This document shows positions 1 to 64,000 of a stretch of DNA of 64,000 nucleotides, in pieces (positions within the stretch are counted from its first letter, which is position 1; every line of letters starts with the position of its first letter). This DNA is from Rudaea sp. (GTDB lineage Bacteria > Pseudomonadota > Gammaproteobacteria > Xanthomonadales > Rhodanobacteraceae), in NCBI GenBank assembly GCA_050737915.1, contig JBOHYL010000019.1, forward strand, positions 6,927-70,926. Reading direction: 5' to 3'. The notes under the pieces are model-generated. The model ran no database searches. It saw nothing but the letters and a program-made list of their open reading frames with translations, and was not told where the DNA came from. A program made the position numbers and the translations under genes.

Positions 1-888
1 ATTACGCACCCCATGCGGCACATGTCCTGTCGCCACGTGCCGGCGCGCGGATTCGACGTTCGCATGTGAGTCGTCGAAGAAGATGTCAGCGCCGAAGGCT
101 TCCAGAAACGGCCCTTTGTCGCGCCCGCCAAGGAACAGCGCCTCATCCAGGCGCACGCCCCAGCTGCGCAGGGTGAGGATCACGCGCTTGTGCGCGGGCG
201 CCGATCGCGCAGTGACCAGCGCAGTGCGGATTGGTGAGACGTCGCCCGCCGGAAACGCTGCTTGCAGGCGATGCATGGCCGCGAGAAAACCGCGGAATGG
301 CCCGCCCGACAACGGCTTTTCGGCATTTTCGGTCTCGTTGCGATGAAACGCTTCGATACCCTGCTCGGCCGACACGCGCTCGGATTCGTCGCCGAAGATC
401 ACCGCGTCGCCATCGAACGCGATACGCAACTGATCCGATGCCGTGGCTGGGGCTTTCGAGGGCAGGATCGTCGCGGCGGCAATGCCTGCGGCGAGAGCGG
501 CAGAAACACTTTCCGGATTGGCCGAAAGAAACAATTGTGCGCCGAAGGAATTCACGTACGGCGAGGTCGAGGAGCCACCAGTGAACACCGCCCGCGCGAT
601 GTGCAGGCCGTAATGCTCGATCGAATTGAAGATGCGCAGGCCGGTATCGGCCGAATTGCGCGAAAGCAGGATCACTTCCACGCGCGGCTCTTCCACGCCT
701 TCGTTCAGACGCAGAAGTTTTCGCACCAGCGGAAACGCAATGCCGGGCGCAAGCAGGTCGTTTTCGCGCGCCATCTGGAAATCGCGGTAGGCATCCAGAC
801 CTGCGCGCTCGAACAGCGCGTGGCTTTCGGCAAGATCGAATAACGCGCGCGAGGAAATCGCCACGACCAGACGATCTCCGGCAATCAT
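1..888 (-). CDS. 5'-nucleotidase family protein (HAD-like); 3' end runs off the window
   Basis: Absent from the ORF track because there is no stop inside the window. My translation of the reverse strand from ATG (888-886) gives MIAGDRLVVAISSRALFDLAESHALFERAGLDAYRDFQMARENDLLAPGIAFPLVRKLL...VILLSRNSADTGLRIFNSIEHYGL...IFFDDSHANVESA. The frame is open to position 1. It resembles the bacterial 5'-nucleotidase family from memory. Confidence 0.65.
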   Translation of the reverse strand, partial: MIAGDRLVVAISSRALFDLAESHALFERAGLDAYRDFQMARENDLLAPGIAFPLVRKLLRLNEGVEEPRVEVILLSRNSADTGLRIFNSIEHYGLHIARAVFTGGSSTSPYVNSFGAQLFLSANPESVSAALAAGIAAATILPSKAPATASDQLRIAFDGDAVIFGDESERVSAEQGIEAFHRNETENAEKPLSGGPFRGFLAAMHRLQAAFPAGDVSPIRTALVTARSAPAHKRVILTLRSWGVRLDEALFLGGRDKGPFLEAFGADIFFDDSHANVESARRHVATGHVPHGVRN

Positions 889-901
889 GGCGTGATTGTT
901 G

Positions 902-2419
902 TCAGTCATCGAAACCATCGATGAAGATCACATCGCTATACGCTGCGAAGGCATCGACGCGACCATAGCCCAAGGCATAATTCGGCCATACGGTGCTGGC
1001 GATGCCGCCGCAGCTTTGCGTCACCGGATCGGTCACACCCTGCCGCACCGCGGTTTCGCGCAGGATTGAGGCAACTTCCGCCGGCTTGCCCTTGAGCGCC
1101 GGAAACGCGGACATCAACAATGCCGCCGCGCCGGCGACATGCGGCGTGGCCATGCTGGTGCCCGACATCGTCGTGTAAGCGTTCGTCGGAATGCTCGAAT
1201 AGACATTCACGCCCGGCGCGACAACATCCGGGCGGATCAGGTTATCGCCCGTGACCGGGCCACGCGAGGAAAAGCTCGCCAACGTGTCGCTGGAGTTGGT
1301 CGCGCCGACGACGAAGCTGGCATCGTAGATCGCCGGCGGATCGGTGATGGAAGCGCACCCGTATGTGCCGTTGTTCTCTGCAGCGGCAGCGAAAAAAATC
1401 CCGCCAGCGACCAGATTATCGACAGCCGTTTCCAGAATTTCAGGGGGCGTGCAGCCTTCGCTCGGACCACTGGGCGACCCGGCCCCCGGACAAGTCCACG
1501 AATTGTTTACAATATCAGGTGCCAGATCGGAATTCGCATTGTTGCCGTTCGAATCCGTTGGCGCCAGCATCCACTGCATGCATTCGATATAGCGCGCGGG
1601 TGTGCCATTGCCTTCATCCATGTTGCGGCAACCGATCCATTTCGCACCGGGAGCAACGCCGATCTGGTTGCCCGCACCATCGTCGCCGGTCATCGTGCCC
1701 ATGGTGTGCGTACCGTGTCCGTAGTCGTCGCAGGGCGCAGACGAATCATTGCCGCAGGGATTGCCGGTGGAATCGTGGATGGCGTCGTGCCAGTTAAAAT
1801 TGTGATTGGCGCTGGTGCCATTCCATCCTCGATAGTGCGGCTTCAGCGCCGGATGATCCCACTGATAGCCGGTGTCCTCGCCGCCGATGACCACGCCTTG
1901 GCCGGTATCGCCCATAGCCCAGACATCCGGCGCGTGAATCCGGTTTACGCCCGAGGCGATGCCGGTCGTGGCCAGTGGCAACATAACATGGTCGGCTTGC
2001 GGCAGATGCTGCGGAATCCTCGGATTCGGTTCGATCCGCGCGACATCGGCGCGCGCCGCCAGTGCCGCCAAGGCCGACGCGGGGATGCGCGCCTGAATCA
2101 GGTTTACGATCCAGAAGTCGCGATGCGCGATACCCTGCGCATCCAGCCACGCGCGTGTCGCGCTCTGCTCGGTGTCCGCGCGTGCGCGCAACGCCGCGAC
2201 CAGCGCGCGCCGATGCACAAGATAGTTGCCGCCGGGTTGCAGCGGCGTCAGTGAGGGCGTGGACTGATCGGCAAATACCAGCAACGCGTCGGCACTGCCG
2301 CTCGCGGACATCGCTGCGCGCACTTGTGGTGCGACATCGGCCGCCGCCGCGGACCCGGTTAGCGCCGCGCACGTCAGCAAACAACAACCACCCAGCCATT
2401 CAATACGCGAATTGCTCAT
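902..2419 (-). CDS. secreted subtilisin-like serine peptidase (S8 family)
   Basis: ORF 902..2437. Catalytic-triad contexts [17 protein letters not shown] and [16 protein letters not shown] are present. The N-terminus is hydrophobic ([16 protein letters not shown]). I prefer the ATG at 2419 (MSNSRIEW...), which overlaps the nadK stop by about 20 nt. The start at 2437 is also possible. Confidence 0.9.
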
Positions 2420-3185
2420 TGAGAATGCGATCCTCAAGATTGTGTTCGGGATCGAACAGAAGGGTAACAGTTTGCTCGCGCGACTCGCGCACCGTCACCT
2501 CGACCACGTCGCGTACTTCGTTGGAATCGGCCGTGGCGCTGACCGGGCGTTTGTACGGATCCAGTATCTCGAAATGCACCGACGTGCCGGCATGCAGAAT
2601 CGCACCGCGCCAGCGTCGCGGCCGGAACGGGCTGATCGGTGTCATCGCCAGCACGTCCACGCCCAGCGGCAGAATCGGCCCGTGCGCGGACAGGTTGTAT
2701 GCGGTCGAGCCAGCCGAGGTGCACACCAGTACGCCGTCGCACATCAATTCGTCGATCTTCACGGCGCCATTGAGCGACACACGGATATGCGCAGCTTGCT
2801 TGGTCTGGCGCAGCAAGGAGACTTCGTTGAACGCGAGTGAAGTGGTCGTCGTCCCCGATTCGCTCACCGCTTCCATCACCAGCGGCTTGAGCGCCGTCGG
2901 CCGCGCACGCGCCAGGCGTTCACGCAGATCTTCCGGGCGATACTGATTCATCAAAAATCCGACTGTGCCCAGCTTCATGCCGAAAACCGGCTTGCCCAGT
3001 GCCAGATAACGATGCAGCGTGCGCAGCATGAAGCCATCGCCGCCCAATGCAACAATTATTGTGGCCTGCTCAACCGACACATCGCCATAGCACGCATGCA
3101 AATCCGCGAGCGCGGTTTGCGCTTCGCTGGTCTTGCTCGCGACAAACGCGATGGAATTGGAGGCGGTCATGACGGTACCTGGCAT
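2400..3185 (-). CDS. nadK: NAD+ kinase
   Basis: 261 aa with the [11 protein letters not shown] motif, the [20 protein letters not shown] motif, and typical NadK length. Confidence 0.9.
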
Positions 3186-3188
3186 ATC

Positions 3189-6100
3189 TCAGGATGACGC
3201 GCCTGCCTGCACCAGTTGCGCCAGGCGCCGCACGGCAACGGACACGATCGGGTAATCGGCGACCACCTGCGAGCGCATGTCGGCGAACATGCTCAAGGTG
3301 AATTTGAGCGACGCATCGTCGCGGCCCAACCAGGCTTCGACCAGTTGTGCACCGTTGCCGGTACCGCCGTGCTCGATGATCTGCGCCGTGAGCGCGCGGT
3401 GCTGGCTGTAGAGTTCGTCGCGCAAGGACCCACGCGCGTGCGCATGCCAGCGCGACTCGACCGGCAATTGCTCTATTTTGCCCATCAGCCACGACAGGTG
3501 CAGCGCATCGCCGAGTGCAAAATATACTTCCGCGGCGCGTTCGACCTTGAGATTGTGGTCGGCGGCGACGTGGATGATGTCCAGACCCGATCCCGGCGTC
3601 GGCAGTACGGCAAGATCGGCTGCAAGGTCTTGCGGGAATCCTGCATCGAGCCAACGCTGCTTGTCGGCATCGTAACGCACGTGCTCGCGTGGCGTGATCG
3701 CTTCGACCAGATGCACGCGCAGATCGCGCATGCCCTGATGGTAACGTTCCACCGCGGAGGCGATGTTCAACGTGGCGTCGGAATGGTTGAGTACCCAACG
3801 CGTGGAGTTGCGCAATGCCGCCCAGATCACCAGCAGCGCGTCGATTTGCGCGTTGCCGTCGACCTTGCCGTCGAGCGCCTCGACACCGGCCCACATCTGG
3901 CGCGCATCGAACACTTCGCGTGCGATGTTGTAGGCGCGCGCCACCTGCGCCGGCGTCTTGCCGGTATCCTCGCCCATGCGCAACACGAACGTGGCACCCA
4001 TGCGGTTGACCATCGAGTTGGTCACGGCGGTGGCGATGATCTCGCGTTTGAGGCGGTGCCGTTCCATGTGCTGTGCGTATTTGTCCTGCAACGGCGTCGG
4101 AAAGTACCGGCGCAACTCACTGGAAAGGTACGGGTCCTCGGGTACGTCCGATTCGAGCAATTGCTGGAACAGCACGATCTTGGCATAGGAAAGCAGAATC
4201 GACAGCTCCGGTCGCGTCAGACCAAGCCCACGCGCACGGCGTTCGAGGAATTCCGCGTCGGTCGGCAGAAATTCGATCTGGCGATCGAGCAGTCCCTGCG
4301 CTTCGAGGGTGCGGATGAAATGCTGCTTGGCGCCGATGCGCGCGACCGACATGCGCTCCATCAGGCTGATCGCCTGATTCTGGCGGTAATTGTCGAGCAG
4401 TACGAGACGTTCGACCTCGTCCGTCATTGCCGCCAGTTGCTTGTTGCGCGCGGCGTAATCGAGTTCGCCGCGCTGCACCGCATCGCTGAGCAGGATCTTG
4501 ATGTTGACCTCATGATCGGATGTATCCACACCCGCCGAGTTGTCGATGAAGTCCGTATTGAGCAGCACGCCATTGAGCGCCGCCTCGATACGGCCGCGCT
4601 GGGTGAAACCCAGATTGCCGCCCTCGCCGACCAGCTTACAACGCAATTCCCTGCCGTTGACACGGATCGCATTGTTGGCGCGATCGCCGGCGTCGGCATT
4701 GGTCTCGGTTTCGGCCTTGACGTAAGTGCCGATGCCGCCGTTCCAGAGCAGATCTACCGGCGCCTTGAGAATGGCACGCATCAGGTCGTTCGGAGACAGG
4801 CTCGTCGTATCGTCGTCGATGCCGAGCACGGTGCGGACCTCGGGCGATACCGCGATCGCCTTGGCACTGCGCGGAAATACTCCACCGCCCGCGCTGATCA
4901 AGGCCGCTGTGTAGTCCGCCCACGACGAACGCGGCAGCTGGAACAGGCGTTCGCGCTCGGCGAACGCTTGCGTCGCATCCGGATTCGGATCGAGGAAGAT
5001 GTGGCGATGATCGAATGCGGCAAGCAAGCGTGTGTGGGTCGAAAGCAGCATGCCATTGCCGAACACGTCGCCGGACATGTCGCCAATACCGACACAGGTG
5101 AAATCCGCCGACTGGCAATCGCGCCCGAGCGCGCGGAAGTGGCGCTTGACCGATTCCCAACCGCCCTTGGCGGTAATGCCCATGGCCTTGTGGTCGTAGC
5201 CGACCGAGCCGCCCGAAGCGAATGCGTCGCCAAGCCAGTAGCCGTGTTCGGCACTGACCGCATTGGCGATGTCGGAAAAAGTTGCCGTGCCCTTGTCCGC
5301 TGCAACGACCAGATACGGATCGTCGCCGTCGTGGCGCACGCAATTTTGCGGGTGGACGATCTTGCCATCGACCAGATTGTCGGTGATGTCGAGCAGGCCG
5401 TTGATGAACAGACGGTAGCAGGCGATGCCTTCGGCCAGAATGACATCGCGATCGCCGCCGGCAGGTGGCCGCTTGACGAAGAAGCCGCCCTTGGATCCGA
5501 CCGGCACAATGACCGTATTCTTGACCATCTGCGCCTTGACCAAACCCAACACCTCCGTGCGGAAATCCTCACGCCGGTCGGACCAGCGCAGGCCGCCGCG
5601 CGCAACCGGACCGAAGCGCAAGTGCACACCTTCCACGCGCGGCGCGTAGACGAAGATTTCGCGATAGGGTTTCGGCTTGGGCAGATCCGGCACCCTGGCT
5701 GGATCGAACTTGAAGCTGATGTATTCGCGCGGCTTGCCGCCGGGAGTCTGATAGTAACTCGTGCGCAACATCGCGCCGACCGTGCCGAGGAACGCACGCA
5801 GGATGCGATCCTCGTCCAGACTCGCCACGCGATCGAGCAACACGCGCAACGCGGCCACGATCGCCTGCTGTTGCGTCTCGCGCGATTCGCCAAGCGCATT
5901 GAGCAGATTATCCATAAATCCACTATGGGATTTTGCGGTCTCTTCCGGCAGCAACGCCTCCAGCTCGCGACGCAGGCGCTTGCGCGCGCCTTCGAGCACA
6001 GTCTTGCCCGGATCTTCGCGTTGCGGATCGAATTTGGCCTCGAAAAACTCCACCAGCAGACCTGCAATCAGCGGATACCGATTGAGGGTTTCCTCCATGT

Positions 6101-8141
6101 AGCTTTGCGAGAACGGTACGCCGGTCTGTTGCAGGTATTTGCACAACCCACGCAGCATCGCCACCTGCCGCCAGTCCATGTTGGCGACCAGGATGAGTCG
6201 ATTGAAGCCGTCGTTTTCGGCCTGACCGCGCCATATGCGCTCGAAGCTGGATTGAAACGAGTCGCGGATTTGTTCGATGTCGAATGCGCACTGCACCGAA
6301 GTTTGCACTTCGAATTCCTGGATCATCGCGCTTTCGGTACCAAGATTCATCTGGTACGGGTGCTCGGAGATGATCTTCAACCCGAGGTTCTCCAGCAGTG
6401 GCAGCGCTTCGGACAAGGTGATCGGTGCGCCTAGGCGGAACAGCTTGAAACGCAGGCTGCCATCGTGCTGCGCGGAACGGTACAGTGACATGCGCAAGTC
6501 GTCGGCGTCCTTGAGACTGGCCACTGCTTCCACATCCGCTGCCGCCACTTGCGCGCTGACTTCTTCGATATAGCCGGCAGGCAAGGCCTTGCCGTACCGG
6601 CTGGCGAGTTTGCTGCCCTTTTCCTCGCCGTGCCTTTGCACCAGGGCCTCGCGCAAACTGTCGTGCCAGTTGCGCACGATCTGGCCGATGCGCTCCTCCA
6701 ATTGACCAGTGTCGTAGTGCGGCTTCGCGCCGGCTTTTGGACGCACAATCACGTGCAGGCGCGCGAGCGCCGACTCGCCGACGTGGATCGTCGAATCCAG
6801 TCGCTCACCATCGAATGCATTCTTGAGCAGCGCCTCGATGCGCTCGCGCACATCGGCAGTGAAGCGGTCGCGCGGCAGGAATACCAGACACGAGAAGAAA
6901 CGGCCGTACTTGTCGCCGCGCACGAACAGGCGCGCGCGCGCCCGGCTCTGCACATGCAGGATGCCGGTGGCAATGGTGAACAGTTCGTCCTCGCTGGCCT
7001 GGAACAGTTCATCGCGCGGCAAGGTTTCCAGGATGTGGCGCAGGTTCTTGCCGGAATGCGAATCGCGGCGCAAACCGGAGCGCTGCATTACCGCCTCGAA
7101 CTTGTGCCGCACCAACGGAATATCCCACGGCCTGCGCGCGTACGCGCCAGAAGTGAACAGGCCAAGAAAGCGCTGCTCGGCCACAGGCACGCCGTGCGCG
7201 TTGAATTCAAGCACGCCGATATAGTCCATGTAACCGGAACGATGCACACTGGCGCGCGCATTGGTTTTGGTCAGGATAATGGCGTCGATCGCGCCGGATT
7301 GCGGCAGATCGCGCGCCACCAGGGACTTGATCGAACGCGGCGCCAGCGAGCGCTCGCCACCATACAGGATGCCCAGGCCGGAGCCTTCCACCGCCTGCAA
7401 CACGTCCTCACCGCCGGACGTGGCGACGCGGTATTCGCGGTAGCCAAGAAACGTGAAGTGATCGGCCGCCGCCCAGCGCAGGAATTCCTGCGCCTCGGCC
7501 ACGCCCGCGGCATCCAGCGGCAATTTGCACACGGCCATTGCGTCGGCGATGGCGAGCATTTTTGTGCGCATTGCCGGCCAGTCGCGATTGCATTGCGCCA
7601 CATCGTCCAGCGCCGTCCTCACGGCTTGTTCCAGGCGCGCACGCTCGGCCGCCTCGCCAACTCGATCAATCTCGAAATGCATGAGCGATTCGGCGCGCCC
7701 CTTGCCGCCTTCGGCCGCGATGCCGAGCACGTTACCGCCGGCGTCGCGCGTGACGCTGTATACCGGGTGGAGCGCCAGATGCGCACTTAGTCCAGCCTGG
7801 GCTACGGCGATGCCGACCGAATCGACCAGAAACGGCATGTCGTCGGTGATGATATCAATCGCCGTGTGCACGCACTCGTAGCCCTCGGCGTCCATGCCGG
7901 GATTGAACACGCGCAGGTTCAACACGCCGGGTTTGCGTACGCGCACGAATTCGAACAAGCCATTGACCAGCGCAACCCAGGCGTCGACACTGTGAGCGGC
8001 CAGATCCTCGGCGCCGACGCGGCGGAAAAAGTGTGCGACAAACGGTTGCGCCAGCGCCCCGTGCGTCGTGTCGAAGCGCGCGAGTATCGATTGCAAAAAA
8101 GCGTCGTCTGCGCGAGCGGCCGCGCTGGGCTTGGCGTTCAT
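3189..8141 (-). CDS. gdhB: NAD-specific glutamate dehydrogenase, large (about 180 kDa) type
   Basis: ORF 3189..8177 (1662 aa), very long and uninterrupted. The core around GGLRWSDR...KGGFF...PYLVVAADKGTA...GITAKGGWESVKRHF is typical of the large NAD-GDH family. I prefer the ATG at 8141 (MNAKPS...), which has AGGA 6 nt upstream. The start at 8177 is also possible. Confidence 0.9.
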   Translation of the reverse strand: MNAKPSAAARADDAFLQSILARFDTTHGALAQPFVAHFFRRVGAEDLAAHSVDAWVALVNGLFEFVRVRKPGVLNLRVFNPGMDAEGYECVHTAIDIITDDMPFLVDSVGIAVAQAGLSAHLALHPVYSVTRDAGGNVLGIAAEGGKGRAESLMHFEIDRVGEAAERARLEQAVRTALDDVAQCNRDWPAMRTKMLAIADAMAVCKLPLDAAGVAEAQEFLRWAAADHFTFLGYREYRVATSGGEDVLQAVEGSGLGILYGGERSLAPRSIKSLVARDLPQSGAIDAIILTKTNARASVHRSGYMDYIGVLEFNAHGVPVAEQRFLGLFTSGAYARRPWDIPLVRHKFEAVMQRSGLRRDSHSGKNLRHILETLPRDELFQASEDELFTIATGILHVQSRARARLFVRGDKYGRFFSCLVFLPRDRFTADVRERIEALLKNAFDGERLDSTIHVGESALARLHVIVRPKAGAKPHYDTGQLEERIGQIVRNWHDSLREALVQRHGEEKGSKLASRYGKALPAGYIEEVSAQVAAADVEAVASLKDADDLRMSLYRSAQHDGSLRFKLFRLGAPITLSEALPLLENLGLKIISEHPYQMNLGTESAMIQEFEVQTSVQCAFDIEQIRDSFQSSFERIWRGQAENDGFNRLILVANMDWRQVAMLRGLCKYLQQTGVPFSQSYMEETLNRYPLIAGLLVEFFEAKFDPQREDPGKTVLEGARKRLRRELEALLPEETAKSHSGFMDNLLNALGESRETQQQAIVAALRVLLDRVASLDEDRILRAFLGTVGAMLRTSYYQTPGGKPREYISFKFDPARVPDLPKPKPYREIFVYAPRVEGVHLRFGPVARGGLRWSDRREDFRTEVLGLVKAQMVKNTVIVPVGSKGGFFVKRPPAGGDRDVILAEGIACYRLFINGLLDITDNLVDGKIVHPQNCVRHDGDDPYLVVAADKGTATFSDIANAVSAEHGYWLGDAFASGGSVGYDHKAMGITAKGGWESVKRHFRALGRDCQSADFTCVGIGDMSGDVFGNGMLLSTHTRLLAAFDHRHIFLDPNPDATQAFAERERLFQLPRSSWADYTAALISAGGGVFPRSAKAIAVSPEVRTVLGIDDDTTSLSPNDLMRAILKAPVDLLWNGGIGTYVKAETETNADAGDRANNAIRVNGRELRCKLVGEGGNLGFTQRGRIEAALNGVLLNTDFIDNSAGVDTSDHEVNIKILLSDAVQRGELDYAARNKQLAAMTDEVERLVLLDNYRQNQAISLMERMSVARIGAKQHFIRTLEAQGLLDRQIEFLPTDAEFLERRARGLGLTRPELSILLSYAKIVLFQQLLESDVPEDPYLSSELRRYFPTPLQDKYAQHMERHRLKREIIATAVTNSMVNRMGATFVLRMGEDTGKTPAQVARAYNIAREVFDARQMWAGVEALDGKVDGNAQIDALLVIWAALRNSTRWVLNHSDATLNIASAVERYHQGMRDLRVHLVEAITPREHVRYDADKQRWLDAGFPQDLAADLAVLPTPGSGLDIIHVAADHNLKVERAAEVYFALGDALHLSWLMGKIEQLPVESRWHAHARGSLRDELYSQHRALTAQIIEHGGTGNGAQLVEAWLGRDDASLKFTLSMFADMRSQVVADYPIVSVAVRRLAQLVQAGASS

Positions 8142-8318
8142 GGAAATCCTGTCCCGAACGGGAATTGCGGGATGCAAAGCATACCGCTTCGCCGTCCGTA
8201 TCCGCCAGCCGTGCCGTGCATGCGGCGGCTGGCACGAAGGGTGCTTTAGGGAACCTCTGATTCACCGGCTGCGGTCACGTCGTCGCCGCCAGCGATGCCG
8301 AACCGGGATAAGCGTCGC

Positions 8319-9467
<1,149 letters not shown>

Positions 9468-9522
9468 AAAGGCTCCTTGCTGGAATGCCTCTTCCGCGGA
9501 CGGGAGAGACAAGAGGGCAATT

Positions 9523-10326
9523 TTACCGTTTTCCACCTGCCCACGTCAGCGATCCCGGCGCCGGCAAGTTGGAAAAATCACAGGGCGCGTGCGGCAGGCG
9601 CTGATCGAGCAGCCATGGCAGCAGTTGCGGCGTGTGGTAGGCCTGGTGCCAGATCACATGCATCTCATCCGGATATTCGGTGTAGCGCGGATGCCCACCG
9701 CGCGCGCGCAACGCGCGCACCACTGCGCGCGAGCCGACCATCGCTCCGCCGTAGCCCGTTTCGACATCGGTGTCGTTGTCCTTGCCGCCGTGGAATACCC
9801 ATTCGGGCACGTCGCTGATCGACGCCAGTCCGGCCAGTTCAGTCATGCCCGACATCGGCACGCCGGCGGCGAAACACGCCGGCCAGGTCTTGAATGCGTC
9901 CCACACACCGGTAGCGCCATCGGAAATGCCGGTGAGATAGATGCGCCGCCGATCGATGGGAAAATGCCGGATCGCATCGGCGACCGCGGCGGCCACGCGC
10001 CGCGGCGGCCAGTAGCCCCCAGTCGTCTGCGGCGCGACGTAGACCAGCGGGATGTCGCCGCGGACAGCCTGATCCAGCCACAGCATAGAACCGTTGCCAT
10101 AACCGACCAGCTGCGATTGGTTGTCGGTGCCATCCTGCCAGTCGCCGTGCAGGAACACGATCAGCGGCAGCAATTCGCCATGCTGGCGCCCCGACGTTTG
10201 CATGGCACGATACGGGACATGCAGCGCGTCCGGGGTCAAGAATTTGGCCAGGGCGGAATACGCCACGTCAGCGCGCACGCCGGCCATGCCGGCCAGCAGC
10301 AGCAAAAGGATTAGGCCAATCCGCAC
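9523..10326 (-). CDS. secreted alpha/beta-hydrolase (esterase/peptidase-like)
   Basis: ORF 9523..10464. It has a signal-like segment IGLILLLLLAGMAGVRA, a GxSxG nucleophile elbow (TGISDGATG) and VFLHGD. The full ORF would abut the divergent gene with 0 nt between them, so an internal GTG (10326, GGAGAA upstream) is more likely. The start is uncertain. Confidence 0.6.
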   Translation of the reverse strand: MRIGLILLLLLAGMAGVRADVAYSALAKFLTPDALHVPYRAMQTSGRQHGELLPLIVFLHGDWQDGTDNQSQLVGYGNGSMLWLDQAVRGDIPLVYVAPQTTGGYWPPRRVAAAVADAIRHFPIDRRRIYLTGISDGATGVWDAFKTWPACFAAGVPMSGMTELAGLASISDVPEWVFHGGKDNDTDVETGYGGAMVGSRAVVRALRARGGHPRYTEYPDEMHVIWHQAYHTPQLLPWLLDQRLPHAPCDFSNLPAPGSLTWAGGKR

Positions 10327-10399
10327 GCGCACTTCTCCACTCACGGTTTCCGGCAACGCGTGTTCGACCTTAGCCGAACGTGCGGGTTCAATCCATACG

Positions 10400-10457
10400 T
10401 TGACGGTAGTGGATCGCCGGCGTAACCTGCTCACCCATCTTTCAATCAAGATGAAAG
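10400..10457 (+). promoter_or_regulatory. candidate sigma-70 promoter plus overlapping inverted repeats (possible autoregulatory operator) upstream of the ArsR/methyltransferase regulator
   Basis: TTGACG (10400-10405), a 17-nt spacer, then TAACCT (10423-10428). Downstream are the inverted repeats CATCTT-N6-AAGATG (10436-10453) and the overlapping CTTTCA-N7-TGAAAG (10439-10457). The AAAGGA ribosome-binding site and TTG start follow at 10465. This rests on pattern matching only. Confidence 0.35.
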
Positions 10458-10464
10458 GATACAC

Positions 10465-11394
10465 TTGGATCTCGCTGCCACTTCCGGCCTGCTGCGCCTG
10501 CTCGGCGACCCCACCCGCCTGCGCCTGCTTGCCCTGATCGAGCGCGAGGAATTAACCGTTGCCGAGCTGTCCAGTGCGCTGCGCCTGGCCCAGCCGCGCG
10601 TATCCACGCATCTGGCCAAGCTCAAGGAGGCAGGCCTGGTGCGCGACCGCCGCGCCGGCGTGTCGGCCTATTATCGCTGGAATACGGAACTCGGCGGCAA
10701 GTCGGCGCATCTGGTGCACGCGCTGCGTGCGAGCCTGGACGATGCCCTGATTGCCGAGGATTTGCGCCGCCTGCCCTCGATCCTCGCCCAGCGCGCACGC
10801 GCTGCCGGCTGGGCGGACAGTGTCGCCGGCGACATGGAGCGCCACTATTCGCCTGGCCGCACCTGGGAAACCCTCGCCCGCGCGCTGACCGGCCTGATCG
10901 ACGTCGGTGATGTGCTCGACGTGGCTTCCGGGGATGGCGTGCTCGCGGAACTGCTCGCCCCGCATGCACGCTCGATCGTGTGCGTGGACGCAAGCGAACG
11001 CGTGGTTGCGGCCGCACGGGCGCGGCTCAAATCCTTCCGCAATGTCGAAGTGCAGCTCGGCGACATGCATGCGCTGGATGCGGGCGCGCGGCGTTTCGAT
11101 CTGGTGCTGCTGATGCACGCGCTCACCTACAGCGAACGGCCGGCCAAGGCTATTGCCGAGGCCGCGCGCGTACTCAAACCGGGTGGGCGCCTGTCCGCGA
11201 TCACGCTCGGCCGCCACGCCCACCGCACCGCCGTGACCCCGTTCGATCACCGCAATCTCGGATTCCGCGCCGAAGATCTGCGTCGCTTCGCGCTGGCGGC
11301 CGGCCTGAAAGTCGCCGCTTGTGCGCGCATCACGCGCGAACGCCGCCCGCCGCATTTCGAGGTGCTGCACTTGTTGGCAAGGAAACCGGCATGA
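10465..11394 (+). CDS. ArsR-family wHTH regulator fused to a SAM-dependent methyltransferase-like domain (SahR-like regulator of the methionine/SAM cycle)
   Basis: 309 aa. The N-terminus [48 protein letters not shown] is an ArsR HTH. The C-terminus [15 protein letters not shown]...LKPGGRL is a class I methyltransferase fold. It sits directly upstream of metH with an ATGA overlap. Confidence 0.8.
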
Positions 11395-12472
11395 CCGAGC
11401 TGCCCTGGATTGATCCCGAGCGCGTGCATGCGCTCACCCGCGCACTCGCACAGCGCATTCTCGTCATCGACGGCGCTATGGGCACGATGCTGCAGGCGTA
11501 CCGGCTCGACGAGGAAGGCTACCGCGGCGAACGCTTTGCGCGCGGGCACGCGGGTACACACGCGCATGGCCATGGACCGAGTTGTGAGCACGACGTCAAG
11601 GGCAACAACGACCTGCTCAGTTTGAGCCGGCCCGACATCATCCGGGCCGTGCACACGGCCTACCTCGATGCCGGCGCGGACCTGGTCGAAACCAATACGT
11701 TCAATTCCACCTCGATCAGCCAGGCCGACTATCACCTGGAGCATCTGGTGTACGAGTTGAACCGCGAGGGCGCACGCCTCGCGCGCGCATGCTGCGTCGC
11801 CGCCGAAGCCGCCGCGCCCGCGCAATCGCGTTTCGTGATCGGCGTGCTCGGCCCGACCAGCCGCACCGCGTCGATCTCGCCGGACGTGAACAATCCCGGA
11901 TTTCGCAACGTCAGCTTCGAACAACTCGCCGACGCGTATGCCGAGTCGACACGTGGACTGGTCGATGGCGGCGCTGACGTGCTCATGATCGAAACCGTGT
12001 TCGACACGCTCAACGCCAAAGCCGCGGTGTTCGGCATCGCCCAGGAATTCGAGCGCCGCGGCGCACGCGCGCCACTGATGATTTCCGGCACCATCACCGA
12101 TCTGTCCGGACGTACGCTGTCGGGCCAGACCACCGAGGCGTTCTATTATTCACTGCGCCATGCACGACCGTTGTCCATTGGGCTCAATTGCGCGCTGGGC
12201 GCGACCGAGCTGCGCGCCTACGTGGAAGCTCTGGCCCAGGTTGCCGATTGCCATGTCAGCGCGCATCCCAACGCCGGGCTGCCGAACGCGTTCGGCGAAT
12301 ACGACGAAACGCCGGAGCACATGGCCGGCGTGATCGGCGAATTCGCGCACAGCGGGTTGGTGAATTTCGTGGGCGGCTGCTGCGGCACCACGCCGGCGCA
12401 TATTGCCGCGATCGCCGCGGCGGTGCGCGGCGTGCGTCCACGCAAGCTGCCCGCGTCCGTCGAGGCCGCGGC

Positions 12473-12476
<4 letters not shown>
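11391..12476 (+). CDS. metH: methionine synthase, homocysteine S-methyltransferase domain subunit (split MetH, part 1)
   Basis: The real start is [35 protein letters not shown] at ATG 11391. The track ORF from 10980 is a 5' extension overlapping the upstream gene. The protein ends ...[15 protein letters not shown], which is the Zn/Hcy site motif. Confidence 0.9.
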
Positions 12477-15160
<2,684 letters not shown>

Positions 15161-15293
15161 TCATTGGCGATGCACCGGGCAGCTTGCCACGGGCATCGAG
15201 CAAGCGGTCGCGGCATAGCCGCGCCACGCTTGTCGAATCGGCGATCAAACCGCCGATTCGGTGACACTTCCCTGTGCCACGACACCCGTCGCC

Positions 15294-15623
15294 CTACGTT
15301 TCCTCGGAGCTGCCCGGCTCGATCGCCCCCGGCCGGCGCTCACGCAAATGCGTGGCAAGGTTGTAGACCGACACGAACGCCGGAAACAGGTTCGCGAGCA
15401 CGCCAACCGAATCGTTCTTGCCGAACGTGAAATAGGCCAGCAACAGCAAGCTGCCGCTGATCGACAGCCACCAGAATGCGGCCGGCATCACCACGCGGCG
15501 CAGTTTCTTGGTCGCGTACAACTGCACAAACCAGCGCGCCGTGAACAGGAACACACCAAGGTAGCCGATCAGTTTCCACGGCGTGACGACGATGTGATTG
15601 AAATGGAAAAGGACTTCGTTCAT
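15294..15623 (-). CDS. small membrane protein with lipid-A-disaccharide synthase N-terminal (LAB_N-like) domain
   Basis: Only the last 109 codons of track ORF 15294..16271 are plausible: MNEVLFHFNHIVVTPWKLIGYLGVFLFTARWFVQLYATKKLRRVVMPAAFWWLSISGSLLLLAYF. This gives three hydrophobic helices. The ATG is at 15623. Confidence 0.7.
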   Translation of the reverse strand: MNEVLFHFNHIVVTPWKLIGYLGVFLFTARWFVQLYATKKLRRVVMPAAFWWLSISGSLLLLAYFTFGKNDSVGVLANLFPAFVSVYNLATHLRERRPGAIEPGSSEET

Positions 15624-15667
15624 GCGTGAATTCCTCGCATACCCGACGATGGAGGCCGAACAGAAAA

Positions 15668-16738
15668 TTACGCGCGCGCGGCCAGCCACTCGTGAATCGC
15701 GCTCGGCACCTCGCGCTGGGCGCGTCCGGAGACATAAATGCCGATGTGGCCGCCCTTGAACGCAAGTTCGGTGTAATCCTTCGTGCCCGCGTGTTGTTTG
15801 AGCGGACGTGAGGCCGACGGCGGCACCAGATGATCTTGTTCCGCGAAGATGTTCAACACCGGCATGGTCACGTTTTTCAGACTCACGTCCTTGTCGCCGA
15901 TCTTCAAGCCGCCATTGACCAGCTTGTTGGCCTGGTAGAAATCCTTGATGAACTGTCGAAACGCTTCGCCTACCTGGTCGGGGCTGTCGAAAATCCATTT
16001 TTCCATGCGCAGGAAATTTTCCAACTCGCCCTTGTTGTCGAGAATGTCGACCAGGCCAATGTATTTCTGCTGATTCAGCCGCACCGGCTTGAGGGTGAGA
16101 TAGCACCAGTTCATCAAATCCGCTGGCACGTTGCCGAGCGTATCGACGAACAAATCCACATCGAGCCCGCGCGTCCAGTGCGAAAGCATATTGTCCGGTG
16201 TGTGGAAATCGACCGGGGTGACCATCGCGATCAGGTTGCGGATCTTGTGCGCGTGCGTGGCCGCGTAGCACAGACTGAACGCGCCGCCCTGACAGATGCC
16301 GAGCAGGTTGATCTTGGCCGTCTTGTGGCGCTTGGCCACGACGTCGACACAGCGGTCGATGTAGCCGTTGATATAGTCGTCCAACGTCAGGTAACGATCC
16401 GACTGATCCGGATAGCCCCAGTCGATCAGGTACACGTCCTCGCCGAGCGCGAGCAGGTTCTTCACCAGCGAACGATCGTCTTGCAGATCGACCATATAGG
16501 GCCGATTGACCAGCGCATACGCGATCAGCAGCGGTGTCTTCGCAGTTGGCTTGGTTTGCCCCTTGAAACGGTACAAGACGAGTTTGTCTTCGCGATAAAC
16601 CTCTTCCTTCGCGGTCGCACCGTAATCGACCTCGTCGAGCGAGCGCAGGGTCTTCATGCCCGCCGCAAGCTTGCGGTTGAACGTAACCACCTCGTCCAGC
16701 GCCTTGAGCGGTTCGATACGCAGCGGACCCATGCTCAA
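15668..16738 (-). CDS. phaC: class III poly(R)-hydroxyalkanoate synthase, PhaC subunit
   Basis: 356 aa, the class III size. It has the lipase-box-like GICQGG with catalytic Cys and overlaps phaE by 4 nt. Confidence 0.9.
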   Translation of the reverse strand: MSMGPLRIEPLKALDEVVTFNRKLAAGMKTLRSLDEVDYGATAKEEVYREDKLVLYRFKGQTKPTAKTPLLIAYALVNRPYMVDLQDDRSLVKNLLALGEDVYLIDWGYPDQSDRYLTLDDYINGYIDRCVDVVAKRHKTAKINLLGICQGGAFSLCYAATHAHKIRNLIAMVTPVDFHTPDNMLSHWTRGLDVDLFVDTLGNVPADLMNWCYLTLKPVRLNQQKYIGLVDILDNKGELENFLRMEKWIFDSPDQVGEAFRQFIKDFYQANKLVNGGLKIGDKDVSLKNVTMPVLNIFAEQDHLVPPSASRPLKQHAGTKDYTELAFKGGHIGIYVSGRAQREVPSAIHEWLAARA

Positions 16739-17799
16739 TTCCTCGATTTAGACGTCTTTACGGCTTTATTACGAGACCTTCGCGCGGCCGCCTGCCGCGG
16801 TGACGGCGGCGGCGACGTGTGCTTTTTCAGAGCCGCAATCTCGGCACGCAACACGCCAACCTCGCGGTGCAGATCGGCCACCCCCGTTTCGCCGTTGCCG
16901 ACACGTCGCAGCTCGTGCAGACGCTTGTGCACACTGTTCAGTTCGCTGCGCGTGGGCATGCCCAGATCGGTGCCGATGCGCTCGACCTCGGCCTGCACCT
17001 GGGCACGCACGCGCATCTGCGCATTGACTACATCTCCGTAGACCTTGCGGAAATCGTCCGACAGCGCGACTTCGGCCCAGGCTTCCTCGGCAGCGTCTAC
17101 CCACAAATCGTAGAGTGCGCGCGGCGAGTCGATGCGCCGTCCGGGTTCATCGCGCTCGGCCAGCTTGTTTTCGAATATAACAAAGCTGCGCTGACTCGAT
17201 TTCAGGATCAACGCGTTGTAACGATTCAGCGCGTCCTGGTATTCGACCAGGGCTGCGGCGGATTTCTGGTAATGCTCCTGATGCTCGCGCGCATAACCGA
17301 ATGCCGGCGCGTTGAGCCACGACAAGCCTTCCTGCCGGGCTTGCGCAAGAAACGGCGCGAAGCTCGACGACAATTGCTCGATGCCTTGCGCACCGGGCCC
17401 GGCGATATCGCGCAGCATCTTTGCCAGCGGATTGTCCACCAGCGTGGCGTCGGATCCGGCCAGATTGAAGCCGTTGCGCAAGGCTTCGGCCCATGCTTTC
17501 GGATCGCCGCCGCCATTCGGCTGGCCCGCTGCCGCAATCATCGATTGCATGAGCGCCGTGTAGCTTCTGGCGCCTGCCATCAGCCGATCCAGGGTTTCGT
17601 TCTGCTTGCCGGCACCGCTGAACATCCGCGACCATTGCTCCAGACCCTCGTGCCAGGGCGTGCCGGTGTCCGGCGTCTGCCCTGCGGAATTGCGCGTCGC
17701 GTCGGACCACGCCGACCAGTACTGCTTTTGCAGCGCCTGCCAGTCGGCCATCCAGTCCTGGGGGGATTTTTTCTCGCTCATCGGCTGTCTCCGCGACAA
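16735..17799 (-). CDS. phaE: class III PHA synthase, PhaE subunit
   Basis: 354 aa. The N-terminal WQALQKQYWSAWSDA region and its position immediately upstream of a class III phaC fit PhaE. Confidence 0.8.
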   Translation of the reverse strand: MSRRQPMSEKKSPQDWMADWQALQKQYWSAWSDATRNSAGQTPDTGTPWHEGLEQWSRMFSGAGKQNETLDRLMAGARSYTALMQSMIAAAGQPNGGGDPKAWAEALRNGFNLAGSDATLVDNPLAKMLRDIAGPGAQGIEQLSSSFAPFLAQARQEGLSWLNAPAFGYAREHQEHYQKSAAALVEYQDALNRYNALILKSSQRSFVIFENKLAERDEPGRRIDSPRALYDLWVDAAEEAWAEVALSDDFRKVYGDVVNAQMRVRAQVQAEVERIGTDLGMPTRSELNSVHKRLHELRRVGNGETGVADLHREVGVLRAEIAALKKHTSPPPSPRQAAARRSRNKAVKTSKSRN

Positions 17800-17855
17800 G
17801 ATTCATCCTACCATGCGCCATGTTGCACCGCAAAAAATCGGAACTATTCGTAGCC

Positions 17856-17886
17856 AAAAAAAAGCGCGCCGAAGCGCGCTTTTTTG
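17856..17886 (-). terminator. rho-independent terminator downstream of pnp (palindromic, could act in both directions)
   Basis: AAAAAAAA-GCGCGC-CGAA-GCGCGC-TTTTTT, located 14 nt after the pnp stop. Confidence 0.75.
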
Positions 17887-17899
17887 GATATGGAAGGCA

Positions 17900-20002
17900 T
17901 CACGCCGCCGGGGCTTCTTCCGTCACTGCCTTCATCGACAGGCGAATGCGGCCTTGTTTGTCGACCTCGAGAACCTTGACCTTGACGATGTCGCCTTCCT
18001 TGAGCTTGTCGGAAACCTTCTCGACGCGCTCGTTGGAAATCTGCGAAACGTGGACGAGACCGTCCTTGCCCGGCAGGATGGTGACGAAGGCGCCGAAATC
18101 CATCAGCTTGGCGACCTTGCCTTCGTAGATGCGGCCCGGCTCGACGTCGGAGACGATCTGCTAGATGCGCGCTTTGGCTGCTTCGGCCGCTTCGCGGTTG
18201 ACCGAGGCGATGACGATGGTGCCGTCGTCGCTGATGTCGATCGTCGCGCCGGTTTCTTCGGTGATCGCGCGAATCGTGGTGCCACCCTTGCCGATCACTT
18301 CGCGGATCTTGTCCGGGTGAATCTTCATCGTCATCAGGCGCGGTGCGAATTCGCTCATCTCACTGCGCGGGCTGCTGATGACCTTGTTCATCTCGCCGAG
18401 GATGTGCAGGCGACCGCGCTTGGCCTGTTCCAGCGCCACCTGCATGATCTCCTCGGTGATGCCGTCGATCTTGATGTCCATCTGCAATGCGCTGATGCCT
18501 GCGGCGGAGCCGGCGACCTTGAAATCCATGTCGCCCAGATGATCCTCGTCGCCGAGAATGTCCGACAGCACCACGAACTTGTCGGATTCCTTGACCAGTC
18601 CCATCGCGATGCCGGCAACCGGCGCCTTGAGCGGCACGCCGGCATCCATCATCGCCAGCGAAGAACCGCACACGGAGGCCATCGACGAGGAGCCGTTGGA
18701 TTCGGTGATTTCCGAAACCACGCGCACGACGTAGGGAAATGCCTCCATCGCCGGCTTGACCGCCTGCACGCCGCGCTTGGCCAGACGGCCGTGACCGATT
18801 TCGCGGCGCTTGGGCGCACCGAAACGCCCGGCTTCGCCAACTGAGAACGGCGGAAAGTTGTAGTGGAACAGGAACGGATCCTTCGATTCACCACCCGGCG
18901 CGTCGATGATCTGCGCATCGCGCGCGGTACCGAGGGTGATAGCGACCAGTGCCTGGGTTTCACCGCGGGTGAACAGAGCCGAGCCGTGGGTGCGCGGCAA
19001 CACGCCCACGCGCACGCTGATCGGTCGAATGTCGTCGAGCTTGCGGCCGTCGATGCGCACTTTCGTAGCCAGCACGGCATCGCGCAAGGTGTGGTATTCG
19101 AGTTCGCCGAATTCCTTGGCCATCTCGGCGGCGTTCCAGCTTTCGCTTTCTGCACGCCCGGCCAACGCGGTCATCGTGTCCTGCTTGATCGCGGCGATGG
19201 CGTCGCGGCGCTGCAGCTTGTCGCGTACCTTGAACGCTTCGGCGAGCTTGTCACCAACACTTTCCTTGAGCGCGGCGATCATGGCCGCGTTCTTGGCCGG
19301 TGCCTTCCATGCCGACGGCTTGGTGCCGGCCTCGACGGTCAGCTCGTTGATTGCGTTGATGACCTTCTGCAACTCGCGGTGACCGAACGTGACCGCACCG
19401 AGCATGACTTCTTCGGACAACAGTTTGGCTTCGGATTCGACCATCAGTACGGCGTTCGAGGTGCCGGCGACAACCAGATCCAGATCGGATGTCGCCAACT
19501 GCGTCGCGGTCGGATTGAGAATGTACTGGCCGTTCGCATAGCCAACGCGCGCGGCGCCGATCGGCCCCTGGAACGGAATACCTGCCAACGAGAGCGCAGC
19601 CGAAGCGCCGATCATCGCCGGAATATCGCCGTCGACTTCCGGATTGAGCGAAACGACCTGGGCGATGACCTGCACTTCGTTCTTGTACTCTTCCGGGAAC
19701 AGCGGGCGCACCGGACGGTCGATCAGACGCGAGGTGAGCGTTTCCTTCTCGGTGGGGCGGCCTTCGCGCTTGAAGAAGCCGCCGGGAATGCGCCCCGCGG
19801 AATAGAATTTCTCGACGTAATCCACCGTGAGCGGGAAGAAGTCCTGGCCTTCCTTCGCTTTCGCCGCCGCAACTGCAGTGACGAGAACGACGGTGCCATC
19901 GACCGACACCACCACCGCGCCGGACGCCTGGCGGGCGATTTCGCCCGTCTCCAGCGTGACTTGGTGGTTACCGAACTGGAACGACTTGGTTACTTTTGCC
20001 AC
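17900..20002 (-). pseudogene. pnp: polynucleotide phosphorylase with an in-frame TAG at 18161-18163. This separates the RNase PH x2 + KH part (613 aa) from the S1 domain. It may be a pseudogene, a truncation or a sequence error.
   Basis: Track ORFs 18161..20002 and 17900..18103 are in the same frame. My translation across the junction reads ...[56 protein letters not shown]. The sequence is colinear with full-length PNPase, where this codon is normally Glu. Confidence 0.85.
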
Positions 20003-20084
20003 GGGCTTATTTCCTGATCTGATGGAGAAGTGCGCCCGCGGACGGGCGCCTCTTGATCTTCGCGTTCGCTGACGGACGCACGAG

Positions 20085-20354
20085 TTATCTACGCAAGCCG
20101 AGGCGTTCGATCAGGGACTTGTAGCGGTCCGTGTCGGCGTTCTTCAGGTACACCAGCAGCCGGCGGCGCTGGTTGACCATCTTGAGCAGGCCGCGGCGCG
20201 AGTGGTGATCCTTGTCGTGCTCGGCGAAATGCTTGGACAGGTGTTCGATGCGTGCGGAGAGTAATGCGATCTGCACTTCCGGCGAACCGGTATCGTTGGG
20301 CGCGCGACGATAGTCCGCCACGACCTTGCTGGTTTGATCCACGGAGAGGGACAT
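20085..20354 (-). CDS. rpsO: 30S ribosomal protein S15
   Basis: 89 aa, [43 protein letters not shown]... Confidence 0.95.
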
Positions 20355-20715
20355 TGTTCACCTTTGCTGTTGCGTACGGCGCGGATCAGCCGCATGCGGA
20401 AAGTTCCGCCGAGCACGACCCGCGTCAACAATCCGGATAGCATCCGGGATGGAAAAAGCCGCTTATTGTAACCTGATCGGACGAGAAATGGGCGATCCGA
20501 TCAAGCTGACGCGTGAAATCCGCGCTGGATGCGGCCCGTCCGTTCCGGTCGACCCGGATGAATGCGACCAACCGACCATCCAGATCCGGGGCCGGCGCAG
20601 GGGAACTCGCCCAGAGAATGCATCAACGGCACGCCCCGCGTTACGGACAGGCGACCACCCAAGAATTGGTTTTCCCCAGGTGTCATAGAATGGAAAGCTC
20701 TCGCCGACGAGGCTG

Positions 20716-21588
20716 GTGGGCGTCATGATCTTCATGAAAACGATACCGTGGAAAGAACCCAACCGGCGCAATACTCCGCCTTTGCATATCTCGTCTCACG
20801 GGGAACGGTTTTCGACGGCGACCGGAGTCTGGTGGCTGGATGAGAACCGATTCGTCGTCAACCACAGAAGTGGCTTGAGAATGGCGCTTTTTGATCTGCG
20901 GGAAGGCGATACCGCCGTTGCGATTGCACCGATCCCGCACTTGTCGGACGACATTGCCGCAAGAAAAATCAGAGAAGAAACCTGGGAAATCGCTGTAAGC
21001 GGGTGTTGGGATTGCGCGTATTCGCTGCATCACCTGTCGATGCAAGGCTCACCCGAGTTCCGGCTGATCGATACCAAGCCAGCCCCGGACAGGACTTTTT
21101 GTCATGGAGTCGCCTATGACGCCGCCGGGAAATTGTGGCTGGCGTTCCATACCGGCGACGATCCGCGCATAGAAGCGGAAGGCGTTGTCTCGCGTCTGCC
21201 CGCCCCCTGGGGTGCGCGGGATGTCTGCATCGATGAAGACTCAGGACACGTTTATTGCGTAGCGGTGTCAAAAAACCCGACCACGACCGCTTACAGTCAG
21301 GTTACCACCAGTATCTGGCGATACGACGCTGCCGCCAACTCCTGGAGCATGGTCCATGCAATTGAAAATGTGCATTCCGATGCCTGTCGAATTTACGCTG
21401 GAAAGATTTGGCTACCGGATCAGGCAAGCGACAGAGTACTCGGCATCGATTTACAAGGGCGCACACCGCCAACCATCATCCAGGATAAATACCTCGATTT
21501 TCCCCATGGCCTCGATGTTTCGAATTCCGGTATTTTGGCCGTTGCAAACTATGGCAACAGCAGCATCGTGCTGTACGACCTCAATTAG
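20716..21588 (+). CDS. hypothetical protein, probable beta-propeller (YVTN/NHL-like repeats)
   Basis: 290-aa ORF on the opposite strand to all neighbours. Codon usage is visibly richer in A/T. Strand-turn repeats include VYCVAVS..., IWLPDQASDRVLGIDL and GILAVANYGNSSIVLYDL. The start could be ATG 20725 or 20734. Confidence 0.55.
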   Translation: MGVMIFMKTIPWKEPNRRNTPPLHISSHGERFSTATGVWWLDENRFVVNHRSGLRMALFDLREGDTAVAIAPIPHLSDDIAARKIREETWEIAVSGCWDCAYSLHHLSMQGSPEFRLIDTKPAPDRTFCHGVAYDAAGKLWLAFHTGDDPRIEAEGVVSRLPAPWGARDVCIDEDSGHVYCVAVSKNPTTTAYSQVTTSIWRYDAAANSWSMVHAIENVHSDACRIYAGKIWLPDQASDRVLGIDLQGRTPPTIIQDKYLDFPHGLDVSNSGILAVANYGNSSIVLYDLN

Positions 21589-21637
21589 GGGCCTTCCGAT
21601 TGCCCTGTTGCTTGAAAGGCATCGCCGCCTTTGCGAG

Positions 21638-22546
21638 CTATGGGTTGAAGCCTCGCCGCACACGCACCGTGCCGGCTGCGTCGACCGCCACCAGGGCGGC
21701 CAACCGGCCTTGGGTATCCAGGGCACGGCACAAACTGGCGGGAGGCTGCCCGGCCACGATGAACTTCTGGCCCTGACGCAAACGCGCCGCCTGCGCTGCG
21801 TCCAGTTGCAATGCCGGCAATGCGCCAACGCCGGCCTCGAGCGGCAACAGCAGCCGATCCAGCGCGGGCAAGCCGCCATCGACAAGGGTTTGCTCCAGCG
21901 CAGCCAGCGTGTGCATGACCGGCTGGGTGAATGGGTCAACCCATAGTCGCCGCAGCACGGTCAGATGCGCACCGCTGTCCAGGCGCTCGCCGAGATCCCG
22001 GGCCAGGCTGCGCACATAGGTGCCGGAGCCGCATTCCACGAACAAACGCAAGCAGTCGCCATCGCGGCGTTCCAGTAGCAGGCGATGAATCTCGACGTCG
22101 CGCGGTGGCGCCTGCACGTGCTCGCCGCGACGAGCACGCTTGTATAGCGGCACGCCATCCTGCTTGAGCGCCGAATAAGCTGGCGGCGTCTGCACAATGC
22201 GACCGCGCAGGCCGGCCAGAGCACGCTCGACCGCTGCGTCGTCCAGCGCCGGGACCGACCGCGTTTGCAGTACTTGCCCTTCGGCATCGTCCGTTGTCGT
22301 GGTCACTCCCAAGCGGCATTCGGCAGCATAGGCCTTGCGCGATCCGAGCAGGAATCCGGCGATCTTGGTCGCCTCACCGAAGCAGATGGGCAACAGGCCC
22401 GTGGCCAGCGGATCGAGGCTGCCGGTATGCCCGGCTTTGGCTGCGCCAAACAGTCCTTTTGCCTTTTGCAACGCACGGTTGGAGCTGATTCCTGCGGGTT
22501 TATCGAGCAGCAGGATGCCGTTGACGGTGCGACTGTCCGACTTCAT
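21638..22546 (-). CDS. truB: tRNA pseudouridine(55) synthase
   Basis: 302 aa. It has [14 protein letters not shown] and the catalytic-Asp context [23 protein letters not shown]. Confidence 0.95.
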
Positions 22547-22887
22547 TTTTCGCCGCGCAGCAAAGCCTCAATGCGCTCGCCGCGGTCGACCGAATCGTCG
22601 TAACGAAAACGCAGTTCCGGTACGCGCCGCACGCGCATGATCTTCGATAATTCGCGGCGAAAATCCTTGGCCATTTCGTTGAGCGCCTTGACCGCATCCT
22701 GGGCGGTATCCGGCAGCAGTGCAGTAACGAACACCGTGGCCGTGTCGAAATCCTTGGTGACCTCCACATCCGACACGCTCACCGACGGCACGGCATTCTC
22801 GCGCACGGCGTCGTGCACAAGCGTGCCGAGCAGTCGGCGCAGCTCGGCGGATAGACGATCGGAACGGGTAAAGGAACGGGATGGCAT
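22543..22887 (-). CDS. rbfA: ribosome-binding factor A
   Basis: 114 aa, positioned between infB and truB, with a 4-nt overlap with truB. Confidence 0.9.
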
Positions 22888-22914
22888 TGGAAAACCCAGC
22901 TTTATCGCAGCAAG

Positions 22915-25515
22915 TTACAGTGTTCTGGCTACCTCGATGCGCTCATAGCACTCGATCTGGTCGCCGGGCTTGACGTCGTTGTACTGCTTGACGCCGATGC
23001 CGCACTCCATGCCGTTGCGCACCTCGTCGACGTTTTCCTTGAAGCGGCGCAGCGATTCGAGCTCGCCCTGGAAGACCACGGTGTTGTCGCGCAGCACGCG
23101 GATCGGCTTGTGCCGTTTGACCACGCCCTCGACCACCATGCAACCGGCGATCGCGCCGAACTTGGACGAACGGAACACGTCACGCACCTGAGCGGTGCCG
23201 ATGATCTCCTCGCGGATTTCCATGCCGAGCAGACCGGTTGCGGCCTGTTTTACCTGATCGATCACATCGTAGATGATCGAGAAGTAGCGCAGCTCGATGC
23301 CATTGGTTTCCAGCACCTTGCGCGCGGTCGCGTCGGCGCGCACGTTGAAGCCGATGACGATGGCCTTGGATGCCACCGCCAGGGTCGCATCGGATTCGGT
23401 AATGCCGCCGACCCCGGACGCGATCACATTCACCCTGACGCGCTCGTTGCCGATCGCCGTGAGCGAATCGCGCAGGGCCTCGACCGAACCTTGCACATCG
23501 GCCTTGACCACGAGGTTCAGAACCCGCTGCTCATCGCCCTGACCCATCTGCGATATCACGTCTTCCAGACGCACGGTTTGCTTGGTCAGGCGTGTGTCAC
23601 GCAATCTGGCATGGCGCTCGGCCGCAACCTGCTTGGCGAGTCGCTCGTCCTCGACCACGACGAAATCGTCGCCCGCATTGGGCACAGCGGAAAGACCGAG
23701 CACCTGCACCGGGATCGACGGCCCGGCACTGTCCACCGGTTTGCCGGCCTCGTCGAACATCGCACGTACGCGACCATATTCGACACCGCAGACGAGGAAG
23801 TCGCCCTTCTTCAAGGTGCCCTGTTGCACCAGCACGGTGGCGACCGGGCCGCGGCCCTTGTCGAGGCTGGACTCGATCACCACACCGGTAGCAAGGCCAT
23901 TGCGGACCGCTTGCAGATCCATGACCTCGGACTGCAGCAGGATGGCATCAAGCAGATTGTCTATGCCGCTACCGGTTTTCGCCGACACCGGCACGAACTG
24001 CGTATCGCCGCCGAAATCCTCGGATACGACTTCGTGCTGGATCAGATCCTGTTTGACGCGATCGGGTTGCGCCTCCGGTTTGTCAATCTTGTTGACCGCC
24101 ACGATCAGCGGCACGTGCGCCGCCTTCGCATGCTGGACTGCCTCGATCGTCTGCGGCATCACACCATCATCGGCGGCAACGACCAGCACGACGATGTCCG
24201 TCAGGCGCGCCCCACGCGCGCGCATAGCGGTGAACGCGGCATGGCCGGGGGTATCGAGGAACGAAATCACGCCCTTTCCGGTTTCGACGTGGTACGCACC
24301 GATATGCTGGGTGATGCCGCCGGCCTCGCCCGCGGCCACCTTGGTGCGGCGACTGTAGTCCAGCAGCGAGGTCTTGCCGTGATCGACATGCCCCATGATG
24401 GTAACCACCGGTGGTCGCGGTTCCTTGTCGCCTTGCACTTCGACCTTCGCCAGTGTGGTTTCCGCGTTCTTTTCCGCAGCCGCAACCGCCTTGTGCCCGA
24501 GTTCCTCGACCACGAGTACGGCGGTATCGTGATCGATGACCTGATTGATCGTGGCCATCACGCCCATCTTGAACAGAGTCTTGACGACATCGGCGCCTTT
24601 GACCGCCATCTTCTGCGCCAGTTCGGACACAAGGATGGAATCGCCCACCGGTACCTCATGCACCATCGGCGCGACGGGTTTGGAAAATGCGTGCGACGCT
24701 GATCCTGCCCGCGACGGCTCGACTTGCTTGCGGGGTCGTTTCTTGACGGCTCCGCGGCGGGCGTGCCCTTCGTCCGACAGATGCAGCTCCGCGCCGAAAT
24801 AGCGTGCGCCGTCAGCATCACCCTCGTCACGCATGCGATGCGAACCGTGCTTGGGCTTGGCGTGCTTGTGCGGCGCGCCATCCGGCGCGGGGCGACCGCG
24901 GCGATCGTCGGTCGCGTGCGCCTTGCGCGGCGCGGCCGGATGTTCGTCTTTGGCCGGCTTCTCGACCGCCGCGGCCGGCTCGGACTGCTTGGCTTCTGCT
25001 TCTGCGCGCTGGCGCGCTTCTTCCTCAGCGGTGCGTCGGGCTTCTTCGGCTGCACGTAGCTTGGCCTGCTCTTCGAGCCGGCGGCTGTCTTGCGCCTTGA
25101 AGCGGGCTTCCTCGGCTTCGCTGCGTGCCTGCGATTCCTGCAATTTGCGCAGTGCTTCTTCGCGCTCGGGGTCCACATCCTGCGTCTCGGCCACCACGCT
25201 GCGCTTGACGTAGGTGCGCTTCTGGCGCACTTCGACAGCAACCGTCTTGCCGCGTGCCGCCCCTTGATTGACCGTGAGCTCACTGACTGTCTTGCGCTTG
25301 AGCGTGATCTGGCGCGGCGCCGAATCTTCATCGGCGGCCTTTTCGCGTTTGCCGTGCGTGCGGCGCAGGAAGCCGAGCAGTTTGACCTTCTCGGTGCTGG
25401 ATACGACTTGATCGGGGTTGGAGAACTTCATCCCGGCCTCGTCGAGCTGGACCAGCAGCTTGTCCACGCTCATGCCGAGCACAACGGCAAGTTGCTTGAT
25501 GGTTACGTCCGACAT
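22915..25515 (-). CDS. infB: translation initiation factor IF-2
   Basis: 866 aa. It has the G-domain motifs [17 protein letters not shown] and NKID, and a charged low-complexity N-terminal half. Confidence 0.95.
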
Positions 25516-25561
25516 GATGATGCAGTCTCCTTGAGCGTGGCCGGGATAAGCGAAGCCAAAA

Positions 25562-27055
25562 TCAGGCTTCGGCCTCCGTGCGCGCCGCCATGATCAAATC
25601 GCCTGCGCGCTGTTCATCCATGCCTACAATCGCCATTTCCATCAGTTCGAAGGTGGCAAGGTCGGCCAGATTCTCGCGCGTGACGACGGCGTGCTGGGCG
25701 AGTTCGAACGCAGTTGCCTCGTCCATGCCGTCCACCGCAAGCAGATCGTCGGCGGGCTTGTTGTCCTCGATGTCCTCCTCGACCGCCAGCGCCTCGGTGA
25801 GCAGCGCGTCGCGGGCGCGAGCGCGCAATTCCTCGACGATGTTTTCGTCGAAACCTTCGATCGCCAGCAATTCGCCGGTCGGCACATAGGCGATTTCCTC
25901 GACCGTGGTGAACCCTTCCTGCACGAGGATGCCGGCAATTTCCGTATCGACTTCGAGTTTTTCCTGGAACAGCGCGCGCGCCGCCGCCTGTTCGGTTTCG
26001 GATTTTTGCGCGACCTGATCCTGGGTCATGACGTTCAACTGCCAACCGGTCAGCTTGCTGGCCAGGCGCACGTTCTGTCCTCCGCGTCCGATCGCTTGCG
26101 ATAGCTTGTCCTCAACCACCGCGATATCCATGGAGTGTTTTTCCTCGTCCATGATGATCGACTGCACTTCGGCCGGAGCCATTGCATTGATCACGAATTG
26201 CGCCGGATTGTCGTTCCACAACACGATGTCGATGCGTTCGCCGTTGAGCTCGTTCGACACTGCCTGCACGCGCGAGCCGCGCATGCCGATGCAGGCGCCG
26301 ATCGGATCGGTGCGGTTGTCGTGCGCGAGTACGGCGATCTTGGCGCGGTCGCCGGGGTCGCGCGCGGCGCCCTTGATCTCGACCAAGCCCTGGCCCACCT
26401 CGGGCACTTCGAGCTTGAACAACTCCATCATGAATTCCGGTGCAGTGCGCGAAACAAATAATTGCGGTCCGCGCGGTTCTGGCCGCACCTCGTACAGGTA
26501 ACCGCGCATGCGATCGCCTGCGCGCACCGCTTCGCGCGGAATCGCCCTGTCGCGCGGGATGTATGCCTCGGCGTTGCCGCCCAGATCCAGAAATACGCTG
26601 CCGCGCTCCACCCGCTTGACCACGCCGGTGAACAATTCGCCAACGCGATCCTTGTAGGCATCGACCAGCTGCGCGCGCTCGGCTTCGCGCACGCGTTGCA
26701 CGATCACCTGCTTGGCAGTCTGCGCTGCGATGCGCCCGAACTCGGGGTTGTCGATGGGTTCTTCGATAAACTCGCCGACCTGGATCTCAGGATGCGTTTC
26801 CACCGCATCCATCAGTCGCAACTGACGATCCGGCGATTCCATCACTACATCGTCTGCCACCACTTCCCAGCGGCGGAAGGTTTCGTAGTCGCCGGTATGC
26901 GTGTCGATCGCCACGCGCGTGACCACATCCTCGTTGAAATAGCGTTTCTTTGCCGCCGACGCGAGCGCGGCTTCCATCGCCTCGAATATGACGTTTTGCT
27001 CCACGCCCTTCTCGTTGGCGACCGCTTCGACAACCATCAAAAGCTCTTTGCTCAT
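25562..27055 (-). CDS. nusA: transcription termination/antitermination factor NusA
   Basis: 497 aa, [18 protein letters not shown]..., with S1/KH regions and an acidic C-terminal repeat region. Confidence 0.95.
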
Positions 27056-27070
27056 TGCTGCACTCTCATT

Positions 27071-27580
27071 TCAATTCTTCGACTGCTTGCCCTTGCCGGG
27101 TTTGCCTGCTGGCACACCAAAATCCGGCACGAGCTTGGCCTTGTGAATGTTGCCGTGCGCAATCCGCACTGCCGATCCATCCTGTTCGACGACCACTTCC
27201 GTACCCTCCACTGCCAGAATCGCACCCTGGAAACGGCGCCGCCCGGCGATGGCGATATTCACTTCCACTTTCGCCTGCTGTCCGCAAAACCGCACGAAAT
27301 GTTCCGGCGTATAAAGCGGTCGATCCAGACCTGGCGAGGAAACCTCCAGCGTATAGCGACCCTGCACCGGATCGTGCACATCGAGCGTCGCCGACACCTG
27401 GCGACTGACCGCCTCGCAATCCTCCACCGTCACTGCACGCTCCGGCGCGTCGATATACACGCGCACCAGACCGTTGCCGTGCGACGGACTGTACTCGACG
27501 CCCAGGCATTCCAGTCCCATGTCCGCCACCACCGGCGCCAGCAATGCGGTCAATTCCTCGTTTCGCATGACAAAACTCAT
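27071..27580 (-). CDS. rimP: ribosome maturation factor RimP
   Basis: 169 aa, immediately upstream of nusA, with LEVSSPGLDRPL. Confidence 0.9.
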   Translation of the reverse strand: MSFVMRNEELTALLAPVVADMGLECLGVEYSPSHGNGLVRVYIDAPERAVTVEDCEAVSRQVSATLDVHDPVQGRYTLEVSSPGLDRPLYTPEHFVRFCGQQAKVEVNIAIAGRRRFQGAILAVEGTEVVVEQDGSAVRIAHGNIHKAKLVPDFGVPAGKPGKGKQSKN

Positions 27581-27711
27581 TGCGCTGGCGGAACCTGCTT
27601 GGCACAGGCAAGTGCCAACGCAGCAAGCGCCAGCGCTTGCTGCGGCAAACGTGGCGCGGCTTCGCCGCGATCGTTTGCGTGCGAACCGCGGCTGGAAACC
27701 CGGTTTCGCAC

Positions 27712-27738
27712 AAATAAAAAATGGGCACTAGGCCCATT
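27712..27738 (-). terminator. intrinsic terminator/attenuator between tRNA-fMet and rimP
   Basis: The minus strand reads AATGGGC-CTAGT-GCCCATT followed by TTTTTATTT. A further 11-bp perfect palindrome (27620-27643, GCAGCAAGCGC-CA-GCGCTTGCTGC) lies in the rimP leader. Confidence 0.65.
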
Positions 27739-27808
27739 CCGTAGTCCGCCGTTGTCTCGCATCCAAACATCGGCAACGCGCATCCTGCGCTGGGTAAAAT
27801 TAATACGT

Positions 27809-27885
27809 TGGTAGCGGGGGCAGGATTTGAACCTGCGACCTTCGGGTTATGAGCCCGACGAGCTGCCAGACTGCTCCACCCCGCA
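27809..27885 (-). tRNA. metY: initiator tRNA-fMet (anticodon CAU)
   Basis: The reverse complement is TGCGGGGTGGAGCAGTCTGGCAGCTCGTCGGGCTCATAACCCGAAGGTCGCAGGTTCAAATCCTGCCCCCGCTACCA. It has an unpaired 1:72 position, three G-C pairs closing the anticodon stem, the CAU anticodon and an encoded CCA. Its position upstream of rimP-nusA-infB matches E. coli metY. Confidence 0.9.
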
Positions 27886-27969
27886 CCGGCGAACGCCCAT
27901 TGTAACCAGGCGCATGACTTTTTTGCAACACAAGCCGAATTGAAAACGTAGCGAGCGAAGGCAGATTGC

Positions 27970-28040
27970 GGGGCGCCGGCGCGCAGGAACCGGAGTTTAC
28001 TTGAATGTAAATGAGGATTCCGAGCACCGCCGGCGCGCGA
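27970..28040. repeat. repeat copy A: AT-rich core CGGAGTTTACTTGAATGTAAATGAGGATTCCGAG (27991-28024) bracketed by GCGCCGGCGC-type palindromes
   Basis: Read directly from the sequence. The core contains a small hairpin, TTTAC-N6-GTAAA. The flanks GGCGCCGGCGCGC and CGCCGGCGCGCG can pair with each other. It lies downstream of rpmA and its terminator. Confidence 0.6.
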
Positions 28041-28079
28041 GCTGCCGAGCGCAGCAGATTTCGAGATTGGTTTCTACAC

Positions 28080-28108
28080 AAAAACGAAGCCCCGCGCGAG
28101 GCGGGGCT
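28080..28108 (-). terminator. rho-independent terminator of rplU-rpmA
   Basis: The minus strand reads AGCCCCGC-CTCGC-GCGGGGCT then TCGTTTTT, 25 nt after the rpmA stop. Confidence 0.75.
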
Positions 28109-28133
28109 CTGTCGAAACGCTGGCGAAAGCCGT

Positions 28134-28391
28134 TCAGGCCTTGGCCACGCTCACTGTTCTGCGGCTCTTGGCGCCCTTGATGCCGAATTCAACCTTGCCG
28201 TCGACCAGCGCGAACAAGGTGTGATCGCGGCCGAGACCGACTCCGGCGCCCGGATGGAACTGGGTGCCGCGCTGGCGCACGATGATGTTGCCCGCTTCCA
28301 CGGCCTGACCGCCAAAGATCTTCACGCCGAGGTATTTCGGATTGGAATCGCGGCCGTTACGGGTACTGCCGCCTGCTTTTTTATGTGCCAT
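28134..28391 (-). CDS. rpmA: 50S ribosomal protein L27
   Basis: 85 aa, [24 protein letters not shown]... Confidence 0.95.
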
Positions 28392-28428
28392 GACTGTGTT
28401 GCCTCTCTGGGTTCCCCTTTCCTCTAAG

Positions 28429-28524
28429 GCGACGCGCCGGTTAGGCGCGAGGCGGCGAGAAAAGCGGAGTTTATGTGTTAGTAAATGAGCATTTTCGAGA
28501 CGTCGATTAACGACGCCGGCGCTA
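28429..28524. repeat. repeat copy B: core CGGAGTTTATGTGTTAGTAAATGAGCATTTTCGAG (28465-28499) with GC-rich pairing flanks, in the rplU-rpmA spacer
   Basis: Same orientation as copy A and near-identical to it at CGGAGTTTA...GTAAATGAG...ATT..CGAG. It accounts for the unusually long 136-nt rplU-rpmA spacer. Confidence 0.6.
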
Positions 28525-28527
28525 GCC

Positions 28528-28839
28528 TCACTTGGAAATGCCGGTGATTTCGACCTCGGTGTAGTGTTGCCGATGTCCCATCTGCTTCATGTGATGCTTG
28601 CGGCGACGGAACTTGATGATGCGCACCTTGTCGGCGCGACCCTGCGCGGTGACCTTGGCGGCCACGCTGGCGCCAGCCACGAGCGGCGTGCCAACGGTGA
28701 TACCGTCGCCTTCGCCGACCAACAGCACCTGGTCGAACTTGACCGCGGCGCCGACATCGGCCTCGATCTTTTCCACACGCAGGGTCTCGCCCTGCATGAC
28801 GCGGTATTGCTTACCGCCGGTCTTGATGACTGCGTACAT
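28528..28839 (-). CDS. rplU: 50S ribosomal protein L21
   Basis: The real start is [14 protein letters not shown] at 28839. The track ORF to 28920 is a 5' extension. Confidence 0.95.
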
Positions 28840-29062
28840 GACAACCTCGATTCTGTAGTTATTCTGGACAAATCCACAAAGTGGACTGCGCATTGTACCG
28901 GCGTCCAAATCCAAGGTCAACGCGCGATCAATGAAAAAACCCCGCCTTTCCCGCTACTTGGCGCCGATCCCCGCCCGGGTGAACGGCGCGGCCCGGACAT
29001 GGCAAATGCCATGCCTTGACGATCGCGTTATAGTAGTCCGTTGACCCGCACCCGGCCCGTTC

Positions 29063-31909
29063 ATGGACTTCATCCGCATCCGCGGCGCACGCACGCATAA
29101 CCTGAAAAACATCGATCTGGACCTGCCGCGCGACAGCCTGATCGTGATTACCGGCCTGTCAGGCTCGGGCAAATCCTCGCTTGCGTTCGACACCATCTAC
29201 GCCGAAGGCCAGCGTCGCTACGTCGAATCGCTGTCGGCCTATGCGCGACAGTTTCTTTCGGTGATGGAAAAGCCCGATGTGGATCACATCGAAGGCTTGT
29301 CGCCGGCGATTTCCATCGAGCAGAAATCCACCTCGCACAACCCGCGCTCGACGGTCGGCACGATCACGGAAGTGTACGACTACCTGCGCCTGCTGTTCGC
29401 CCGCGTCGGCACGCCGCGTTGCCCGGATCATTCCATTCCGCTAGCGGCGCAAACCGTGAGCCAGATGGTCGATGCGGCCCTGGCGATGAATCCGGAACAC
29501 CGCTACATGCTGCTCGCACCGGTTGTGCGCGAGCGCAAGGGCGAACATGTGCAGGTGTTCGAACAGCTGCGTGCGCAGGGTTTCGTGCGCGCGCGCGTCG
29601 ACGGGGAGCTGCACGAACTCGATGCGACTCCCGCACTGGCATTGCGCGTCAAGCACACCATCGAAGCGGTGATCGACCGCTTTCGCCCGGCGCCGGATCT
29701 CAAACAGCGCCTGGCCGAATCGTTCGAGACCGCGTTGCGCCTCGGCGACGGCATTGCGATCCTCGCGAACATGGACGACGCCAAGGCGGCGCCGACCGTG
29801 TTTTCGTCGCGCTATTCGTGCCCGGTCTGCGACTACTCGTTGCCCGAACTCGAACCGCGTCTGTTCTCGTTCAACTCACCGATCGGCGCCTGCGGCACTT
29901 GCGACGGCCTCGGCGTGACCCAGGTGTTCGATGCCGCGCGCGTGGTCGTGCATCCAAACCTCAGTCTGGCCGCCGGTGCCGTGCGCGGCTGGGATCGGCG
30001 CAACATGTACTACTTCCAGCTCATCCTGTCGCTGGCCCGGCATTACAAGTTCGACATCGACACACCATGGGAACAGTTGCCGGAGGGCATCCGCCATGCG
30101 GTGTTGTACGGGTCTGGCGACGAGCAGATCGCGTTTCGCTACCTGACCGAATCCGGCGGCAACGTCACCCGCAAGCACCGCTTCGAGGGCATCGTGCCGA
30201 ATCTGGAACGGCGCTATCGCGAAACCGAATCGCCAGCGGTGCGCGAGGAGTTGTCCAAGTTCATCAGCGAACGCCCCTGCCCCGACTGCCATGGCGAACG
30301 CCTCAACCGCAGCGCGCGCAATGTCTTCGTCGGGGACGAAAACCTGCCGCGCCTGACCGCGCTGCCGATTGATCAGGCCCTGGAATTTTTCCGCCAACTG
30401 TCCCTGAGCGGCTGGCGCGGCGAAATCGCGGCGAAGATCGTCAAGGAAATCCGCGAGCGACTGCGCTTTCTGGTCGATGTCGGTTTGGACTATCTGACTC
30501 TGGATCGCCAGGCCGATTCGTTGTCTGGCGGCGAAGCGCAACGCATTCGTCTCGCCAGTCAGATCGGTGCCGGACTGGTCGGCGTGATGTACGTGCTGGA
30601 CGAGCCCTCGATCGGCCTGCATCAACGCGACAACGAACGCCTGCTGGGCACATTGAGCCGGCTGCGCGACCTCGGCAACACCGTGATTGTGGTCGAACAC
30701 GACGAAGATGCGATCCGCGCCGCCGACCACATCGTCGATATCGGGCCCGGTGCCGGCGTGCACGGCGGCGAAATCGTCGCCCAGGGAACACTCAAGGATG
30801 TGCTCGCCGCACCGCGATCGCTTACCGGCAATTACCTTGCCGGGCGCACAGCCATCGCGGTGCCGCGCGAGCGCCATGCGCCGGATCCGCAACTGACCCT
30901 GCGCCTGCTCGGGGCCTCGGGCAACAATCTCAAAGACATCGATCTGGAAATTCCGGCCGGTCTGTTCGTGTGTGTGACCGGCGTATCCGGCTCCGGCAAA
31001 TCGACGCTGATCAATGACACGCTGTTCCGCTACACCGCAGCCGAGCTCAACGGCGCGAACGCAACACCGGCGCCGTTCCGCAAAATCGAGGGTTTGGAAC
31101 TGTTCGACAAGGTGGTCGATATCGACCAGTCGCCAATCGGACGCACACCGCGCAGCAATCCGGCGACATACACCGGCCTGTTAACCCCACTGCGCGAATT
31201 GTTCGCCCAGGTACCAGAAGCGCGCGCGCGCGGCTATCAGCCTGGCCGTTTCAGTTTTAACGTCAAGGGCGGCCGCTGCGAGGCCTGCGAGGGCGACGGC
31301 CTGATCAAGGTCGAGATGCATTTCCTGCCGGATGTGTATGTCGCCTGCGACGTCTGTCACGGCAAACGCTACAATCGCGAGACGCTGGAAATCCTGTACA
31401 AGGGCCACACGATTTCCGATGTGTTGCAGATGACCGTCGAGGATGCTCTGAAATTGTTCGAGAACATTCCGGCACTGGCGCGCAAGCTCGAAACGCTGGT
31501 CGACGTCGGCCTGTCCTACATCAAGCTTGGCCAGAGCGCGACGACACTGTCCGGTGGCGAGGCGCAGCGCGTGAAACTCTCACGCGAGCTGTCCAAACGC
31601 GACACCGGGCGCACACTGTACATTCTCGATGAACCGACCACCGGATTGCACTTCCACGACATCGAGCAGTTGCTGCGCGTGCTGCACCGGTTGCGCGACG
31701 ACGGCAACACGGTCGTGGTGATCGAACACAATCTCGATGTGATCAAGACCGCCGACTGGATCGTGGATCTGGGCCCGGAAGGCGGCGATCGCGGCGGCCG
31801 CATCATCGCTGTCGGCACACCCGAGCAGATCGCGAGCGACAAGCAATCGCACACCGGGCGCTTTCTTGCGCGTGCGCTCGGCAACGGCAAAAAACGGCAG
31901 GCAGCATGA
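29063..31909 (+). CDS. uvrA: excinuclease ABC subunit A
   Basis: 948 aa, [58 protein letters not shown]..., with two ABC modules and zinc-finger cysteines. Confidence 0.97.
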
Positions 31910-32316
31910 GCAGCGTACCGCTGTTGATCCGGTTTCCGATCACGCTGCGCTGGCGCGATCTGGACGCATTCAATCACGTCAACAATTCGACCTTTCTCAC
32001 GTATCTGGAAGAGACGCGCCTGCAATGGTTTACACACATCCCGGGGCCGTGGTGCGGCGAGCAGTTCATGCCGGTCGTGGCGGCGGTGAACATCAACTAC
32101 CGCGCACAACTGTCCTGGCCAGGCGAGATCGCGGTGGAACTTGCCTGCCAACGACTGGGCAATAGCTCAATTACGCTGGCGCATCGCATCGTAGCTGCCC
32201 GCGATGATGCGCGGCTCTACAGCGACGGCAATGTAGTGCTGGTATGGATCGATCCGCGCACCAGCAAACCCGTCGCTCTGCCAGAGGCAGTGCGCCACGC
32301 GTGTGAGCCGCGCTGA
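31906..32316 (+). CDS. acyl-CoA thioesterase (4HBT/YbgC-like hotdog fold)
   Basis: 136 aa, with [24 protein letters not shown] typical of 4HBT thioesterases. It has an ATGA overlap with uvrA. Confidence 0.8.
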
Positions 32317-32379
32317 GGATGAGGCGGAATCCGCGCAGCTTTCGCTTATGATAGCCGCGTACCTTTTGCGAGAATCTCC

Positions 32380-33147
32380 ATGCTCGAATCCATTCACCAC
32401 GACGCCATTCTCGAACTGCGCATGGCGCGGCCGCCGGTCAATGCGCTCAATCCGGAACTCGTGCGCCGCCTGCGCACGGCAGTGGAGCAAGCCGATGCGC
32501 AAGGCGCGCGCGGCATCGTGCTGTGCGGCCAGCCCGGCATGTTTTCCGCAGGACTCGATGTACCCGAACTGCTGCGTCTGGATCGCGCTGCGCTTATCGC
32601 GTTCTGGCTGGATTTCTTCGGCCTGTGCGCGGCGCTGGCCTGCTCGCCTATTCCGGTAGTTGCGGCGATCGGCGGGCATAGTCCGGCCGGCGGCGCGGTC
32701 CTGTCGATCTTCTGCGATTATCGCGTGATGGCACACAGTGTCGATGCGGCCAAACCATTCCGCATCGGTTTGAACGAGGTCAAGGTGGGTCTTTCCGTGC
32801 CCGAAGTCATCCAGTGCGCGTTGCGCCGGCTGGTCGGCACGTATCGCGCCGAACGCATGATGGTGGCGGGGCAAATGCTCGACTCGGAACAGGCACTGGC
32901 GATTGGGCTGGTTGACGAGTTGACCGATGTCGATGCGGTTGCGCCGCGCGCGCTGGAGTGGTTGCGCGAGTTGCTCACGCTGCCGCCACAGGCAATGTCC
33001 GCCACGCGCACGCTGGCGCGCGCGGATTTGATCGACCTGTTCGTCGACCCGACGCAATTGTCGGTGGAGGAATTCGCCGACGCGTGGTTCGGCGCAGAAA
33101 CCCAGACGACGCTCAAGGCATTGGTGGCGCAGCTGGGCAAGCGCTAG
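32380..33147 (+). CDS. enoyl-CoA hydratase/isomerase family protein
   Basis: 255 aa, with the crotonase pattern RPPVNALN...GMFSAGLDV...AIGGHSPAGGAVL. Confidence 0.85.
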   Translation: MLESIHHDAILELRMARPPVNALNPELVRRLRTAVEQADAQGARGIVLCGQPGMFSAGLDVPELLRLDRAALIAFWLDFFGLCAALACSPIPVVAAIGGHSPAGGAVLSIFCDYRVMAHSVDAAKPFRIGLNEVKVGLSVPEVIQCALRRLVGTYRAERMMVAGQMLDSEQALAIGLVDELTDVDAVAPRALEWLRELLTLPPQAMSATRTLARADLIDLFVDPTQLSVEEFADAWFGAETQTTLKALVAQLGKR

Positions 33148-33956
33148 GCAACGTCCGTCGCGAGTACCTGATCCAGACTGTAGCGACCCGGTTCGCGATG
33201 CGCGATCCAGACAGCTGCGGCAAGCGCGCCGCGCGCGAAAATGTCGCGATTGCCTGCTCGATGAACGAGCTCCAGGCGTTCGCCAGTCGTCGCAAACACG
33301 ACACTGTGTTCACCTGCGACATCGCCGCCTCGCAACGCGGCAAAACCGATTTCCCCGCTCCGGCGCGGCCCTGGCTGACCATGGCGCGCGTACACAGCTT
33401 CGGCGTCCAGACTCGTAGCGCGTGCCTCGGCCACTGCCGCGCCGAGCGCGAGCGCAGTGCCGGAAGGCGCATCCTGCTTGCGCGCGTGATGCATTTCCAG
33501 AATCTCGCAATCCCAATCGGGCAACGCCGCGGCGACACGCCGTACGGCACGCAACAACATGGCCACGCCGAGGCTGAAATTCGCTGTCCACAACACCGGG
33601 ATCACCTGCGCTGCGCGGTCCAGCGCCGCTAGTTGTTCGTCGCGCAGACCGGTGCTGCCGCTGACGAAGGCCGCACGCCGCTGCAAAGCCAGCGCGAGTG
33701 CGGCATCGAACGCGTGCGCACCGCTGAAATCGACCAAGACGTCGCAGGGCGTGTCCGGATCGAGCGATGTGGAAAAATCAACATTGCGCGGGAGTGCACC
33801 GAATACGCGATCGAGCGGTTCGTCCGCCAGTCCCGATCCGGGCTTGACCAGGGCACAGGCCAGCCGCGCCTGAACCGATTCCAGCACGCAACGAACGATC
33901 GCCTGCCCCATGCGGCCGGCGGATCCATGAACCACGATATTGACAGGGTCGCTCAT
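33144..33956 (-). CDS. dapB: 4-hydroxy-tetrahydrodipicolinate reductase
   Basis: 270 aa, with VVHGSAGRMGQAIV (NAD binding) and EILEMHHARKQDAPSGTA (the DapB signature). Confidence 0.9.
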   Translation of the reverse strand: MSDPVNIVVHGSAGRMGQAIVRCVLESVQARLACALVKPGSGLADEPLDRVFGALPRNVDFSTSLDPDTPCDVLVDFSGAHAFDAALALALQRRAAFVSGSTGLRDEQLAALDRAAQVIPVLWTANFSLGVAMLLRAVRRVAAALPDWDCEILEMHHARKQDAPSGTALALGAAVAEARATSLDAEAVYARHGQPGPRRSGEIGFAALRGGDVAGEHSVVFATTGERLELVHRAGNRDIFARGALAAAVWIAHREPGRYSLDQVLATDVA

Positions 33957-33984
33957 GCCGCCATCCTAGCGGCAATGTCTGCGC

Positions 33985-35100
33985 TCAGGAAGTCACGCGC
34001 TCGACGAACCGCTTCACGCCGTCCAGCCACGAACTCGCCCGCGGCGTATGTGCGCGCGAGTCGTCGCCGAAGCTCGCCTCGAACTGTTCAAGCAATTCGC
34101 GCTGTTGTTTGTCGAGCTTGACCGGGGTTTCCACCACGGTGCGGCAGATCAGGTCGCCCACGTGGCCGCTGCGCACATTGCGCACGCCCTTGCCACGCAA
34201 GCGGAACAGCGCGCCGGTCTGGGTTTCGGCGGGAATCTTGATCGTTGCCTCGCCGCCGAGCGTGGGCACCTTGAGCTCGGCGCCGAGCGCGGCTTGCGAG
34301 AAACGGATCGGCACGTCGCAGAACAGGTCATCGCGTTCGCGTTGGAAGATGGCGTGTTCGCGCACCTGAACCTCGACATACAAATCGCCCGCTGGCGCGC
34401 CAGTGGGACCAGCCTCGCCCTCGCCGGCAAGGCGGATACGGTCGCCACTGTCTACGCCGGCGGGAATCTTCACCACCAGCTTTTTCTCGTGCTGCACGCG
34501 GCCTTCGCCGTGGCAGGATTTGCACGGATGCGCGATCTTGCGGCCCGACCCGGCGCAATGCGGGCAGGCCTGCTGGATCGAAAAAATGCCGTTCTGCACA
34601 CGCACCCGGCCGTGTCCGCGGCACGTCGCGCACGGCGTCGTCTTGCCGTCGGCCGACCCCGAACCGGAACAATCGTCGCAGGCCGCCAGCGTTGGCACGC
34701 GGATGGTTTTTTCCGCGCCGAACACAGCTTCTTCCAGATCCAGATCGAGCAGATAGCGCAGGTCGGACCCGCCCCGCGCCCGCCCGCGCCCGCCGCCCAT
34801 GCCGAAGATGTCGGAAAAAATATCGCCGAAGATATCGCCAACATCGGCAAAGCCGCCACGGCCGCCCATGCCGTGTTCGAAAGCGGCATGACCATGGCGA
34901 TCATACAGCGCACGCTTTTCCGGATCGCACAGTACCTCGTAGGCTTCCTTGGCTTCCTTGAAACGAGCCTCGCACTCCTTGTCGCCGGGATTCCGATCAG
35001 GATGGCATTTCATCGCCAAACGACGAAACGCCGTTTTCAGCTCCACCTCGGTGACGCTGCGCTCGACGCCCAGGACTTCGTAGTAATCGCGCTTGCTCAT
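33985..35100 (-). CDS. dnaJ: molecular chaperone DnaJ
   Basis: 371 aa, with a J domain (HPD), a G/F region and four CxxCxGxG zinc motifs. Confidence 0.97.
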
Positions 35101-35313
35101 TGGGCGATCATCCAGACACCCTGAACGCGATGTTCAGCGCGACCACGCTGTCGGTGAAGGCTTCGAGTCTCCCCTTTTCCATATCGGTCTCCCGCAAAAA
35201 ACCAGGCCGCCCTGCGCAACACGAGCGGCCATATTTCTTTCCGCCGAGTTGAGCGCCCGGATGGGCGCTCGAACGAGGAGAGTTGATCCGTCGGCAATGC
35301 CGACGGATAACTA

Positions 35314-37224
35314 CTATTTGTCGCCTTTAACCTCGGTGAACTCGGCGTCGACGACATCGTCCTTCGGCGCCGAACCGCCAGTGGCTTGTGCGGCCGCATC
35401 GCCTTGCCCCGCCTGACCCGCCGCCGCTGCCGCCAGCGATTGCGCAGCCTGCTCCAGCGCCGTGCACTTGGCATCGATGGCGTCCTTGTCGTCGCCCTTC
35501 ATGACCTTTTCCAGATCGGACAGCGCAGCTTCGATCGCGCCGATCTGGTCCGGCACCTTGCCGCCATGTTCCTTGATCGCCGCACGCGTGGCATGCACAA
35601 GCTGATCGGCCTTGTTGCGCGTACCGACGAGTTCGTGGAATTTCTTGTCGTCTTCCTTGTTCGCCTCGGCATCGCGCACCATGCGCTGGATCTCTTCCTC
35701 GTTCAGACCTGACCCAGCCTTGATCTCGATGCGCTGCTCTTTGCCGGTTTTCTTGTCTTTGGCCGAAACGTGCAGGATGCCGTTCGCATCGATGTCGAAC
35801 GTAACCTCGATCTGCGGCATGCCGCGCTGCGCCGGTTCGATACCGGCGAGATCGAACTTGGCCAATGCCTTGTTCGCGCTGGCACGTTCGCGCTCGCCCT
35901 GGAGCACGTGTACGGTGACTGCGCCCTGATTGTCCTCGGCGGTCGAAAATATCTGCGTGTTCTTGGTCGGGATGGTGGTGTTCTTCTCGATCAGTTTGGT
36001 CATCACGCCACCGAGTGTCTCGATACCGAGCGACAACGGCGTGACATCGAGCAGGAGCACATCCTTGACCGTACCGCCAAGTACGCCGCCCTGGATCGCC
36101 GCGCCAACAGCGACGGCTTCATCCGGGTTGACGTCCTTGCGCGGCTCCTTGCCGAAGAATTCCTTGACCGCGTCCTGCACCTTGGGCATGCGCGTCTGCC
36201 CGCCGACGAGGATGACCTCATTGATGTCGGACACCTTCAGGCCCGCATCGTTAAGCGCCGTGCGGCACGGAACCATCGTTTTCTCGATCAAATCGCCGAC
36301 CAGCGCTTCGAGCTTGGCGCGCGTGAGCTTGATGTTCAGGTGCTTCGGCCCGGATGCATCCGCCGTGATGTACGGCAAATTCACTTCAGTTTGCTGGGCA
36401 GTCGACAGCTCGATCTTGGCGCGCTCGGCAGCATCTTTCAGACGCTGCAGGGCGAGCGAATCGTTTTTCAGATCCACGCCGGATTCCTTGCGGAATTCAT
36501 CGACCAGAAAATCGATCAGGCGCTTGTCGAAGTCTTCGCCACCGAGAAACGTGTCGCCATTCGTGGCCAGCACTTCGAATTGTTTTTCGCCGTCGACTTC
36601 GGCGATCTCGATGAGCGACACGTCGAAGGTGCCGCCGCCCAGATCGTATACCGCGATCTTGCGGTCGCCGCCCTTCTTGTCGATGCCATAAGCCAACGCC
36701 GCAGCAGTCGGCTCGTTGATGATGCGCTTGACTTCCAGGCCCGCGATGCGGCCAGCGTCCTTGGTCGCCTGGCGCTGCGAATCGTTGAAGTACGCAGGCA
36801 CCGTGATGACCGCCTCAGTAACCGCTTCACCGAGAAAATCCTCGGCGGTCTTTTTCATCTTCATCAAGATCTTGGCGGAAATTTCCTGCGGCGACAGCTT
36901 CTTGCCGTCGGCGGTTTCGAGCCAGGCATCTCCGTTGTCGTGGGCAAGAATCTTGTACGGCACCAGGCCGATGTCCTTTTGCACTTCGGCATCGGTGAAC
37001 TTGCGCCCGATCAGGCGCTTGACCGCATAAAAAGTGTTCTTCGGATTGGTCACCGCCTGACGTTTGGCGGTGGCGCCGACCAGGATCTCGTTGTCCTTGA
37101 ACGCGACGATCGACGGTGTGGTGCGATCGCCTTCGGAATTCTCGATTACGCGCGCGCTCGTGCCTTCCATCACCGCGACGCAGGAATTGGTCGTGCCCAA
37201 GTCAATGCCGATGATCTTGCCCAT
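35314..37224 (-). CDS. dnaK: molecular chaperone DnaK (Hsp70)
   Basis: 636 aa, [21 protein letters not shown]... Confidence 0.98.
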
Positions 37225-37276
37225 GATTCAATCTCCGAAAAATTCAATGCGGCGCACAGGCCGCGAATGAGTTGTC

Positions 37277-37304
37277 AATTGGGGATTGTGCGATTCAATT
37301 CAAG
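37277..37304 (-). promoter_or_regulatory. sigma-32 (heat-shock) type promoter for dnaK
   Basis: The minus strand reads CTTGAAT-N13-CCCCAATT, against the consensus CTTGAAA-N13/14-CCCCATNT. It overlaps the grpE stop and lies about 50 nt upstream of the dnaK ATG. Confidence 0.55.
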
Positions 37305-37830
37305 CGTCTGCCGGCTTGGCGACCATGACCAGGGCCGGTCGCAGCAGGCGCTCGTTCAGCACATAGCCCTTCTGCATTACCGCCACCACGGTGTTCGGGA
37401 CGGTTTGCGGCGCGGCCACCATGCTCATGGCCTGATGCAGCTCGGGATTGAACGGCTGGCCGATCGGGTTGATTTGCTTGAGGCCGTTGTTCTCGGCCAC
37501 CTTGAGCAAGGCTTTCAGGGTCAGATCCATGCCTTCGCGCAACCCCTGTACATCGGCGGTAGCCACCGCCAGACCGCGTTCCAGGCCGTCGCACACCGGC
37601 AACAGGTCACCGAGCAGGCGTTCGTTGGCGAACTTGCGCGCCTGTTCCAGATCGCGCTGCAGACGTTTGCGCTGGTTCTCGATCTCGGCGCGTTCGCGCA
37701 GCAACAGCTCGCGCATCTCGCCGAGCTTGTTCTCGTACTCGGCCAGTTTCTGGCTGAGCTCGTCGGTGTCGGACTGCGCCGCATCGGCAACCGGATTGCT
37801 GGCCTGGTTCGGATCGGTGTTTTCCATCAT
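37300..37830 (-). CDS. grpE: nucleotide exchange factor GrpE
   Basis: 176 aa, with typical position and sequence (...RERAEIENQRKRLQRD...). Confidence 0.92.
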   Translation of the reverse strand: MMENTDPNQASNPVADAAQSDTDELSQKLAEYENKLGEMRELLLRERAEIENQRKRLQRDLEQARKFANERLLGDLLPVCDGLERGLAVATADVQGLREGMDLTLKALLKVAENNGLKQINPIGQPFNPELHQAMSMVAAPQTVPNTVVAVMQKGYVLNERLLRPALVMVAKPADA

Positions 37831-37903
37831 CGTTCGCTCCGCACTACAAAATCCGCAGACGGCTGGCGGCGCCTGCGGTATCGGTTCGTTTTGCCCCGCC
37901 GAG

Positions 37904-38947
37904 CTATTGGGCCGCTCTGGCCTGATTCAAGGCGCCGGACAGGATTTGCGCCGTCGCCTGCACCACCGGGATCACGCGCTGGTAGGCCATGCGCGTCGGA
38001 CCGATCACACCGAGCACGCCGAGTACGCGGCCCTCCACGCCGTAGGGTGCGGTGATCAGGCTGCATCCATCCAGTGCGGCAAAGCCCGATTCCTCGCCGA
38101 TGAACAAGCGCACACCCTCGGCACGGGCGCAATTTTCCAGCAACATCAAAAGATCGCGCTTGCGTTGAAACGCCTCGAACAGCTCGCGCAGGCGATCCAC
38201 ATCGGGCAGACCCTGAGCGCCCATCAGGTTGACCTGACCCGTTACCAGCATGTCGGCATCGGGCCGTCCGGGAAATGCCTGTTGTGTTACGTCAGCGGCT
38301 GCGACCATGAGCTGATGCAGGCGATTGCTGGTTTCGCGCATCTCGCGTGTAAGCCGCTCGCGGATCTCACCCATGCGCAATCCGGCATAGTTGGCGTTGA
38401 GAAAATTCGCTACCTGCTCGAGTTCCGCCGCTGAGTAAATGCGTTGCGTCGTGACCACGCGGTTCTGCACCTCGTTGTCGACGAAGACCAGGATCACGAG
38501 TACGCGGTCGCCGCCGACTGCAACGAAATCGATATGCCGGAACGGGAATTCCTCGCGTTTGGGCACGGTTACCACACCGACGAAACGGGTGGCCTCCGAG
38601 AGCAGCGACGACACACCGGTGAGCAGATCCTGAGTCGCACCCTGCATGGGCAGCTCACGGCGCAACTGTTCTACCTGTGGCGCATCCAGCGGTTTGACCT
38701 CGAGCAGCGAATCGACGAACACGCGGTAGCCCTGTGCCGTCGGCACACGCCCAGCCGAGGTATGCGGTGCCGCCAGCAGCCCTAGTTCCTCCAGATCCGC
38801 CATCACATTGCGGATCGTAGCCGGGCTTACGTCCAAACCGGCACTTCTGGCGAGCGTGCGCGAACCCACCGGCTTACCGTCGGCGATGTACTGGGCAATC
38901 AGGGCACGCAGCAACTGGCGCGCGCGCGCATCGAGCGGGTTGGGCAT
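37904..38947 (-). CDS. hrcA: heat-inducible transcription repressor HrcA
   Basis: 347 aa, MPNPLDARARQLLRALIAQYIADGKPVGSRTLA... Confidence 0.92.
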   Translation of the reverse strand: MPNPLDARARQLLRALIAQYIADGKPVGSRTLARSAGLDVSPATIRNVMADLEELGLLAAPHTSAGRVPTAQGYRVFVDSLLEVKPLDAPQVEQLRRELPMQGATQDLLTGVSSLLSEATRFVGVVTVPKREEFPFRHIDFVAVGGDRVLVILVFVDNEVQNRVVTTQRIYSAAELEQVANFLNANYAGLRMGEIRERLTREMRETSNRLHQLMVAAADVTQQAFPGRPDADMLVTGQVNLMGAQGLPDVDRLRELFEAFQRKRDLLMLLENCARAEGVRLFIGEESGFAALDGCSLITAPYGVEGRVLGVLGVIGPTRMAYQRVIPVVQATAQILSGALNQARAAQ

Positions 38948-39007
38948 GACAACTCACGGCAAACGGGGATTGCAGCCACTGACGCTAACCAGCGACCGCC
39001 TACTGGT

Positions 39008-39035
39008 CAATAGGGTTGTTCCAGATCGTTTCAAG
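39008..39035 (-). promoter_or_regulatory. sigma-32 type promoter for hrcA-grpE
   Basis: The minus strand reads CTTGAAA-N13-CCCTATTG, about 60 nt upstream of the hrcA ATG. Confidence 0.5.
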
Positions 39036-39355
39036 CTCCGAAATCGCTGGACTTGGCTCGACAAAGCCCGTAGTCTTGCATCCAGACGCGGAAGCATTCA
39101 GCGCCGGCAAGCTCCGGCCGTCGTACGACCCGCCCGCGCAGTCCGACTTCATCGTATGTCCATGCCCGGCTCGCCGGTGTGTGTGGCTGGTGACAAAAAT
39201 CATTGCATACCCATCGTTGCGAATCGGGGTTCGCGTACGCCAGTTGCAGTGAGTCGAGACGCCGAACCGCCGGATGCTTCCGAACTATTCCAAGATGCAA
39301 ATTCCTGTACTTTTTCGCTTCGTCAGTAGCGCAAACGCATGATCGAATTGCGCCC

Positions 39356-40210
39356 ATGAGCACGCAGGCCGCCGCAAGTCCGGAATCGCCGGAAGCCGCT
39401 GGCATTTTCGCGCCCGTCCCGCAGCAGCAGGAGATGCCGCTGGCAATCGTGCGTGGCCAACCGGTACTGCAGATGCCGCAGGACTTGTATATCCCGCCGG
39501 ACGCGCTGGAAGTCATTCTCGAGGCGTTCGAAGGGCCACTGGATCTGCTGCTCTATCTGATCCGTCGGCAAAACCTCGACATTCTCGACATACCGATCGC
39601 CGAAATCACCCGCCAGTACGTCGATTACATCGAACTGATGCAGGATTTGCGCCTGGAACTGGCCGCCGAATATCTGGTGATGGCCGCGATTCTGGCGGAG
39701 ATCAAATCGCGCCTGCTGCTGCCGCGCCCGCCCGCGGAGGAAGGTTTCGAGGAAGACCCGCGCGCCGAATTGGTGCGCCGCCTGCAGGAATATGAGCGCT
39801 TCAAGAAGGCCGCCGAGGACATTGAAGCGTTGCCGCGCCTGGAGCGCGATTTCGCGCTGGTTTCGGCGTTCGTGCCGGACAAGAACGTGGTTCGCTTGCC
39901 GCCGCCGGTGGATTTGCGCGAATTGCTGCTCGCCCTGAAGGATGTGCTCAAGCGTGCCGATCTTACCGGGCGTCACGCGATCCAGCGCGAGGCCTTGTCC
40001 GTGCGCAACCGGATGAGCGACGTGCTCAAGGCAATTGGGAATGGCGCGTTCCATCCGTTCGAAAGCCTGTTTAACGCCGAGGAAGGCCGCCTCGGCATCG
40101 TCGTCACGTTTCTGGCAATACTTGAGCTCGCAAAGGAACACCTGATCGAGATCATGCAGGCCGAACCGCTCACGCCAATCTATCTCAAATCCCTCGCCGT
40201 AGCCGCCTGA
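39356..40210 (+). CDS. scpA: segregation and condensation protein A
   Basis: The track ORF starts at 39203, but I prefer ATG 39356 (MSTQAAASPE...). The core FEGPLDLLLYLIRRQNLDILDIPIAEIT is ScpA. Confidence 0.85.
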   Translation: MSTQAAASPESPEAAGIFAPVPQQQEMPLAIVRGQPVLQMPQDLYIPPDALEVILEAFEGPLDLLLYLIRRQNLDILDIPIAEITRQYVDYIELMQDLRLELAAEYLVMAAILAEIKSRLLLPRPPAEEGFEEDPRAELVRRLQEYERFKKAAEDIEALPRLERDFALVSAFVPDKNVVRLPPPVDLRELLLALKDVLKRADLTGRHAIQREALSVRNRMSDVLKAIGNGAFHPFESLFNAEEGRLGIVVTFLAILELAKEHLIEIMQAEPLTPIYLKSLAVAA

Positions 40211-40215
40211 ACTTT

Positions 40216-40905
40216 GTGACCGTCACCATCATGGAAATCGCCCAACTAAAACGTATCGTCGAAGCCGCCCTGCTCGCCGCCTCCCAGCCACTGTCTCTGA
40301 CCCAATTGTCGGCCCTGTTCGGCGAGAACGAAGCCGTCGGCCACGACGATCTGGCGCGTGTGCTTGCCGAGCTGGGCGAAGAATGCGCCAATCGCGGCGT
40401 GGAACTACGCGAAGTCGCCTCCGGTTTCCGCTACCAGGTGCGCCAGGACGTTCACACCTGGGTGGCGCGACTGTGGACCGAGCGTCAGACCCGCTATTCG
40501 CGCGCCCTGCTCGAAACACTGGCACTGATTGCCTACCGTCAACCGATTACCCGCGGCGAAATCGAGCAAATCCGTGGGGTGGCGGTGTCAACGAACATGG
40601 TCAAGACGCTGGAAGAGCGCGAATGGGTACGCGTGGTCGGATACCGCGACGTACCCGGCAAGCCGGCGCTGTTCGGCACCACCCGCGCCTTTCTCGACTA
40701 CTTCAATCTCAAATCGCTCGACGAACTGCCGCCGATGGCGCAGATCCGCGAAATCGAGGATTTCGATCCGCAGCTCACCTTGGCGCCAGTGGCGATCGCG
40801 GACGCGGAAATCTCCGCGGATGCACTGATGCCTCCGGACGGCGAAGCGGCCAACGAAGAGCCCGAGGAATCCGTTGCCGATGCCGCGCAGGAGCCAAGCG
40901 CATGA
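40216..40905 (+). CDS. scpB: segregation and condensation protein B
   Basis: 229 aa, with AYRQPITRGEIEQIRGV. The start is GTG 40216 or ATG 40231. Confidence 0.85.
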   Translation: MTVTIMEIAQLKRIVEAALLAASQPLSLTQLSALFGENEAVGHDDLARVLAELGEECANRGVELREVASGFRYQVRQDVHTWVARLWTERQTRYSRALLETLALIAYRQPITRGEIEQIRGVAVSTNMVKTLEEREWVRVVGYRDVPGKPALFGTTRAFLDYFNLKSLDELPPMAQIREIEDFDPQLTLAPVAIADAEISADALMPPDGEAANEEPEESVADAAQEPSA

Positions 40906-42335
40906 GTTCATCCACGCGCACCCTGCTTACGCTCAAACGGGCCCAGCCGGAAGCTGGCGGCATCGAGGAACGCTTGCACAAGGTACTGGCCAATGCCGGT
41001 CTGGGTTCGCGCCGACTGCTTGAGGAACGCATTCAGGCCGGCGAAGTGAAGGTCAACGGAATCGTCGCCGAAATCGGCTCGAGCGTGCATGCCGGAGATC
41101 GCGTGGAACTGGATGGCAAGTTGTTTGTCGCGGTCAACGACAGCAGCAATCACGCCCAGGTACTGATATTCCACAAGCCCGAAGGCGTAGTCACCACCCG
41201 TGATGATCCGGAAGGTCGTCCGACCGTGTTCGAGCAGCTGCCGCGGCTGAAAGGTGCGCGCTGGATCACGGTCGGCCGGCTGGACATCAACACCACCGGC
41301 CTGCTGCTGCTCACCACGGACGGCGCGCTCGCGCACAAACTCATGCACCCAAGCGCCGAGGTCGAACGCGAATACATCTGCCGCGTCCACGGCGAAGTGC
41401 CGGACGAAGCGCTGGAGCGTCTCCAGGCCGGCGTTCAGCTTGAAGACGGTCCGGCGCGTTTCGAGGAACTGGCTGTTATCAGTCGCGGCGACAGCCATTC
41501 CTGGTTTCGCGTCGTGATACGGGAAGGCCGCAATCGCGAAGTCCGGCGCATGTGGGAATCGCAGGGCCTGCTGGTCAGCCGCTTGAAACGCATCCGTTAC
41601 GGCAACGTCGAACTGCCGCGCGGTCTGCTCAAAAGTCGCAGCCACGAGCTGGGACCCGAGCAGGTGAAAGCCTTGCGCGATCTTGTTGGCGCCGCTGACG
41701 CGCAGCCCGGCCTGACCCTGCAGCCGGTAATCGGCCAGCGCCGCGCGCCAAGATCCGCTGCCAACGAATTCAAGCCCGCGCCGCGCACCCAGCAGGCTTG
41801 GACGGGCGCTTACCATGACGAAGGTCGCGAATTGCGCGCGTTCGACCGCATCCGTGAAGACAAACCATTCGCCCGCCCAGGTGGCAAGCGCGGACCCGGA
41901 GGCAAGCGCAAACCACAGCGTGGGGGCAACGCAGCACCTGGATCCAATCGCGATCCACGCACGGCCGGACCACGGCCGCCGCGCCGTGGCGCGCGTCCGC
42001 AAACGCAGATTGGCGTGTATCAACCACCGCGGTGGCCGGGCGAAAACGCCGCCAGCCCACGCCCGCCCCGGCGCAACAAGCCCGGCCCACGACGCGGCAA
42101 CGAAAATTCTGGCTGGCGCCCCCCGGTCACCGGCCTGCCGGGCGAGCGCAACGACGACAGCGGCGCACGTCGCTTCATCGCCGGGCTGCGCGCAGAAAAC
42201 ACACGCTATGTGCCACGCGGCGAACCACGTCCGCAACGTCCGGGGAGCGGCGTACCGCGCGACGATATCGGCAATCGCCTGTCGCCGCGCGACGGGCGGC
42301 CCGGCGGGCGCCGCGGCAAGCCGCCGCGGCGTTGA
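40902..42335 (+). CDS. rluB: 23S rRNA pseudouridine synthase RluB with a long Arg/Gly/Pro-rich C-terminal tail
   Basis: The real start MSSSTRTLLTLKR... at ATG 40902 overlaps the scpB stop (ATGA). It has an S4 domain, the RsuA/RluB catalytic motif GRLDINTTGLLLLT, and then about 200 aa of low complexity. The track ORF from 40383 is a 5' extension. Confidence 0.85.
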   Translation: MSSSTRTLLTLKRAQPEAGGIEERLHKVLANAGLGSRRLLEERIQAGEVKVNGIVAEIGSSVHAGDRVELDGKLFVAVNDSSNHAQVLIFHKPEGVVTTRDDPEGRPTVFEQLPRLKGARWITVGRLDINTTGLLLLTTDGALAHKLMHPSAEVEREYICRVHGEVPDEALERLQAGVQLEDGPARFEELAVISRGDSHSWFRVVIREGRNREVRRMWESQGLLVSRLKRIRYGNVELPRGLLKSRSHELGPEQVKALRDLVGAADAQPGLTLQPVIGQRRAPRSAANEFKPAPRTQQAWTGAYHDEGRELRAFDRIREDKPFARPGGKRGPGGKRKPQRGGNAAPGSNRDPRTAGPRPPRRGARPQTQIGVYQPPRWPGENAASPRPPRRNKPGPRRGNENSGWRPPVTGLPGERNDDSGARRFIAGLRAENTRYVPRGEPRPQRPGSGVPRDDIGNRLSPRDGRPGGRRGKPPRR

Positions 42336-42344
42336 CGCATAGCG

Positions 42345-43061
42345 CTAGTCGAGCTTGATTGCCTTGCGATCGCTGTCGCGGCGCTTCTGTTCTTTGGCGT
42401 TGAAATCGGCGATGCAACTGTCACGCTTGACCATCACGCAATCCAGATAGTCGGTCGCTTCTACCAGAGCGGCGCGAATCGCCTTGCCCGCAGGCGTGTT
42501 TTCCTCATGCGCCAGATTGCCGCCGAAGCCGCCGCGGTATACGCCCACCGAGATGCCGCCGCCGCTGCTGCGTCCTTCGACGGTACGCGAAAAATCGATA
42601 TCGCCGGTCTCGGTATTGATCACGCGCAGATCCACCGCGAGGTACGCCTCACTTTTCTTGCCGCCCAGCGAAATGCCGCGGAAACTCAGGCCGCCGCCGG
42701 TGCTGGCTGTGTTTTCCTCGTATGAAGTCACGGTGCCGGTAATCAGATATTGTGCCCCGGTCAGCTTGCCGATCTTCGGCCCGCTATGTGGGGCGACGCG
42801 TCCGGACGCCGCCAAATTCTGTTCTTCCAGCACATTCTGCAGTTTCTGCCGTTCAACCACGCGGAAATCCCCGGTCGAGGACAATTCGTTCGACAACATG
42901 CCGGACAATTCCCAGCCCACGCCGCCACGCCACCACGCCGCGCCCGATTCGTTGCGGAACTCGGACACGCCGATGACTGGTTTTCCATCCCCCGCGTAGG
43001 CGCTACCCGCTGCCGCCAGACCCGAAATTGCCAACGCCAAACCTACAGCCAGCTTCTTCAT
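42345..43061 (-). CDS. CsgG/HfaB-family periplasmic/outer-membrane protein (no other curli genes nearby)
   Basis: The preferred start is MKKLAVGLALAISGLAAAGSAYA (ATG 43061, GGGGAG upstream). GVSEFRNESG...LSNELSSTGDFRVVERQKLQNVLEEQNL matches the CsgG family from memory. The signal peptide has no lipobox Cys. Confidence 0.7.
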   Translation of the reverse strand: MKKLAVGLALAISGLAAAGSAYAGDGKPVIGVSEFRNESGAAWWRGGVGWELSGMLSNELSSTGDFRVVERQKLQNVLEEQNLAASGRVAPHSGPKIGKLTGAQYLITGTVTSYEENTASTGGGLSFRGISLGGKKSEAYLAVDLRVINTETGDIDFSRTVEGRSSGGGISVGVYRGGFGGNLAHEENTPAGKAIRAALVEATDYLDCVMVKRDSCIADFNAKEQKRRDSDRKAIKLD

Positions 43062-43314
43062 GATGTACTCCCCGCAGTGACGATAAGTGCTATTCACGAA
43101 AAACCGCATGCGCCTGGTCCCGCCCGGCCGCCGCGGCGTGGAAGCGCACTATAGCGGCTTGCAAACGATATCCGCAATCTGACCCGATCCTGCGTGAAAA
43201 GTTCGTGCACAAAATCGCCTGTTTGCGCATTAACGCAGCGGCAACCTGCGGTTAACCGCAGTCACATGTGCGCTGCGTATGCTGGCAACGCCCCACAACA
43301 GCAGGAGCCTTTCC

Positions 43315-43554
43315 ATGCGCAGTCGACGCGAAACCGAATCCAAGGTATTTGGCTACACCATCGAGCGTCTGAATGAATTCGAAGACAACGGTCTGCCGTG
43401 CGCGCCGCGCTACGAGGTGCTGTGCCCGCGAACCGGTGCCGTACTCGGCAATTTTGCCGATACGCAAACAGCCAAGCGCTTCATCATCGTGCGCGAACTG
43501 CGCGCGATCCGCGCAGGTACGCAACGGCTGAATCAGGATATCCGCGTCGCCTGA
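43315..43554 (+). CDS. small hypothetical protein (79 aa)
   Basis: ATG 43315 has AGGAG 7-8 nt upstream. I recognise no similarity. Coding status is unproven. Confidence 0.4.
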   Translation: MRSRRETESKVFGYTIERLNEFEDNGLPCAPRYEVLCPRTGAVLGNFADTQTAKRFIIVRELRAIRAGTQRLNQDIRVA

Positions 43555-43561
43555 CCACTGA

Positions 43562-44356
43562 CTAGGTGAGGTTCCCAAGTGTGAACGCGTCCGCATCCAT
43601 CCATGCCGGAAAATGCTCGCGATGGGCGGCGAGCGCGGTCGCATTGAGCGTCGCCGTGACGACCTGTTCCTGCGCACCGAGATCGATGAGTGGCTGGCCA
43701 AGGAAATCCAGCACCGTGCTGTCGCCGGAATAGGCAAGACCATTGCCGTCGGTGCCAACACGGTTGAGTCCGGTGCAGTAGCTCAGGTTTTCGATCGCGC
43801 GCGCACGCAACAGCGTGCGCCACGCGTAGGCGCGCGCACTCGGCCAGTTGGCCACGTACACAAGCAGGTCGTATTCGCAGCCATCCGCCGAATGGCGATT
43901 GCGTGAGTACACAGGAAAGCGCAGGTCGTAGCAGACCAATGGACAGATTCTCCAACCGCGCCATCGCACGATCAGGCGCTCGTTGCCTGCAGCGTAGCGT
44001 TTGTGTTCGTCTGCGTAGCGGAACAAATGGCGCTTGTCGTAATGGCGAATCTGCCCGTCCGGCGTTGCGAACAGCAGACGGTTGTATAGCTTATCCCCGA
44101 CCCGCAATTGCACGCTACCGACGATCGCCGCATCCAGGGCTGCGGCTTGTTCGCGCAGCCAGGCAACGCTCGCTCCATCCATCGTTTCGGCGTTGTGGAT
44201 CGCCTCGTTGGAGAATCCGCTGGTGAAGGTTTCCGGCAGCACGATCAGATCGCTGCCGTGCAGTGGCGCGATCAGTTCACCGTAGTACGCGCGATTGCCG
44301 GCGGGATCGTGCCAGCGCGTGGCTCCCTGCACGAGCGAAATTTTCAAAGCTTGCAC
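43562..44356 (-). CDS. carbon-nitrogen hydrolase family amidase (omega-amidase/YafV-like)
   Basis: This is the C-terminal 264 codons of track ORF 43562..45136: (V)QALKISLVQGATRWHDPAGN...LIVLPETF...YDKRHLF...RICPLVCYDLRFP. The Glu-Lys-Cys triad contexts are present. The putative GTG start at 44356 overlaps the upstream gene by 13 nt. Confidence 0.8.
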   Translation of the reverse strand: MQALKISLVQGATRWHDPAGNRAYYGELIAPLHGSDLIVLPETFTSGFSNEAIHNAETMDGASVAWLREQAAALDAAIVGSVQLRVGDKLYNRLLFATPDGQIRHYDKRHLFRYADEHKRYAAGNERLIVRWRGWRICPLVCYDLRFPVYSRNRHSADGCEYDLLVYVANWPSARAYAWRTLLRARAIENLSYCTGLNRVGTDGNGLAYSGDSTVLDFLGQPLIDLGAQEQVVTATLNATALAAHREHFPAWMDADAFTLGNLT

Positions 44357-45489
44357 AGTCGCTCCGCTGCCGCTGCAAGAGTATCGTCGCTCTTGGCGAA
44401 GCACAGGCGCACCAGGTGCGCATCCGGCGGCGTCTCGTAGAAGGAGGATACCGGAATCGCAGCAACGCCCGCTTCGCGCACCAGCCATTCGCAGAAATTC
44501 AAATCGTCCGCCGCACTCAGTGCGGAGTAATCCACGAGTTGGAAATAGGCGCCCTTGACCGCCAACAGCTGGAACTTCGACGGCGACAGCAGCGTATGAA
44601 AACGATCGCGCTTGGCCTGATAGAAGGCCGGTAAATCCAGGTAATGCTGCGGATTGGATTCCAGCGCTTCGGCGAATGCCGATTGGGCGGGAGCGAAGGT
44701 GCAGAACGTTAAATACTGGTGCACTTTGCGAAATTCCGCGCTCAATTGCTGCGGCGCGATGCAATAACCGATTTTCCAGCCGGTGCAGTGATAGGTCTTG
44801 CCGAACGAACTGATCACAAAGCTGCGCGCGGCCAGCTCCGTATGGCGCAGTACGCTTTGATGTTCCAGGCCGTCGTAGATGATGTGCTCGTACACTTCGT
44901 CGGAGAGGACAAAGATATCCGTGCCGCGCACGATTCCCGCGAGCGCATCCAGATCGTCCGCGGCCAACGTGGCGCCGGAAGGATTGTGCGGTGAGTTGAT
45001 CACGATCATGCGCGTGCGCGGCGTGACCGCATCCCGCACGCGCTGCCAGTCGACCGCAAAATCCGGCAGGCGCAGCGGGATATGCACGGTGCGTCCGCCG
45101 GCCAGTTCGATCGCCGGCTCGTAGCTGTCGTAGCACGGATCGAGCACGATCACTTCCTCGCCGGTGTGCACAACCGCGGCAATCGCCGCGAACAATGCTT
45201 CAGTGGCGCCGCTGGTGACCGTAATTTCGGTATCCGCGCTGACTTTGCGCCCATACAGTTTTTCGGTCTTGAGCGCGATCTGCTCGCGCAGCTTTGCCAC
45301 GCCGGTCATCGGCGCGTACTGGTTTTTGCCGGAATTCATCGCCACGGTCAGTGCGTCGCGCAGCGACTGCGGGCCATCGAAATCCGGAAAGCCCTGGCCG
45401 AGGTTGATCGCCTTGTGCTGCGTCGCCAGTTGCGACATCACGCTGAAAATCGTCGTGCCCACCTTGGGCAGCTTGGTCCGGATCTGCAT
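44344..45489 (-). CDS. PLP-dependent aminotransferase (methionine/glutamine aminotransferase, YbdL-like)
   Basis: The real start is MQIRTKLPKVGTTIFSVMSQLA at ATG 45489. It has INSPHNPSG and SFGKTYHCTGWKIGY (PLP lysine). The track ORF to 45741 runs through tRNA genes. Confidence 0.85.
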   Translation of the reverse strand: MQIRTKLPKVGTTIFSVMSQLATQHKAINLGQGFPDFDGPQSLRDALTVAMNSGKNQYAPMTGVAKLREQIALKTEKLYGRKVSADTEITVTSGATEALFAAIAAVVHTGEEVIVLDPCYDSYEPAIELAGGRTVHIPLRLPDFAVDWQRVRDAVTPRTRMIVINSPHNPSGATLAADDLDALAGIVRGTDIFVLSDEVYEHIIYDGLEHQSVLRHTELAARSFVISSFGKTYHCTGWKIGYCIAPQQLSAEFRKVHQYLTFCTFAPAQSAFAEALESNPQHYLDLPAFYQAKRDRFHTLLSPSKFQLLAVKGAYFQLVDYSALSAADDLNFCEWLVREAGVAAIPVSSFYETPPDAHLVRLCFAKSDDTLAAAAERLCKL

Positions 45490-45567
45490 CGCGCCTCGCC
45501 GTTTGGATGGCCAAATCGAATGAGCGGCCGTACCCGGATGGTAACACGGGCTTGGGATGCGTCGTGC

Positions 45568-45656
45568 TGGTGCCCCGAGCCGGACTCGAACCGGCAAGGC
45601 CGATGAGGGCCGAGGGATTTTAAGTCCCTTGCGTTTACCGGTTTCGCCATCGGGGC
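45568..45656 (-). tRNA. leuZ: tRNA-Leu (anticodon UAA), long variable arm, CCA encoded
   Basis: The reverse complement is GCCCCGATGGCGAAACCGGTAAACGCAAGGGACTTAAAATCCCTCGGCCCTCATCGGCCTTGCCGGTTCGAGTCCGGCTCGGGGCACCA. Confidence 0.9.
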
Positions 45657-45681
45657 GCGCGGAACCCGATGATACCGGATG

Positions 45682-45755
45682 TGGAGGCCAGGGTCGGAAT
45701 CGAACCGGCGTACACGGCTTTGCAGGCCGCTGCATGACCACTCTGCCACCTGGCC
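45682..45755 (-). tRNA. cysT: tRNA-Cys (anticodon GCA)
   Basis: The reverse complement is GGCCAGGTGGCAGAGTGGTCATGCAGCGGCCTGCAAAGCCGTGTACGCCGGTTCGATTCCGACCCTGGCCTCCA. Confidence 0.9.
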
Positions 45756-45787
45756 GATGGCGCGGTCAGCGTAGCAACGCCGACCGC

Positions 45788-45817
45788 AAAAACAAAGACC
45801 TCGGTGAGACCGAGGTC
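45788..45817 (-). terminator. intrinsic-terminator-like hairpin inside the tRNA Gly-Cys spacer
   Basis: The minus strand reads GACCTCGG-TCTCA-CCGAGGTC followed by TTTGTTTTT. Confidence 0.5.
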
Positions 45818-45943
45818 GCACGAACGGCAAATGGAATTGCCGCCGCCGGCCGGGCGCAGCCCGGTGGCGCGAGCGTGGCGCGGCTTTGCCGCGTCCGCGA
45901 GGCGAAAGATCGCGGCAGGATGCCCGATCTTTCGGTATTGAAA

Positions 45944-46019
<76 letters not shown>

Positions 46020-46065
46020 GCGAGGGCGAGCATTATACGGGTTGCGCGATGGATCGCAACCGGCG

Positions 46066-46635
46066 TCAACGCCCGCCGTCACCGGCGCGCATCGCCGGCC
46101 ATGCGGCGCGCAGATAATCCAGTCCCGACCAGATCGTCAAAGCGGCGGCAATCACGAGCAAGGCCTCACCGACATGGAACAGTTTCAGGCCGGCCGACTC
46201 GTGCTGGTACAGCAACACCGCGATCGCAACGATCTGCATGATGGTCTTGATCTTGCCGAGCAGGGCCACCTTGACGAGTCCGCGCGCGCCGATTTCTGCC
46301 ATCCATTCGCGCAAAGCGGAAATCGCGATCTCGCGACCCACAATAATCGCGCTGACGATGGCCAGCAGCGGCGTCGGGTTTTCCTGCACCAGCAGGAACA
46401 GCGTCACTGCAACCATCAACTTATCGGCGACTGGATCGAGAAATGCTCCAAAACGCGAGTACATGTCGAAGCGGCGCGCAATGTAGCCGTCCAGCCAATC
46501 GGTTATGGCAGCGGCAAGAAACACCAAGGCCGCGGCGATGTTGGCGCCGTGCATCGGCGCGTAAAAAACCGCGACCATTACCGGCAACAGGGCGATGCGA
46601 AACAGGGTAAGCAGAGTGGGCAGGGTCAACCGCAT
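46066..46635 (-). CDS. pgsA: CDP-diacylglycerol--glycerol-3-phosphate 3-phosphatidyltransferase
   Basis: MRLTLPTLLTLFRIALLPVMV... matches the PgsA N-terminus, so I prefer ATG 46635. The track ORF starts at 46668. The CDP-alcohol motif DWLDGYIARR...GAFLDPVADK is present. Confidence 0.9.
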   Translation of the reverse strand: MRLTLPTLLTLFRIALLPVMVAVFYAPMHGANIAAALVFLAAAITDWLDGYIARRFDMYSRFGAFLDPVADKLMVAVTLFLLVQENPTPLLAIVSAIIVGREIAISALREWMAEIGARGLVKVALLGKIKTIMQIVAIAVLLYQHESAGLKLFHVGEALLVIAAALTIWSGLDYLRAAWPAMRAGDGGR

Positions 46636-46660
46636 CCGTGCGAGTGTGCCATGTTCGCGC

Positions 46661-48517
46661 TCATCCATGGAAGGCCGCGTAGATTCTGGCTGCCAGCTCG
46701 CGGCTTACGCCGCCGACCTGGGCCAGCTCGTCGATGCCTGCTGCGGCGACGCCACCGATGCCACCGAAATGCCGCAGCAGCGCCGAACGCCGTTTCGCAC
46801 CGACCCCGACAATCTCCTCCAGCCGGCTTTTCTCGCGCGCCTTCTCGCGGCGCTGGCGGTGGCCGGTGATGGCAAATCGATGCGCCTCGTCGCGCACACT
46901 CTGCAGGAGATGCAGTGCGGACGACTCCGGTCCCGGCCACAGAGTTTTTCCATTGTCGCCCCGGATCAGACTTTCGTGGCCAGCACGGCGGCCCGGACCC
47001 TTGGCCACGCCAACCACGAGCACCCCGCCAACTCCGAGATCCGCCAGTACTTCCAGCGCCTGCGCGACCTGACCCTTGCCACCATCGATCAACAGGATAT
47101 CCGGCAACACGCCCTCTCCTGCCTGCAAGCGCTTGTAGCGACGCTCTAACGCTTGGCGCATCGCGGCATAGTCATCGCCCGGCTCGATCCCGGCAATGTT
47201 GAAGCGCCGGTAATCGGATTTGACCGGGCCATCCGGCGCGTACACCACGCAGGACGCGACCGTGGCCTCGCCCAGGGTGTGGCTGATGTCGAAGCACTCC
47301 AGCCGCTGCGGGGTGTCGCCCAGTTCGAGCAGGTCGCGCAGTGCTGCGAAACGTTCATGCACAGTCTGCTGACTGGCCAGACGCGCGGCCAGCGCCGCTT
47401 GCGCGTTCTTGCGCGCCAGCTCGACGAAATGCGCGCGCCCGCTGCGCACCCGCGATTTGATTTCCACCGCGTGTCCGGCCTGCGCGGATAGCATCTCGCC
47501 AAGCATGTCTGCGTCGTCTGGCGCGTCGCTGGCCAGCAGCTCTCGCGGTACGGGTTTGTCCAGATAGTACTGAGCGATGAAGGCAGCGAGCACTGCCCCC
47601 GCATCGGCATCCGTAGGCAGACGCGGAAAAAAATCGCGCGAACCCAAATTCACCCCATTGCGGAAAAACAGCACTGACACACAGGCCAGACCGCCGTCGA
47701 TACTACAAGCCAACGCATCCAGGTCGGCGTTGGCGCCCTGCACGTGACTTTGCGCGTGCAAGCGCTTGAGCGTCGCGATAGCGTCGCGCGATTGCGCGGC
47801 CTTTTCAAATTCCAGCGCGGCACTGGCCGCTTCCATTGCCGCGGCGAGTTCCTCGACCACGTCCGTACTCTTGCCGTGCAGGAACAACGCCGCATGGCGC
47901 ACGCTACGCTGATACTCCTGCGCACCAATCAGGCCCACGCACGGAGCGCCGCAGCGTCCGATCTGATACTGCAGACAAGGTCGCGAGCGGTTGCGAAAAT
48001 AGCTGTCCTCGCACTGACGCACACGAAACAGTTTTTGCATCAAATCCAGGCTTTCACGTACCGCCCATGCACTCGGATACGGCCCGAAATACTCGCCCTT
48101 GCCGATTTTCGCACCACGATGAAACGCCAGGCGTGGAAACGTTTCCGGTGTAATCGTGTCGTCCCGCCGGGTGTCCCCGCTGCCAGCGGAAAGGTAGATG
48201 TACGGGTAGCTCTTGTCGTCGCGCAGCAAGATGTTATAGCGCGGTTTCTGACTCTTGATCAGTTGTGCTTCAAGCAGCAACGCCTCGGCCTCGGTGCGCG
48301 TCACGGTCACTTCGATGCGCGCGATCTGCGCGACCATTGCGGCAATGCGCGGTTGCAGATTCGGCTTTAGGAAATAACTGCCGACGCGTTTCTTCAGGCT
48401 GCCGGCCTTGCCTACGTACAAGGGCTCACCATGTACGTCGAGCATGCGATACACGCCCGGCGATGTGCTCAGGGTGCGGACGAATTCCCTGCCATTGAAC
48501 TTTTGCGCATTTTCCAC
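46661..48517 (-). CDS. uvrC: excinuclease ABC subunit C
   Basis: The GTG at 48517 (VENAQKFNGREFVRTLSTSPGVYRMLDVHGEPLYVGKAGSLKKRV) gives 618 aa, a typical UvrC size. It has a GIY-YIG motif, a UVR domain and C-terminal HhH. The track ORF to 48931 is a 5' extension into the upstream gene. Confidence 0.9.
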   Translation of the reverse strand: MENAQKFNGREFVRTLSTSPGVYRMLDVHGEPLYVGKAGSLKKRVGSYFLKPNLQPRIAAMVAQIARIEVTVTRTEAEALLLEAQLIKSQKPRYNILLRDDKSYPYIYLSAGSGDTRRDDTITPETFPRLAFHRGAKIGKGEYFGPYPSAWAVRESLDLMQKLFRVRQCEDSYFRNRSRPCLQYQIGRCGAPCVGLIGAQEYQRSVRHAALFLHGKSTDVVEELAAAMEAASAALEFEKAAQSRDAIATLKRLHAQSHVQGANADLDALACSIDGGLACVSVLFFRNGVNLGSRDFFPRLPTDADAGAVLAAFIAQYYLDKPVPRELLASDAPDDADMLGEMLSAQAGHAVEIKSRVRSGRAHFVELARKNAQAALAARLASQQTVHERFAALRDLLELGDTPQRLECFDISHTLGEATVASCVVYAPDGPVKSDYRRFNIAGIEPGDDYAAMRQALERRYKRLQAGEGVLPDILLIDGGKGQVAQALEVLADLGVGGVLVVGVAKGPGRRAGHESLIRGDNGKTLWPGPESSALHLLQSVRDEAHRFAITGHRQRREKAREKSRLEEIVGVGAKRRSALLRHFGGIGGVAAAGIDELAQVGGVSRELAARIYAAFHG

Positions 48518-48519
48518 AT

Positions 48520-49947
48520 TTACTCGCCGATTGTCAGGCGCCTGATCTTGCCATTGCCCAAGTCGACGCGCACGATCTCGTGCACGTTGGTGTTGGCAAT
48601 CCATAGCGCACCCGCGCCCAGGGCCAGTCCCGCCGGTTCGCTCAGGGTGTAGGGCAGATTCAGCGTGCGCACCTCGCCACTGCGCAAATTCAATGCCTTG
48701 ATCCGGGCGTTGTAGCTGTCGGCTACGAAAACCAGGCCACGCGGGTCGGCACAGGCGGCGAGCGGGTGTTGCAAGCGTGTATCTTCGCGTTTGCCGGCGA
48801 CGTCGCCGAAATCGTACAGACCGCTGCCGATCAGGGTGCTGACGCGGTTGTCCAGCAGCCTCAGCAAGCGAATCGCGGATGCCGCCGCATCCGTCACCAC
48901 GAGCTGCTGGCCGACCAGGCTGAGGCAGCACGGCTGGGCGAAGCTCGCGGTCACGCCCACGCCATCGGTCAGACCCAACTGACCACTGCCGGCCAGCACC
49001 ACCAGTTTGCTGCGCAGCGTATCGAGCTGCCAGATCTGGTTCTGGCCGGAAACGGCAATGTAGAGATTGTCCCCCAGTAGCGCGACGTCAGCCGGCGCGG
49101 ACATCGCCAGTTTAGTCGGCTCGGTATATTCGTTTGGCAGATCGTGCCCACGTGTGCCGGTACCGGCCACGGTTTCCACCTCGCCGTTGAGCAGGCGGAT
49201 ACGGCGCACGGCATGATTGCCGGTATCGGCCACGTACAGCGCATCCTTGCCCGCTGCCAGACCATGTGGATCCGTGAAACCGGCGTCGCTGCCACGTCCG
49301 TCCCAGTAGCCGGGATTGCCCGAGCCGAATTGGCGCAGGATGCGGCCTTCGTGCGTGCATTCCAGAATCCGGTTGTGGCCGGTGTCGGCGATCCACAAAC
49401 TGGTATCGCCCAGCGCCAGCCGGGTTGGAAAGCGCAGCGGCGAACGCGCTTCCGGCCGTACCGTGGCAACGTCGGATTCGTACACGCGCAGATCGTGCGT
49501 GGCCGCTTCGTCGAGCAAATGTCCGATCAGGGCATCGGCTTCCTCGCGTCGGCCTTCACCGGGCAACAACGCCGCAAGCTGGCCCTGTGCGTCGATCACG
49601 GCCAGGGTCGGCCACGCCTGCACGCCATAGGCCTGCCAGAGCAGATATTCCGGGTCGTTTGCAACCGGATGGCGGATGTGATTGCGATTGACCGCCTTGA
49701 GTACGGGCTCGCTTTGCCGCTGGTACGCGTACTTGGGCGTGTGCACGCCGATCACGCTCAGGCCGTCGTGGTATTTGTTCTCCAGATAGCGCAAATCCGG
49801 AAGAATATTGCGGCAATTGACGCAATCGAACGTCCAGAAATGCAGCACAGTCACACGACCGCGCAAACCCGCCAGCGTGGGCGCCGAGTCGCTATTGACC
49901 CAGTCGAGCGAGGTGGGCAGTTCCGGCGCGGCGATTCTGGCATTCAT
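48520..49947 (-). CDS. thioredoxin-fold (redoxin, CxxC) domain fused to an NHL-repeat beta-propeller
   Basis: 475 aa. The N-terminus VTVLHFWTFDCVNCRNILPDL has a CVNC redox motif. The C-terminus has repeated ...LYVADTGNHAVRRI..., ...LWIADTGHNRILE... and ...VFVADSYNARIK... NHL blades. Confidence 0.8.
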   Translation of the reverse strand: MNARIAAPELPTSLDWVNSDSAPTLAGLRGRVTVLHFWTFDCVNCRNILPDLRYLENKYHDGLSVIGVHTPKYAYQRQSEPVLKAVNRNHIRHPVANDPEYLLWQAYGVQAWPTLAVIDAQGQLAALLPGEGRREEADALIGHLLDEAATHDLRVYESDVATVRPEARSPLRFPTRLALGDTSLWIADTGHNRILECTHEGRILRQFGSGNPGYWDGRGSDAGFTDPHGLAAGKDALYVADTGNHAVRRIRLLNGEVETVAGTGTRGHDLPNEYTEPTKLAMSAPADVALLGDNLYIAVSGQNQIWQLDTLRSKLVVLAGSGQLGLTDGVGVTASFAQPCCLSLVGQQLVVTDAAASAIRLLRLLDNRVSTLIGSGLYDFGDVAGKREDTRLQHPLAACADPRGLVFVADSYNARIKALNLRSGEVRTLNLPYTLSEPAGLALGAGALWIANTNVHEIVRVDLGNGKIRRLTIGE

Positions 49948-49968
49948 GGACGGCGAAAGCTCCTGCGG

Positions 49969-50745
49969 TCAGGCGTCATTATTGCGCACAATGGTATCCA
50001 CCCGCGCGAGATCCTCGGGCGTATCCACGCCTGCCGGGAAATGCTCCGGCGCCAAGCCCAAGCCAATGCGAAATCCATGTTCCAGCGCTCGCAACTGCTC
50101 CAGCGATTCCGCACGCTCCGCAGGCGTTGGAGGCAATTGCGCGAAACGGCGCAGAAAACCAGCCCGGTACGCGTAGATGCCGATATGGCGCAAACAGGTC
50201 ACGTCAGTGGGCAGCGCTTCGCGCGTGCGCGCGAACGCATCACGAGCCCACGGCACCGGTGCGCGCGAGAAATACAGCGCATGGCCGTCTGACGTTGCCA
50301 CGACCTTGACGCAATTCGGATCAAACATTTCCGTTACCGTGCGGATCGGTGTGGCCAGCGTGGCCATCGGCGCATCGTCTGTGGCCAACAATCCGGCGAC
50401 AGCGCGAATGCCGCTCGGCGGCGCCAGCGGTTCGTCACCTTGCAGATTCACGATGATTGCAGCATCCGGCCAGCCGAGCGTCGCAGCGCATTCTGCTAAT
50501 CGATCGCTGCCGCAGATGTGATCGGCGCGCGTCATTACCACGCGCACCGGCGCCGCCTGCAAGGCGGCGGCGACGCGTTCGTCATCGACTGCAACCACGA
50601 CCTCGGCGGCACCCGCCGCGAGCGCACGCCGCGCTACCTGCAACACCATCGGTTCGCCGGCGATCGGCGCTAACGGTTTGCCCGGCAGTCGCGTGGAGGC
50701 GTAGCGCGCCGGAATGGCAACGAAGAATGGCGGTACAGTACTCAT
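49969..50745 (-). CDS. kdsB: 3-deoxy-manno-octulosonate cytidylyltransferase
   Basis: The real start is MSTVPPFFVAIPARYASTRLPGKPL at ATG 50745, giving 258 aa. Confidence 0.92.
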   Translation of the reverse strand: MSTVPPFFVAIPARYASTRLPGKPLAPIAGEPMVLQVARRALAAGAAEVVVAVDDERVAAALQAAPVRVVMTRADHICGSDRLAECAATLGWPDAAIIVNLQGDEPLAPPSGIRAVAGLLATDDAPMATLATPIRTVTEMFDPNCVKVVATSDGHALYFSRAPVPWARDAFARTREALPTDVTCLRHIGIYAYRAGFLRRFAQLPPTPAERAESLEQLRALEHGFRIGLGLAPEHFPAGVDTPEDLARVDTIVRNNDA

Positions 50746-50752
50746 GCGCACC

Positions 50753-52000
50753 TCACGTTCGCGCAGCGTACTTGTGCGCAACATATTCCTCGACGATCGC
50801 TACGAACTCCTGCGCGATATGTTCGCCGCGCAAGGTGCGCGCCTTGAGTCCGTCGATGAAAACCGGTGCGGCTGGCGCCTCGCCGGTGCCGGGCAGGGAA
50901 ATACCAATGTCGGCGTGACGCGATTCGCCCGGACCGTTGACGACGCAGCCCATCACCGCCAGAGTGAGGTTCTCCACGCCATCGTACTTGACGCGCCATT
51001 CGGGCATTTTCGCGCGCACATGATCCTGTACGGTCTTGGCCAGCTCCTGGAACAGCGAACTGGTGGTGCGACCGCAACCCGGACACGCGGTGACCAACGG
51101 GGTGAACGCGCGCAGACCCATCGTCTGCAATAACTCCTGCGCCACGATCACCTCGCGCGTACGCGACTCGTCGGGCTCGGGGGTGAGCGAGATGCGGATG
51201 GTGTCGCCGATGCCTTCTTGCAGCAGCACGGCCAGGGCCGCGGTTGAGGCGACGATGCCTTTGCTGCCCAGACCCGCCTCAGTCAGACCCAAATGCAAGG
51301 CATAGTCGCAACGCGCGGCCAGGTCGCGGTAAACGGTGATCAATTCTTGCACTCCAGAAACCTTGCAAGACAACAAGATACGATCGCTAGTTAATCCTAA
51401 TTCTTCTGCCCGTGCAGCGGAATCCAGTGCGGATCGAATCAGCGCCTCGCGCGCCACGCGGGCGGCATCCCAGGGTGTGGCGCGAACGTGATTTTCGTCC
51501 ATCAGTTCCGCCAGCAGGGCTTGATCGAGCGAGCCCCAATTCGCGCCGATCCGCACCGGCTTGGCGTTCTCCAGCGCGATCTCGACGATCGCGGAAAACT
51601 GCGCATCGCGCTTCTTGCCAAAGCCGACATTGCCCGGATTGATGCGGTACTTGGCCAGGGCCCGCGCACAGGCAGGTTCGGCGGTGAGCAACTGGTGACC
51701 GTTGTAATGAAAATCGCCGATCAAGGGCACGCCCGCACCCATCATGTCCAGGCGCTCGCGGATACGGGGCACGGCAGCCGCCGCTGTGGGCGTATTCACG
51801 GTGATGCGTACCAGTTCCGATCCTGCCCGCGCCAGTTCGGCAACCTGTCGGGCTGTGGCCGCAACGTCGGCCGTATCGGTGTTGGTCATCGATTGCACGA
51901 CGACGGGCGCGCCGCCACCCACGCGCACACCGCCGACGGTGACGCCCACGCTGTGGCGCCGCGGCAGCGCCGCCGCTTGCGTTGGTTCCGAAGGAGTCAT
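50753..52000 (-). CDS. ispG: 4-hydroxy-3-methylbut-2-en-1-yl diphosphate synthase
   Basis: 415 aa, with [12 protein letters not shown] and the C-terminal Fe-S cysteines (ACPGCGRT...GCVVNGPGE). Confidence 0.95.
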
Positions 52001-52073
52001 TGCCGATCCAAGATTGCCTCTGCAGCAGCGGAAGGATTCGCCACGCTGCTGTCAATGCCGCAGGATAACTCGA

Positions 52074-53804
52074 TCAGGCGGGACTCTCCAGCCGCGCATC
52101 CGCATCGTCGTTGGCTGCCGGCACTGCATCAACCGCCTCGTCGGCAGTATCAGGCGCCACCATTTCCACGCGGAAATAGCCGCCCCCGTTGTCGCTGCAA
52201 CGCACACCGCGCAGGGACTCGATGGAAGGTTCCACCGGCCAGCTGAACGGATCGCCGGGCCGAGTCAACTCGATTTCGCCGCTGTCGCGGTCGAACAACG
52301 CCGGCACCACGATCACCGGCGTGCCGCCATTCGGGTCTTGCAACGCCAGCGCGCGCATCGCTGCGCGAGGCACGCCGTTGCTATCGAAACTGCGTACCGC
52401 CGCCGGCTGTGCCCGCCGTGCCAGCAATTCCACGCCGGCCTGCATGCTGCCATCGCCCTCGATCCGCAACCAGCGGATCGCGCCGATCATCCAGTCGCGC
52501 GATTCATCGTCGTCGGCCGGCGGCGCCAGACCGAGCAACTCGCCGACTTTCACGCGGATTCCATCAATACTGTCCCAAGCGAGCCGATAGCCGCCAAGAC
52601 TCTGGTCGAGCACGCGCGCCGGGATGCGGCGGATGCGTGGCCCTGCACTCGCATTTGTCCATGCGGCAGCGCGGTCGCTCTCGTGAAGGGTGATCGCCAC
52701 ACCGCGGGTCTTGACCAGAAACCCCTCGAAATCCATGCCTCCCGCCAACACGTAATGCAAATCGTGCAGGCCTATCACCGATTCGAGCATATGCCCTGCG
52801 GACAAGCGTTGCTGGACGCGATCACTGGCCACATCCCACACTCGCAGCAAGCGCGCAACGAAATCGATTGCCACCTTGATCGACGCGCCGCGCGCGCCGA
52901 ATTCGGTCGCCGTGGTACCCGGCGCCAGCAAGGCCAGATGGCCTTCCAGAAAACGCACCAACCCGCTGATTTCCAGTGCCCACAGGCCGGCGTCCGGCGT
53001 TTCGCGTTCTTCCGGCAAATAGCCAAGACTGCGATCGGAGTCAGTGCGGATGGCGATGGCGCCTGCAGGCGCGCGCCCTTCGCGCAGCTCGCAATGCGAG
53101 GCCCACAAGCCGGTCAACTGATAAATGTCGCTGTTCTCGCGCTGAGTGAAACGGTACGGATTCGACAGTGCGAACAGCAATGCATGGATGTAGGCCAGAC
53201 GCACGTTCGTCTGGCCAGCGCCACGCAGCGATTCGATCACGGGTTTTTCGTCAACGCCGACGGCAACCGCGAAACGGAACAGGTCGTGCAGGTTCTGCCA
53301 CGCGCCTGGCGGCGGCGCGCGGTAGCCAAGGTACGCCTGGTACAGAAAGCCGCCGCGATAGCCAAGCGCACGCACCAGCGCCAGCGCGGCTGCCTTTCCG
53401 CGCAGGAATGGTACCGCGCCGGCGGGAGCGCACATATCGTGCACCGCTGCGCAATAACCCAATGCAAGCTCGTGTTCGAAATCCTGCGCGAGCTGGCCGA
53501 GCTGCCGCTTCTGTGGCGGCAGCGGAAAACTTTCGGCGATTACCTGTCTGCCAAGCGAGGAGACGATCGTACCTACTGGCTCGCGCAGCATTTCCAGCGC
53601 ATCGATGCGCTGTTGCGGATCGATACGCAGCTGATTCATCTCGCGCAATGCGACGATCAGCAGGCGTGAGGTAGCCGCGGGATTGGCCAGTGGCAGTTGT
53701 CCCAGCCACTGGCGTAACGATTTCGCGTCGGTAGCGAACGAATTGCGGCGTGGAACATGCCGCTCGGGCAGTCCCTCAGCCAATCGTTCGAACAACGAAC
53801 TCAT
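52074..53804 (-). CDS. large hypothetical protein with a C-terminal PilZ-like motif (RRIPAR..DQSLGG)
   Basis: A clean 576-aa ORF with G+C-rich third positions like its neighbours. I recognise no enzymatic motifs. The motif is at codons 390-405 (nt 52590-52637). Confidence 0.55.
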   Translation of the reverse strand: MSSLFERLAEGLPERHVPRRNSFATDAKSLRQWLGQLPLANPAATSRLLIVALREMNQLRIDPQQRIDALEMLREPVGTIVSSLGRQVIAESFPLPPQKRQLGQLAQDFEHELALGYCAAVHDMCAPAGAVPFLRGKAAALALVRALGYRGGFLYQAYLGYRAPPPGAWQNLHDLFRFAVAVGVDEKPVIESLRGAGQTNVRLAYIHALLFALSNPYRFTQRENSDIYQLTGLWASHCELREGRAPAGAIAIRTDSDRSLGYLPEERETPDAGLWALEISGLVRFLEGHLALLAPGTTATEFGARGASIKVAIDFVARLLRVWDVASDRVQQRLSAGHMLESVIGLHDLHYVLAGGMDFEGFLVKTRGVAITLHESDRAAAWTNASAGPRIRRIPARVLDQSLGGYRLAWDSIDGIRVKVGELLGLAPPADDDESRDWMIGAIRWLRIEGDGSMQAGVELLARRAQPAAVRSFDSNGVPRAAMRALALQDPNGGTPVIVVPALFDRDSGEIELTRPGDPFSWPVEPSIESLRGVRCSDNGGGYFRVEMVAPDTADEAVDAVPAANDDADARLESPA

Positions 53805-53850
53805 TGTCAGACCCCTGTCATCTGCGGCGCCAGTATACTCCTCCGCCGCT

Positions 53851-55812
53851 TCAGGCGCCCCGCAATGCCCGTGTCAGCACGCGCCGTAAAATGCGCTCGG
53901 CAACGCCTCGCGGCCGGGCCAGGCCCATGCGCGCAAGCAGCGGCTCGTCCTGTGCACGTGGCGATCCTCGCCAAAGCGCTCCGACGCTGAAAGCGGCCAG
54001 GCGCGGCCTGCTCGTCGCCAGCGCCTGCAAGCGCTGCAACGCCGGCAGCAATGCCAATTCCACCGCGTCGAAATCGCTGCCGAAGGGAAACCGCGGAAAC
54101 CGATCGCGCTGGGGCGCCAGCGCAGCCGCCAGTCGCTCCGGAGTGTTGCGCCGCCACGCTGCCGGCAATACAAAATTCCGATGCAGTTTGCCGCTGGCTT
54201 TCGCCTGCGTCGCCAGTTCGTCGACGCAGCGCGCATCAGCGATCGCGAGCATGGCGACAATGCATTCTTCGTCGGATTTGCCGCGCAGGTCGGCGATGCC
54301 ATATTCGGTGATGTAGATATCGCGCAGATGGCGCGGAATCGTGACCTGACCGTAGTTCCAGCGAATGTTCGAGTGCAATTTGCCGCCGCTGCGCCGGGTG
54401 CTGCGCAACAGCAGGATCGAACGTCCGCCGGCGAGCGCATGCGCCATCGCCACGAAGTTGTACTGGCCGCCGACGCCGCTGACAACCTGGCCGTCTTCGA
54501 GCGTATCGGAAACGGCCGCACCGAGCAGGGTCGCCATCATGCAGGTGTTGAAAAATCGCGCGTCGCGGTGCTGAAGGGCATTCAGCGTCGCGTGCTCGCC
54601 GTAGAGTTGGTTGATGTCCGACACGCGCGTCATCGACAGCCCGTCGAAATCTGCGCCGCGCAGATCGCGCAACCATGTGTAGAAATCTTTCGAACCCAGA
54701 TAGAACGCACCGCGCAGGTAGCGCCCATCGCTGCGCCGCGAAACATCCACGCTGCGGCCCAGCGCCAGAGCTTTTTCGACGTCAAGATCGTCGAACACGC
54801 GGCGTTTGAGAATTCCCGCACGCGCCAAATGCATGAATCCGTCCATCACCATTTCACTGGCGCCATACACGCCGTGCGCGAACGGATCGAGCCCACCGCA
54901 ATTGTCGGGGCCACTGGCATGGCCAAGCGCCATCAGTGCCGCGCGATAGTCTGCGTTATGCACATGCCGCAGCAAAAGTGCATGTACCAACGCGTCGGAC
55001 AGTACGCCGATACCGATCTGCAAGGTGCCGCCATCGCGCACCAGGCTACTGGCGTGCAGCCCGAGCGCGTATTCGGCGATATCGACTTGGGCGCGCGGCA
55101 GCGCAAATAGCGTGTGCGCGGAAGCCGGATCGTCCAGCACAATGTCGAAGAATGCTGCGTCCGTTTCTGCTTCGTTGCCGATGTACGGCAAGTCCGGGTG
55201 AATCACGCCGACTACCAGCGGTCGCGGCGCACCGATCGCAGCCATGCGCTCGAGCAGATCCGCGCTAACATCCGGATTGCAGGCCAGGCTGTAACGCCGT
55301 TGCGCGCCCTGCCCGCGTGCCGCAATCAACTGCGCGACCGCGTTGATGCCAATGCCGGCCAGATCGCGCGCCACATGCGTATAGTTGAGGCTGGCGTAGT
55401 CGCGCTGCGATTGTGCCACGCCGAGCATCGCACCGGATTGCAGATAAAACTCGTGCACACGGATATTGGCCGGCAGCGCATTCGCATGCTGTGCCGCGAC
55501 CCAGGCCAGATCAGGGTAGTCCTTGCCGAAATTCCGTTCGAGAAACGGCGCGAGAAAGCGCCGTTCCAGATCACTCTTCGGTGTGGGCCGCGCCAGCGAC
55601 AAGGCGGTATAGATATCCAGCTTCAGCGCCGGATCGCGCGCCGCCTGCGCATAGATCGCGTTGAGCAGCACGTTCGGCTTGCCCAACCCCAGCGGCGTGG
55701 CCAGACGCAGGGTCCCGCGCGCATGCGCGAGGATGCGCGCCAGGCAGGTGGAGGTGTCGCTGAGCAGTTCCGGCATGTCGCCATCATCGCAGATCGTGCC
55801 GGATACTTGCAC
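53851..55812 (-). CDS. acetyl-CoA hydrolase/transferase family protein
   Basis: 653 aa. It has ATPLGLGKPN...IYTALSL in the N-terminal part and GQVVSGVGGQYNFVAMAH in the C-terminal part. These are typical of the acetyl-CoA hydrolase/4-hydroxybutyrate CoA-transferase superfamily. The start may be ATG 55776 (MPELL...). Confidence 0.8.
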   Translation of the reverse strand: MQVSGTICDDGDMPELLSDTSTCLARILAHARGTLRLATPLGLGKPNVLLNAIYAQAARDPALKLDIYTALSLARPTPKSDLERRFLAPFLERNFGKDYPDLAWVAAQHANALPANIRVHEFYLQSGAMLGVAQSQRDYASLNYTHVARDLAGIGINAVAQLIAARGQGAQRRYSLACNPDVSADLLERMAAIGAPRPLVVGVIHPDLPYIGNEAETDAAFFDIVLDDPASAHTLFALPRAQVDIAEYALGLHASSLVRDGGTLQIGIGVLSDALVHALLLRHVHNADYRAALMALGHASGPDNCGGLDPFAHGVYGASEMVMDGFMHLARAGILKRRVFDDLDVEKALALGRSVDVSRRSDGRYLRGAFYLGSKDFYTWLRDLRGADFDGLSMTRVSDINQLYGEHATLNALQHRDARFFNTCMMATLLGAAVSDTLEDGQVVSGVGGQYNFVAMAHALAGGRSILLLRSTRRSGGKLHSNIRWNYGQVTIPRHLRDIYITEYGIADLRGKSDEECIVAMLAIADARCVDELATQAKASGKLHRNFVLPAAWRRNTPERLAAALAPQRDRFPRFPFGSDFDAVELALLPALQRLQALATSRPRLAAFSVGALWRGSPRAQDEPLLARMGLARPRGVAERILRRVLTRALRGA

Positions 55813-55854
55813 ATTCCGTGCGCGGCTTGGGTATCATCGGCGCGGGAGGGTGGC

Positions 55855-58266
55855 ATGACCGAACGTTTCAAGCTCGCCATCGTCGGTTCCGGGCCGGGCG
55901 GGCTATCGGCCGCCGCGCGTGCGGCCGAGCGCGGCGAATCGCATGTGCTGCTCGAAGCCGAAGCACATCTGTCGAACACGATCTTCCGCTACCAAAAGGG
56001 CAAGTTCGTGATGGACGAGCCGGGCATCCTGCCACTGCGTGCGCCGGTGCCGTTCAAGGCCGGCTCGCGCGAAACGATTCTGGATGCCTGGGACGAAGCG
56101 GCCAAGCGCCTGAAGATCAACACTCGCTACAAGCACGAAGTCCGCGCGATCAAGGCCAGCCCGGGCGGCGGCTTCGAGATCCAATGCACGAATGGCCAGA
56201 GCCTCGCCGCCGAGCGCGTGGTGATGGGGATCGGCTTGCAGGGCAATATCCGCAAACTCGGCTGCCCCGGCGAAGATCTGCCATTGGTGCAGTACCAGCT
56301 GGACGACCCGGACGAATACGAAGGCGAAACCATCGCCGTGGTCGGCGCCGGCGATGCCGCCATCGAAAACGCGGTGGCGCTGGCGAAACAAAACAACGTC
56401 GTCATCGTCAATCGCAAGGACGAATTCGCGCGCGCCAAAAAAGGCAATGAGTCGGCGATTCTGAAGGCGATCGAGGATGGCACCATTGAGTGCTATTACG
56501 ACTCCGCGCCCGAGCGCGTGGATGCGCTCAGCGTCGGCCGCAAGAAAGGCCGACTTATCCTCAGCACGAAAAATGGCAAGGCACAGATCCTGCTCGACCG
56601 CGTGATCGCGCGCCTCGGCGCCACCGCGCCGCGCGGTTTTGTCGAAGCCTGCGGTGTGGTGTTTCCGAACAAGGACCCGGCCGCGGTGCCGGCGATCAGC
56701 TCGCAATACGAATCCAACGTCAAGGGCCTGTACATTGTCGGCGCGCTCGGCGGCTATCCGCTGATCAAGCAGGCGATGAATCAGGGCTACGAGGTCGTCG
56801 AATACATCCTCGGCAACAAAGTCGAGCCTGCCGACGAGCCGTTGCTCAAGGCCAAGTTTGCGGCGATGCCCGGCTTCCGCAACGTCGACGAGGCGTTGGC
56901 GTGCGTGCAGAAGAACGTGCGTCTGCTCGCCCACATCACGCCGTTGCAATTACGCGAGTTCATGCTCGATTCGGACATCCGCACGCCCAAGCCGGGCGAG
57001 ACGATCTTCGCGCGCAATGATTACACGAATACGTTTTTCAGCATCGTCGAAGGCGAAGTGCAGGTCGTGATTGACGCGGCCACGAACCAGCGCATCAGCC
57101 TCAAACGCGGCGAATTTTTCGGCGAGATGAGTCTGATCTCCGGGCGCCGACGCTCGGCCACAATCCTTGCCGGATCGAACTGCGTGCTGATCGAGACACC
57201 GCGGCGCTCGATGAACCGCCTGATCAACTCGGTTGAGGCGGTCAAGCGCGAGATCGATCAGGTGTTCATCCTGCGTGCGATCCAGTCGCGTTTTGCGCCC
57301 GAGGCTTCGGCCGAACAACTCGCCGAAGTCGTTTCGGCTTCGCGTCTGGAGCGTTTCAAGGCCGGCGACGTGCTGTTCAACGAGGGCGAAATCGGCGACT
57401 GCCTGCATCTGGTGCGCGTGGGCTCGCTGACCATCTCGCGCAACATCGGTGGCAAGGATGTGGTGCTCAGCTACGTGCCGGCGGGCAATTACGTCGGCGA
57501 GATGGCGCTGATGGGAGAATCGCGGCGCTCGGCCACAGCACGCGCGGCGATCGCCACCGAAACGGTGCGCCTGGATGGCGACAGTTTCAAGAAACTGGTC
57601 AACCGCATTCCGGTGCTGCGCCTGCGCCTGCAATCCGAATATCGCCAGCGCACGGCGGCGAATCTGGCGATGCAGTCTATGCCGGGGGGCGGCGACATCA
57701 TCTCGTTCCTGCTTGCCCAAGGCGCCGGCGAAGCCACGGATATCCTGTTGATTGACGAATCGCTGTGCGTGCGTTGCGACAATTGCGAGAAAGCCTGCGC
57801 CGAAACCCACGGCGGCACCTCGCGGCTGGACCGCGAAGCCGGCCCAACCTTCGCCAACGTGCACGTGCCGACCTCATGCCGGCATTGCGAGCATCCGCAC
57901 TGTATGAAGGATTGCCCGCCTGACGCGATCCACCGCGCGCCCAATGGTGAGGTGTTCATCGCCGACAACTGCATCGGTTGCGGCAACTGCGAGCGCAACT
58001 GTCCGTATGGCGTAATCCACATGGCCTACAAGCCACCGAAGAAACCCGGTCTGATCCAATGGCTGCTGTTCGGTCGCGGCGACGGCCCCGGCGAAGCGCC
58101 GCACGATCCGCACGACCATGCTGCAGGCGAGGTCAAGAAGGCGGTCAAGTGCGACATGTGCAAGGATCTTTCCGGTGGCCCGGCCTGTGTGCGCTCGTGT
58201 CCGACCGGTGCGGCGATCCGCATCTCGCCTGAGGAGTTTCCCGCCTACGCGCAGTCGCGGCGCTGA
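55855..58266 (+). CDS. multidomain redox protein: FAD/NAD(P) pyridine-nucleotide oxidoreductase + 2 cyclic-nucleotide-binding domains + 4x[4Fe-4S] ferredoxin module
   Basis: The real start is MTERFKLAIVGSGPGGLSAAA (ATG 55855, GGGAGGG upstream). The track ORF from 55114 is a 5' extension. Dinucleotide folds are IVGSGPGG and VVGAGDAA. The cNMP phosphate-binding cassettes are FGEMSLISGRRRSAT (57118-57162) and VGEMALMGESRRSAT (57493-57537). Cys clusters are CVRCDNCEKAC, CRHCEHPHCMKDCP, CIGCGNCERNCP and CDMCKD...CVRSCP (57766-58203). Confidence 0.85.
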   Translation: MTERFKLAIVGSGPGGLSAAARAAERGESHVLLEAEAHLSNTIFRYQKGKFVMDEPGILPLRAPVPFKAGSRETILDAWDEAAKRLKINTRYKHEVRAIKASPGGGFEIQCTNGQSLAAERVVMGIGLQGNIRKLGCPGEDLPLVQYQLDDPDEYEGETIAVVGAGDAAIENAVALAKQNNVVIVNRKDEFARAKKGNESAILKAIEDGTIECYYDSAPERVDALSVGRKKGRLILSTKNGKAQILLDRVIARLGATAPRGFVEACGVVFPNKDPAAVPAISSQYESNVKGLYIVGALGGYPLIKQAMNQGYEVVEYILGNKVEPADEPLLKAKFAAMPGFRNVDEALACVQKNVRLLAHITPLQLREFMLDSDIRTPKPGETIFARNDYTNTFFSIVEGEVQVVIDAATNQRISLKRGEFFGEMSLISGRRRSATILAGSNCVLIETPRRSMNRLINSVEAVKREIDQVFILRAIQSRFAPEASAEQLAEVVSASRLERFKAGDVLFNEGEIGDCLHLVRVGSLTISRNIGGKDVVLSYVPAGNYVGEMALMGESRRSATARAAIATETVRLDGDSFKKLVNRIPVLRLRLQSEYRQRTAANLAMQSMPGGGDIISFLLAQGAGEATDILLIDESLCVRCDNCEKACAETHGGTSRLDREAGPTFANVHVPTSCRHCEHPHCMKDCPPDAIHRAPNGEVFIADNCIGCGNCERNCPYGVIHMAYKPPKKPGLIQWLLFGRGDGPGEAPHDPHDHAAGEVKKAVKCDMCKDLSGGPACVRSCPTGAAIRISPEEFPAYAQSRR

Positions 58267-58275
58267 CGGCCAGCC

Positions 58276-59172
58276 ATGCACGATTCCATTCTTACCCACG
58301 CCAAATCGCGCTATTTGTGGACTGCGCTGGCGCTCTCGCTCGCGTCGCTGGTCGCCTACATCGTCCACGATCCGGGCGGCCCGCCCAACGGCGGCACCTG
58401 GCTGGGCTACACGCTCGGCACGATCGGTGCGCTGCTGATCGTGTGGCTGATGCTGTTCGGCATGCGCAAGCGCCGCTACCGCGACAGTGCCGGCACGCTG
58501 CGCGGTTGGTTGTCCGCGCACATCTACCTTGGCACCTCGCTCATCCTGATCGTACTGCTGCACAGCGGTTTCCAGTTCGGCTGGAACGTGCACACATTGG
58601 CGTTCGTGCTCATGCTGGTGGTGATCTTCTCCGGATTTTTCGGCGTCTACGTGTATCTGCGCTATCCGAACCTGATGACACGCAACCGCGAAAGCGCGAC
58701 GCGCGATGCCATGCTCGAGGAAGTCGCTGAAATCGACCAGAATGCACTCGCGCTGGCCGACGGCATCGACCCGAAAATCCACGCCATCGTGCTGCGCTCG
58801 ATCCAGAACACGCGGCTGGGCGGCGGCGTATGGACGCAATTGCGCGCGCACGACGGCTCGGATCTGGCGCTGGAGTCGTTGCACCGGAACATTGCCGAAC
58901 GCGAAAACAAGCAGGAAATGAAAACCTCCGAAATGCCGACCATGTTCGCGATGGTCGATTTTCTCGCCGGCCGCGCTACCGACAAACAGGGCGAGGCGCT
59001 GCGCAAGCTGATCGACCTGATCTCACGCAAGAAGGGACTGGCGACGAAAGTCGCGCGCGACATGCAATATCAGGCGATGATGGAAATCTGGCTGTATATC
59101 CACGTGCCGCTATCGTTCGCTTTGCTGGCGGCGCTGATCGCGCACATCGTTTCTTCTTTCTTCTATTGGTAG
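58276..59172 (+). CDS. integral membrane protein, 5 predicted TM helices with conserved-looking histidines (possible b-type haem carrier)
   Basis: 298 aa. Hydrophobic segments are WTALALSLASLVAYIV, LGYTLGTIGALLIVWLMLFG, LSAHIYLGTSLILIVLLHSGF, VHTLAFVLMLVVIFSGFFGVYVYL and IWLYIHVPLSFALLAALIAHIVSSFFY. A charged loop of about 110 aa precedes the last helix. It starts 9 nt after the upstream stop. Confidence 0.7.
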   Translation: MHDSILTHAKSRYLWTALALSLASLVAYIVHDPGGPPNGGTWLGYTLGTIGALLIVWLMLFGMRKRRYRDSAGTLRGWLSAHIYLGTSLILIVLLHSGFQFGWNVHTLAFVLMLVVIFSGFFGVYVYLRYPNLMTRNRESATRDAMLEEVAEIDQNALALADGIDPKIHAIVLRSIQNTRLGGGVWTQLRAHDGSDLALESLHRNIAERENKQEMKTSEMPTMFAMVDFLAGRATDKQGEALRKLIDLISRKKGLATKVARDMQYQAMMEIWLYIHVPLSFALLAALIAHIVSSFFYW

Positions 59173-59179
59173 GTCGAGA

Positions 59180-60859
59180 ATGCGCTGGCTGATCCGCCGA
59201 GTGCTGAAAAAAGGCAAGGGCGCCATTTCCTACGAGGAAGACGTCCATTACGGCGACGTGCTCACCATCGGGCGCGCTGCCGATCAGGCGATCTTTCTGC
59301 CCGACATGCGCGCCGCACTCAACCACGCGCGCATCACTCTGCTTTCCGGCGGCCAGTACAAGATCGAATCACTGATCCTGGCCGGCATCCGCGTTGATGG
59401 CCAGATCACCTACACCACGACCGCGGGTGCCGGAGCTGCGGTGGAAATCGGCAATACGCGCCTGACCCTCCTCGCCGCGCCGCAGGACTACGACGGCGCC
59501 GTGGAAGTAAGCACACTCGACAAGTCCGAGCAGCAAGCCGAGCTGGCGCGCGCGGCGAAACCCACGCGACTGGCCCAGACCGGGCTGAGCAAACGCCGGC
59601 CGGCGTGGATCCTGTTCTTTGGAATTCTTTTGTTCTGCCTCGCCCTGCCGATGCTCGGCCACTTCATTCCGGGATTCGGCCATATGCTGCGGAGCGTGCC
59701 GCTGCTGCCGAGTACGCAAAGCTGGAACCCCGGCCCGCTTGACGCCGCGCACCGTTTCTTCGCCAGCGACTGCACGAAGTGTCACCAGCACGCCTTTCTG
59801 ACCGTGCGCGACGATGCCTGCCTGGTCTGTCACGTCAACACCGCCGCGCACGCGGACCCTGCCAAGTTCAATCTTCCGCAATTGGGCAACGCGCAGTGCC
59901 GCAGTTGCCATCAGGATCACCAGGGGCCGAGTGGCATGATCCGCACCGACCAACGCCTGTGTGCGGATTGCCATGCCGACCTGAAGGCACGCACCAAGGG
60001 CGTCAGCACCTTCGCCGACGTCAGCGATTTCGGCACGGCGCATCCGCAGTTCAAGGTCAGCCTGCCCGGCTGGGACGCCGCCGGCAACTTCGCCCCGCAG
60101 CGCGTGACCTGGGCCGCCGACCTGAAGGAAAATTCCGGGCTCAAGTTCAACCACGAAAAGCACCTGAAACCCGATGGGCTGAACACCCCGAACGGTCACC
60201 GCGTGCTCACCTGTGCGACGTGCCACACGCCCGATGCCGGCGGCGCGAAGATGCGTCCGATTCAGTTCAAGAACATGTGCCACGACTGCCACAAGCTCGG
60301 CTTCGACACGCTCGCACCCGGGCGCGAAGTGCCGCACGGCAAGGTCGCCGCAGTCGCGTATACGTTGAGCGAGTATTACGCCAAGGTGGCGCTGGAAGGC
60401 GGCTATCTGGATGCACGCTCGCCCGACATCGTGCAGCAGCGGCGCCGCCCCGGCGCGCCGCCACTGTCACAACAGCAGCAGCAGGAAGCACTCGCCTGGG
60501 CACGCCAGCGCGCGCGCGAGGCCACCGACAGCCTGTTCACCGGCAAGGCGTGCAGTACGTGCCACAAGGTCACGCCGCCGCGCACCGACGACGACACCTG
60601 GCATGTGGCACCGGTACGCGTGTCTGGCGTGTGGTACGCGGACGCGAAATTTACCCACGCCAAGCACACCACGATCCAGTGCAAGGATTGCCACGACGGC
60701 GCGCCGAAGTCCACGCAATCGGCCGATCTGCTCATTCCCGGCATCGCCAACTGCCGAACTTGCCACGCTGGCGCCAAGGCGAAGGATAAGGTCGCCACGA
60801 CCTGCATCGCCTGCCACGCGTACCATCAATCGGCGACGCTGAAGATGGGTACATTATGA
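59180..60859 (+). CDS. FHA-like domain / single TM / decahaem c-type cytochrome
   Basis: 559 aa. The N-terminus ...GDVLTIGRAADQAIFLPDMRAALNHARITLLSGGQYKIESL..AGIRVDGQ follows the FHA pattern (GR...D..L.D......H..I). The TM helix is PAWILFFGILLFCLALPMLGHF. Ten CXXCH motifs follow: CTKCH, CLVCH, CRSCH, CADCH, CATCH, CHDCH, CSTCH, CKDCH, CRTCH and CIACH (nt 59771-60817). It starts 7 nt after the upstream stop. Confidence 0.85.
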   Translation: MRWLIRRVLKKGKGAISYEEDVHYGDVLTIGRAADQAIFLPDMRAALNHARITLLSGGQYKIESLILAGIRVDGQITYTTTAGAGAAVEIGNTRLTLLAAPQDYDGAVEVSTLDKSEQQAELARAAKPTRLAQTGLSKRRPAWILFFGILLFCLALPMLGHFIPGFGHMLRSVPLLPSTQSWNPGPLDAAHRFFASDCTKCHQHAFLTVRDDACLVCHVNTAAHADPAKFNLPQLGNAQCRSCHQDHQGPSGMIRTDQRLCADCHADLKARTKGVSTFADVSDFGTAHPQFKVSLPGWDAAGNFAPQRVTWAADLKENSGLKFNHEKHLKPDGLNTPNGHRVLTCATCHTPDAGGAKMRPIQFKNMCHDCHKLGFDTLAPGREVPHGKVAAVAYTLSEYYAKVALEGGYLDARSPDIVQQRRRPGAPPLSQQQQQEALAWARQRAREATDSLFTGKACSTCHKVTPPRTDDDTWHVAPVRVSGVWYADAKFTHAKHTTIQCKDCHDGAPKSTQSADLLIPGIANCRTCHAGAKAKDKVATTCIACHAYHQSATLKMGTL

Positions 60860-60955
60860 GCCCCGCCTTGCGCTATGATCGGGTCACGGGGGATCGGGCA
60901 ATGCCGGCGTAAGCGACCGCGTCGGCGCAGAGTGCCGCAATCGGGGAGAGGAGCG

Positions 60956-62950
60956 ATGCGGAACAAACGGCATGTCTGGCTGGCACTGGCGACGGCATTG
61001 ACGCTTGCCGCGTGTGGCGGCGGCAGCAATTCCGGCGATCCGGAAGGCACCGCTCCGCCGCCGCAATCCACGCCGGATTCGGGCTGCAACGGTTCATGCG
61101 CCAATGCGCAGACGTACCTGACACAGAGCGACGTGCAGACCGTGATCGCGCAGGCGGCGGCCGAAGCGCAAGCGCAAGGCAAACCCGCGGTGATCGCCGT
61201 GGTCGACCGTGTCGGCAATGTGCTTGCGGTCTATCGCATGACCGGCGCGCCAGACACCATGACAATTACCTCTGACCGCGGCGTGGTCGGCGGACTGGAA
61301 GGCCTTGCCGTTCCGAGCGAGCTGGCCGCGATCGCCAAGGCCGTGACCGGCGCGTATCTGTCCTCCGAAGGCAACGCGTTTTCTACCCGCACGGCCAGCC
61401 AGATCGTGCAGGAACACTTCAATCCGGGCGTGCTCGGCACACCGGCCGGCCCGCTGTTCGGCGTGCAGTTTTCACAACTGCCTTGCTCGGATTTGGCCAC
61501 GCATTTTTCTGCAGGAACCGGAGCAGGCCCTCATAACTCACCGCTCGGCTTGTCCGCCGATCCGGGCGGCTTCCCCTTGTATGAAAACGGAACGCCGGTC
61601 GGTGGCGTCGGTGTCGCCGCTGACGGCATCTACGGCCTCGATCCGAATGTGATGGACAAGGACCGCAATATCGACGAGCTGATCGCCATGGCCGCCACCT
61701 ACGGTTTCGGTGCGCCCACCGACCGCCGCGCGGATACGATCACGGCCGGTGGTATCACCTTGCGCTTCAGCGATGTCGATTACGCCGACTTGGCCACGCA
61801 TCCGCAAAACGCGCCGCCGTATCCCACTTTGACCGGCGCACTGATGACGGCGCCCGGCTATTTCGACGGCAGTGCGATTCTGGCCGGAACCGCATTCGGC
61901 CAGACCGATTCCGGCATACGTGCGGACACGCAGTTCTACTCGGGTCTGGATGCGTTCGTGCTCGACGACGGTCATGGCAACAACCGCTATCCACCCAGGG
62001 CAGGTACCGACGGCGCCGATGCACTGACCGCCGACGAAGCGCAGATTCTCGTGCAACAGGCGCTGATGGTGGCCAATCACGCACGCGCACAGATTCGTAA
62101 TCCGCTCGGCAGTCAGGCGCGCGTGTCTGTTTCGATTGTGGATACCAACGGCGTCGCCCTTGCGGTCGCACGCACGCGCGACGCGCCGATCTTCGGCACC
62201 GACGTGTCGCTGCAGAAGGCGCGCACGGCGGCATTCAATTCCGGCAGCTATGCGGCCGGCGTGCTGCAGGGTCTGGCACCAGCCAACTATTTCGCCGACA
62301 GCATCGACGTCGCCAACAAGAAAGTCATCTTCACTACGGTCGCGCAAAGCAATATCGGCGATTACGTGGCTGCGGTGCGCGCCTTCCTCGGCCTGCCCGA
62401 CGCGCTCGAGGGCGGTTACGCGTTCACCGACCGTGCCGGCGGCAACCTGTCGCGCCCGTTCTTTCCGGACGGTGTGGATGGCAACCCGAACGGACCGTTC
62501 AGCCATCTGTTGGCGCAATGGAGCCCGTTCCAGGAAGGCTTGCAACTCGATCTTGTCTACAACGCGGTCGCACTGAATCTGGTCGGCTATCTGCAAGCCG
62601 AAGGCTTTGCGATCAGTGCCGACAACGTGCCCGCCGCGACGCAATTCTGCACGGCCAGTCCGCGCCTTGCCAACGGCATACAAGTGTTCCCCGGCAGCGC
62701 GCCGATCTATCGCGGCAGCAAACTGGTTGGCGGCATCGGTGCCTCCGGCGATGGCGTGGACCAGGACGACATGGTCAGTTTTCTCGGCCTGTACAACGCC
62801 GGCGTCGCACTCGGCGGCGCAATCGGCAATGCGCCGCCGGCGATACGCGCCGACAATCTGGCGCCGCAGGGCGTACATCTGCGCTATGTCGAATGTCCCC
62901 AGGCACCGTTCCTGGACAGCAACGCCGACAATGTTTGCGATGGGAAGTGA
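60956..62950 (+). CDS. lipoprotein with two GlcG/DUF336 (HbpS-like, haem-binding/degrading family) domains
   Basis: The real start is MRNKRHVWLALATALTLAAC (lipobox LAAC; ATG 60956, GGGGAGAGGAG upstream). Domain 1 is LTQSDVQTVIAQAAAEAQAQGKPAVIAVVDRVGNVLAVYRM...GGFPLYENGTPVGGVGVAADG. Domain 2 is LTADEAQILVQQALMVANHAR...VSVSIVDTNGVALAVARTRDAPIFGTDVSLQKARTAA...IYRGSKLVGGIGASGDGVDQDD. The track ORF from 60875 is a 5' extension. Confidence 0.75.
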   Translation: MRNKRHVWLALATALTLAACGGGSNSGDPEGTAPPPQSTPDSGCNGSCANAQTYLTQSDVQTVIAQAAAEAQAQGKPAVIAVVDRVGNVLAVYRMTGAPDTMTITSDRGVVGGLEGLAVPSELAAIAKAVTGAYLSSEGNAFSTRTASQIVQEHFNPGVLGTPAGPLFGVQFSQLPCSDLATHFSAGTGAGPHNSPLGLSADPGGFPLYENGTPVGGVGVAADGIYGLDPNVMDKDRNIDELIAMAATYGFGAPTDRRADTITAGGITLRFSDVDYADLATHPQNAPPYPTLTGALMTAPGYFDGSAILAGTAFGQTDSGIRADTQFYSGLDAFVLDDGHGNNRYPPRAGTDGADALTADEAQILVQQALMVANHARAQIRNPLGSQARVSVSIVDTNGVALAVARTRDAPIFGTDVSLQKARTAAFNSGSYAAGVLQGLAPANYFADSIDVANKKVIFTTVAQSNIGDYVAAVRAFLGLPDALEGGYAFTDRAGGNLSRPFFPDGVDGNPNGPFSHLLAQWSPFQEGLQLDLVYNAVALNLVGYLQAEGFAISADNVPAATQFCTASPRLANGIQVFPGSAPIYRGSKLVGGIGASGDGVDQDDMVSFLGLYNAGVALGGAIGNAPPAIRADNLAPQGVHLRYVECPQAPFLDSNADNVCDGK

Positions 62951-62951
62951 C

Positions 62952-64000
62952 ATGAGTATTCGACTTCGCTCGCGCATCCTCCCCGCCGGCATCGCGCTTG
63001 CCGGGATTGCTGCATTTTCTATAAGTCCACAAATACACGCGCAAACAGCCAGCACCATGCCGCATGTGTTGGAACTGTTCGGCGTGCTGCCGGCACCAAC
63101 CTACGATCCGTCCAAATCCGAAATACCGCGGCGTCGCCCGGGGCATCCGTACGAACCACTGCCGGAATTCAAGGTGATCAATCCCGATGGCGTGCCGCCC
63201 GCGCCGGTGGATCAGGCCGGGGCGTTCCTGCCGGTGCCGGATCGCTGGCGCATCATGGAAACCCTGGGTTTCAAGTTTCCGTGGTACGACCCGTACAACC
63301 AGAATATCTACAAAGGCGACAAGCCGATCGACGGCAAGGATCATTTCCTCGTCCTGACCGGCATCTCCGACACCTTTATCGAGCCGCGCAGCGTGCCCAC
63401 ACCGGTCGCGCCGCAGAATACCGGGCATGCCGGCGAATTGGGCGTGTTCGGTGGCATCAATCAACTGCTGCTCGCGCAGAACTTCATCGCCAGCGTGGAT
63501 TATTACCACGGCGATACCACATTCAAGCCGCCCGACACCGAATACAAGGCGACGCTCGCGTTCAACTACAACCGCGTCAACGTGCGCGAAGTGCGTGCCC
63601 TGCAGATTGACCCGCGACTTGGCACCAGCCGCGACGATGGCTTCATCGGCGTGCAGGAACTATGGTTCGACAAGCATCTGCGCGACATCGATTCACGCTA
63701 CGATTTCGACAGCTTGCGCATCGGCATCCAGCCATTCTCGACCGATTTCCGCGGTTTCCTGTTCCAGGATTCGCAACCGGGTATCCGCCTGTTCGGCGAC
63801 CGTGACAACAACCGCTGGCAGTACAACTTTGCGTATTTCCGGCGCCTGGAAAAAGATGTCAATTCCGGTTTGAACGACGTGACCCGCGCACCGCGCCACG
63901 ACGATGTCCTCGTTGCCAACCTGTATCGCCAGGATTGGCCGTGGCTGGGCTATACCTCGCAGGCGACAATCGTCTACAACCACAATGACGACAGCACGAT
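62952..64000 (+). CDS. secreted protein of unknown function (signal peptide; possibly outer-membrane); truncated by the window end
   Basis: Absent from the ORF track because it has no stop. My translation from ATG 62952, 1 nt after the upstream TGA, gives MSIRLRSRILPAGIALAGIAAFSISPQIHAQTAST...PDRWRIMETLGFKFPWYDPYNQNIYKGDKPIDGKDHFLVLTGISDTFIEPR...RWQYNFAYFRRLEKDVNSGLND... The frame is open through position 64000. Confidence 0.6.
   Translation, partial: MSIRLRSRILPAGIALAGIAAFSISPQIHAQTASTMPHVLELFGVLPAPTYDPSKSEIPRRRPGHPYEPLPEFKVINPDGVPPAPVDQAGAFLPVPDRWRIMETLGFKFPWYDPYNQNIYKGDKPIDGKDHFLVLTGISDTFIEPRSVPTPVAPQNTGHAGELGVFGGINQLLLAQNFIASVDYYHGDTTFKPPDTEYKATLAFNYNRVNVREVRALQIDPRLGTSRDDGFIGVQELWFDKHLRDIDSRYDFDSLRIGIQPFSTDFRGFLFQDSQPGIRLFGDRDNNRWQYNFAYFRRLEKDVNSGLNDVTRAPRHDDVLVANLYRQDWPWLGYTSQATIVYNHNDDST

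Follow-up and report, generated by a model that had tools for sequence, protein, structure and literature searches.

A widely conserved gene cluster of Rudaea sp. with features of a trans-envelope electron-transfer system carrying cyclic nucleotide-binding domains

Gene content of the cluster

The window, the whole stretch of 64,000 nucleotides of Rudaea sp. DNA that was analysed (contig JBOHYL010000019.1 of assembly GCA_050737915.1), ends within a run of redox genes, here called g1 to g5, that diverges from a gene for acetyl-CoA hydrolase/transferase and has intergenic gaps of 9, 7, 96 and 1 nt (Table 1). A sequence-only reading of this DNA had delineated the same five genes, and their coordinates, strand, spacing and domain assignments were all borne out: profile searches recovered the Pyr_redox, cNMP_binding and Fer4 families in g1, the FHA family in g3 and the HbpS-like family in g4. 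Its arrangement of the products as a series from cytoplasm through inner membrane and periplasm to outer membrane is likewise upheld. The cluster is real, widely conserved and functionally uncharacterised.

Table 1. Features of the g1-g5 region, in positions of the window.
Feature	Position	Strand	Basis or remark
Acetyl-CoA hydrolase/transferase gene	53851-55812	-	Divergent from the g1-g5 cluster
g1	55855-58266	+	803 aa
g1 thioredoxin-reductase-type FAD/NAD(P)H domain, aa 1-330	55855-56844	+	Pyr_redox_3 and YpdA-like matches
g1 tandem cNMP-binding domains, aa ~375-600	56977-57654	+	cNMP_binding, two stretches, E 5.8e-36
g1 HycB/NrfC-type polyferredoxin, aa ~630-790	57742-58224	+	Four Cys motifs; Fer4_6/9/11/7 matches
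g2, inner-membrane protein	58276-59172	+	298 aa, 5 TM; family alignment, AlphaFold2
g3	59180-60859	+	10 CXXCH
g3 FHA-like cytoplasmic domain, degenerate, aa 1-105	59180-59494	+	FHA 22.1 bits, cut-off 20.7
g3 single TM anchor, aa 143-165	59606-59674	+	Hydrophobic stretch WILFFGILLFCLALPMLGHF, position conserved
g3 periplasmic decahaem domain, aa 190-559	59747-60856	+	10 CXXCH and 10 conserved distal His
g3-g4 spacer, 96 nt	60860-60955	+	Ribosome-binding site before g4
g4, lipoprotein	60956-62950	+	664 aa; lipobox LAAC, Cys20, +2 Gly
g5	62952 to past 64000 (cut by window end)	+	First 349 of ~609 aa in window; signal peptide, AlphaFold2, Foldseek

The product of g1 is a cytoplasmic protein with neither a signal peptide nor a TM helix. 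Its flavin domain (Pyr_redox_3, E 7.5e-29; YpdA-like, E 3.9e-31; Pyr_redox_2 also matched) resembles a ferredoxin-NADP reductase of known structure (3ab1) and contains the Rossmann motifs GSGPGG and GAGDAA, and a motif check of 18 diverse homologues found the CxxC redox disulphide to be absent from this domain of the thioredoxin reductase (TrxR) type. A preference for NADPH over NADH is probable from the resemblance of the motif VNRKDEFARAK to HRRxxxR, the NADPH-binding motif of TrxR. The tandem cyclic nucleotide-binding domains are laid out like those of PKA-R and PKG, according to PDB matches, and both phosphate-binding cassettes (FFGEMSLISGRRRSAT and YVGEMALMGESRRSAT) are intact and are conserved in the 18 homologues, which makes gating of g1 by a cyclic nucleotide plausible. 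All 16 Cys residues of the four [4Fe-4S] motifs in the polyferredoxin, whose top matches in the PDB are HycB and HycB3/4, are invariant in the same set.

The g2 protein belongs to a new, large and unnamed 5-TM family (2770 clusters at 50% identity, E<=1e-3). In the AlphaFold2 model (pLDDT 85) it has five TM helices, with aa ~129-265 forming a helical insert on the cytoplasmic side; the topology was deduced by the positive-inside rule. Invariant histidines lie on TM3 (His82 and His96) and TM5 (His276 and His290), 14 residues apart on each helix, and Lys65, Arg66, Trp78 and Ser80 are invariant at the cytoplasmic end, a pattern consistent with a putative dihaem-b transmembrane relay. Neither the fold nor the sequence of g2 had a match in the PDB, the model having no structural relative there; hhalign gave probabilities of 0.3% with E. 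coli MsrQ and 0.2% with CybB; and no known cytochrome b family was matched, Ni_hydr_CYTB scoring 20.6 bits (below its cut-off of 30.1) and the Ferric_reduct Pfam model matching weakly in only 3 of 31 g2 homologues.

The FHA-like head of g3 retains Gly31-Arg32 and His49 when aligned with the FHA domains of GarA and Rv1747 and with its own family, and in the same alignments the phosphothreonine site has Ala46 in place of Ser and Ala68 in place of Asn; the phosphothreonine gating that had been suggested for this protein is thus not supported, and a role in docking is more likely than phosphothreonine binding. One g3 homologue additionally matches Yop-YscD_cpl. Exactly ten CXXCH motifs are found in all 19 diverse g3 homologues, and a motif scan of g3 found CXXCK to be absent. 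With as many conserved distal histidines, the haems could all be bis-His, suggesting an electron wire in which no haem is left open for catalysis.

The spacer before g4 contains no terminator-like hairpin and ends in a strong ribosome-binding site (GGAGAGGAG). The g4 lipoprotein comprises two HbpS/GlcG-like domains (aa ~54-240 and ~362-625), each interrupted by an insertion; its HbpS-like profile score is 85.8 bits, and its PDB matches are HbpS, EfgA and the PduO C-terminal domain.

The g5 product, earlier regarded simply as a secreted partner, is an AlgE-like outer-membrane barrel according to the model of a full-length homologue (P0329, 84% identical; AlphaFold2 pLDDT 57, strands 131-607): a signal peptide and a highly conserved N-terminal extension of ~125 aa precede an 18-strand beta-barrel, for which Foldseek returned AlgE as the best match (E 3e-14) and thereafter only outer-membrane porins. 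The window protein had no Pfam match in the profile search, and weak Alginate_exp matches were found in 7 of 22 members of the g5 family.

The apparent lack of a terminal oxidoreductase in the cluster is an artefact of the window edge. In relatives a sixth gene, g6, lies 10-100 nt 3' of g5, directly after it in every locus long enough to show it, and encodes a highly conserved protein of 1240-1340 aa with ten haems and an LVIVD beta-propeller. With 10 haems in ~780 aa this protein is haem-sparse; it has no relative in the PDB, and its NCBIfam matches are marginal (HmcA, 22 bits where the cut-off is 400). The nearest relative has many frameshifts in its g6 region. A gene for a c554-type tetrahaem cytochrome is also often present in relatives, in distant loci, and is absent nearby in the lineage of the window.

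Conservation and gene order

The observation being one of gene content, chance was addressed through conservation. The g1 gene, whose product is among the two most conserved of the cluster, lies upstream of g2 in 94 of the 95 loci with room for it, and a single protein (P0244), an in-frame fusion of g1 and g2, is the one case that points to possible physical contact between them. The order g1-g6 is kept at 45-50% identity of g2 and 33-37% identity of g3, in gamma- and alphaproteobacterial MAGs where synteny with ispG and the acetyl-CoA hydrolase gene is gone, so that the families of the cluster are retained together across distant members of both classes. Likewise, g4 follows g3 in 21 of the 24 distant loci with room, and this adjacency persists in 12 of 14 very distant loci that have lost all other synteny. 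Cultured Kineobactrum salinum has the same order with gaps of 2, 4, -4, 5, 9 and -19 nt, g3 and g4 overlapping by 4 nt. Because the order g1-g6 survives the loss of housekeeping synteny, g4 and g5 are part of the cluster, which settles the doubt that the 96-nt gap had raised.

Departures from this order were also found: g1-g3 occur without g4-g6 nearby in ~13% of close loci and 3 of 24 distant loci; g4-g6 shift as one block, absent within 10 kb in four loci (L021, L044, L053 and L056), displaced in three (L038, L039 and L042) and inverted in one (L045); and one lineage (L100-L102) has g2-g6 with g1 not nearby. No kinase, cyclase or two-component gene is conserved beside the cluster, a Ser/Thr kinase gene being present in one locus only (L128).

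Proposed path of electrons

The gene content, motifs, conservation and linkage observed here suggest that g1-g5 are probably the first five members of a conserved trans-envelope system for electron transfer that comprises six to seven genes. The most likely route starts at NADPH in the cytoplasm, crosses the inner membrane and follows a chain of haem proteins to the outer membrane, bypassing the usual quinone route, and a cyclic nucleotide appears to be the switch of this conduit. That the proteins form a single chain, as the sequence-only reading had it, is backed by the distant gene order, the g1+g2 fusion, the histidine pattern of g2 and the haems of g3.

The g1 protein would oxidise NAD(P)H, probably NADPH, at its TrxR-type FAD and pass electrons down the four [4Fe-4S] clusters. 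It may form a complex with g2 and g3 by docking onto their cytoplasmic faces, the likely sites being the helical insert in g2 and, in g3, the degenerate FHA-like head. Two stacked b-type haems would make g2 the transmembrane relay, with His82 and His276 as predicted ligands on the cytoplasmic side and His96 and His290 on the periplasmic side, from which electrons would enter the ten-haem bis-His wire of g3 in the periplasm. The outer module would consist of the g4 outer-membrane lipoprotein, the AlgE-like g5 barrel with its conserved N-terminal extension, and g6, which may jointly serve as the distal acceptor, or as a terminal reductase for a presumed substrate, at or in the outer membrane. 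The tandem domains are placed after the flavin and before the Fe-S chain, and a cyclic nucleotide bound there would switch the flow of electrons; a switch of this kind is reasonable, since electrons moving outward would drain both NADPH and membrane potential. We infer the direction of flow and the donor wholly from thermodynamic reasoning and motif resemblance. On balance we lean towards NADPH-driven export of electrons, gated by a cyclic nucleotide, to a haem module in the periplasm or at the surface.

Dihaem cytochromes b with histidine pairs on two helices are typically quinone-reactive subunits, and g2 has such pairs. Together with the single TM helix and periplasmic haems of g3, a layout of the NapC/NirT type to which the authors of the Ferrigenium study also liken their FHA-TM-multihaem protein (bioRxiv 10.64898/2026.01.22.701106), this could make g2 and g3 a quinol dehydrogenase or quinone reductase (of the CymA/NapC, CbcL or NarI type) feeding the periplasmic haems from the quinone pool, with g1 regulatory or auxiliary, as the lineage with g1 not nearby might also indicate. 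However, g1 is a near-constant and exceptionally well-conserved neighbour, fused to g2 in one case; its full chain from NAD(P)H through FAD to four [4Fe-4S] clusters is hard to square with a mere regulator; and g2 resembles none of the known quinone-reactive b subunits. We therefore regard a quinone-linked module as unlikely.

It is more doubtful still that electrons run inward from surface or periplasmic haems to g1, reducing NAD(P)+ or reporting extracellular redox state with the cyclic nucleotide-binding and FHA-like domains as outputs, which was the second option of the sequence-only reading. Signalling-type domains are indeed embedded in the chain, and a related module exists in Fe(II) oxidisers. 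The HbpS family, which g4 matches in the PDB, includes the partner of a redox-stress sensor in the HbpS-SenS/SenR system. Yet such flow would, by bioenergetic inference, have to overcome the membrane potential, and from any plausible periplasmic donor the step to NAD(P)+ would be uphill; cyclic nucleotide-binding domains are receivers of ligands rather than outputs, and g1-g5 contain no effector domain; and both the degenerate phosphothreonine site and the lack of conserved signalling companions, with the L128 kinase as the lone instance, speak against it.

Two independent neighbours, with g1-g3 as a redox module complete in itself in the inner membrane, serving various periplasmic partners, and g4-g6 as an unrelated outer-membrane/periplasmic haem enzyme that has a substrate channel of its own, would account for the movement of g4-g6 as a block, for the Ferrigenium module that adjoins nirK with no partners like g4-g6, and for the ptd clusters that, as described by their authors, join the inner module to a different pentahaem cytochrome and porin, but are improbable given the g3-g4 adjacency in distant and very distant loci, the K. 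salinum genes, which around the junction of g3 and g4 overlap or lie 2-9 nt apart, and the need of the g3 wire for an acceptor, for which g6 is the only conserved candidate.

Comparison with known systems

Similar clusters have already been described: related modules are noticed in the ptd preprint, the Ferrigenium "NHC" preprint and a survey of Gallionellaceae, none of them characterised. For the first two, the independent authors drew the same layout from cytoplasm to periplasm (bioRxiv 10.1101/2023.11.21.568154; 10.64898/2026.01.22.701106).

The ptdABCDEFG cluster, of unknown function, encodes a FAD/NAD(P) oxidoreductase (PtdC), a cNMP-binding protein with 4Fe-4S clusters (PtdE), a "ferric reductase-like" protein of the cytoplasmic membrane (PtdF) and a decahaem cytochrome (PtdG), with a porin and a tetrahaem cytochrome alongside (bioRxiv 10.1101/2023.11.21.568154). 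Matched by the authors' description only, PtdC plus PtdE correspond to g1, PtdF to g2, PtdG to g3, the porin to g5 and the tetrahaem protein to the c554-type cytochrome. Here, however, PtdC and PtdE are one polypeptide, the window lineage has no tetrahaem gene nearby, and the pentahaem/beta-sandwich PtdA and porin PtdB are replaced by an HbpS-like lipoprotein, an AlgE-like barrel and an LVIVD decahaem protein.

The "NHC" of Ferrigenium straubiae, for which flow from Fe(II) to quinone is proposed, consists of an FHA-TM-multihaem cytochrome, a 5-TM protein in which no motif is recognised and a cytoplasmic [4Fe-4S] protein (bioRxiv 10.64898/2026.01.22.701106), a three-gene layout equal to that of g1-g3. 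It differs in that nine haems are reported rather than ten, flavin and cNMP domains go unmentioned, and its neighbours are nirK and SHP, with no g4-g6 module. The survey of 27 Gallionellaceae genomes has a one-line entry, "forkhead-associated protein, 10 haems", with no gene neighbourhood (mSystems 2023, PMC10734462).

Among characterised systems, the NOX/ferric reductase (FRD) superfamily and Fre-MsrQ-MsrP likewise connect a cytoplasmic NAD(P)H flavoenzyme through two stacked bis-His haems b to an outside acceptor, with histidine pairs 13-14 residues apart on two helices, and eukaryotic NOX is regulated. By the Ferric_reduct and MsrQ comparisons above, though, g2 is not a member, and it has five TM helices instead of six; here a Fe-S chain is interposed and a multihaem c-type wire would be the acceptor. 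In the Tmc and Hmc complexes of sulfate reducers, too, periplasmic and cytoplasmic redox pools are joined by a multihaem cytochrome c on the periplasmic side, a cytochrome b in the membrane and an Fe-S protein in the cytoplasm, but the present cluster lacks both an HdrD-like CCG protein and an NrfD subunit, its input is a pyridine-nucleotide flavoprotein with cyclic nucleotide-binding domains, and the likeness of g6 to HmcA is only marginal.

The MtrCAB, PioAB/MtoAB, Pcc/Ext and Uet conduits share with it the trans-envelope logic of an outer-membrane beta-barrel gene beside those for decahaem cytochromes and a lipoprotein. The g5 barrel, with ~18 strands and AlgE-like, is narrower than the 26-strand MtrB and may not house a cytochrome inside, and g6 departs from the conduit cytochromes in its sparse haems, its beta-propeller and its lack of a PDB relative. 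Whereas those conduits are fed by quinol dehydrogenases (CymA, ImcH and CbcL), the system described here would be fed by an NAD(P)H flavo-Fe-S protein.

Gene layout and conservation of the cluster

Six genes keep their order far beyond the relatives of Rudaea: they encode a flavoprotein with two cNMP-binding (CNB) domains and an Fe-S module (g1), a five-TM histidine protein (g2), a decaheme cytochrome with a TM segment and an FHA-like head (g3), an HbpS/GlcG lipoprotein (g4), a predicted outer-membrane barrel (g5, cut by the end of the window) and a decaheme/LVIVD beta-propeller protein (g6, beyond the window). The ORF table and translations agree with the five plus-strand genes, separated by 9, 7, 96 and 1 nt, that a sequence-only reading had described, and Pfam and NCBIfam searches bear out all of its domain names. 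A minus-strand acetyl-CoA hydrolase/transferase gene diverges from the cluster, and the remainder of the window, judged by N-terminal sequences, is presumably ordinary housekeeping (apparent pnp, infB, nusA, uvrA, dnaK/J and ispG). The closest relatives are MAGs and isolates of Rudaea, Dokdonella and Tahibacter, which places the organism in the Lysobacterales. Promoter and terminator predictions were no more numerous than in shuffled sequence, and an Rfam search returned nothing credible.

Positions of the cluster genes (ORF table and translation) and of associated features, in coordinates of the window or of the comparison locus (L-number)
Feature	Sequence	Position	Strand	Length
g1	window	55855-58266	+	803 aa
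g2	window	58276-59172	+	298 aa
g3	window	59180-60859	+	559 aa
g4	window	60956-62950	+	664 aa
g5	window	62952 to window end	+	349 aa, cut off
g5 pre-barrel extension (P0329 aa 38-127)	window	~63063-63330		
576-aa protein	window	52074-53804	-	576 aa
Tetraheme gene	L141	4141-5490		
Tetraheme gene	L120	3893-5020		
Tetraheme gene	L128	3681-5099		
Tetraheme gene	L154	20217 onward		
Tetraheme gene	L155	20283 onward		
Tetraheme gene	L156	6150-7466		
Stand-alone FHA protein	L155	6763-7389		208 aa
Ser/Thr protein kinase	L128	2251-3567	-	
Region with 328-aa protein instead of g1	L100	1-4400		
Region with 328-aa protein instead of g1	L102	1-2050		
Four genes, presumably ccmF/G/H/I-like	L133	644-5101		
g6 region	L152	12298-16300		
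Divergent g4-g6 block	L046	12326-20101		

Synteny within the Lysobacterales is uninformative, because ispG, the gene of a 576-aa protein and the acetyl-CoA hydrolase gene are syntenic there too; linkage was tested instead on 80 metagenomic loci fetched through the g2 family. At 45-50% identity in g2 and 33-37% in g3, the order g1-g2-g3-g4-g5-g6 is kept and the housekeeping synteny is all lost. The distant loci with the full order (L120, L125, L128, L131-L133, L141 and L144-L146) are named Gamma- or Alphaproteobacteria, and their genes are annotated only as "hypothetical protein". Gene g1 precedes g2 in 94 of the 95 loci with room for it, and g4 follows g3 in 21/24 distant and 12/14 very distant loci. 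The complete genome of Kineobactrum salinum has seven genes with gaps of 2, 4, -4, 5, 9 and -19 nt, a spacing similar to that in L155 and L156. The families thus co-occur in distant lineages beyond Lysobacterales synteny, the point that the sequence-only reading had proposed to test by gene neighborhood, and its doubt whether the fourth and fifth genes belong with the first three is settled in favor of membership: the distant order is kept, and a search of the 96-nt gap between g3 and g4 found no terminator-like hairpin.

The outer module g4-g6 is separable and moves as one block: four genome loci lack it within 10 kb, three have it at a displaced position, and L045 has it inverted. One lineage (L100 and L102) has g2-g6 with a 328-aa protein instead of g1, which suggests that the input module can be located elsewhere or exchanged; a small protein also precedes g2 in these loci, and its N-terminal sequence looks TetR-like. 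At least 16 loci (13 by tblastn and three fetched later, L154-L156) also have a Cytochrome_C554-type tetraheme gene (~375-470 aa) with the cluster, either ahead of g1 or behind g6, whose end it may overlap; none was found in the window or, within the fetched flanks, in the Rudaea, Dokdonella and Tahibacter loci. Directly upstream of the cluster in L133, a marine-type locus, are four genes that, by N-terminal sequence and size alone, are presumably ccmF/G/H/I-like (cytochrome c maturation).

The 576-aa protein encoded on the minus strand of the window has no Pfam match, and a guess that it is PilZ-like was dropped. Its homologues (35-78% identity) are divergent beside g1 in many loci, even where the acetyl-CoA hydrolase gene is missing (L050, L052, L084, L097, L105 and L110), and the most distant loci lack it. 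It could reflect clade-level synteny or be an accessory or regulatory partner.

Flavin, cyclic nucleotide and iron-sulfur domains of g1

By sequence, the N-terminal domain of g1 is classed as a thioredoxin-reductase-type flavoprotein (Pyr_redox_2/3; Pyr_redox_3, E = 7.5e-29), with conserved GSGPGG and GAGDAA Rossmann motifs (FAD and NAD(P)H). Neither a redox-active CxxC disulfide nor any conserved Cys pair was found in aa 1-330, which rules out thioredoxin reductase proper; because it lacks CxxC, g1 fits the TrxR-type ferredoxin-NADP reductases or YpdA. The stretch VNRKDEFARAK appears to resemble the NADPH-specifying HRRxxxR motif of TrxR. After the flavin domain come two CNB domains (PF00027, E = 5.8e-36), in a layout like that of PKA-R and PKG, and both have phosphate-binding cassettes (G-E-x-A/S-L ... 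R-S/T-A) conserved across 18 diverse homologues; g1 is plausibly a cNMP binder. The C-terminal module has four CxxCxxCxxxC(P)-type motifs, with 16/16 Cys invariant, and its best PDB match is HycB (E = 1e-15), as for four-cluster ferredoxins of the HycB/NrfC/DmsB type. P0244 (1110 aa), in which g1 and g2 are joined in frame, is the sole fusion standing; a second, in L141, was a spurious ORF-calling artifact due to an out-of-frame ORF extension.

Histidine pairs of the membrane protein g2

The g2 protein has no family assignment. A search of 1.84 billion representatives, with clusters at 50% identity, found 2770 clusters at E ≤ 1e-3, of which 251 reach E ≤ 1e-30; almost all are 270-310 aa long. 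Residues invariant in 31 diverse members include His82, His96, His276 and His290. In a confident five-TM model (pLDDT 85), TM3 and TM5 carry one pair each, with a spacing of 14 residues within the pair. By the positive-inside rule, His82 and His276 would lie close to the cytoplasm, and His96 and His290 close to the periplasm. Such an arrangement is classical for two stacked bis-His hemes b, which g2 would be expected to carry. A patch of Lys65, Arg66, Trp78 and Ser80, likewise invariant, adjoins His82.

Gene g2 was filed neither as ferric-reductase-like nor as b561, because hhalign comparisons with MsrQ and CybB of E. coli were negative (0.3% and 0.2% probability, respectively). The b561/Ni_hydr_CYTB model (PF01292) reached 20.6 bits against a cut-off of 30.1, in the last helix only, and was sub-threshold in 26/31 members. 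The ferric-reductase-like family (PF01794; NOX, MsrQ) gave weak matches in 3/31 members (best E = 1e-3); the spacing of the His pairs is the only likeness of g2 to that family, and its five TM helices contrast with the six-TM core of the family. Foldseek comparison of the whole model with the PDB gave nothing significant (best E = 0.27), and a profile search against PDB sequences gave no match.

Predicted decaheme wire and FHA-like head of g3

Exactly ten CXXCH motifs are present in 19/19 diverse g3 homologues, with ten further conserved non-motif His in the periplasmic part (Cytochrome_C7, E = 3.6e-12), so that g3 is a predicted multiheme cytochrome c (c3/c7/paired CXXCH) with predicted heme attachment. 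Ten CXXCH motifs and ten distal His would allow all of its hemes to be bis-His, and g3 would therefore be a wire rather than an enzyme.

The cytoplasmic head of g3 is a real but degenerate FHA fold (PF00498, 22.1 bits versus a cut-off of 20.7; FHA of GarA, E = 3.6e-4), and one homologue with an unmarked FHA match also matches the YscD Pfam model. Aligned to GarA and Rv1747, the head keeps Gly-Arg, including Arg32, and His49, and has Ala46 at the position of the pThr-contacting Ser (SxxH) and Ala68 at that of the loop Asn (NG). None of 19 diverse homologues has the Asn, and few of them keep the Ser. With both residues replaced, the domain is rejected as a phosphothreonine reader, and the phosphothreonine gating once proposed for this chain is not supported. 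There are known cases, such as YscD of the T3SS, in which an FHA-like domain anchored in the membrane serves as a structural module independently of phosphorylation. A stand-alone 208-aa FHA protein (FHA and Yop-YscD_cpl matches) is encoded directly upstream of g1 in one distant locus, L155. In L128, a minus-strand gene two genes upstream of g1 encodes a Ser/Thr protein kinase (Pkinase, E = 6.5e-54), which does not rescue phosphothreonine gating because it occurs in one locus only and is not conserved elsewhere.

The outer module

The product of g4 scores 85.8 bits (cut-off 25) with HbpS/GlcG (PF03928) over two domains, each split by an insertion, and its PDB matches are HbpS and EfgA; its sequence assigns it to this family, with putative heme binding. 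It has a bacterial lipobox (LTLAAC, Cys20), and Gly at position +2 suggests sorting to the outer membrane.

Described earlier as merely a secreted partner, g5 is instead predicted to be an AlgE-like outer-membrane beta-barrel. In a model of the full-length homologue P0329 (pLDDT 57, modest), a conserved extension of ~125 aa leads into ~18 long strands, and Foldseek matched it to AlgE (E = 3e-14, probability 1.0) and then only to outer-membrane porins, with TM-scores of 0.36-0.49. Matches to the Pfam model Alginate_exp were only weak, in agreement with the AlgE fold; a sequence search against the PDB found no relative. The g5 homologues end in ...ILTY, with the C-terminal aromatic residue expected of such a barrel. 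The pre-barrel extension is unusually conserved, with invariant stretches that include RRRPGH and P-x-P-DRWRIME-LG. The confidence of its predicted structure is low; it may serve as a plug or as an arm that binds g4 or g6.

The apparent lack of a terminal component was an artifact of the window edge, since g6 comes after g5 in relatives. In L006 (85% identical), g5 has 609 aa and g6 begins ten nt later, encoding a secreted protein of 1270 aa in which ten CXXCH motifs are spread along ~780 aa and an LVIVD beta-propeller forms the C-terminus. Its heme spacing is fixed across lineages, with 15 conserved extra His, and g6 and g1 are the best-conserved proteins of the cluster. No relatives of g6 were found in the PDB, even by profile search, and membership in ExtM/HmcA was rejected, the NCBIfam scores being far below cut-off and covering only a c7-type heme pair.

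In the closest relative, L152 (90.8% nucleotide identity to window positions 55855-64000), g1-g5 are intact, with only in-frame gaps relative to the window; the g6 region differs from the intact g6 of L006, L018 and L065 by ~80 indels, most of them of 1 nt, and is called as three fragments, and a PLD-like gene beyond it is split as well. Either g6 is a decayed pseudogene in the lineage nearest to the window or there is a local assembly problem. In L046, the g4-g6 block is much more divergent (40-46% identity), although the adjacent g2 and g3 show the usual similarity (74% and 63%) and g1 matched only partly, at 60%; this hints at distinct subtypes of the outer module.

Proposed electron path

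A regulated trans-envelope chain, as first proposed from sequence, is still the best-supported reading, its anatomy largely as described; the parts in need of correction are the phosphothreonine gating, the remark on a terminal component and the identity assigned to the fifth gene. From the observed sequence features and their linkage we infer the cofactor content of g2, the formation of a complex, the direction of flow, the ligand and the terminal reaction. Within g1, electrons would pass from NADPH to FAD and on to four [4Fe-4S] clusters, then to the two hemes b of g2, the ten hemes c of g3 and the outer module of g4, g5 and g6, with the soluble tetraheme protein as a shuttle where present. 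Candidate docking or entry sites are the Lys65/Arg66/Trp78/Ser80 patch and the cytoplasmic insert of g2 and the FHA-like head of g3. The CNB pair, which has the flavin directly on one side and the Fe-S chain on the other, would act as a built-in switch, which is sensible because outward flow drains NADPH and depolarizes the membrane. Outward flow would be favored by both the redox span and the membrane potential, and inward flow to NAD(P)+ would run against both.

Aerobic heterotrophs make up most of the carriers (Rudaea, Dokdonella, Tahibacter and Halieaceae), which argues against classical anaerobic metal respiration and for a reductive role, under regulation, in the periplasm or at the cell surface. 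A specific but rather doubtful proposal is that the cluster is a quinone-independent, cyclic-nucleotide-gated "bacterial NOX-like" system of mostly aerobic Proteobacteria, in which NADPH electrons would leave through g2, as a new diheme-b family, and the g3 wire to g6, a new enzyme class at the outer membrane with g5 and g4, for regulated extracellular reduction (e.g., of metals or humics) or for making reactive oxygen species and not for energy conservation.

Comparison with known systems

To our knowledge, the known bacterial routes of electron export start at the quinone pool (CymA, ImcH, CbcL and NapC-type proteins). Export that begins directly with NADPH, crosses the membrane through a previously unrecognized diheme-type family and brings a second-messenger switch of its own would follow a different design principle. 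It could account for extracellular redox activities, so far unexplained, in aerobic bacteria of soils and the sea; the size of the g2 family (2770 clusters) adds to the importance of the finding. The question is directly testable because the cluster occurs in cultured strains, which include Dokdonella immobilis, Tahibacter spp., Kineobactrum salinum and Parahaliea spp.

Identity with an Mtr/Pcc complex was rejected: the g5 barrel has ~18 strands versus the 20-26 of a porin sheathing an MtrA-like decaheme protein, and no match to the MtrA, MtrB or MtrC families was above cut-off (OmcA/MtrC, 16 bits versus 209). NOX and ferric reductases and the Fre-MsrQ-MsrP system are functional analogues that share the logic of the cluster without common membership, and the Tmc/Hmc complexes and porin-cytochrome conduits are also among its nearest functional analogues.

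The inner module (g1-g3 type) has been noticed before and never characterized. The ptdABCDEFG cluster, found in several phyla and of unknown function to its authors, encodes an FAD/NAD(P) oxidoreductase, a cNMP/4Fe-4S protein, a "ferric reductase-like" membrane protein, a decaheme cytochrome, a porin, and penta- and tetraheme cytochromes (2023/24 preprint, bioRxiv 10.1101/2023.11.21.568154); PtdC, E, F and G were matched to g1-g3 by the domains described for them rather than by sequence, and the c554-type tetraheme protein may be the counterpart of PtdD. The NHC cluster of Ferrigenium straubiae combines an FHA-TM-nonaheme protein, a five-TM protein and a 4Fe-4S protein, and its authors regard FHA-multiheme fusions as previously unreported (2026 preprint, bioRxiv 10.64898/2026.01.22.701106); a ten-heme "forkhead-associated protein" was recorded in 27 genomes of the Gallionellaceae pangenome (mSystems 2023, PMC10734462). 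Complete novelty is tempered by the two preprints. The window cluster differs from these reported clusters in the fusion of the flavoprotein to the cNMP/Fe-S protein, in its distinct outer module g4-g6, of which no description was found in the literature, and in the absence of the tetraheme gene. We rate it as belonging with the multiheme trans-envelope conduits and the ptd/NHC-type clusters; for ptd and NHC, flagged as unknown by two groups, it supplies a concrete hypothesis.

Follow-up and report, generated by a model that had tools for sequence, protein, structure and literature searches.

Gene A of the Rudaea DNA studied here encodes, in one chain, a flavoprotein domain, two cNMP-binding domains (CNB-A and CNB-B) and a four-cluster ferredoxin. 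It opens a conserved operon, A-B-C-D-E-F, and this operon, with its di-histidine membrane protein and multihaem cytochromes, is a concrete respiratory context for A. We propose, with about even confidence, that A is the cytoplasmic head of an NAD(P)H-linked electron path through the cell envelope that is controlled by a cyclic nucleotide. In such a path the N-terminal flavoprotein of A would exchange electrons with NAD(P)H, akin to TrxR-type ferredoxin-NADP reductases, and the four [4Fe-4S] clusters at the C-terminus would conduct them to the membrane. B would take them over via two b haems across the membrane and hand them to C, a decahaem cytochrome anchored in the membrane on the periplasmic side, and in the Rudaea genome they might travel onward via lipoprotein D, the outer-membrane barrel E and the large decahaem protein F. 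The window, that is the whole stretch of 64,000 nucleotides that was analyzed, holds genes A to E:

55855-58266, forward strand: gene A, 803 codons plus stop, flavoprotein + CNB + CNB + four-cluster ferredoxin
58276-59172, forward strand: gene B, membrane protein of 298 residues with five predicted helices, annotated as 'hypothetical protein', no Pfam family
59180-60859, forward strand: gene C, 559 residues, FHA domain on the cytoplasmic side, single membrane helix, periplasmic domain bearing 10 CxxCH motifs
60875-62950, forward strand: gene D, three HbpS-like (DUF336/GlcG) stretches in Pfam
62952-64000, forward strand: gene E, signal peptide and porin-like protein, cut by the window end, no Pfam family

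The genes are closely packed, with gaps of 9 nt (A-B) and 7 nt (B-C), and E begins 2 nt past the stop of D. The true start of D is likely 60956, which gives a lipoprotein signal (…LTLAAC). In related loci E is followed by F, a decahaem protein of about 1275 residues with LVIVD repeats, which here falls past the end of the window.

The limits of the gene A reading frame are exactly 55855-58266 on the forward strand, and the Pfam scores of the 803-residue product lie far above chance level, in the order flavin, CNB, CNB, Fe-S. The original prediction had read this frame as a single polypeptide fusing an NAD(P)/FAD oxidoreductase, two cNMP domains and a ferredoxin, with the regulatory tandem placed between the flavin and Fe-S modules, and reading frame and Pfam order bear this out. 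The two Rossmann GxGxxG motifs and the two cassettes with conserved Gly-Glu...Arg-Ser-Ala residues that it listed are also in place, whereas of its four CxxCxxCxxxC(P) motifs all four are present but the strict spacing is kept just in motifs 1 and 3. The parts of A are as follows:

55855-56808, forward strand: residues 1-318, flavoprotein domain with two dinucleotide folds (Pfam, Foldseek, cysteine positions)
55885-55902, forward strand: GSGPGG (motif position)
56344-56361, forward strand: GAGDAA (motif position)
56836-57294, forward strand: residues ~328-480, helical lead-in and CNB-A (Pfam, model, alignments)
57118-57162, forward strand: phosphate-binding cassette of CNB-A, FGEMSLISGRRRSAT (motif position)
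57295-57717, forward strand: residues ~481-621, CNB-B (Pfam, model, alignments)
57493-57537, forward strand: phosphate-binding cassette of CNB-B, VGEMALMGESRRSAT (motif position)
57742-58224, forward strand: residues 630-790, HycB/DmsB/NrfC-type ferredoxin, 16 cysteines in four motifs (Pfam, profile matches)
Cysteine motif 1: C638/641/644/648, CxxCxxCxxxC, followed by Ala, not Pro
Cysteine motif 2: C675/678/683/687, CxxCx4Cx3CP
Cysteine motif 3: C706/709/712/716, CxxCxxCxxxC, followed by P
Cysteine motif 4: C766/769/778/782, CxxCx8Cx3CP
58027-58140, forward strand: low-confidence insertion within the ferredoxin, with a conserved LLxWLLxG segment (AF2 model)

The AF2 model of the product has a pLDDT of 87 and a pTM of 0.78. 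A Foldseek search found no whole-protein analogue in the PDB; the best match (TMq 0.36) covered the flavin domain alone.

The flavoprotein domain is matched in Pfam by Pyr_redox_3 (E 7.5e-29, residues 9-296) and Pyr_redox_2 (E 5.3e-20). In Foldseek its fold is closest to YpdA/Bdr (7a7b, TMt 0.84), and the TrxR-type FNRs 3lzw, 3ab1 and 6gar match as well. Compared with YumC from B. subtilis (3lzw), the Chlorobaculum FNR (3ab1) and YpdA/Bdr (7a7b) the fold is alike (TMt 0.62-0.84), and two GxGxxG motifs without a CxxC are common features; however, the identity to these enzymes is just 18-21% and A is fused to its presumed Fe-S acceptor. A thiol-disulfide reductase of the TrxR or Bdr kind was rejected because A has neither the CxxC nor the loop cysteine. 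Residues 1-630 contain no CxxC, and the thioredoxin reductase model TIGR01292 reaches 52 bits against a cut-off of 343. The YpdA/Bdr model TIGR04018 gives 108 bits against 340, and the GSGPGG loop is free of cysteine; the active-site cysteine of YpdA presumably sits in the first GxGxxG loop, at a position where A has a glycine. What A shares with the TrxR-type FNRs is the TrxR fold with two dinucleotide sites and without a redox disulfide. We predict an FAD-bound NAD(P)H:ferredoxin-type enzyme.

At the other end of the chain, several Fer4 families cover about residues 630-790 in Pfam, the DmsB-type Fer4_11 among them. The cysteine spacing is the usual HycB/DmsB/NrfC pattern, and none of the 16 cysteines varies among 45 sequences with identities as low as 30%. 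The module matches HycB (7z0s_B) over residues 631-790 and also HycB3 (7qv7_A), with ArrB, HydN, DmsB and NrfC as further sequence matches. FdnH-FdnI, HybA-HybB and HycB have four equally spaced cysteine motifs, and H-x13-H pairs in the membrane partner are a further likeness; in contrast, the ferredoxin of A is cytoplasmic, fused to a flavoprotein and without a molybdopterin or hydrogenase subunit. The reading that A belongs as a subunit to an enzyme for DMSO, nitrite or formate was rejected, since no catalytic molybdopterin or hydrogenase gene adjoins gene A in the window and the NCBIfam scores for DmsB, NrfC, HydN, ArrB, HybA and FdnH all stay far under their cut-offs (ArrB 59.6 against 450 bits, DmsB 50.8 against 214 bits).

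Four clusters in the HycB arrangement would form a wire of about 40 Å, which is typical of electron transfer. This, together with the invariance of all 16 cysteines, argues against A being mainly a sensor, whose flavin and Fe-S groups would signal NAD(P)H or redox status and, with the cNMP, control assembly or activity of B-C without bulk flux. Fe-S clusters and CNB-fold domains do occur together in sensors such as FNR, and split forms of A without the flavin domain exist, one of them (P0239) in a locus without cytochromes. However, the Pfam scan of A gave no DNA-binding, kinase or GGDEF output domain, and a direct A-B fusion sets the wire at a membrane redox partner. We consider a pure sensor very unlikely and continue with A as the electron-transferring head of the path.

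The fusion is a natural protein (P0125) whose B part is recognized with an E of 3e-53, and it places the N-terminus of B in the cytoplasm. A second protein (P0137) carries two FHA domains fused to A, and natural fusions of these two kinds link the parts of the system with one another. In a split form (P0234) a CNBx2-Fer4 protein is followed by a B homologue. B itself follows the pattern of paired histidines spaced by 13-14 residues on two parallel helices: across 42 sequences neither H82/H96 nor H276/H290 changes, and within predicted helices the partners of each pair are 14 residues apart. H106 is invariant as well. B is most likely a dihaem b carrier, with two b haems stacked across the membrane. 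Searches for remote relatives gave a faint PF01292 match on the last helix (20.6 bits against a cut-off of 30.1), nothing meaningful when the B profile was compared with PDB sequences, and probabilities of at most 1.1% in hhalign against E. coli FdnI, MsrQ and YodB. The AF2 model built from close homologues is poor (pLDDT 62, pTM 0.43), and Foldseek with this model returned no match below E 0.2. There is thus no significant profile or fold similarity that would place B among cytochrome b561/FdnI (PF01292) or ferric-reductase-like proteins, and the haem assignment rests on the histidine pattern and the context.

A four-cluster ferredoxin with a dihaem b subunit is also the design of FdnH-FdnI, and FdnH-FdnI reduces menaquinone. 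A and B could accordingly be read as an alternative NAD(P)H:quinone oxidoreductase that works in FdnH/FdnI fashion from the cytoplasmic side, with C as a separate CymA/NrfH-like quinol-cytochrome link. The H276/H290 helix of B does align with the H-x13-H of FdnI, although not significantly, and the authors of a preprint on Ferrigenium straubiae liken their cytochrome to CymA/NrfH (10.64898/2026.01.22.701106). Against this stand our searches of B, which found neither a quinone-site motif nor homology to quinone-reactive subunits, the position of all C haems outside the membrane behind a single helix, and the tight coupling of A, B and C. We regard a quinone route as quite unlikely; the path from A through B to C probably bypasses the quinone pool.

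C is matched by the Pfam families FHA, Cytochrome_C7 and c3, and exactly 10 CxxCH motifs are found in all of its 52 orthologues (52/52). Of 80 gamma- and alphaproteobacterial loci, about 60 retain the A-B-C block, and most of them D-E-F. About ten loci from Betaproteobacteria show the order D-E-F-G-A and have neither B nor C within 8 kb, while marine loci combine A-B-C with a periplasmic tetrahaem protein alone and lack outer-membrane parts. The logic of cytoplasmic NAD(P)H, flavin, two transmembrane haems and an outside acceptor is that of NOX, FRE, STEAP and MsrQ-Fre, and P0125 resembles the single-chain NOX layout. However, homology between B and MsrQ is undetectable, A adds an Fe-S wire and the CNBs, and the acceptor is a multihaem cytochrome. 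With MtrCAB, Pcc and Hmc/Tmc the system has in common multihaem cytochromes and an outer-membrane barrel (C, E, F) and an Fe-S subunit in the cytoplasm that connects to cytochromes of the periplasm, whereas the known porin-cytochrome conduits draw on quinol dehydrogenases. It is not of the MtrCAB type, as C scores 16 bits against a cut-off of 209 for the OmcA/MtrC model and E falls into no family.

Two gene clusters of similar content are described in preprints. The ptdABCDEFG cluster encodes a cNMP-binding protein with 4Fe-4S (PtdE), a 'ferric reductase-like' membrane protein (PtdF) and a periplasmic decahaem protein (PtdG), besides a porin and a tetrahaem protein, and neither a function nor a regulatory idea was put forward for it (10.1101/2023.11.21.568154). 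Matched by gene content only, A-B-C as well as E and G correspond. In contrast to A, the ptd flavoprotein is a separate gene (PtdC); the outer cytochrome is a pentahaem protein and not the LVIVD decahaem F, and an HbpS-like D is not listed. In Ferrigenium straubiae an inner-membrane nonahaem cytochrome with a cytosolic FHA domain adjoins a 5-TM protein that has no match in InterPro, and a [4Fe-4S] protein of the cytosol; the authors propose inward flow to quinone, but assign no function and propose no cNMP control (10.64898/2026.01.22.701106). The likeness to our operon is one of description only, with nine haems there and ten in C, and histidine pairs, flavin domain and cNMP domains are not noted by these authors.

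Outward flow, with NAD(P)H as donor and acceptors in the periplasm or outside the cell, is the likeliest direction in our operon. All cofactors involved are reversible carriers, and the same path could also run inward, from donors outside the cell or in the periplasm, Fe(II) for example, through F, E, C and B to A, which would then act as NAD(P)+ reductase or electron sink, or to quinone; cNMP control would still be possible. Such a direction is in line with the Ferrigenium straubiae preprint, where the FHA-nonahaem cytochrome is proposed to connect the oxidation of Fe(II) with the inner membrane (10.64898/2026.01.22.701106), and with the occurrence of the A family in Burkholderiales and further lineages with lithotrophic members. 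However, most hosts of A belong to aerobic heterotroph lineages (Rudaea, Tahibacter, Dokdonella, Pseudomarimonas), the marine loci lack outer-membrane parts, and nothing like an energy-coupling device is seen in A, B or C. Reduction of NAD(P)+, at a potential of about -320 mV, would be uphill from Fe(II)-level donors. Inward flow is therefore unlikely in our view, and the outward path is the one discussed below.

The control of this path would reside in the CNB tandem. The cNMP_binding family (PF00027) matches A in two stretches (E 5.8e-36, 122.8 bits against a gathering threshold of 27.5), and the alignment with the tandem of PKA-R/PKG spans its whole length, taking in both domains and the helices between them; in contrast to these proteins, flanking redox modules in the same chain and not a kinase would be controlled. 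Both cassettes are canonical (Gly-Glu … Arg-Ser/Thr-Ala) and match those of the proven binders PKA-R, Plasmodium PKG and MloK1. Across three proteobacterial classes, all 79 genomes compared (57-100% identity) retain G423/E424/R433 and G548/E549/R558, while the positions around them vary. The ligand-contact residues are thus strongly constrained, and by sequence the binding pocket is not degenerate. A regulatory role is the natural reading of the tandem, and A is a putative binder of cAMP or cGMP. The suggestion in the original prediction that a cyclic nucleotide might gate electron transfer within the chain has thus gained partial support. Binding may reshape the tandem in the way the long B/C helix of PKA-R changes its conformation. 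In the AF2 model the long C-terminal helices of CNB-B (586-607, 610-621) lead directly into the ferredoxin module. A reshaped tandem might alter the distance between flavin and first cluster or the way in which the Fe-S module docks to B, and the drain of NAD(P)H would be turned on or off.

The cassettes erode in distant members of the family (30-60% identity), where R433 is kept in 22 of 35, R558 in 25 of 35 and E549 in 22 of 35 sequences; cNMP binding can therefore not be family-wide. Members that have lost the cassette Arg or Glu still keep both domains and the 16 cysteines, as one would expect if the CNBs were a structural spacer or scaffold, or bound another ligand as in CooA, NtcA and CprK of the CRP/FNR family, with electron transfer being constitutive or controlled elsewhere, for instance by FHA. 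Linkage to cyclases points the same way: class III cyclase genes lie near A in two of 82 loci (L069 and L030, each one gene upstream of A), and in the motif scan, which covered 1.24 Mb (the 82 loci plus the window), this is about chance level. FHA domains also recur in the system, as C has one and P0137 carries them joined to A; however, in C the SxxH of this domain is missing its canonical Ser. Constant ribose- and phosphate-contacting Gly, Glu and Arg amid variable neighbours are hard to explain for a mere spacer, and the match to proven binders also speaks against one. We hold this reading to be unlikely and retain a cyclic nucleotide as the candidate switch. An earlier case of a TrxR-fold flavoenzyme with a fused cNMP-binding domain is ATII-TrxR, which was expressed and assayed, although not for an effect of cNMP (PMC6544261). 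In contrast to A, it has a single N-terminal CNB, retains the redox disulfide and lacks an Fe-S module.

Known extracellular electron transfer uses the quinone pool as source and is controlled mainly at the level of transcription. We advance tentatively, as a possibility short of an even chance, that in A a cyclic nucleotide, as second messenger, exerts allosteric control over electron transfer within a respiratory-type chain, which would make A the first such enzyme, and that A-B-C(-D-E-F) is a quinone-independent route from cytoplasmic NAD(P)H to periplasm and cell surface, a switchable 'valve' widespread in soil and marine Proteobacteria. If so, a direct, post-translationally switchable path from NAD(P)H to haem would be a new means by which bacteria discharge or direct reducing power, with a bearing on metal and humic reduction in soil, on redox balancing at low oxygen and on bioelectrochemical engineering. 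The two separately reported preprint clusters would also be unified, provided that the match in gene content holds. No description of the A-F system was found in the literature on LVIVD-multihaem-porin clusters and in surveys of outer-membrane cytochromes.

The architecture of A was counted in at least 584 species-level genomes and at least 907 clusters at E<=1e-30. It is thus frequent in genomes and only unstudied. The original prediction had named as adverse an architecture both common and already assigned a function: common it is, while no function has been assigned, and the homologues are named in databases merely 'cyclic nucleotide-binding domain-containing protein'. One characterized member would annotate thousands of genes. 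The statement that the window holds no cyclase stands as far as the comparison of its 22 open reading frames with Pfam and a six-frame scan for class III motifs reach. Two sequence elements lie upstream of gene A:

55808-55837, forward strand: promoter-like site TGCACA-18-TATCAT, 5' of gene A (consensus match only)
~55845-55851, forward strand: RBS-like GGGAGGG, 5' of gene A (sequence match)

Gene A, the flavoprotein with two cNMP-binding (CNB) domains and a four-cluster ferredoxin, lies at the head of a tight row of genes that read in the same direction. The original prediction had read from the DNA a fusion of flavin, cNMP and Fe-S modules in one polypeptide, and both the open reading frame and the Pfam results agree with this. 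Residues 9-296 match Pyr_redox_3 (7.5e-29), Pyr_redox_2 is also matched (5.3e-20), two stretches match cNMP_binding (5.8e-36) and residues 630-790 match several Fer4 families. The glycine motifs and phosphate-binding cassettes that had been quoted were all found, at the following positions.

Gene A, its motifs and the genes that follow it
55808-55837, promoter-like site 5' of gene A; a GGGAGGG also precedes the ORF
55855-58266 (+), gene A, single ORF of 803 codons plus stop
55885-55902, glycine motif GSGPGG of A
56344-56361, glycine motif GAGDAA of A
57118-57162, cassette A of A, FGEMSLISGRRRSAT
57493-57537, cassette B of A, VGEMALMGESRRSAT
58276-59172 (+), gene B, 9 nt after A
59180-60859 (+), gene C, 7 nt after B
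60875-62950 (+), gene D, likely start at 60956 with a lipoprotein signal; three HbpS-like stretches
62952 to window end (+), gene E, starting 2 nt after the D stop; signal-peptide protein of no family

Tested for family membership, A qualifies both as a genuine CNB-domain protein and as a four-cluster ferredoxin, and it falls outside TrxR, YpdA, DmsB, NrfC, HydN and every other named family. A word-indexed search with A gave 6373 matches at E<=1e-10. The best 120 of these are all full-length at 78-96% identity, belong to Xanthomonadales-type MAGs such as Rudaea and Tahibacter, and are named by their source only 'cyclic nucleotide-binding domain-containing protein'. When each species was sampled by a single genome, the matches listed included full-length A at 57-91% identity from Gamma-, Alpha- and Betaproteobacteria. 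All representatives clustered at 50% identity were searched as well; 907 clusters match at E<=1e-30, and about 50 of the representatives are full-length, the most distant at 32% identity. The architecture is common, being encoded in at least 584 species-level genomes. A is a real, well-conserved and common feature that is built from known modules and has no assigned function. The family also includes short variants of two CNB domains and ferredoxin alone, and in one member of 1212 aa (P0127) a repeat-like insertion of about 500 residues in the regulatory region splits the CNB tandem.

The AF2 model of the whole A protein is of high confidence (pLDDT 87, pTM 0.78). No whole-chain analogue was found in the PDB, where the match is limited to residues 1-330. 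The top structural match of this part is YpdA/Bdr (7a7b, TMt 0.84), followed by TrxR-type ferredoxin-NADP+ reductases (3lzw, 3ab1, 6gar) and thioredoxin reductases. A has no CxxC upstream of residue 638 and no Cys in the first glycine loop, and it scores far below the NCBIfam cut-offs of both TrxR and YpdA. A disulfide reductase is therefore ruled out, and the N-terminus is, as judged from these features, a TrxR-fold NAD(P)H flavoprotein of the type that reduces an Fe-S partner.

The presumed partner lies at the other end of the chain. The 16 ferredoxin Cys residues form four motifs with the spacing of the HycB/DmsB/NrfC pattern, and all 16 are invariant in 45 sequences with identities down to 30%. 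Four motifs of the CxxCxxCxxxC type had been predicted; motifs 1 and 3 follow this strictly, whereas motif 2 has a four-residue and motif 4 an eight-residue spacer. The module matches HycB (7z0s_B, residues 631-790) and HycB3, as well as the Fe-S subunits ArrB, HydN, DmsB, NrfC, DsrO and HybA, and attains none of the family cut-offs. Between Cys motifs 3 and 4 the model shows a low-confidence insertion (residues 725-762, window 58027-58140, pLDDT 54-56). It carries an amphipathic LLxWLLxG segment that is conserved family-wide, a candidate docking or membrane-contact element with the membrane or B as possible partner.

The regulatory domains had been placed between the flavin and the Fe-S modules. 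This order holds, and the CNB tandem is the sole covalent connection between the two; its final helices (586-607, 610-621) lead directly into the first cluster motif in the AF2 model. PKA regulatory subunits and PKG carry a CNB-A/CNB-B tandem to which the mid-region of A aligns end to end, with the cassette Gly, Glu and Arg in register. In CAP, PKA-R and MloK1 these residues hold the ribose 2'-OH and the phosphate. The expectation that both cassettes keep these contacts was borne out in 79 of 79 genomes from three proteobacterial classes (57-100% identity), in which G423, E424 and R433 of cassette A and G548, E549 and R558 of cassette B are invariant and the Ser/Thr-Ala-Thr after the Arg is nearly so. 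Among 35 distant representatives (30-60% identity) the cassette Arg is kept in only 22 and 25, and Glu-549 in 22. Thus, the residue pattern makes nucleotide binding likely in the clade of the window, but binding cannot be universal across the family. The erosion in distant members would suit CNB domains with a scaffolding role or a sensor function for some other ligand. Given the invariance in the clade of the window, we regard this as unlikely here.

Which nucleotide would be bound cannot be read from the sequence; cAMP binders such as MloK1 share 'RSAT' with PKGs that respond to cGMP. In Xanthomonas, cGMP signalling is known. As had been stated, no cyclase gene was found in the window, either among 22 of its ORFs compared with Pfam or by a class III cyclase motif scan in all six frames. 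In 2 of 82 loci the gene one place upstream of A, and on its strand, encodes a class III nucleotide cyclase (a GAF/PAS-cyclase at L069 4133-6424 and a membrane-anchored one at L030 148-2328); the two loci are unrelated and the count is about that expected by chance over 1.24 Mb.

The gene after A may offer a path into the membrane. B, named 'hypothetical protein' by every source, has five predicted helices and no Pfam family, and its membership of any haem b family could not be demonstrated. Five His residues are invariant (H82, H96, H106, H276, H290). Four of them form the pairs H82/H96 and H276/H290, invariant in 42 sequences and with a distance of 14 residues within each pair; the two helices that hold the pairs run in the same direction. 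Two bis-His b haems stacked across the membrane are the geometry of FdnI, cytochrome b561 and NOX-type domains, and by this analogy the His positions of B are those of two such putative haems. A natural fusion orients the protein: in P0125 (1110 aa) the C-terminus of A is joined to a full-length B (33% identity, E 3e-53), which places the N-terminus of B in the cytoplasm and the last Fe-S cluster next to B. H82 and H276 would then lie near the cytoplasmic face and H96 and H290 near the periplasmic face. In a split form lacking the flavin domain (P0234) a B homologue follows directly, which points to a conserved core of CNBx2-ferredoxin plus B, with the flavin domain as an accessory that may come separately. 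A second split CNBx2-ferredoxin (P0239, L081 5972-7762) lies ahead of a gene for a 596-aa polytopic membrane protein of no Pfam family, with no cytochromes nearby, and this suggests wider uses of the module.

C, with an FHA domain and one membrane helix, has exactly ten CxxCH motifs in 52/52 orthologues. In its FHA domain (59180-59480) the phosphothreonine site retains Gly-Arg and His, and nearly all of about 45 inspected orthologues have Ala/Val for the canonical SxxH Ser; the domain may serve for docking that does not depend on phosphorylation. Two canonical FHA domains stand in front of A in P0137 (1134 aa), which links the FHA domain of C to A. The order A-B-C is kept in about 60 of 80 loci. 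E is homologous to a 627-aa porin-like protein and is followed in related loci by F, a decahaem protein of about 1275 aa with LVIVD repeats; among Gamma and Alpha loci, most keep D-E-F. Often A is adjoined by a further gene, here called G, for a c554-like protein with four CxxCH and one CxxxxCH, and marine Rhodospirillaceae loci hold A-B-C and G only. About ten betaproteobacterial loci have the order D-E-F-G-A, then a DUF5916/CBM9-like 781-aa protein, with no B or C homologue within 8 kb (L061 (1-12800), L062, L064, L065, L068, L072, L076, L080, L054, L059).

The modules, their order and conservation, the operon and the fusions are observed directly, and together they outline a possible electron route. 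NAD(P)H would reduce the FAD of the TrxR-fold domain, electrons would travel through the four [4Fe-4S] clusters of A, cross the membrane via the two b haems of B and reach the ten c haems of C, from where they could pass on to periplasmic partners such as G or, here, via D, E and F to the cell surface. When PKA-R binds its ligand, the B/C helices, which correspond to the final tandem helices of A, are rearranged and the two CNB domains shift relative to each other; tunnelling of electrons drops sharply once the distance exceeds about 14 A. A nucleotide could therefore activate or inhibit the chain: a change in the tandem might connect or disconnect flavin and wire, or it might let the wire dock on B and release it again. 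The gating of electron transfer by a cyclic nucleotide that had been suggested is plausible on these sequence features, now with a concrete operon context. That the system as a whole exports NAD(P)H electrons under cNMP control and independently of quinone is the furthest-reaching interpretation, possible but short of probable. A route through quinone appears rather improbable, as the A-to-F design shows no sign of such a step, and we give still less weight to a purely sensory A.

At its input side the system resembles NOX/FRE or MsrQ-Fre, at the Fe-S-to-haem-b junction FdnH-FdnI, and at its output side porin-cytochrome conduits. By gene content only, the same module appears in two preprints, as ptdABCDEFG of marine Alphaproteobacteria (10.1101/2023.11.21.568154) and as a cluster of Ferrigenium straubiae that encodes a membrane nonahaem cytochrome with an FHA domain, together with a 5-TM and a [4Fe-4S] protein (10.64898/2026.01.22.701106). 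Inward flow has been proposed for a similar cluster of an Fe(II) oxidiser (10.64898/2026.01.22.701106), but here the step to NAD(P)+ would be uphill and nothing that looks like a coupling device is seen, so that we hold it to be unlikely. Neither preprint assigns a function, and neither mentions a fused flavin domain, paired His residues in B, natural fusions or a cNMP role (10.1101/2023.11.21.568154; 10.64898/2026.01.22.701106). A CNB-TrxR fusion has been expressed, its cNMP response not being assayed there (PMC6544261).

On the other side of A lies a divergent acetyl-CoA hydrolase/transferase-like gene (53851-55812 (-), C-terminal domain 5e-36, likely start near 55776), which adjoins A in its closest relatives only. 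A 576-aa ORF (52074-53804 (-)) without a match in Pfam or NCBIfam searches recurs upstream of A, by ispG, in Xanthomonadales-type loci at 29-76% identity, and this may be only lineage synteny. The ORFs 9523-10464 (-) and 40908-42236 (-) had no Pfam match. Elsewhere in the window, one ORF fuses an ArsR-type HTH to a SAM-dependent methyltransferase domain (10465-11394 (+)) and another a thioredoxin-like (redoxin/AhpC-TSA) domain to NHL repeats (48520-49947 (-)). Ordinary metabolic genes lie at 3189-8177 (-), 12188-15160 (+) and 15668-17799 (-), and those of the window include an NAD-specific glutamate dehydrogenase (1661 aa), a B12-dependent methionine synthase and, as a PhaC-like/PhaE pair, a class III PHA synthase.

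Follow-up and report, generated by a model that had tools for sequence, protein, structure and literature searches.

Several published gene clusters resemble the one described here. Cluster 403 of the Gallionellaceae pangenome was listed as 'Forkhead-associated protein, 10 CXXCH' (PMC10734462), and Ferrigenium straubiae encodes a protein named 'NHC' (bioRxiv 10.64898/2026.01.22.701106); both have a cytosolic FHA domain, one transmembrane (TM) helix and a periplasmic part with nine to ten haems, and both adjoin genes for a five-TM protein and a [4Fe-4S] protein. Nine haems were reported for the Ferrigenium protein, whose gene lies beside nirK and an SHP-like gene. The operon ptdABCDEFG has been proposed to encode a porin-cytochrome complex of unknown function (bioRxiv 10.1101/2023.11.21.568154), and it includes, in this order, a cNMP-binding/4Fe-4S protein (PtdE), a TM protein called 'ferric reductase-like' (PtdF) and a decahaem protein (PtdG). 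The architecture that we describe below was thus noticed earlier, in the Gallionellaceae table, in Ferrigenium and, probably, in PtdEFG; its functional role was not characterised there.

We analysed a 64,000-nucleotide stretch of the genome of a Rudaea species (the window), in which a gene for such a protein, g3, is the third of a three-gene module, g1-g2-g3 (Table 1). The module shares the architecture and the neighbouring genes of NHC and cluster 403, and the gene order of ptdEFG. Unlike NHC, g3 has ten haem motifs, and its gene is followed by genes for an HbpS-like lipoprotein, a putative barrel and, in related loci, a decahaem/LVIVD protein. A tetrahaem gene lies next to the ptd operon, as one does next to the module in the related loci L081, L082 and L084, whereas the pentahaem PtdA has no counterpart here. 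The ptd paper lists a separate FAD/NAD(P) oxidoreductase, PtdC, and counts two Fe-S clusters, whereas g1 is a single fusion protein and has four Cys groups. PtdG was termed simply periplasmic; an FHA domain is not mentioned in that paper, and its supplements contain neither FHA nor Ptd terms. Matched on architecture and gene order alone, from the published descriptions, g3 would fit a PtdG/'NHC' family.

Table 1. Features of the locus by position in the window; cellular locations and orientations are predictions.
Feature	Position (nt)	Strand	Description
g1	55855..58266	+	803 aa, cytoplasmic flavo-iron-sulfur protein
g2	58276..59172	+	298 aa, inner-membrane protein, five TM helices, ~135-aa cytoplasmic helical insert
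g3 (protein under study)	59180..60859	+	559 aa, bitopic: FHA domain, one TM helix, decahaem cytochrome c
FHA-fold domain of g3	59180..59515	+	aa 1-112, cytoplasmic; G31, R32 and H49 conserved
TM helix of g3	59594..59677	+	aa 139-166; N-in, C-out
Decahaem domain of g3	59747..60829	+	periplasmic; ten CXXCH (first starts at nt 59771, last ends at nt 60817) and ten further invariant His
g4	60956..62950	+	periplasmic lipoprotein (MRNKRH...LTLAAC), repeated HbpS/GlcG-like domains
g5	62952..64000	+	5' part only, runs off the window; secreted, ~580 aa; signal peptide (..IHA/QTA)

The ten CXXCH motifs claimed for g3 in the earlier note were recovered (aa 198, 214, 240, 261, 345, 367, 458, 501, 525 and 542), with the first and the last exactly at the coordinates given there. 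Among 20,000 shuffled versions of the protein, the maximum was three motifs, and 96% had none. In an alignment of 42 sequences with 30-48% identity, all ten motifs were invariant, as were ten further His residues (H191, H224, H247, H288, H325, H328, H386, H493, H496 and H549) that are probable distal haem ligands. Exactly ten motifs were found in 144 of the 150 best family representatives. The domain scored above the Pfam gathering cut-offs for Cytochrome_C7 (46.4 vs 24.8), Cytochrom_c3_2 (39.5 vs 25), Paired_CXXCH_1 (37.2 vs 20.6) and Cytochrom_CIII (30.6 vs 22.9). By sequence criteria, g3 is a multihaem c-type cytochrome (class III/c7-c3-like), with haem incorporation predicted. It had no match to NapC/NirT (PF03264) at E values up to 1 and none to the DmsE-family model; the NCBIfam NrfH model was absent among its matches, and TIGR03507 (OmcA/MtrC) gave 16.1 bits against a cut-off of 209.3. 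Membership of the OmcA/MtrC, HmcA or NrfH families was ruled out, the NCBIfam models being absent or far under their cut-offs. Some family members of 415-470 aa seem to lack the FHA domain; most of those inspected are probably gene calls truncated at the N-terminus, as they begin in the linker or at a non-Met residue or have fewer motifs, and no clear FHA-less variant was among them.

A single hydrophobic helix separates the two domains of g3, close to where the earlier note had placed it (about nt 59600-59677), with a Kyte-Doolittle peak of 2.36 and an AlphaFold2 (AF2) helix at aa 139-162. Six Lys or Arg residues lie in the 21 residues before the helix and one in the 24 residues after it. K138-R139 is invariant in the close family alignment; in wider alignments R139 is still invariant and an LSKR consensus holds. 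The N-terminus has no signal peptide. Attachment of haem to CXXCH motifs by the Ccm system needs a periplasmic location. A periplasmic FHA domain was rejected on three grounds: a signal peptide is missing, Lys and Arg are concentrated before the sole TM helix, and the periplasm is where the CXXCH side has to be; we infer an N-in/C-out topology, and the cytoplasmic N-terminus proposed earlier is upheld on the same grounds.

The earlier assignment of the g3 N-terminus to the FHA family was borne out by an HMM search, by a family profile and by a predicted structure. As a single sequence, g3 matched Pfam FHA (PF00498) marginally (22.1 bits, gathering cut-off 20.7, E 2e-4, aa 29-76), whereas the family-level evidence is robust: a profile of 29 g3 N-termini matched the FHA domains of GarA, OdhI, Rv1747, FhaA and EmbR with E values from 1.4e-11, for GarA as the best match, to 6e-6, and the solved FHA proteins found at E <1e-3 also included Mb1858 and a GGDEF-domain protein. 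Weak matches to PF16697 (Yop-YscD_cpl) occur within the g3 family. The AF2 model of g3 has a mean pLDDT of 90, and of at least 95 over aa 1-110; it is folded from residue 2 onward, with 11 strands in the FHA domain. In a Foldseek search of the PDB, the top 50 matches were all FHA domains, with target-normalised TM-scores of 0.70-0.77. Judged by this model, the N-terminal ~110 residues are a genuine FHA beta-sandwich. Conserved FHA residues are G31 (99% of 137 family representatives) and R32 (92%) in the beta3-beta4 loop, and H49 (80%) in the beta4-beta5 loop. The most conserved N-terminal residues sit in loops of the canonical FHA binding face: in a wider alignment, G31 and R32 are invariant, and L40, D42, R44, L47 and A50 are conserved in at least 90% of sequences.

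The first protein of the module, g1, starts at an ATG preceded by a ribosome-binding site (gggaggg). It has a thioredoxin-reductase-like FAD/NAD(P)H domain without the CxxC (Pyr_redox_3, 7.6e-29), with GxGxxG motifs at aa 16 and 169 in the numbering of an 808-aa translation from nt 55840 (5 is subtracted for the start at 55855). Two cNMP-binding domains (cNMP_binding, 5.9e-36, two stretches) have intact phosphate-binding cassettes, GEMSL..RRSA and GEMAL..RRSA. The C-terminal domain has four Cys groups for four [4Fe-4S] clusters (Fer4_11 and related families), and its BLASTP alignment with E. coli FdnH (9e-15) brings all four Cys groups into register; from this alignment, the two Fe-S domains are homologous. 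FdnH connects the catalytic site of its enzyme with FdnI, the haem b subunit, and we liken g1 to a self-contained donor arm. Of the three module proteins, g1 is the best conserved, with 51-61% identity where g3 has 32-37%.

The second protein, g2, has two His pairs that are invariant among 12 sequences with identities down to 41%, H82/H96 in TM3 and H276/H290 in TM5, as is H106. Within each pair the two His are 14 residues apart, and the pairs sit at matching depths in the membrane; the positive-inside rule places H82 and H276 towards the cytoplasm and H96 and H290 towards the periplasm. We consider g2 a putative dihaem b-type cytochrome. PF01292 (Ni_hydr_CYTB) matched 19 of 20 g2 members below threshold, with a best E value of 1e-4 and a score of 20.6 against a cut-off of 30.1, and DUF4405 matched five of the 20. 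Profile comparison with hhalign gave nothing significant against FdnI, MsrQ or YodB (E 0.31, 0.07 and 0.03; probability <2%); the sole stretch aligned with FdnI paired g2 273-292, which includes H276 and H290, with FdnI 152-171. A g2 profile found nothing relevant among PDB sequences. The AF2 model of g2, from a shallow alignment (79-91% identity and one 50% sequence), was poor (pLDDT 59, pTM 0.40), and a Foldseek search with it gave no match at E values up to 1e-3. In the helical insert, T135 and T179 are invariant among 20 homologues; with distant members added, T135 is still invariant and T179 is conserved in at least 90%. For their equivalent of g2, the Ferrigenium authors reported no redox motif (bioRxiv 10.64898/2026.01.22.701106), and the corresponding PtdF owes its 'ferric reductase-like' label to the ptd study (bioRxiv 10.1101/2023.11.21.568154).

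Genes g4 and g5 lie downstream of g3. The lipoprotein g4 has a visible lipobox and matched Pfam HbpS-like (4e-24, four stretches), with weak PDB matches to EfgA, HbpS and PduO-type proteins; it may bind haem or another tetrapyrrole. It follows g3 in 69 of 82 related loci and also in L083, L084 and L085. The next protein, g5, is 52-55% identical to its counterparts in L083 and L084. The C-termini of its homologues read ..VFNY or ..LTY. No Pfam family matches these homologues, one of them has a weak NCBIfam porin match (DESULF_POR1, E 3.5e-4), and g5 itself matched no PDB sequence; it is probably an outer-membrane beta-barrel. In related loci, g5 is followed by g6, a protein of ~1255 aa with ten CXXCH motifs and an LVIVD repeat (decahaem/beta-propeller). 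The putative barrel and the large multihaem protein were counted in favour of an outward direction of electron flow.

The association of the three module genes is conserved down to 32% identity. In six of six distant contexts (g3 identity 32-40%), g2 and g3 are adjacent, with gaps of 7-25 nt or a short overlap, and in five of these g1 precedes them by 3-130 nt; in L085, the remaining context, the contig ends within the gene at the g1 position, for which there is no Pfam record. Among the 82 related loci, g1 lies beside g2-g3 in 72, some of the others having no upstream flank, and g2 is present in 76. The g3 family comprises 757 clusters at 50% identity (E <=1e-30) and ranges over Gamma- and Alphaproteobacteria, Tectomicrobia and iron oxidisers. 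The hosts encountered in this analysis are mostly Lysobacterales (Rudaea, Dokdonella, Tahibacter), with Rhodospirillaceae and Zavarzinia; the taxonomy of the two clusters looked up named Granulosicoccaceae and Zavarzinia. A scan of a genome collection returned Lysobacterales only, because its patterns were derived from the close alignment; membership of the Gallionellaceae is therefore taken from the literature. Cultured carriers of the cluster include Dokdonella immobilis, Tahibacter aquaticus, T. soli, T. caeni and Pseudomarimonas species. Rudaea, Dokdonella and Tahibacter are not known for extracellular electron transfer. We conclude that the g1-g2-g3 operon is widespread and barely described.

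Our preferred reading, in which we place slightly less than even confidence, is that g1, g2 and g3 form a cNMP-gated chain that exports electrons from NAD(P)H to the periplasm, with the FHA domain docking a cytoplasmic partner. In this transmembrane conduit, g3 would be one subunit, a periplasmic decahaem wire anchored in the inner membrane. Cytoplasmic NAD(P)H would reduce the FAD of g1, and electrons would pass through its four FdnH-like [4Fe-4S] clusters, traverse the membrane via two b haems bound by the invariant His pairs in g2 and reach the ten bis-His c haems of g3; from there they could continue to the g4 lipoprotein, to g5, the putative barrel, and to g6 with its decahaem/beta-propeller architecture. 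Gating would fall to the two cNMP-binding domains of g1. The FHA domain would most likely be a cytoplasmic foot whose conserved loop face (G31-D35, D42-H49, S64-R71) keeps soluble g1, or else the g2 helical insert (aa 130-265), in place at the membrane subunits, and its binding to that partner would probably be phospho-independent. We infer both the direction of flow and the identity of the FHA ligand; outward flow is favoured because the potential of NAD(P)H is low and because of the membrane potential. Possible, though we tend to doubt it, is a self-contained cNMP-gated chain that bypasses the quinone pool and leads from NAD(P)H by way of FAD, four Fe-S clusters, two b haems and the decahaem wire to an outer-membrane complex of barrel and cytochrome, with the FHA domain as a structural adaptor, either phospho-independent or phospho-switchable, that recruits g1.

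Alternatives differ from the preferred export chain in what the FHA domain binds and in where the electrons come from. The earlier note had proposed that the FHA domain couples the wire to Ser/Thr-kinase signalling or to a phospho-dependent docking partner within the cluster. In such a switch, the domain would bind phosphothreonine (pThr) on g1, g2 or another protein, and a Hanks-type kinase located elsewhere would toggle electron transfer. We consider this unlikely. The genuine FHA fold, the conserved H49, the conserved R32, which is the phosphate-binding Arg, and the two invariant Thr residues in the g2 insert are consistent with a switch, and some distant g3 members retain the canonical Ser (RVSLHH) and have clear precomputed Pfam FHA matches. 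Against it stands the pocket itself. When g3 was aligned to GarA and family residue frequencies were considered, four of the five canonical pThr-contact positions proved apolar: the Ser is A46, as the earlier note had observed from the SxxH motif, which reads A46-L47-N48-H49; the adjacent position is L47, the Thr is I66 and the Asn is A68, and the Arg (R32) alone is kept. These positions are mostly apolar across the family too, the Ser being kept in nine and the Asn in five of 137 representatives, and by this alignment the pThr pocket is degenerate. Nor was a Hanks-type kinase catalytic motif found in the window and 85 related loci (1.07 Mb in total), or a kinase or phosphatase among the called genes of the six distant contexts; the proteins conserved nearby belong to redox chemistry rather than to signalling. 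The kinase-signalling reading is thus weakly supported, and docking of a partner encoded within the cluster is plausible. With R32 conserved at 92% and the Ser present in some distant members, some phospho-binding may persist; the FHA domain is more probably a foot for docking than a sensor of kinase activity.

As for the source of the electrons, g2 and g3 could instead oxidise quinol and feed periplasmic acceptors, in the manner of CymA/NapC or of Geobacter CbcL/ImcH, with g1 accessory or regulatory and the FHA domain a regulatory add-on. In CbcL, a dihaem b domain of the PF01292 type is joined to a periplasmic domain with nine haems, and g2 and g3, the former with its weak PF01292 matches, resemble a split CbcL. 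A link to the quinone pool was also suggested for Ferrigenium, by analogy with CymA and NrfH (bioRxiv 10.64898/2026.01.22.701106). We nonetheless give this reading a low probability: the searches with PF03264 and with the NrfH, OmcA/MtrC and HmcA models argue against it, g1 is the best conserved protein of the module, and the complete path in g1, which links NAD(P)H via FAD to four Fe-S clusters and ends in an FdnH-like domain, is hard to explain unless g1 is a donor or acceptor arm. Since a redox chain is reversible in principle, the wire could also gather electrons from periplasmic or outer-membrane oxidases, for example those that oxidise Fe(II), and pass them to quinone, or to NAD(P)+ via g2 and g1. 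The family is present in iron-oxidising Gallionellaceae (PMC10734462), and the Ferrigenium version has been proposed to join MtoA or Cyc2 to the inner membrane (bioRxiv 10.64898/2026.01.22.701106). We regard inward uptake as quite improbable: reduction of NAD(P)+ by high-potential donors would be strongly uphill, the electrons would move against the membrane potential with no energy-coupling subunit encoded, and most hosts are Lysobacterales, joined by Rhodospirillaceae and Zavarzinia.

If the preferred reading of cNMP-gated export is correct, the module would be a new electron exit from the cytoplasm, NOX- or MsrQ-like, fed by NAD(P)H and ending in multihaem wires, and its FHA domain would be the first to serve as a built-in redox-complex adaptor. 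On the more doubtful reading in which quinone is bypassed, this would be the first FHA domain within a respiratory or extracellular-electron-transfer complex, and the chain would be widespread in ordinary aerobic Proteobacteria of soil and water. Cultured hosts carry the cluster, which opens the hypothesis to direct tests. It bears on what the ptd operon does in oxygen-deficient zones (bioRxiv 10.1101/2023.11.21.568154) and on the role of 'NHC' in nitrate-reducing Fe(II) oxidisers (bioRxiv 10.64898/2026.01.22.701106).

Better-studied systems offer parallels for single parts of the module. In formate dehydrogenase-N of E. coli, as proposed for g1 and g2, a subunit with four [4Fe-4S] clusters (FdnH) feeds a dihaem b subunit (FdnI) that has two His residues 14 apart in one helix. 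That enzyme differs in that its topology is inverted, the Fe-S arm of g1 being cytoplasmic, that FdnI is not significantly similar to g2, and that it reduces quinone and has neither a c-type wire nor FHA or cNMP domains. The MsrQ-Fre and NOX-type systems are like our model in passing electrons from a cytoplasmic NAD(P)H flavoprotein through a transmembrane dihaem b protein to an acceptor in the periplasm or outside, with quinone bypassed or optional; MsrQ, however, has no detectable sequence relationship to g2, and the module adds an Fe-S relay and a decahaem wire. Like g3, the proteins YscD, PrgH and EscD of the type III secretion inner ring are bitopic: a single TM helix links an FHA fold in the cytoplasm to a periplasmic domain. 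The FHA domains of these ring proteins lack the canonical pThr residues and serve as phospho-independent docking sites. Unlike YscD, g3 carries a periplasmic multihaem cytochrome rather than ring-building motifs, and its FHA fold is matched best by GarA, OdhI and EmbR, not by YscD. In both sequence and structure, the nearest FHA proteins are the actinobacterial GarA and OdhI, which, unlike g3, are small, soluble kinase substrates with an intact Ser/Asn pocket. GarA uses the phosphate site of its FHA domain to bind metabolic enzymes that need not be phosphorylated.

The protein encoded by g3, the third gene of the module g1-g2-g3, joins an FHA head to a membrane helix and a decahaem cytochrome, as the earlier note had correctly described. 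For the g3 sequence alone, the assignment of the head is marginal: PF00498 matched with 22.1 bits (cut-off 20.7; Pfam E-value 2e-4), and the top PDB sequence match, GarA, had an E-value of 0.003. By contrast, a profile of 29 family N-termini (22-82% identity) matched GarA at 1.4e-11, and also Rv1747, OdhI, FhaA and EmbR. An AlphaFold2 model of residues 1-175 had a mean pLDDT of 90 (at least 95 over residues 1-110), with eleven strands, a linker helix (residues 115-126) and a transmembrane helix (residues 139-162). The best 50 Foldseek matches in the PDB were all FHA domains, with E-values down to 3e-6 and TM-scores, normalised to the target, of 0.70-0.77. The family evidence thus settles the identity of the head as an FHA fold, and the beta-sandwich is present in the predicted structure.

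A regular-expression scan of g3 found ten CXXCH motifs, at residues 198, 214, 240, 261, 345, 367, 458, 501, 525 and 542; the first spans nucleotides 59771-59785 and the last ends at 60817, exactly as reported earlier. In 20,000 shuffles of the sequence the count never exceeded three and was zero in 96%. All ten motifs and ten further histidines are invariant in 42 homologues with 30-48% identity, which fits ten bis-His-ligated haems. The only hydrophobic segment lies at about residues 139-166 (nucleotides 59594-59677), where a single helix had been proposed at about 59600-59677. We found no signal peptide at the N-terminus, and the FHA domain folds from residue 2. Six Lys/Arg residues occur in the 21 residues before the helix and one in the 24 after it; the preceding LSKR motif is conserved family-wide, with K138 and R139 invariant in close homologues and R139 still invariant in wider alignments. 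Covalent haem attachment to CXXCH is a periplasmic-side process. We infer from the single helix, the lack of a signal peptide, the charge bias and the side of haem attachment that the decahaem part is periplasmic and the FHA domain is inside the cell, as the earlier note had it.

We searched 1.84 billion representatives exhaustively with phmmer, using g3 as the query, and obtained 3013 matches at E<=1e-3 and 757 at E<=1e-30. The best 150 matches are nearly all full length, and 144 of them have exactly ten CXXCH motifs. The FHA region is kept throughout the family, though it is less conserved than the haem domain (mean pairwise identity of 29% versus 39%). Named hosts include Rudaea, Dokdonella, Tahibacter, Pseudomarimonas, Chiayiivirga, Ahniellaceae, Granulosicoccaceae, Rhodospirillaceae, Zavarzinia and Candidatus Tectomicrobia; the nearest relative of the window is an uncultured Gammaproteobacteria MAG (95%), followed by Rudaea MAGs. 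Public annotations of the homologues read "cytochrome c3 family protein" or "FHA domain-containing protein".

Coordinates of the module and associated genes in the window and in related loci (L-numbers)
Feature	Location	Strand	Description
g1	55855-58266	+	803-aa flavo-Fe-S protein
g2	58276-59172	+	298-aa membrane protein, 5 TM
g3	59180-60859	+	559 aa, FHA-TM-decahaem cytochrome
g4	60956-62950	+	HbpS-like lipoprotein
g5	62952 onward, beyond window end	+	putative outer-membrane barrel
g4-g6 region	window 60956-64000; L083:6741-14703; L084:9834-15598; L085:4275-11770
c554-like tetrahaem gene	L081:10219-11568; L082:10458-11810; L084:2742-4469; L083:14049-14703	- (L081, L082, L084)

Genes g1 to g5 form a tight operon, with successive gaps of 9, 7, ~95 and 1 nt. 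Linkage of g1, g2 and g3 is strict across deep divergence: in each of the six distant contexts, with g3 identity of 32-40%, g2 lies directly beside g3, and g1 is recognisable in five, the upstream gene in the sixth (L085) being cut by the contig end and lacking a Pfam record. Among related loci, g1 was found in 72 of 82 and g2 in 76 of 82. The most conserved gene of the three is g1, with 51-61% identity where g3 has 32-37%. Between distant locus L083 and the window, identities are 51% for g1, 41% for g2, 32% for g3, 59% for g4 and 55% for g5; g3 evolves much faster than its neighbours. Upstream of g1, the minus strand carries three long ORFs (50753-55812; 415, 576 and 653 aa), the first resembling IspG/GcpE by eye; they are not conserved beside the module in distant loci.

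We placed the start of g1 at ATG 55855, which is preceded by a gggaggg ribosome-binding site. The longest ORF (55114-58266, 1050 aa) begins at GTG 55114, a start ruled out by homologues and by the Rossmann motif; its extra 247 codons are spurious and overlap the divergent upstream gene region. The g1 protein combines an FAD/NAD(P)H domain of thioredoxin-reductase type, which lacks CxxC, with four Cys groups and two cNMP-binding domains whose cassettes (GEMSL..RRSA, GEMAL..RRSA) are intact. Alignment of its Fe-S domain to E. coli FdnH has an E-value of 9e-15 and brings all four cluster motifs into register.

The g2 protein has five transmembrane helices and a cytoplasmic helical insert of ~135 aa. 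Five histidines (H82, H96, H106, H276 and H290) do not vary among homologues with identities as low as 41%. Two pairs, H82/H96 in TM3 and H276/H290 in TM5, each have a spacing of 14. Lys/Arg counts of 6 and 21 in cytoplasmic loops and 0 in periplasmic loops give a positive-inside topology that puts the first His of each pair (H82, H276) close to the cytoplasmic side of the membrane and the second (H96, H290) close to the periplasmic side. Paired histidines at matching depths are the classical pattern of a transmembrane dihaem b protein, with which g2 agrees. PF01292 gave sub-threshold matches over the last helix in 19 of 20 members, and the sole stretch aligned to FdnI by hhalign, not significantly, put g2 residues 273-292 (H276 and H290) on FdnI 152-171, presumably the segment with the two haem-ligating histidines of FdnI. 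Against this, there was no significant match to PF01292 among the 20 members, or to FdnI, MsrQ and YodB by hhalign; a PDB profile search and a fold search, the latter with a poor AlphaFold2 model, were empty. On balance, g2 likely carries haem b. In addition, H31 is nearly invariant, being lost only in L083; it lies at the periplasmic end of TM1, as H106 does in TM4, and the two could be ligands of a third haem or touch the c haem that comes first in g3.

Downstream, g4 has four HbpS/GlcG-like stretches, and g5 (~580 aa, 3' end beyond the window) has a signal peptide. Homologues of g5 have aromatic C-termini (..VFNY or ..LTY), one weak porin match and no Pfam matches, pointing to an outer-membrane barrel. 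The following gene in related loci, g6, encodes ~1255 aa with ten CXXCH motifs, weak ExtM and MtrC-domain matches and an LVIVD repeat that may form a beta-propeller. Together, g4, g5 and g6 look like a porin-cytochrome-type outer module. A c554-like tetrahaem gene (4 CXXCH, 449-575 aa) lies beside g1 in L081, L082 and L084 and after g6 in L083; it was not found in the window, and was found in only one of 80 Lysobacterales loci (L062).

The g3 family has been noticed before but never characterised. Hoover et al. (2023; PMC10734462) listed, without comment, a "Forkhead-associated protein" with 10 CXXCH in 27 Gallionellaceae genomes. A 2026 preprint (bioRxiv 10.64898/2026.01.22.701106) described a Ferrigenium "NHC" with a cytosolic FHA domain and two neighbours resembling g1 and g2, found no redox motif in the g2 equivalent, which speaks against haem b in g2, stated that the FHA-multihaem combination was previously unreported and left its function open. 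A 2023/24 preprint (bioRxiv 10.1101/2023.11.21.568154) presented ptdABCDEFG as a putative porin-cytochrome complex of unknown function; PtdE, PtdF (called "ferric reductase-like", an independent point in favour of haem b in g2) and PtdG match g1, g2 and g3 by description, the c554-like tetrahaem protein is probably PtdD, and the preprint is silent on FHA. We found no other papers combining these features in the literature searched. Our analysis adds five points: a phosphothreonine pocket that is degenerate, together with a loop face that is conserved; the strict linkage of three genes across deep divergence; the homology of g1 to FdnH and its count of four clusters; two His pairs that are invariant in g2; and a probable outer-membrane module to which the cluster extends.

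We aligned the g3 head to GarA and mapped onto it the FHA contact residues that are standard in the Rad53 and GarA literature. In g3 the Gly-Arg pair (G31-R32) and the structural His (H49) remain, whereas A46 takes the place of the SxxH Ser, with L47 next to it, and I66 and A68 take those of the Thr/Ser and Asn in the beta6-beta7 loop; the earlier note had likewise seen that the Ser ahead of the His is replaced. Among 137 full-length representatives (30-63% identity), G31 is conserved in 99%, R32 in 92% and H49 in 80%; 53% have Ala at the position of the Ser, only nine retain the Ser itself, and only five retain the Asn. The phosphothreonine site is degenerate. By contrast, it is in the binding-face loops that conservation within the domain is highest (G31 and R32 invariant; L40, D42, R44, L47 and A50 at least 90%), which suggests that these loops are probably a functional binding face that is no longer a classical phosphothreonine reader. 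A search of 1.07 Mb, made up of the window and 85 related loci, found no Hanks-kinase catalytic-loop motif, and the called neighbour genes of the six distant contexts include no kinase or phosphatase. The proposed coupling to Ser/Thr-kinase signalling is thus the weaker reading, and a true phospho-switch through the g3 FHA domain is unlikely, despite the conservation of R32 and the canonical Ser retained in a few distant members (RVSLHH).

We propose, tentatively and at slightly under even odds, that the module exports electrons from cytoplasmic NAD(P)H. Electrons would pass to the FAD of g1, through its four [4Fe-4S] clusters to two b haems in g2, on to the ten c haems of g3, and then to the periplasmic or outer-membrane partners g4, g5 and g6, with flow gated by the two cNMP domains of g1. 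The FHA domain, tethered to the inner face of the membrane by a linker of only ~25 residues, would serve as a foot on which g1, or else the cytoplasmic insert of g2, docks. This is the most economical role given a soluble g1 that needs contact with g2, a membrane-tethered FHA domain and a conserved, non-canonical face; it retains the docking to a cluster partner suggested in the earlier note, with phospho-dependence the weaker part because the phosphothreonine contacts are replaced. We favour outward flow because of the redox potentials and the membrane potential, and the opposite direction, an uptake of electrons that has been suggested for iron oxidisers, seems improbable. Alternatively, g2 and g3 could be a quinol dehydrogenase comparable to CymA or CbcL, in which g1 has an accessory role; this is somewhat less remote but still doubtful.

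For the export chain with FHA docking, known systems offer partial parallels. The Fe-S-to-haem-b wiring would be that of formate dehydrogenase-N, inverted in g1-g2; the NAD(P)H-to-dihaem-b logic would be shared with NOX and Fre-MsrQ, and g2 with g3 would repeat the b-plus-multihaem-c layout of Geobacter CbcL, so that the proposed chain combines all three designs. The docking role of the g3 FHA domain would be analogous to that in YscD/PrgH of type III secretion, an FHA-TM-periplasmic design in which FHA docking is phospho-independent.
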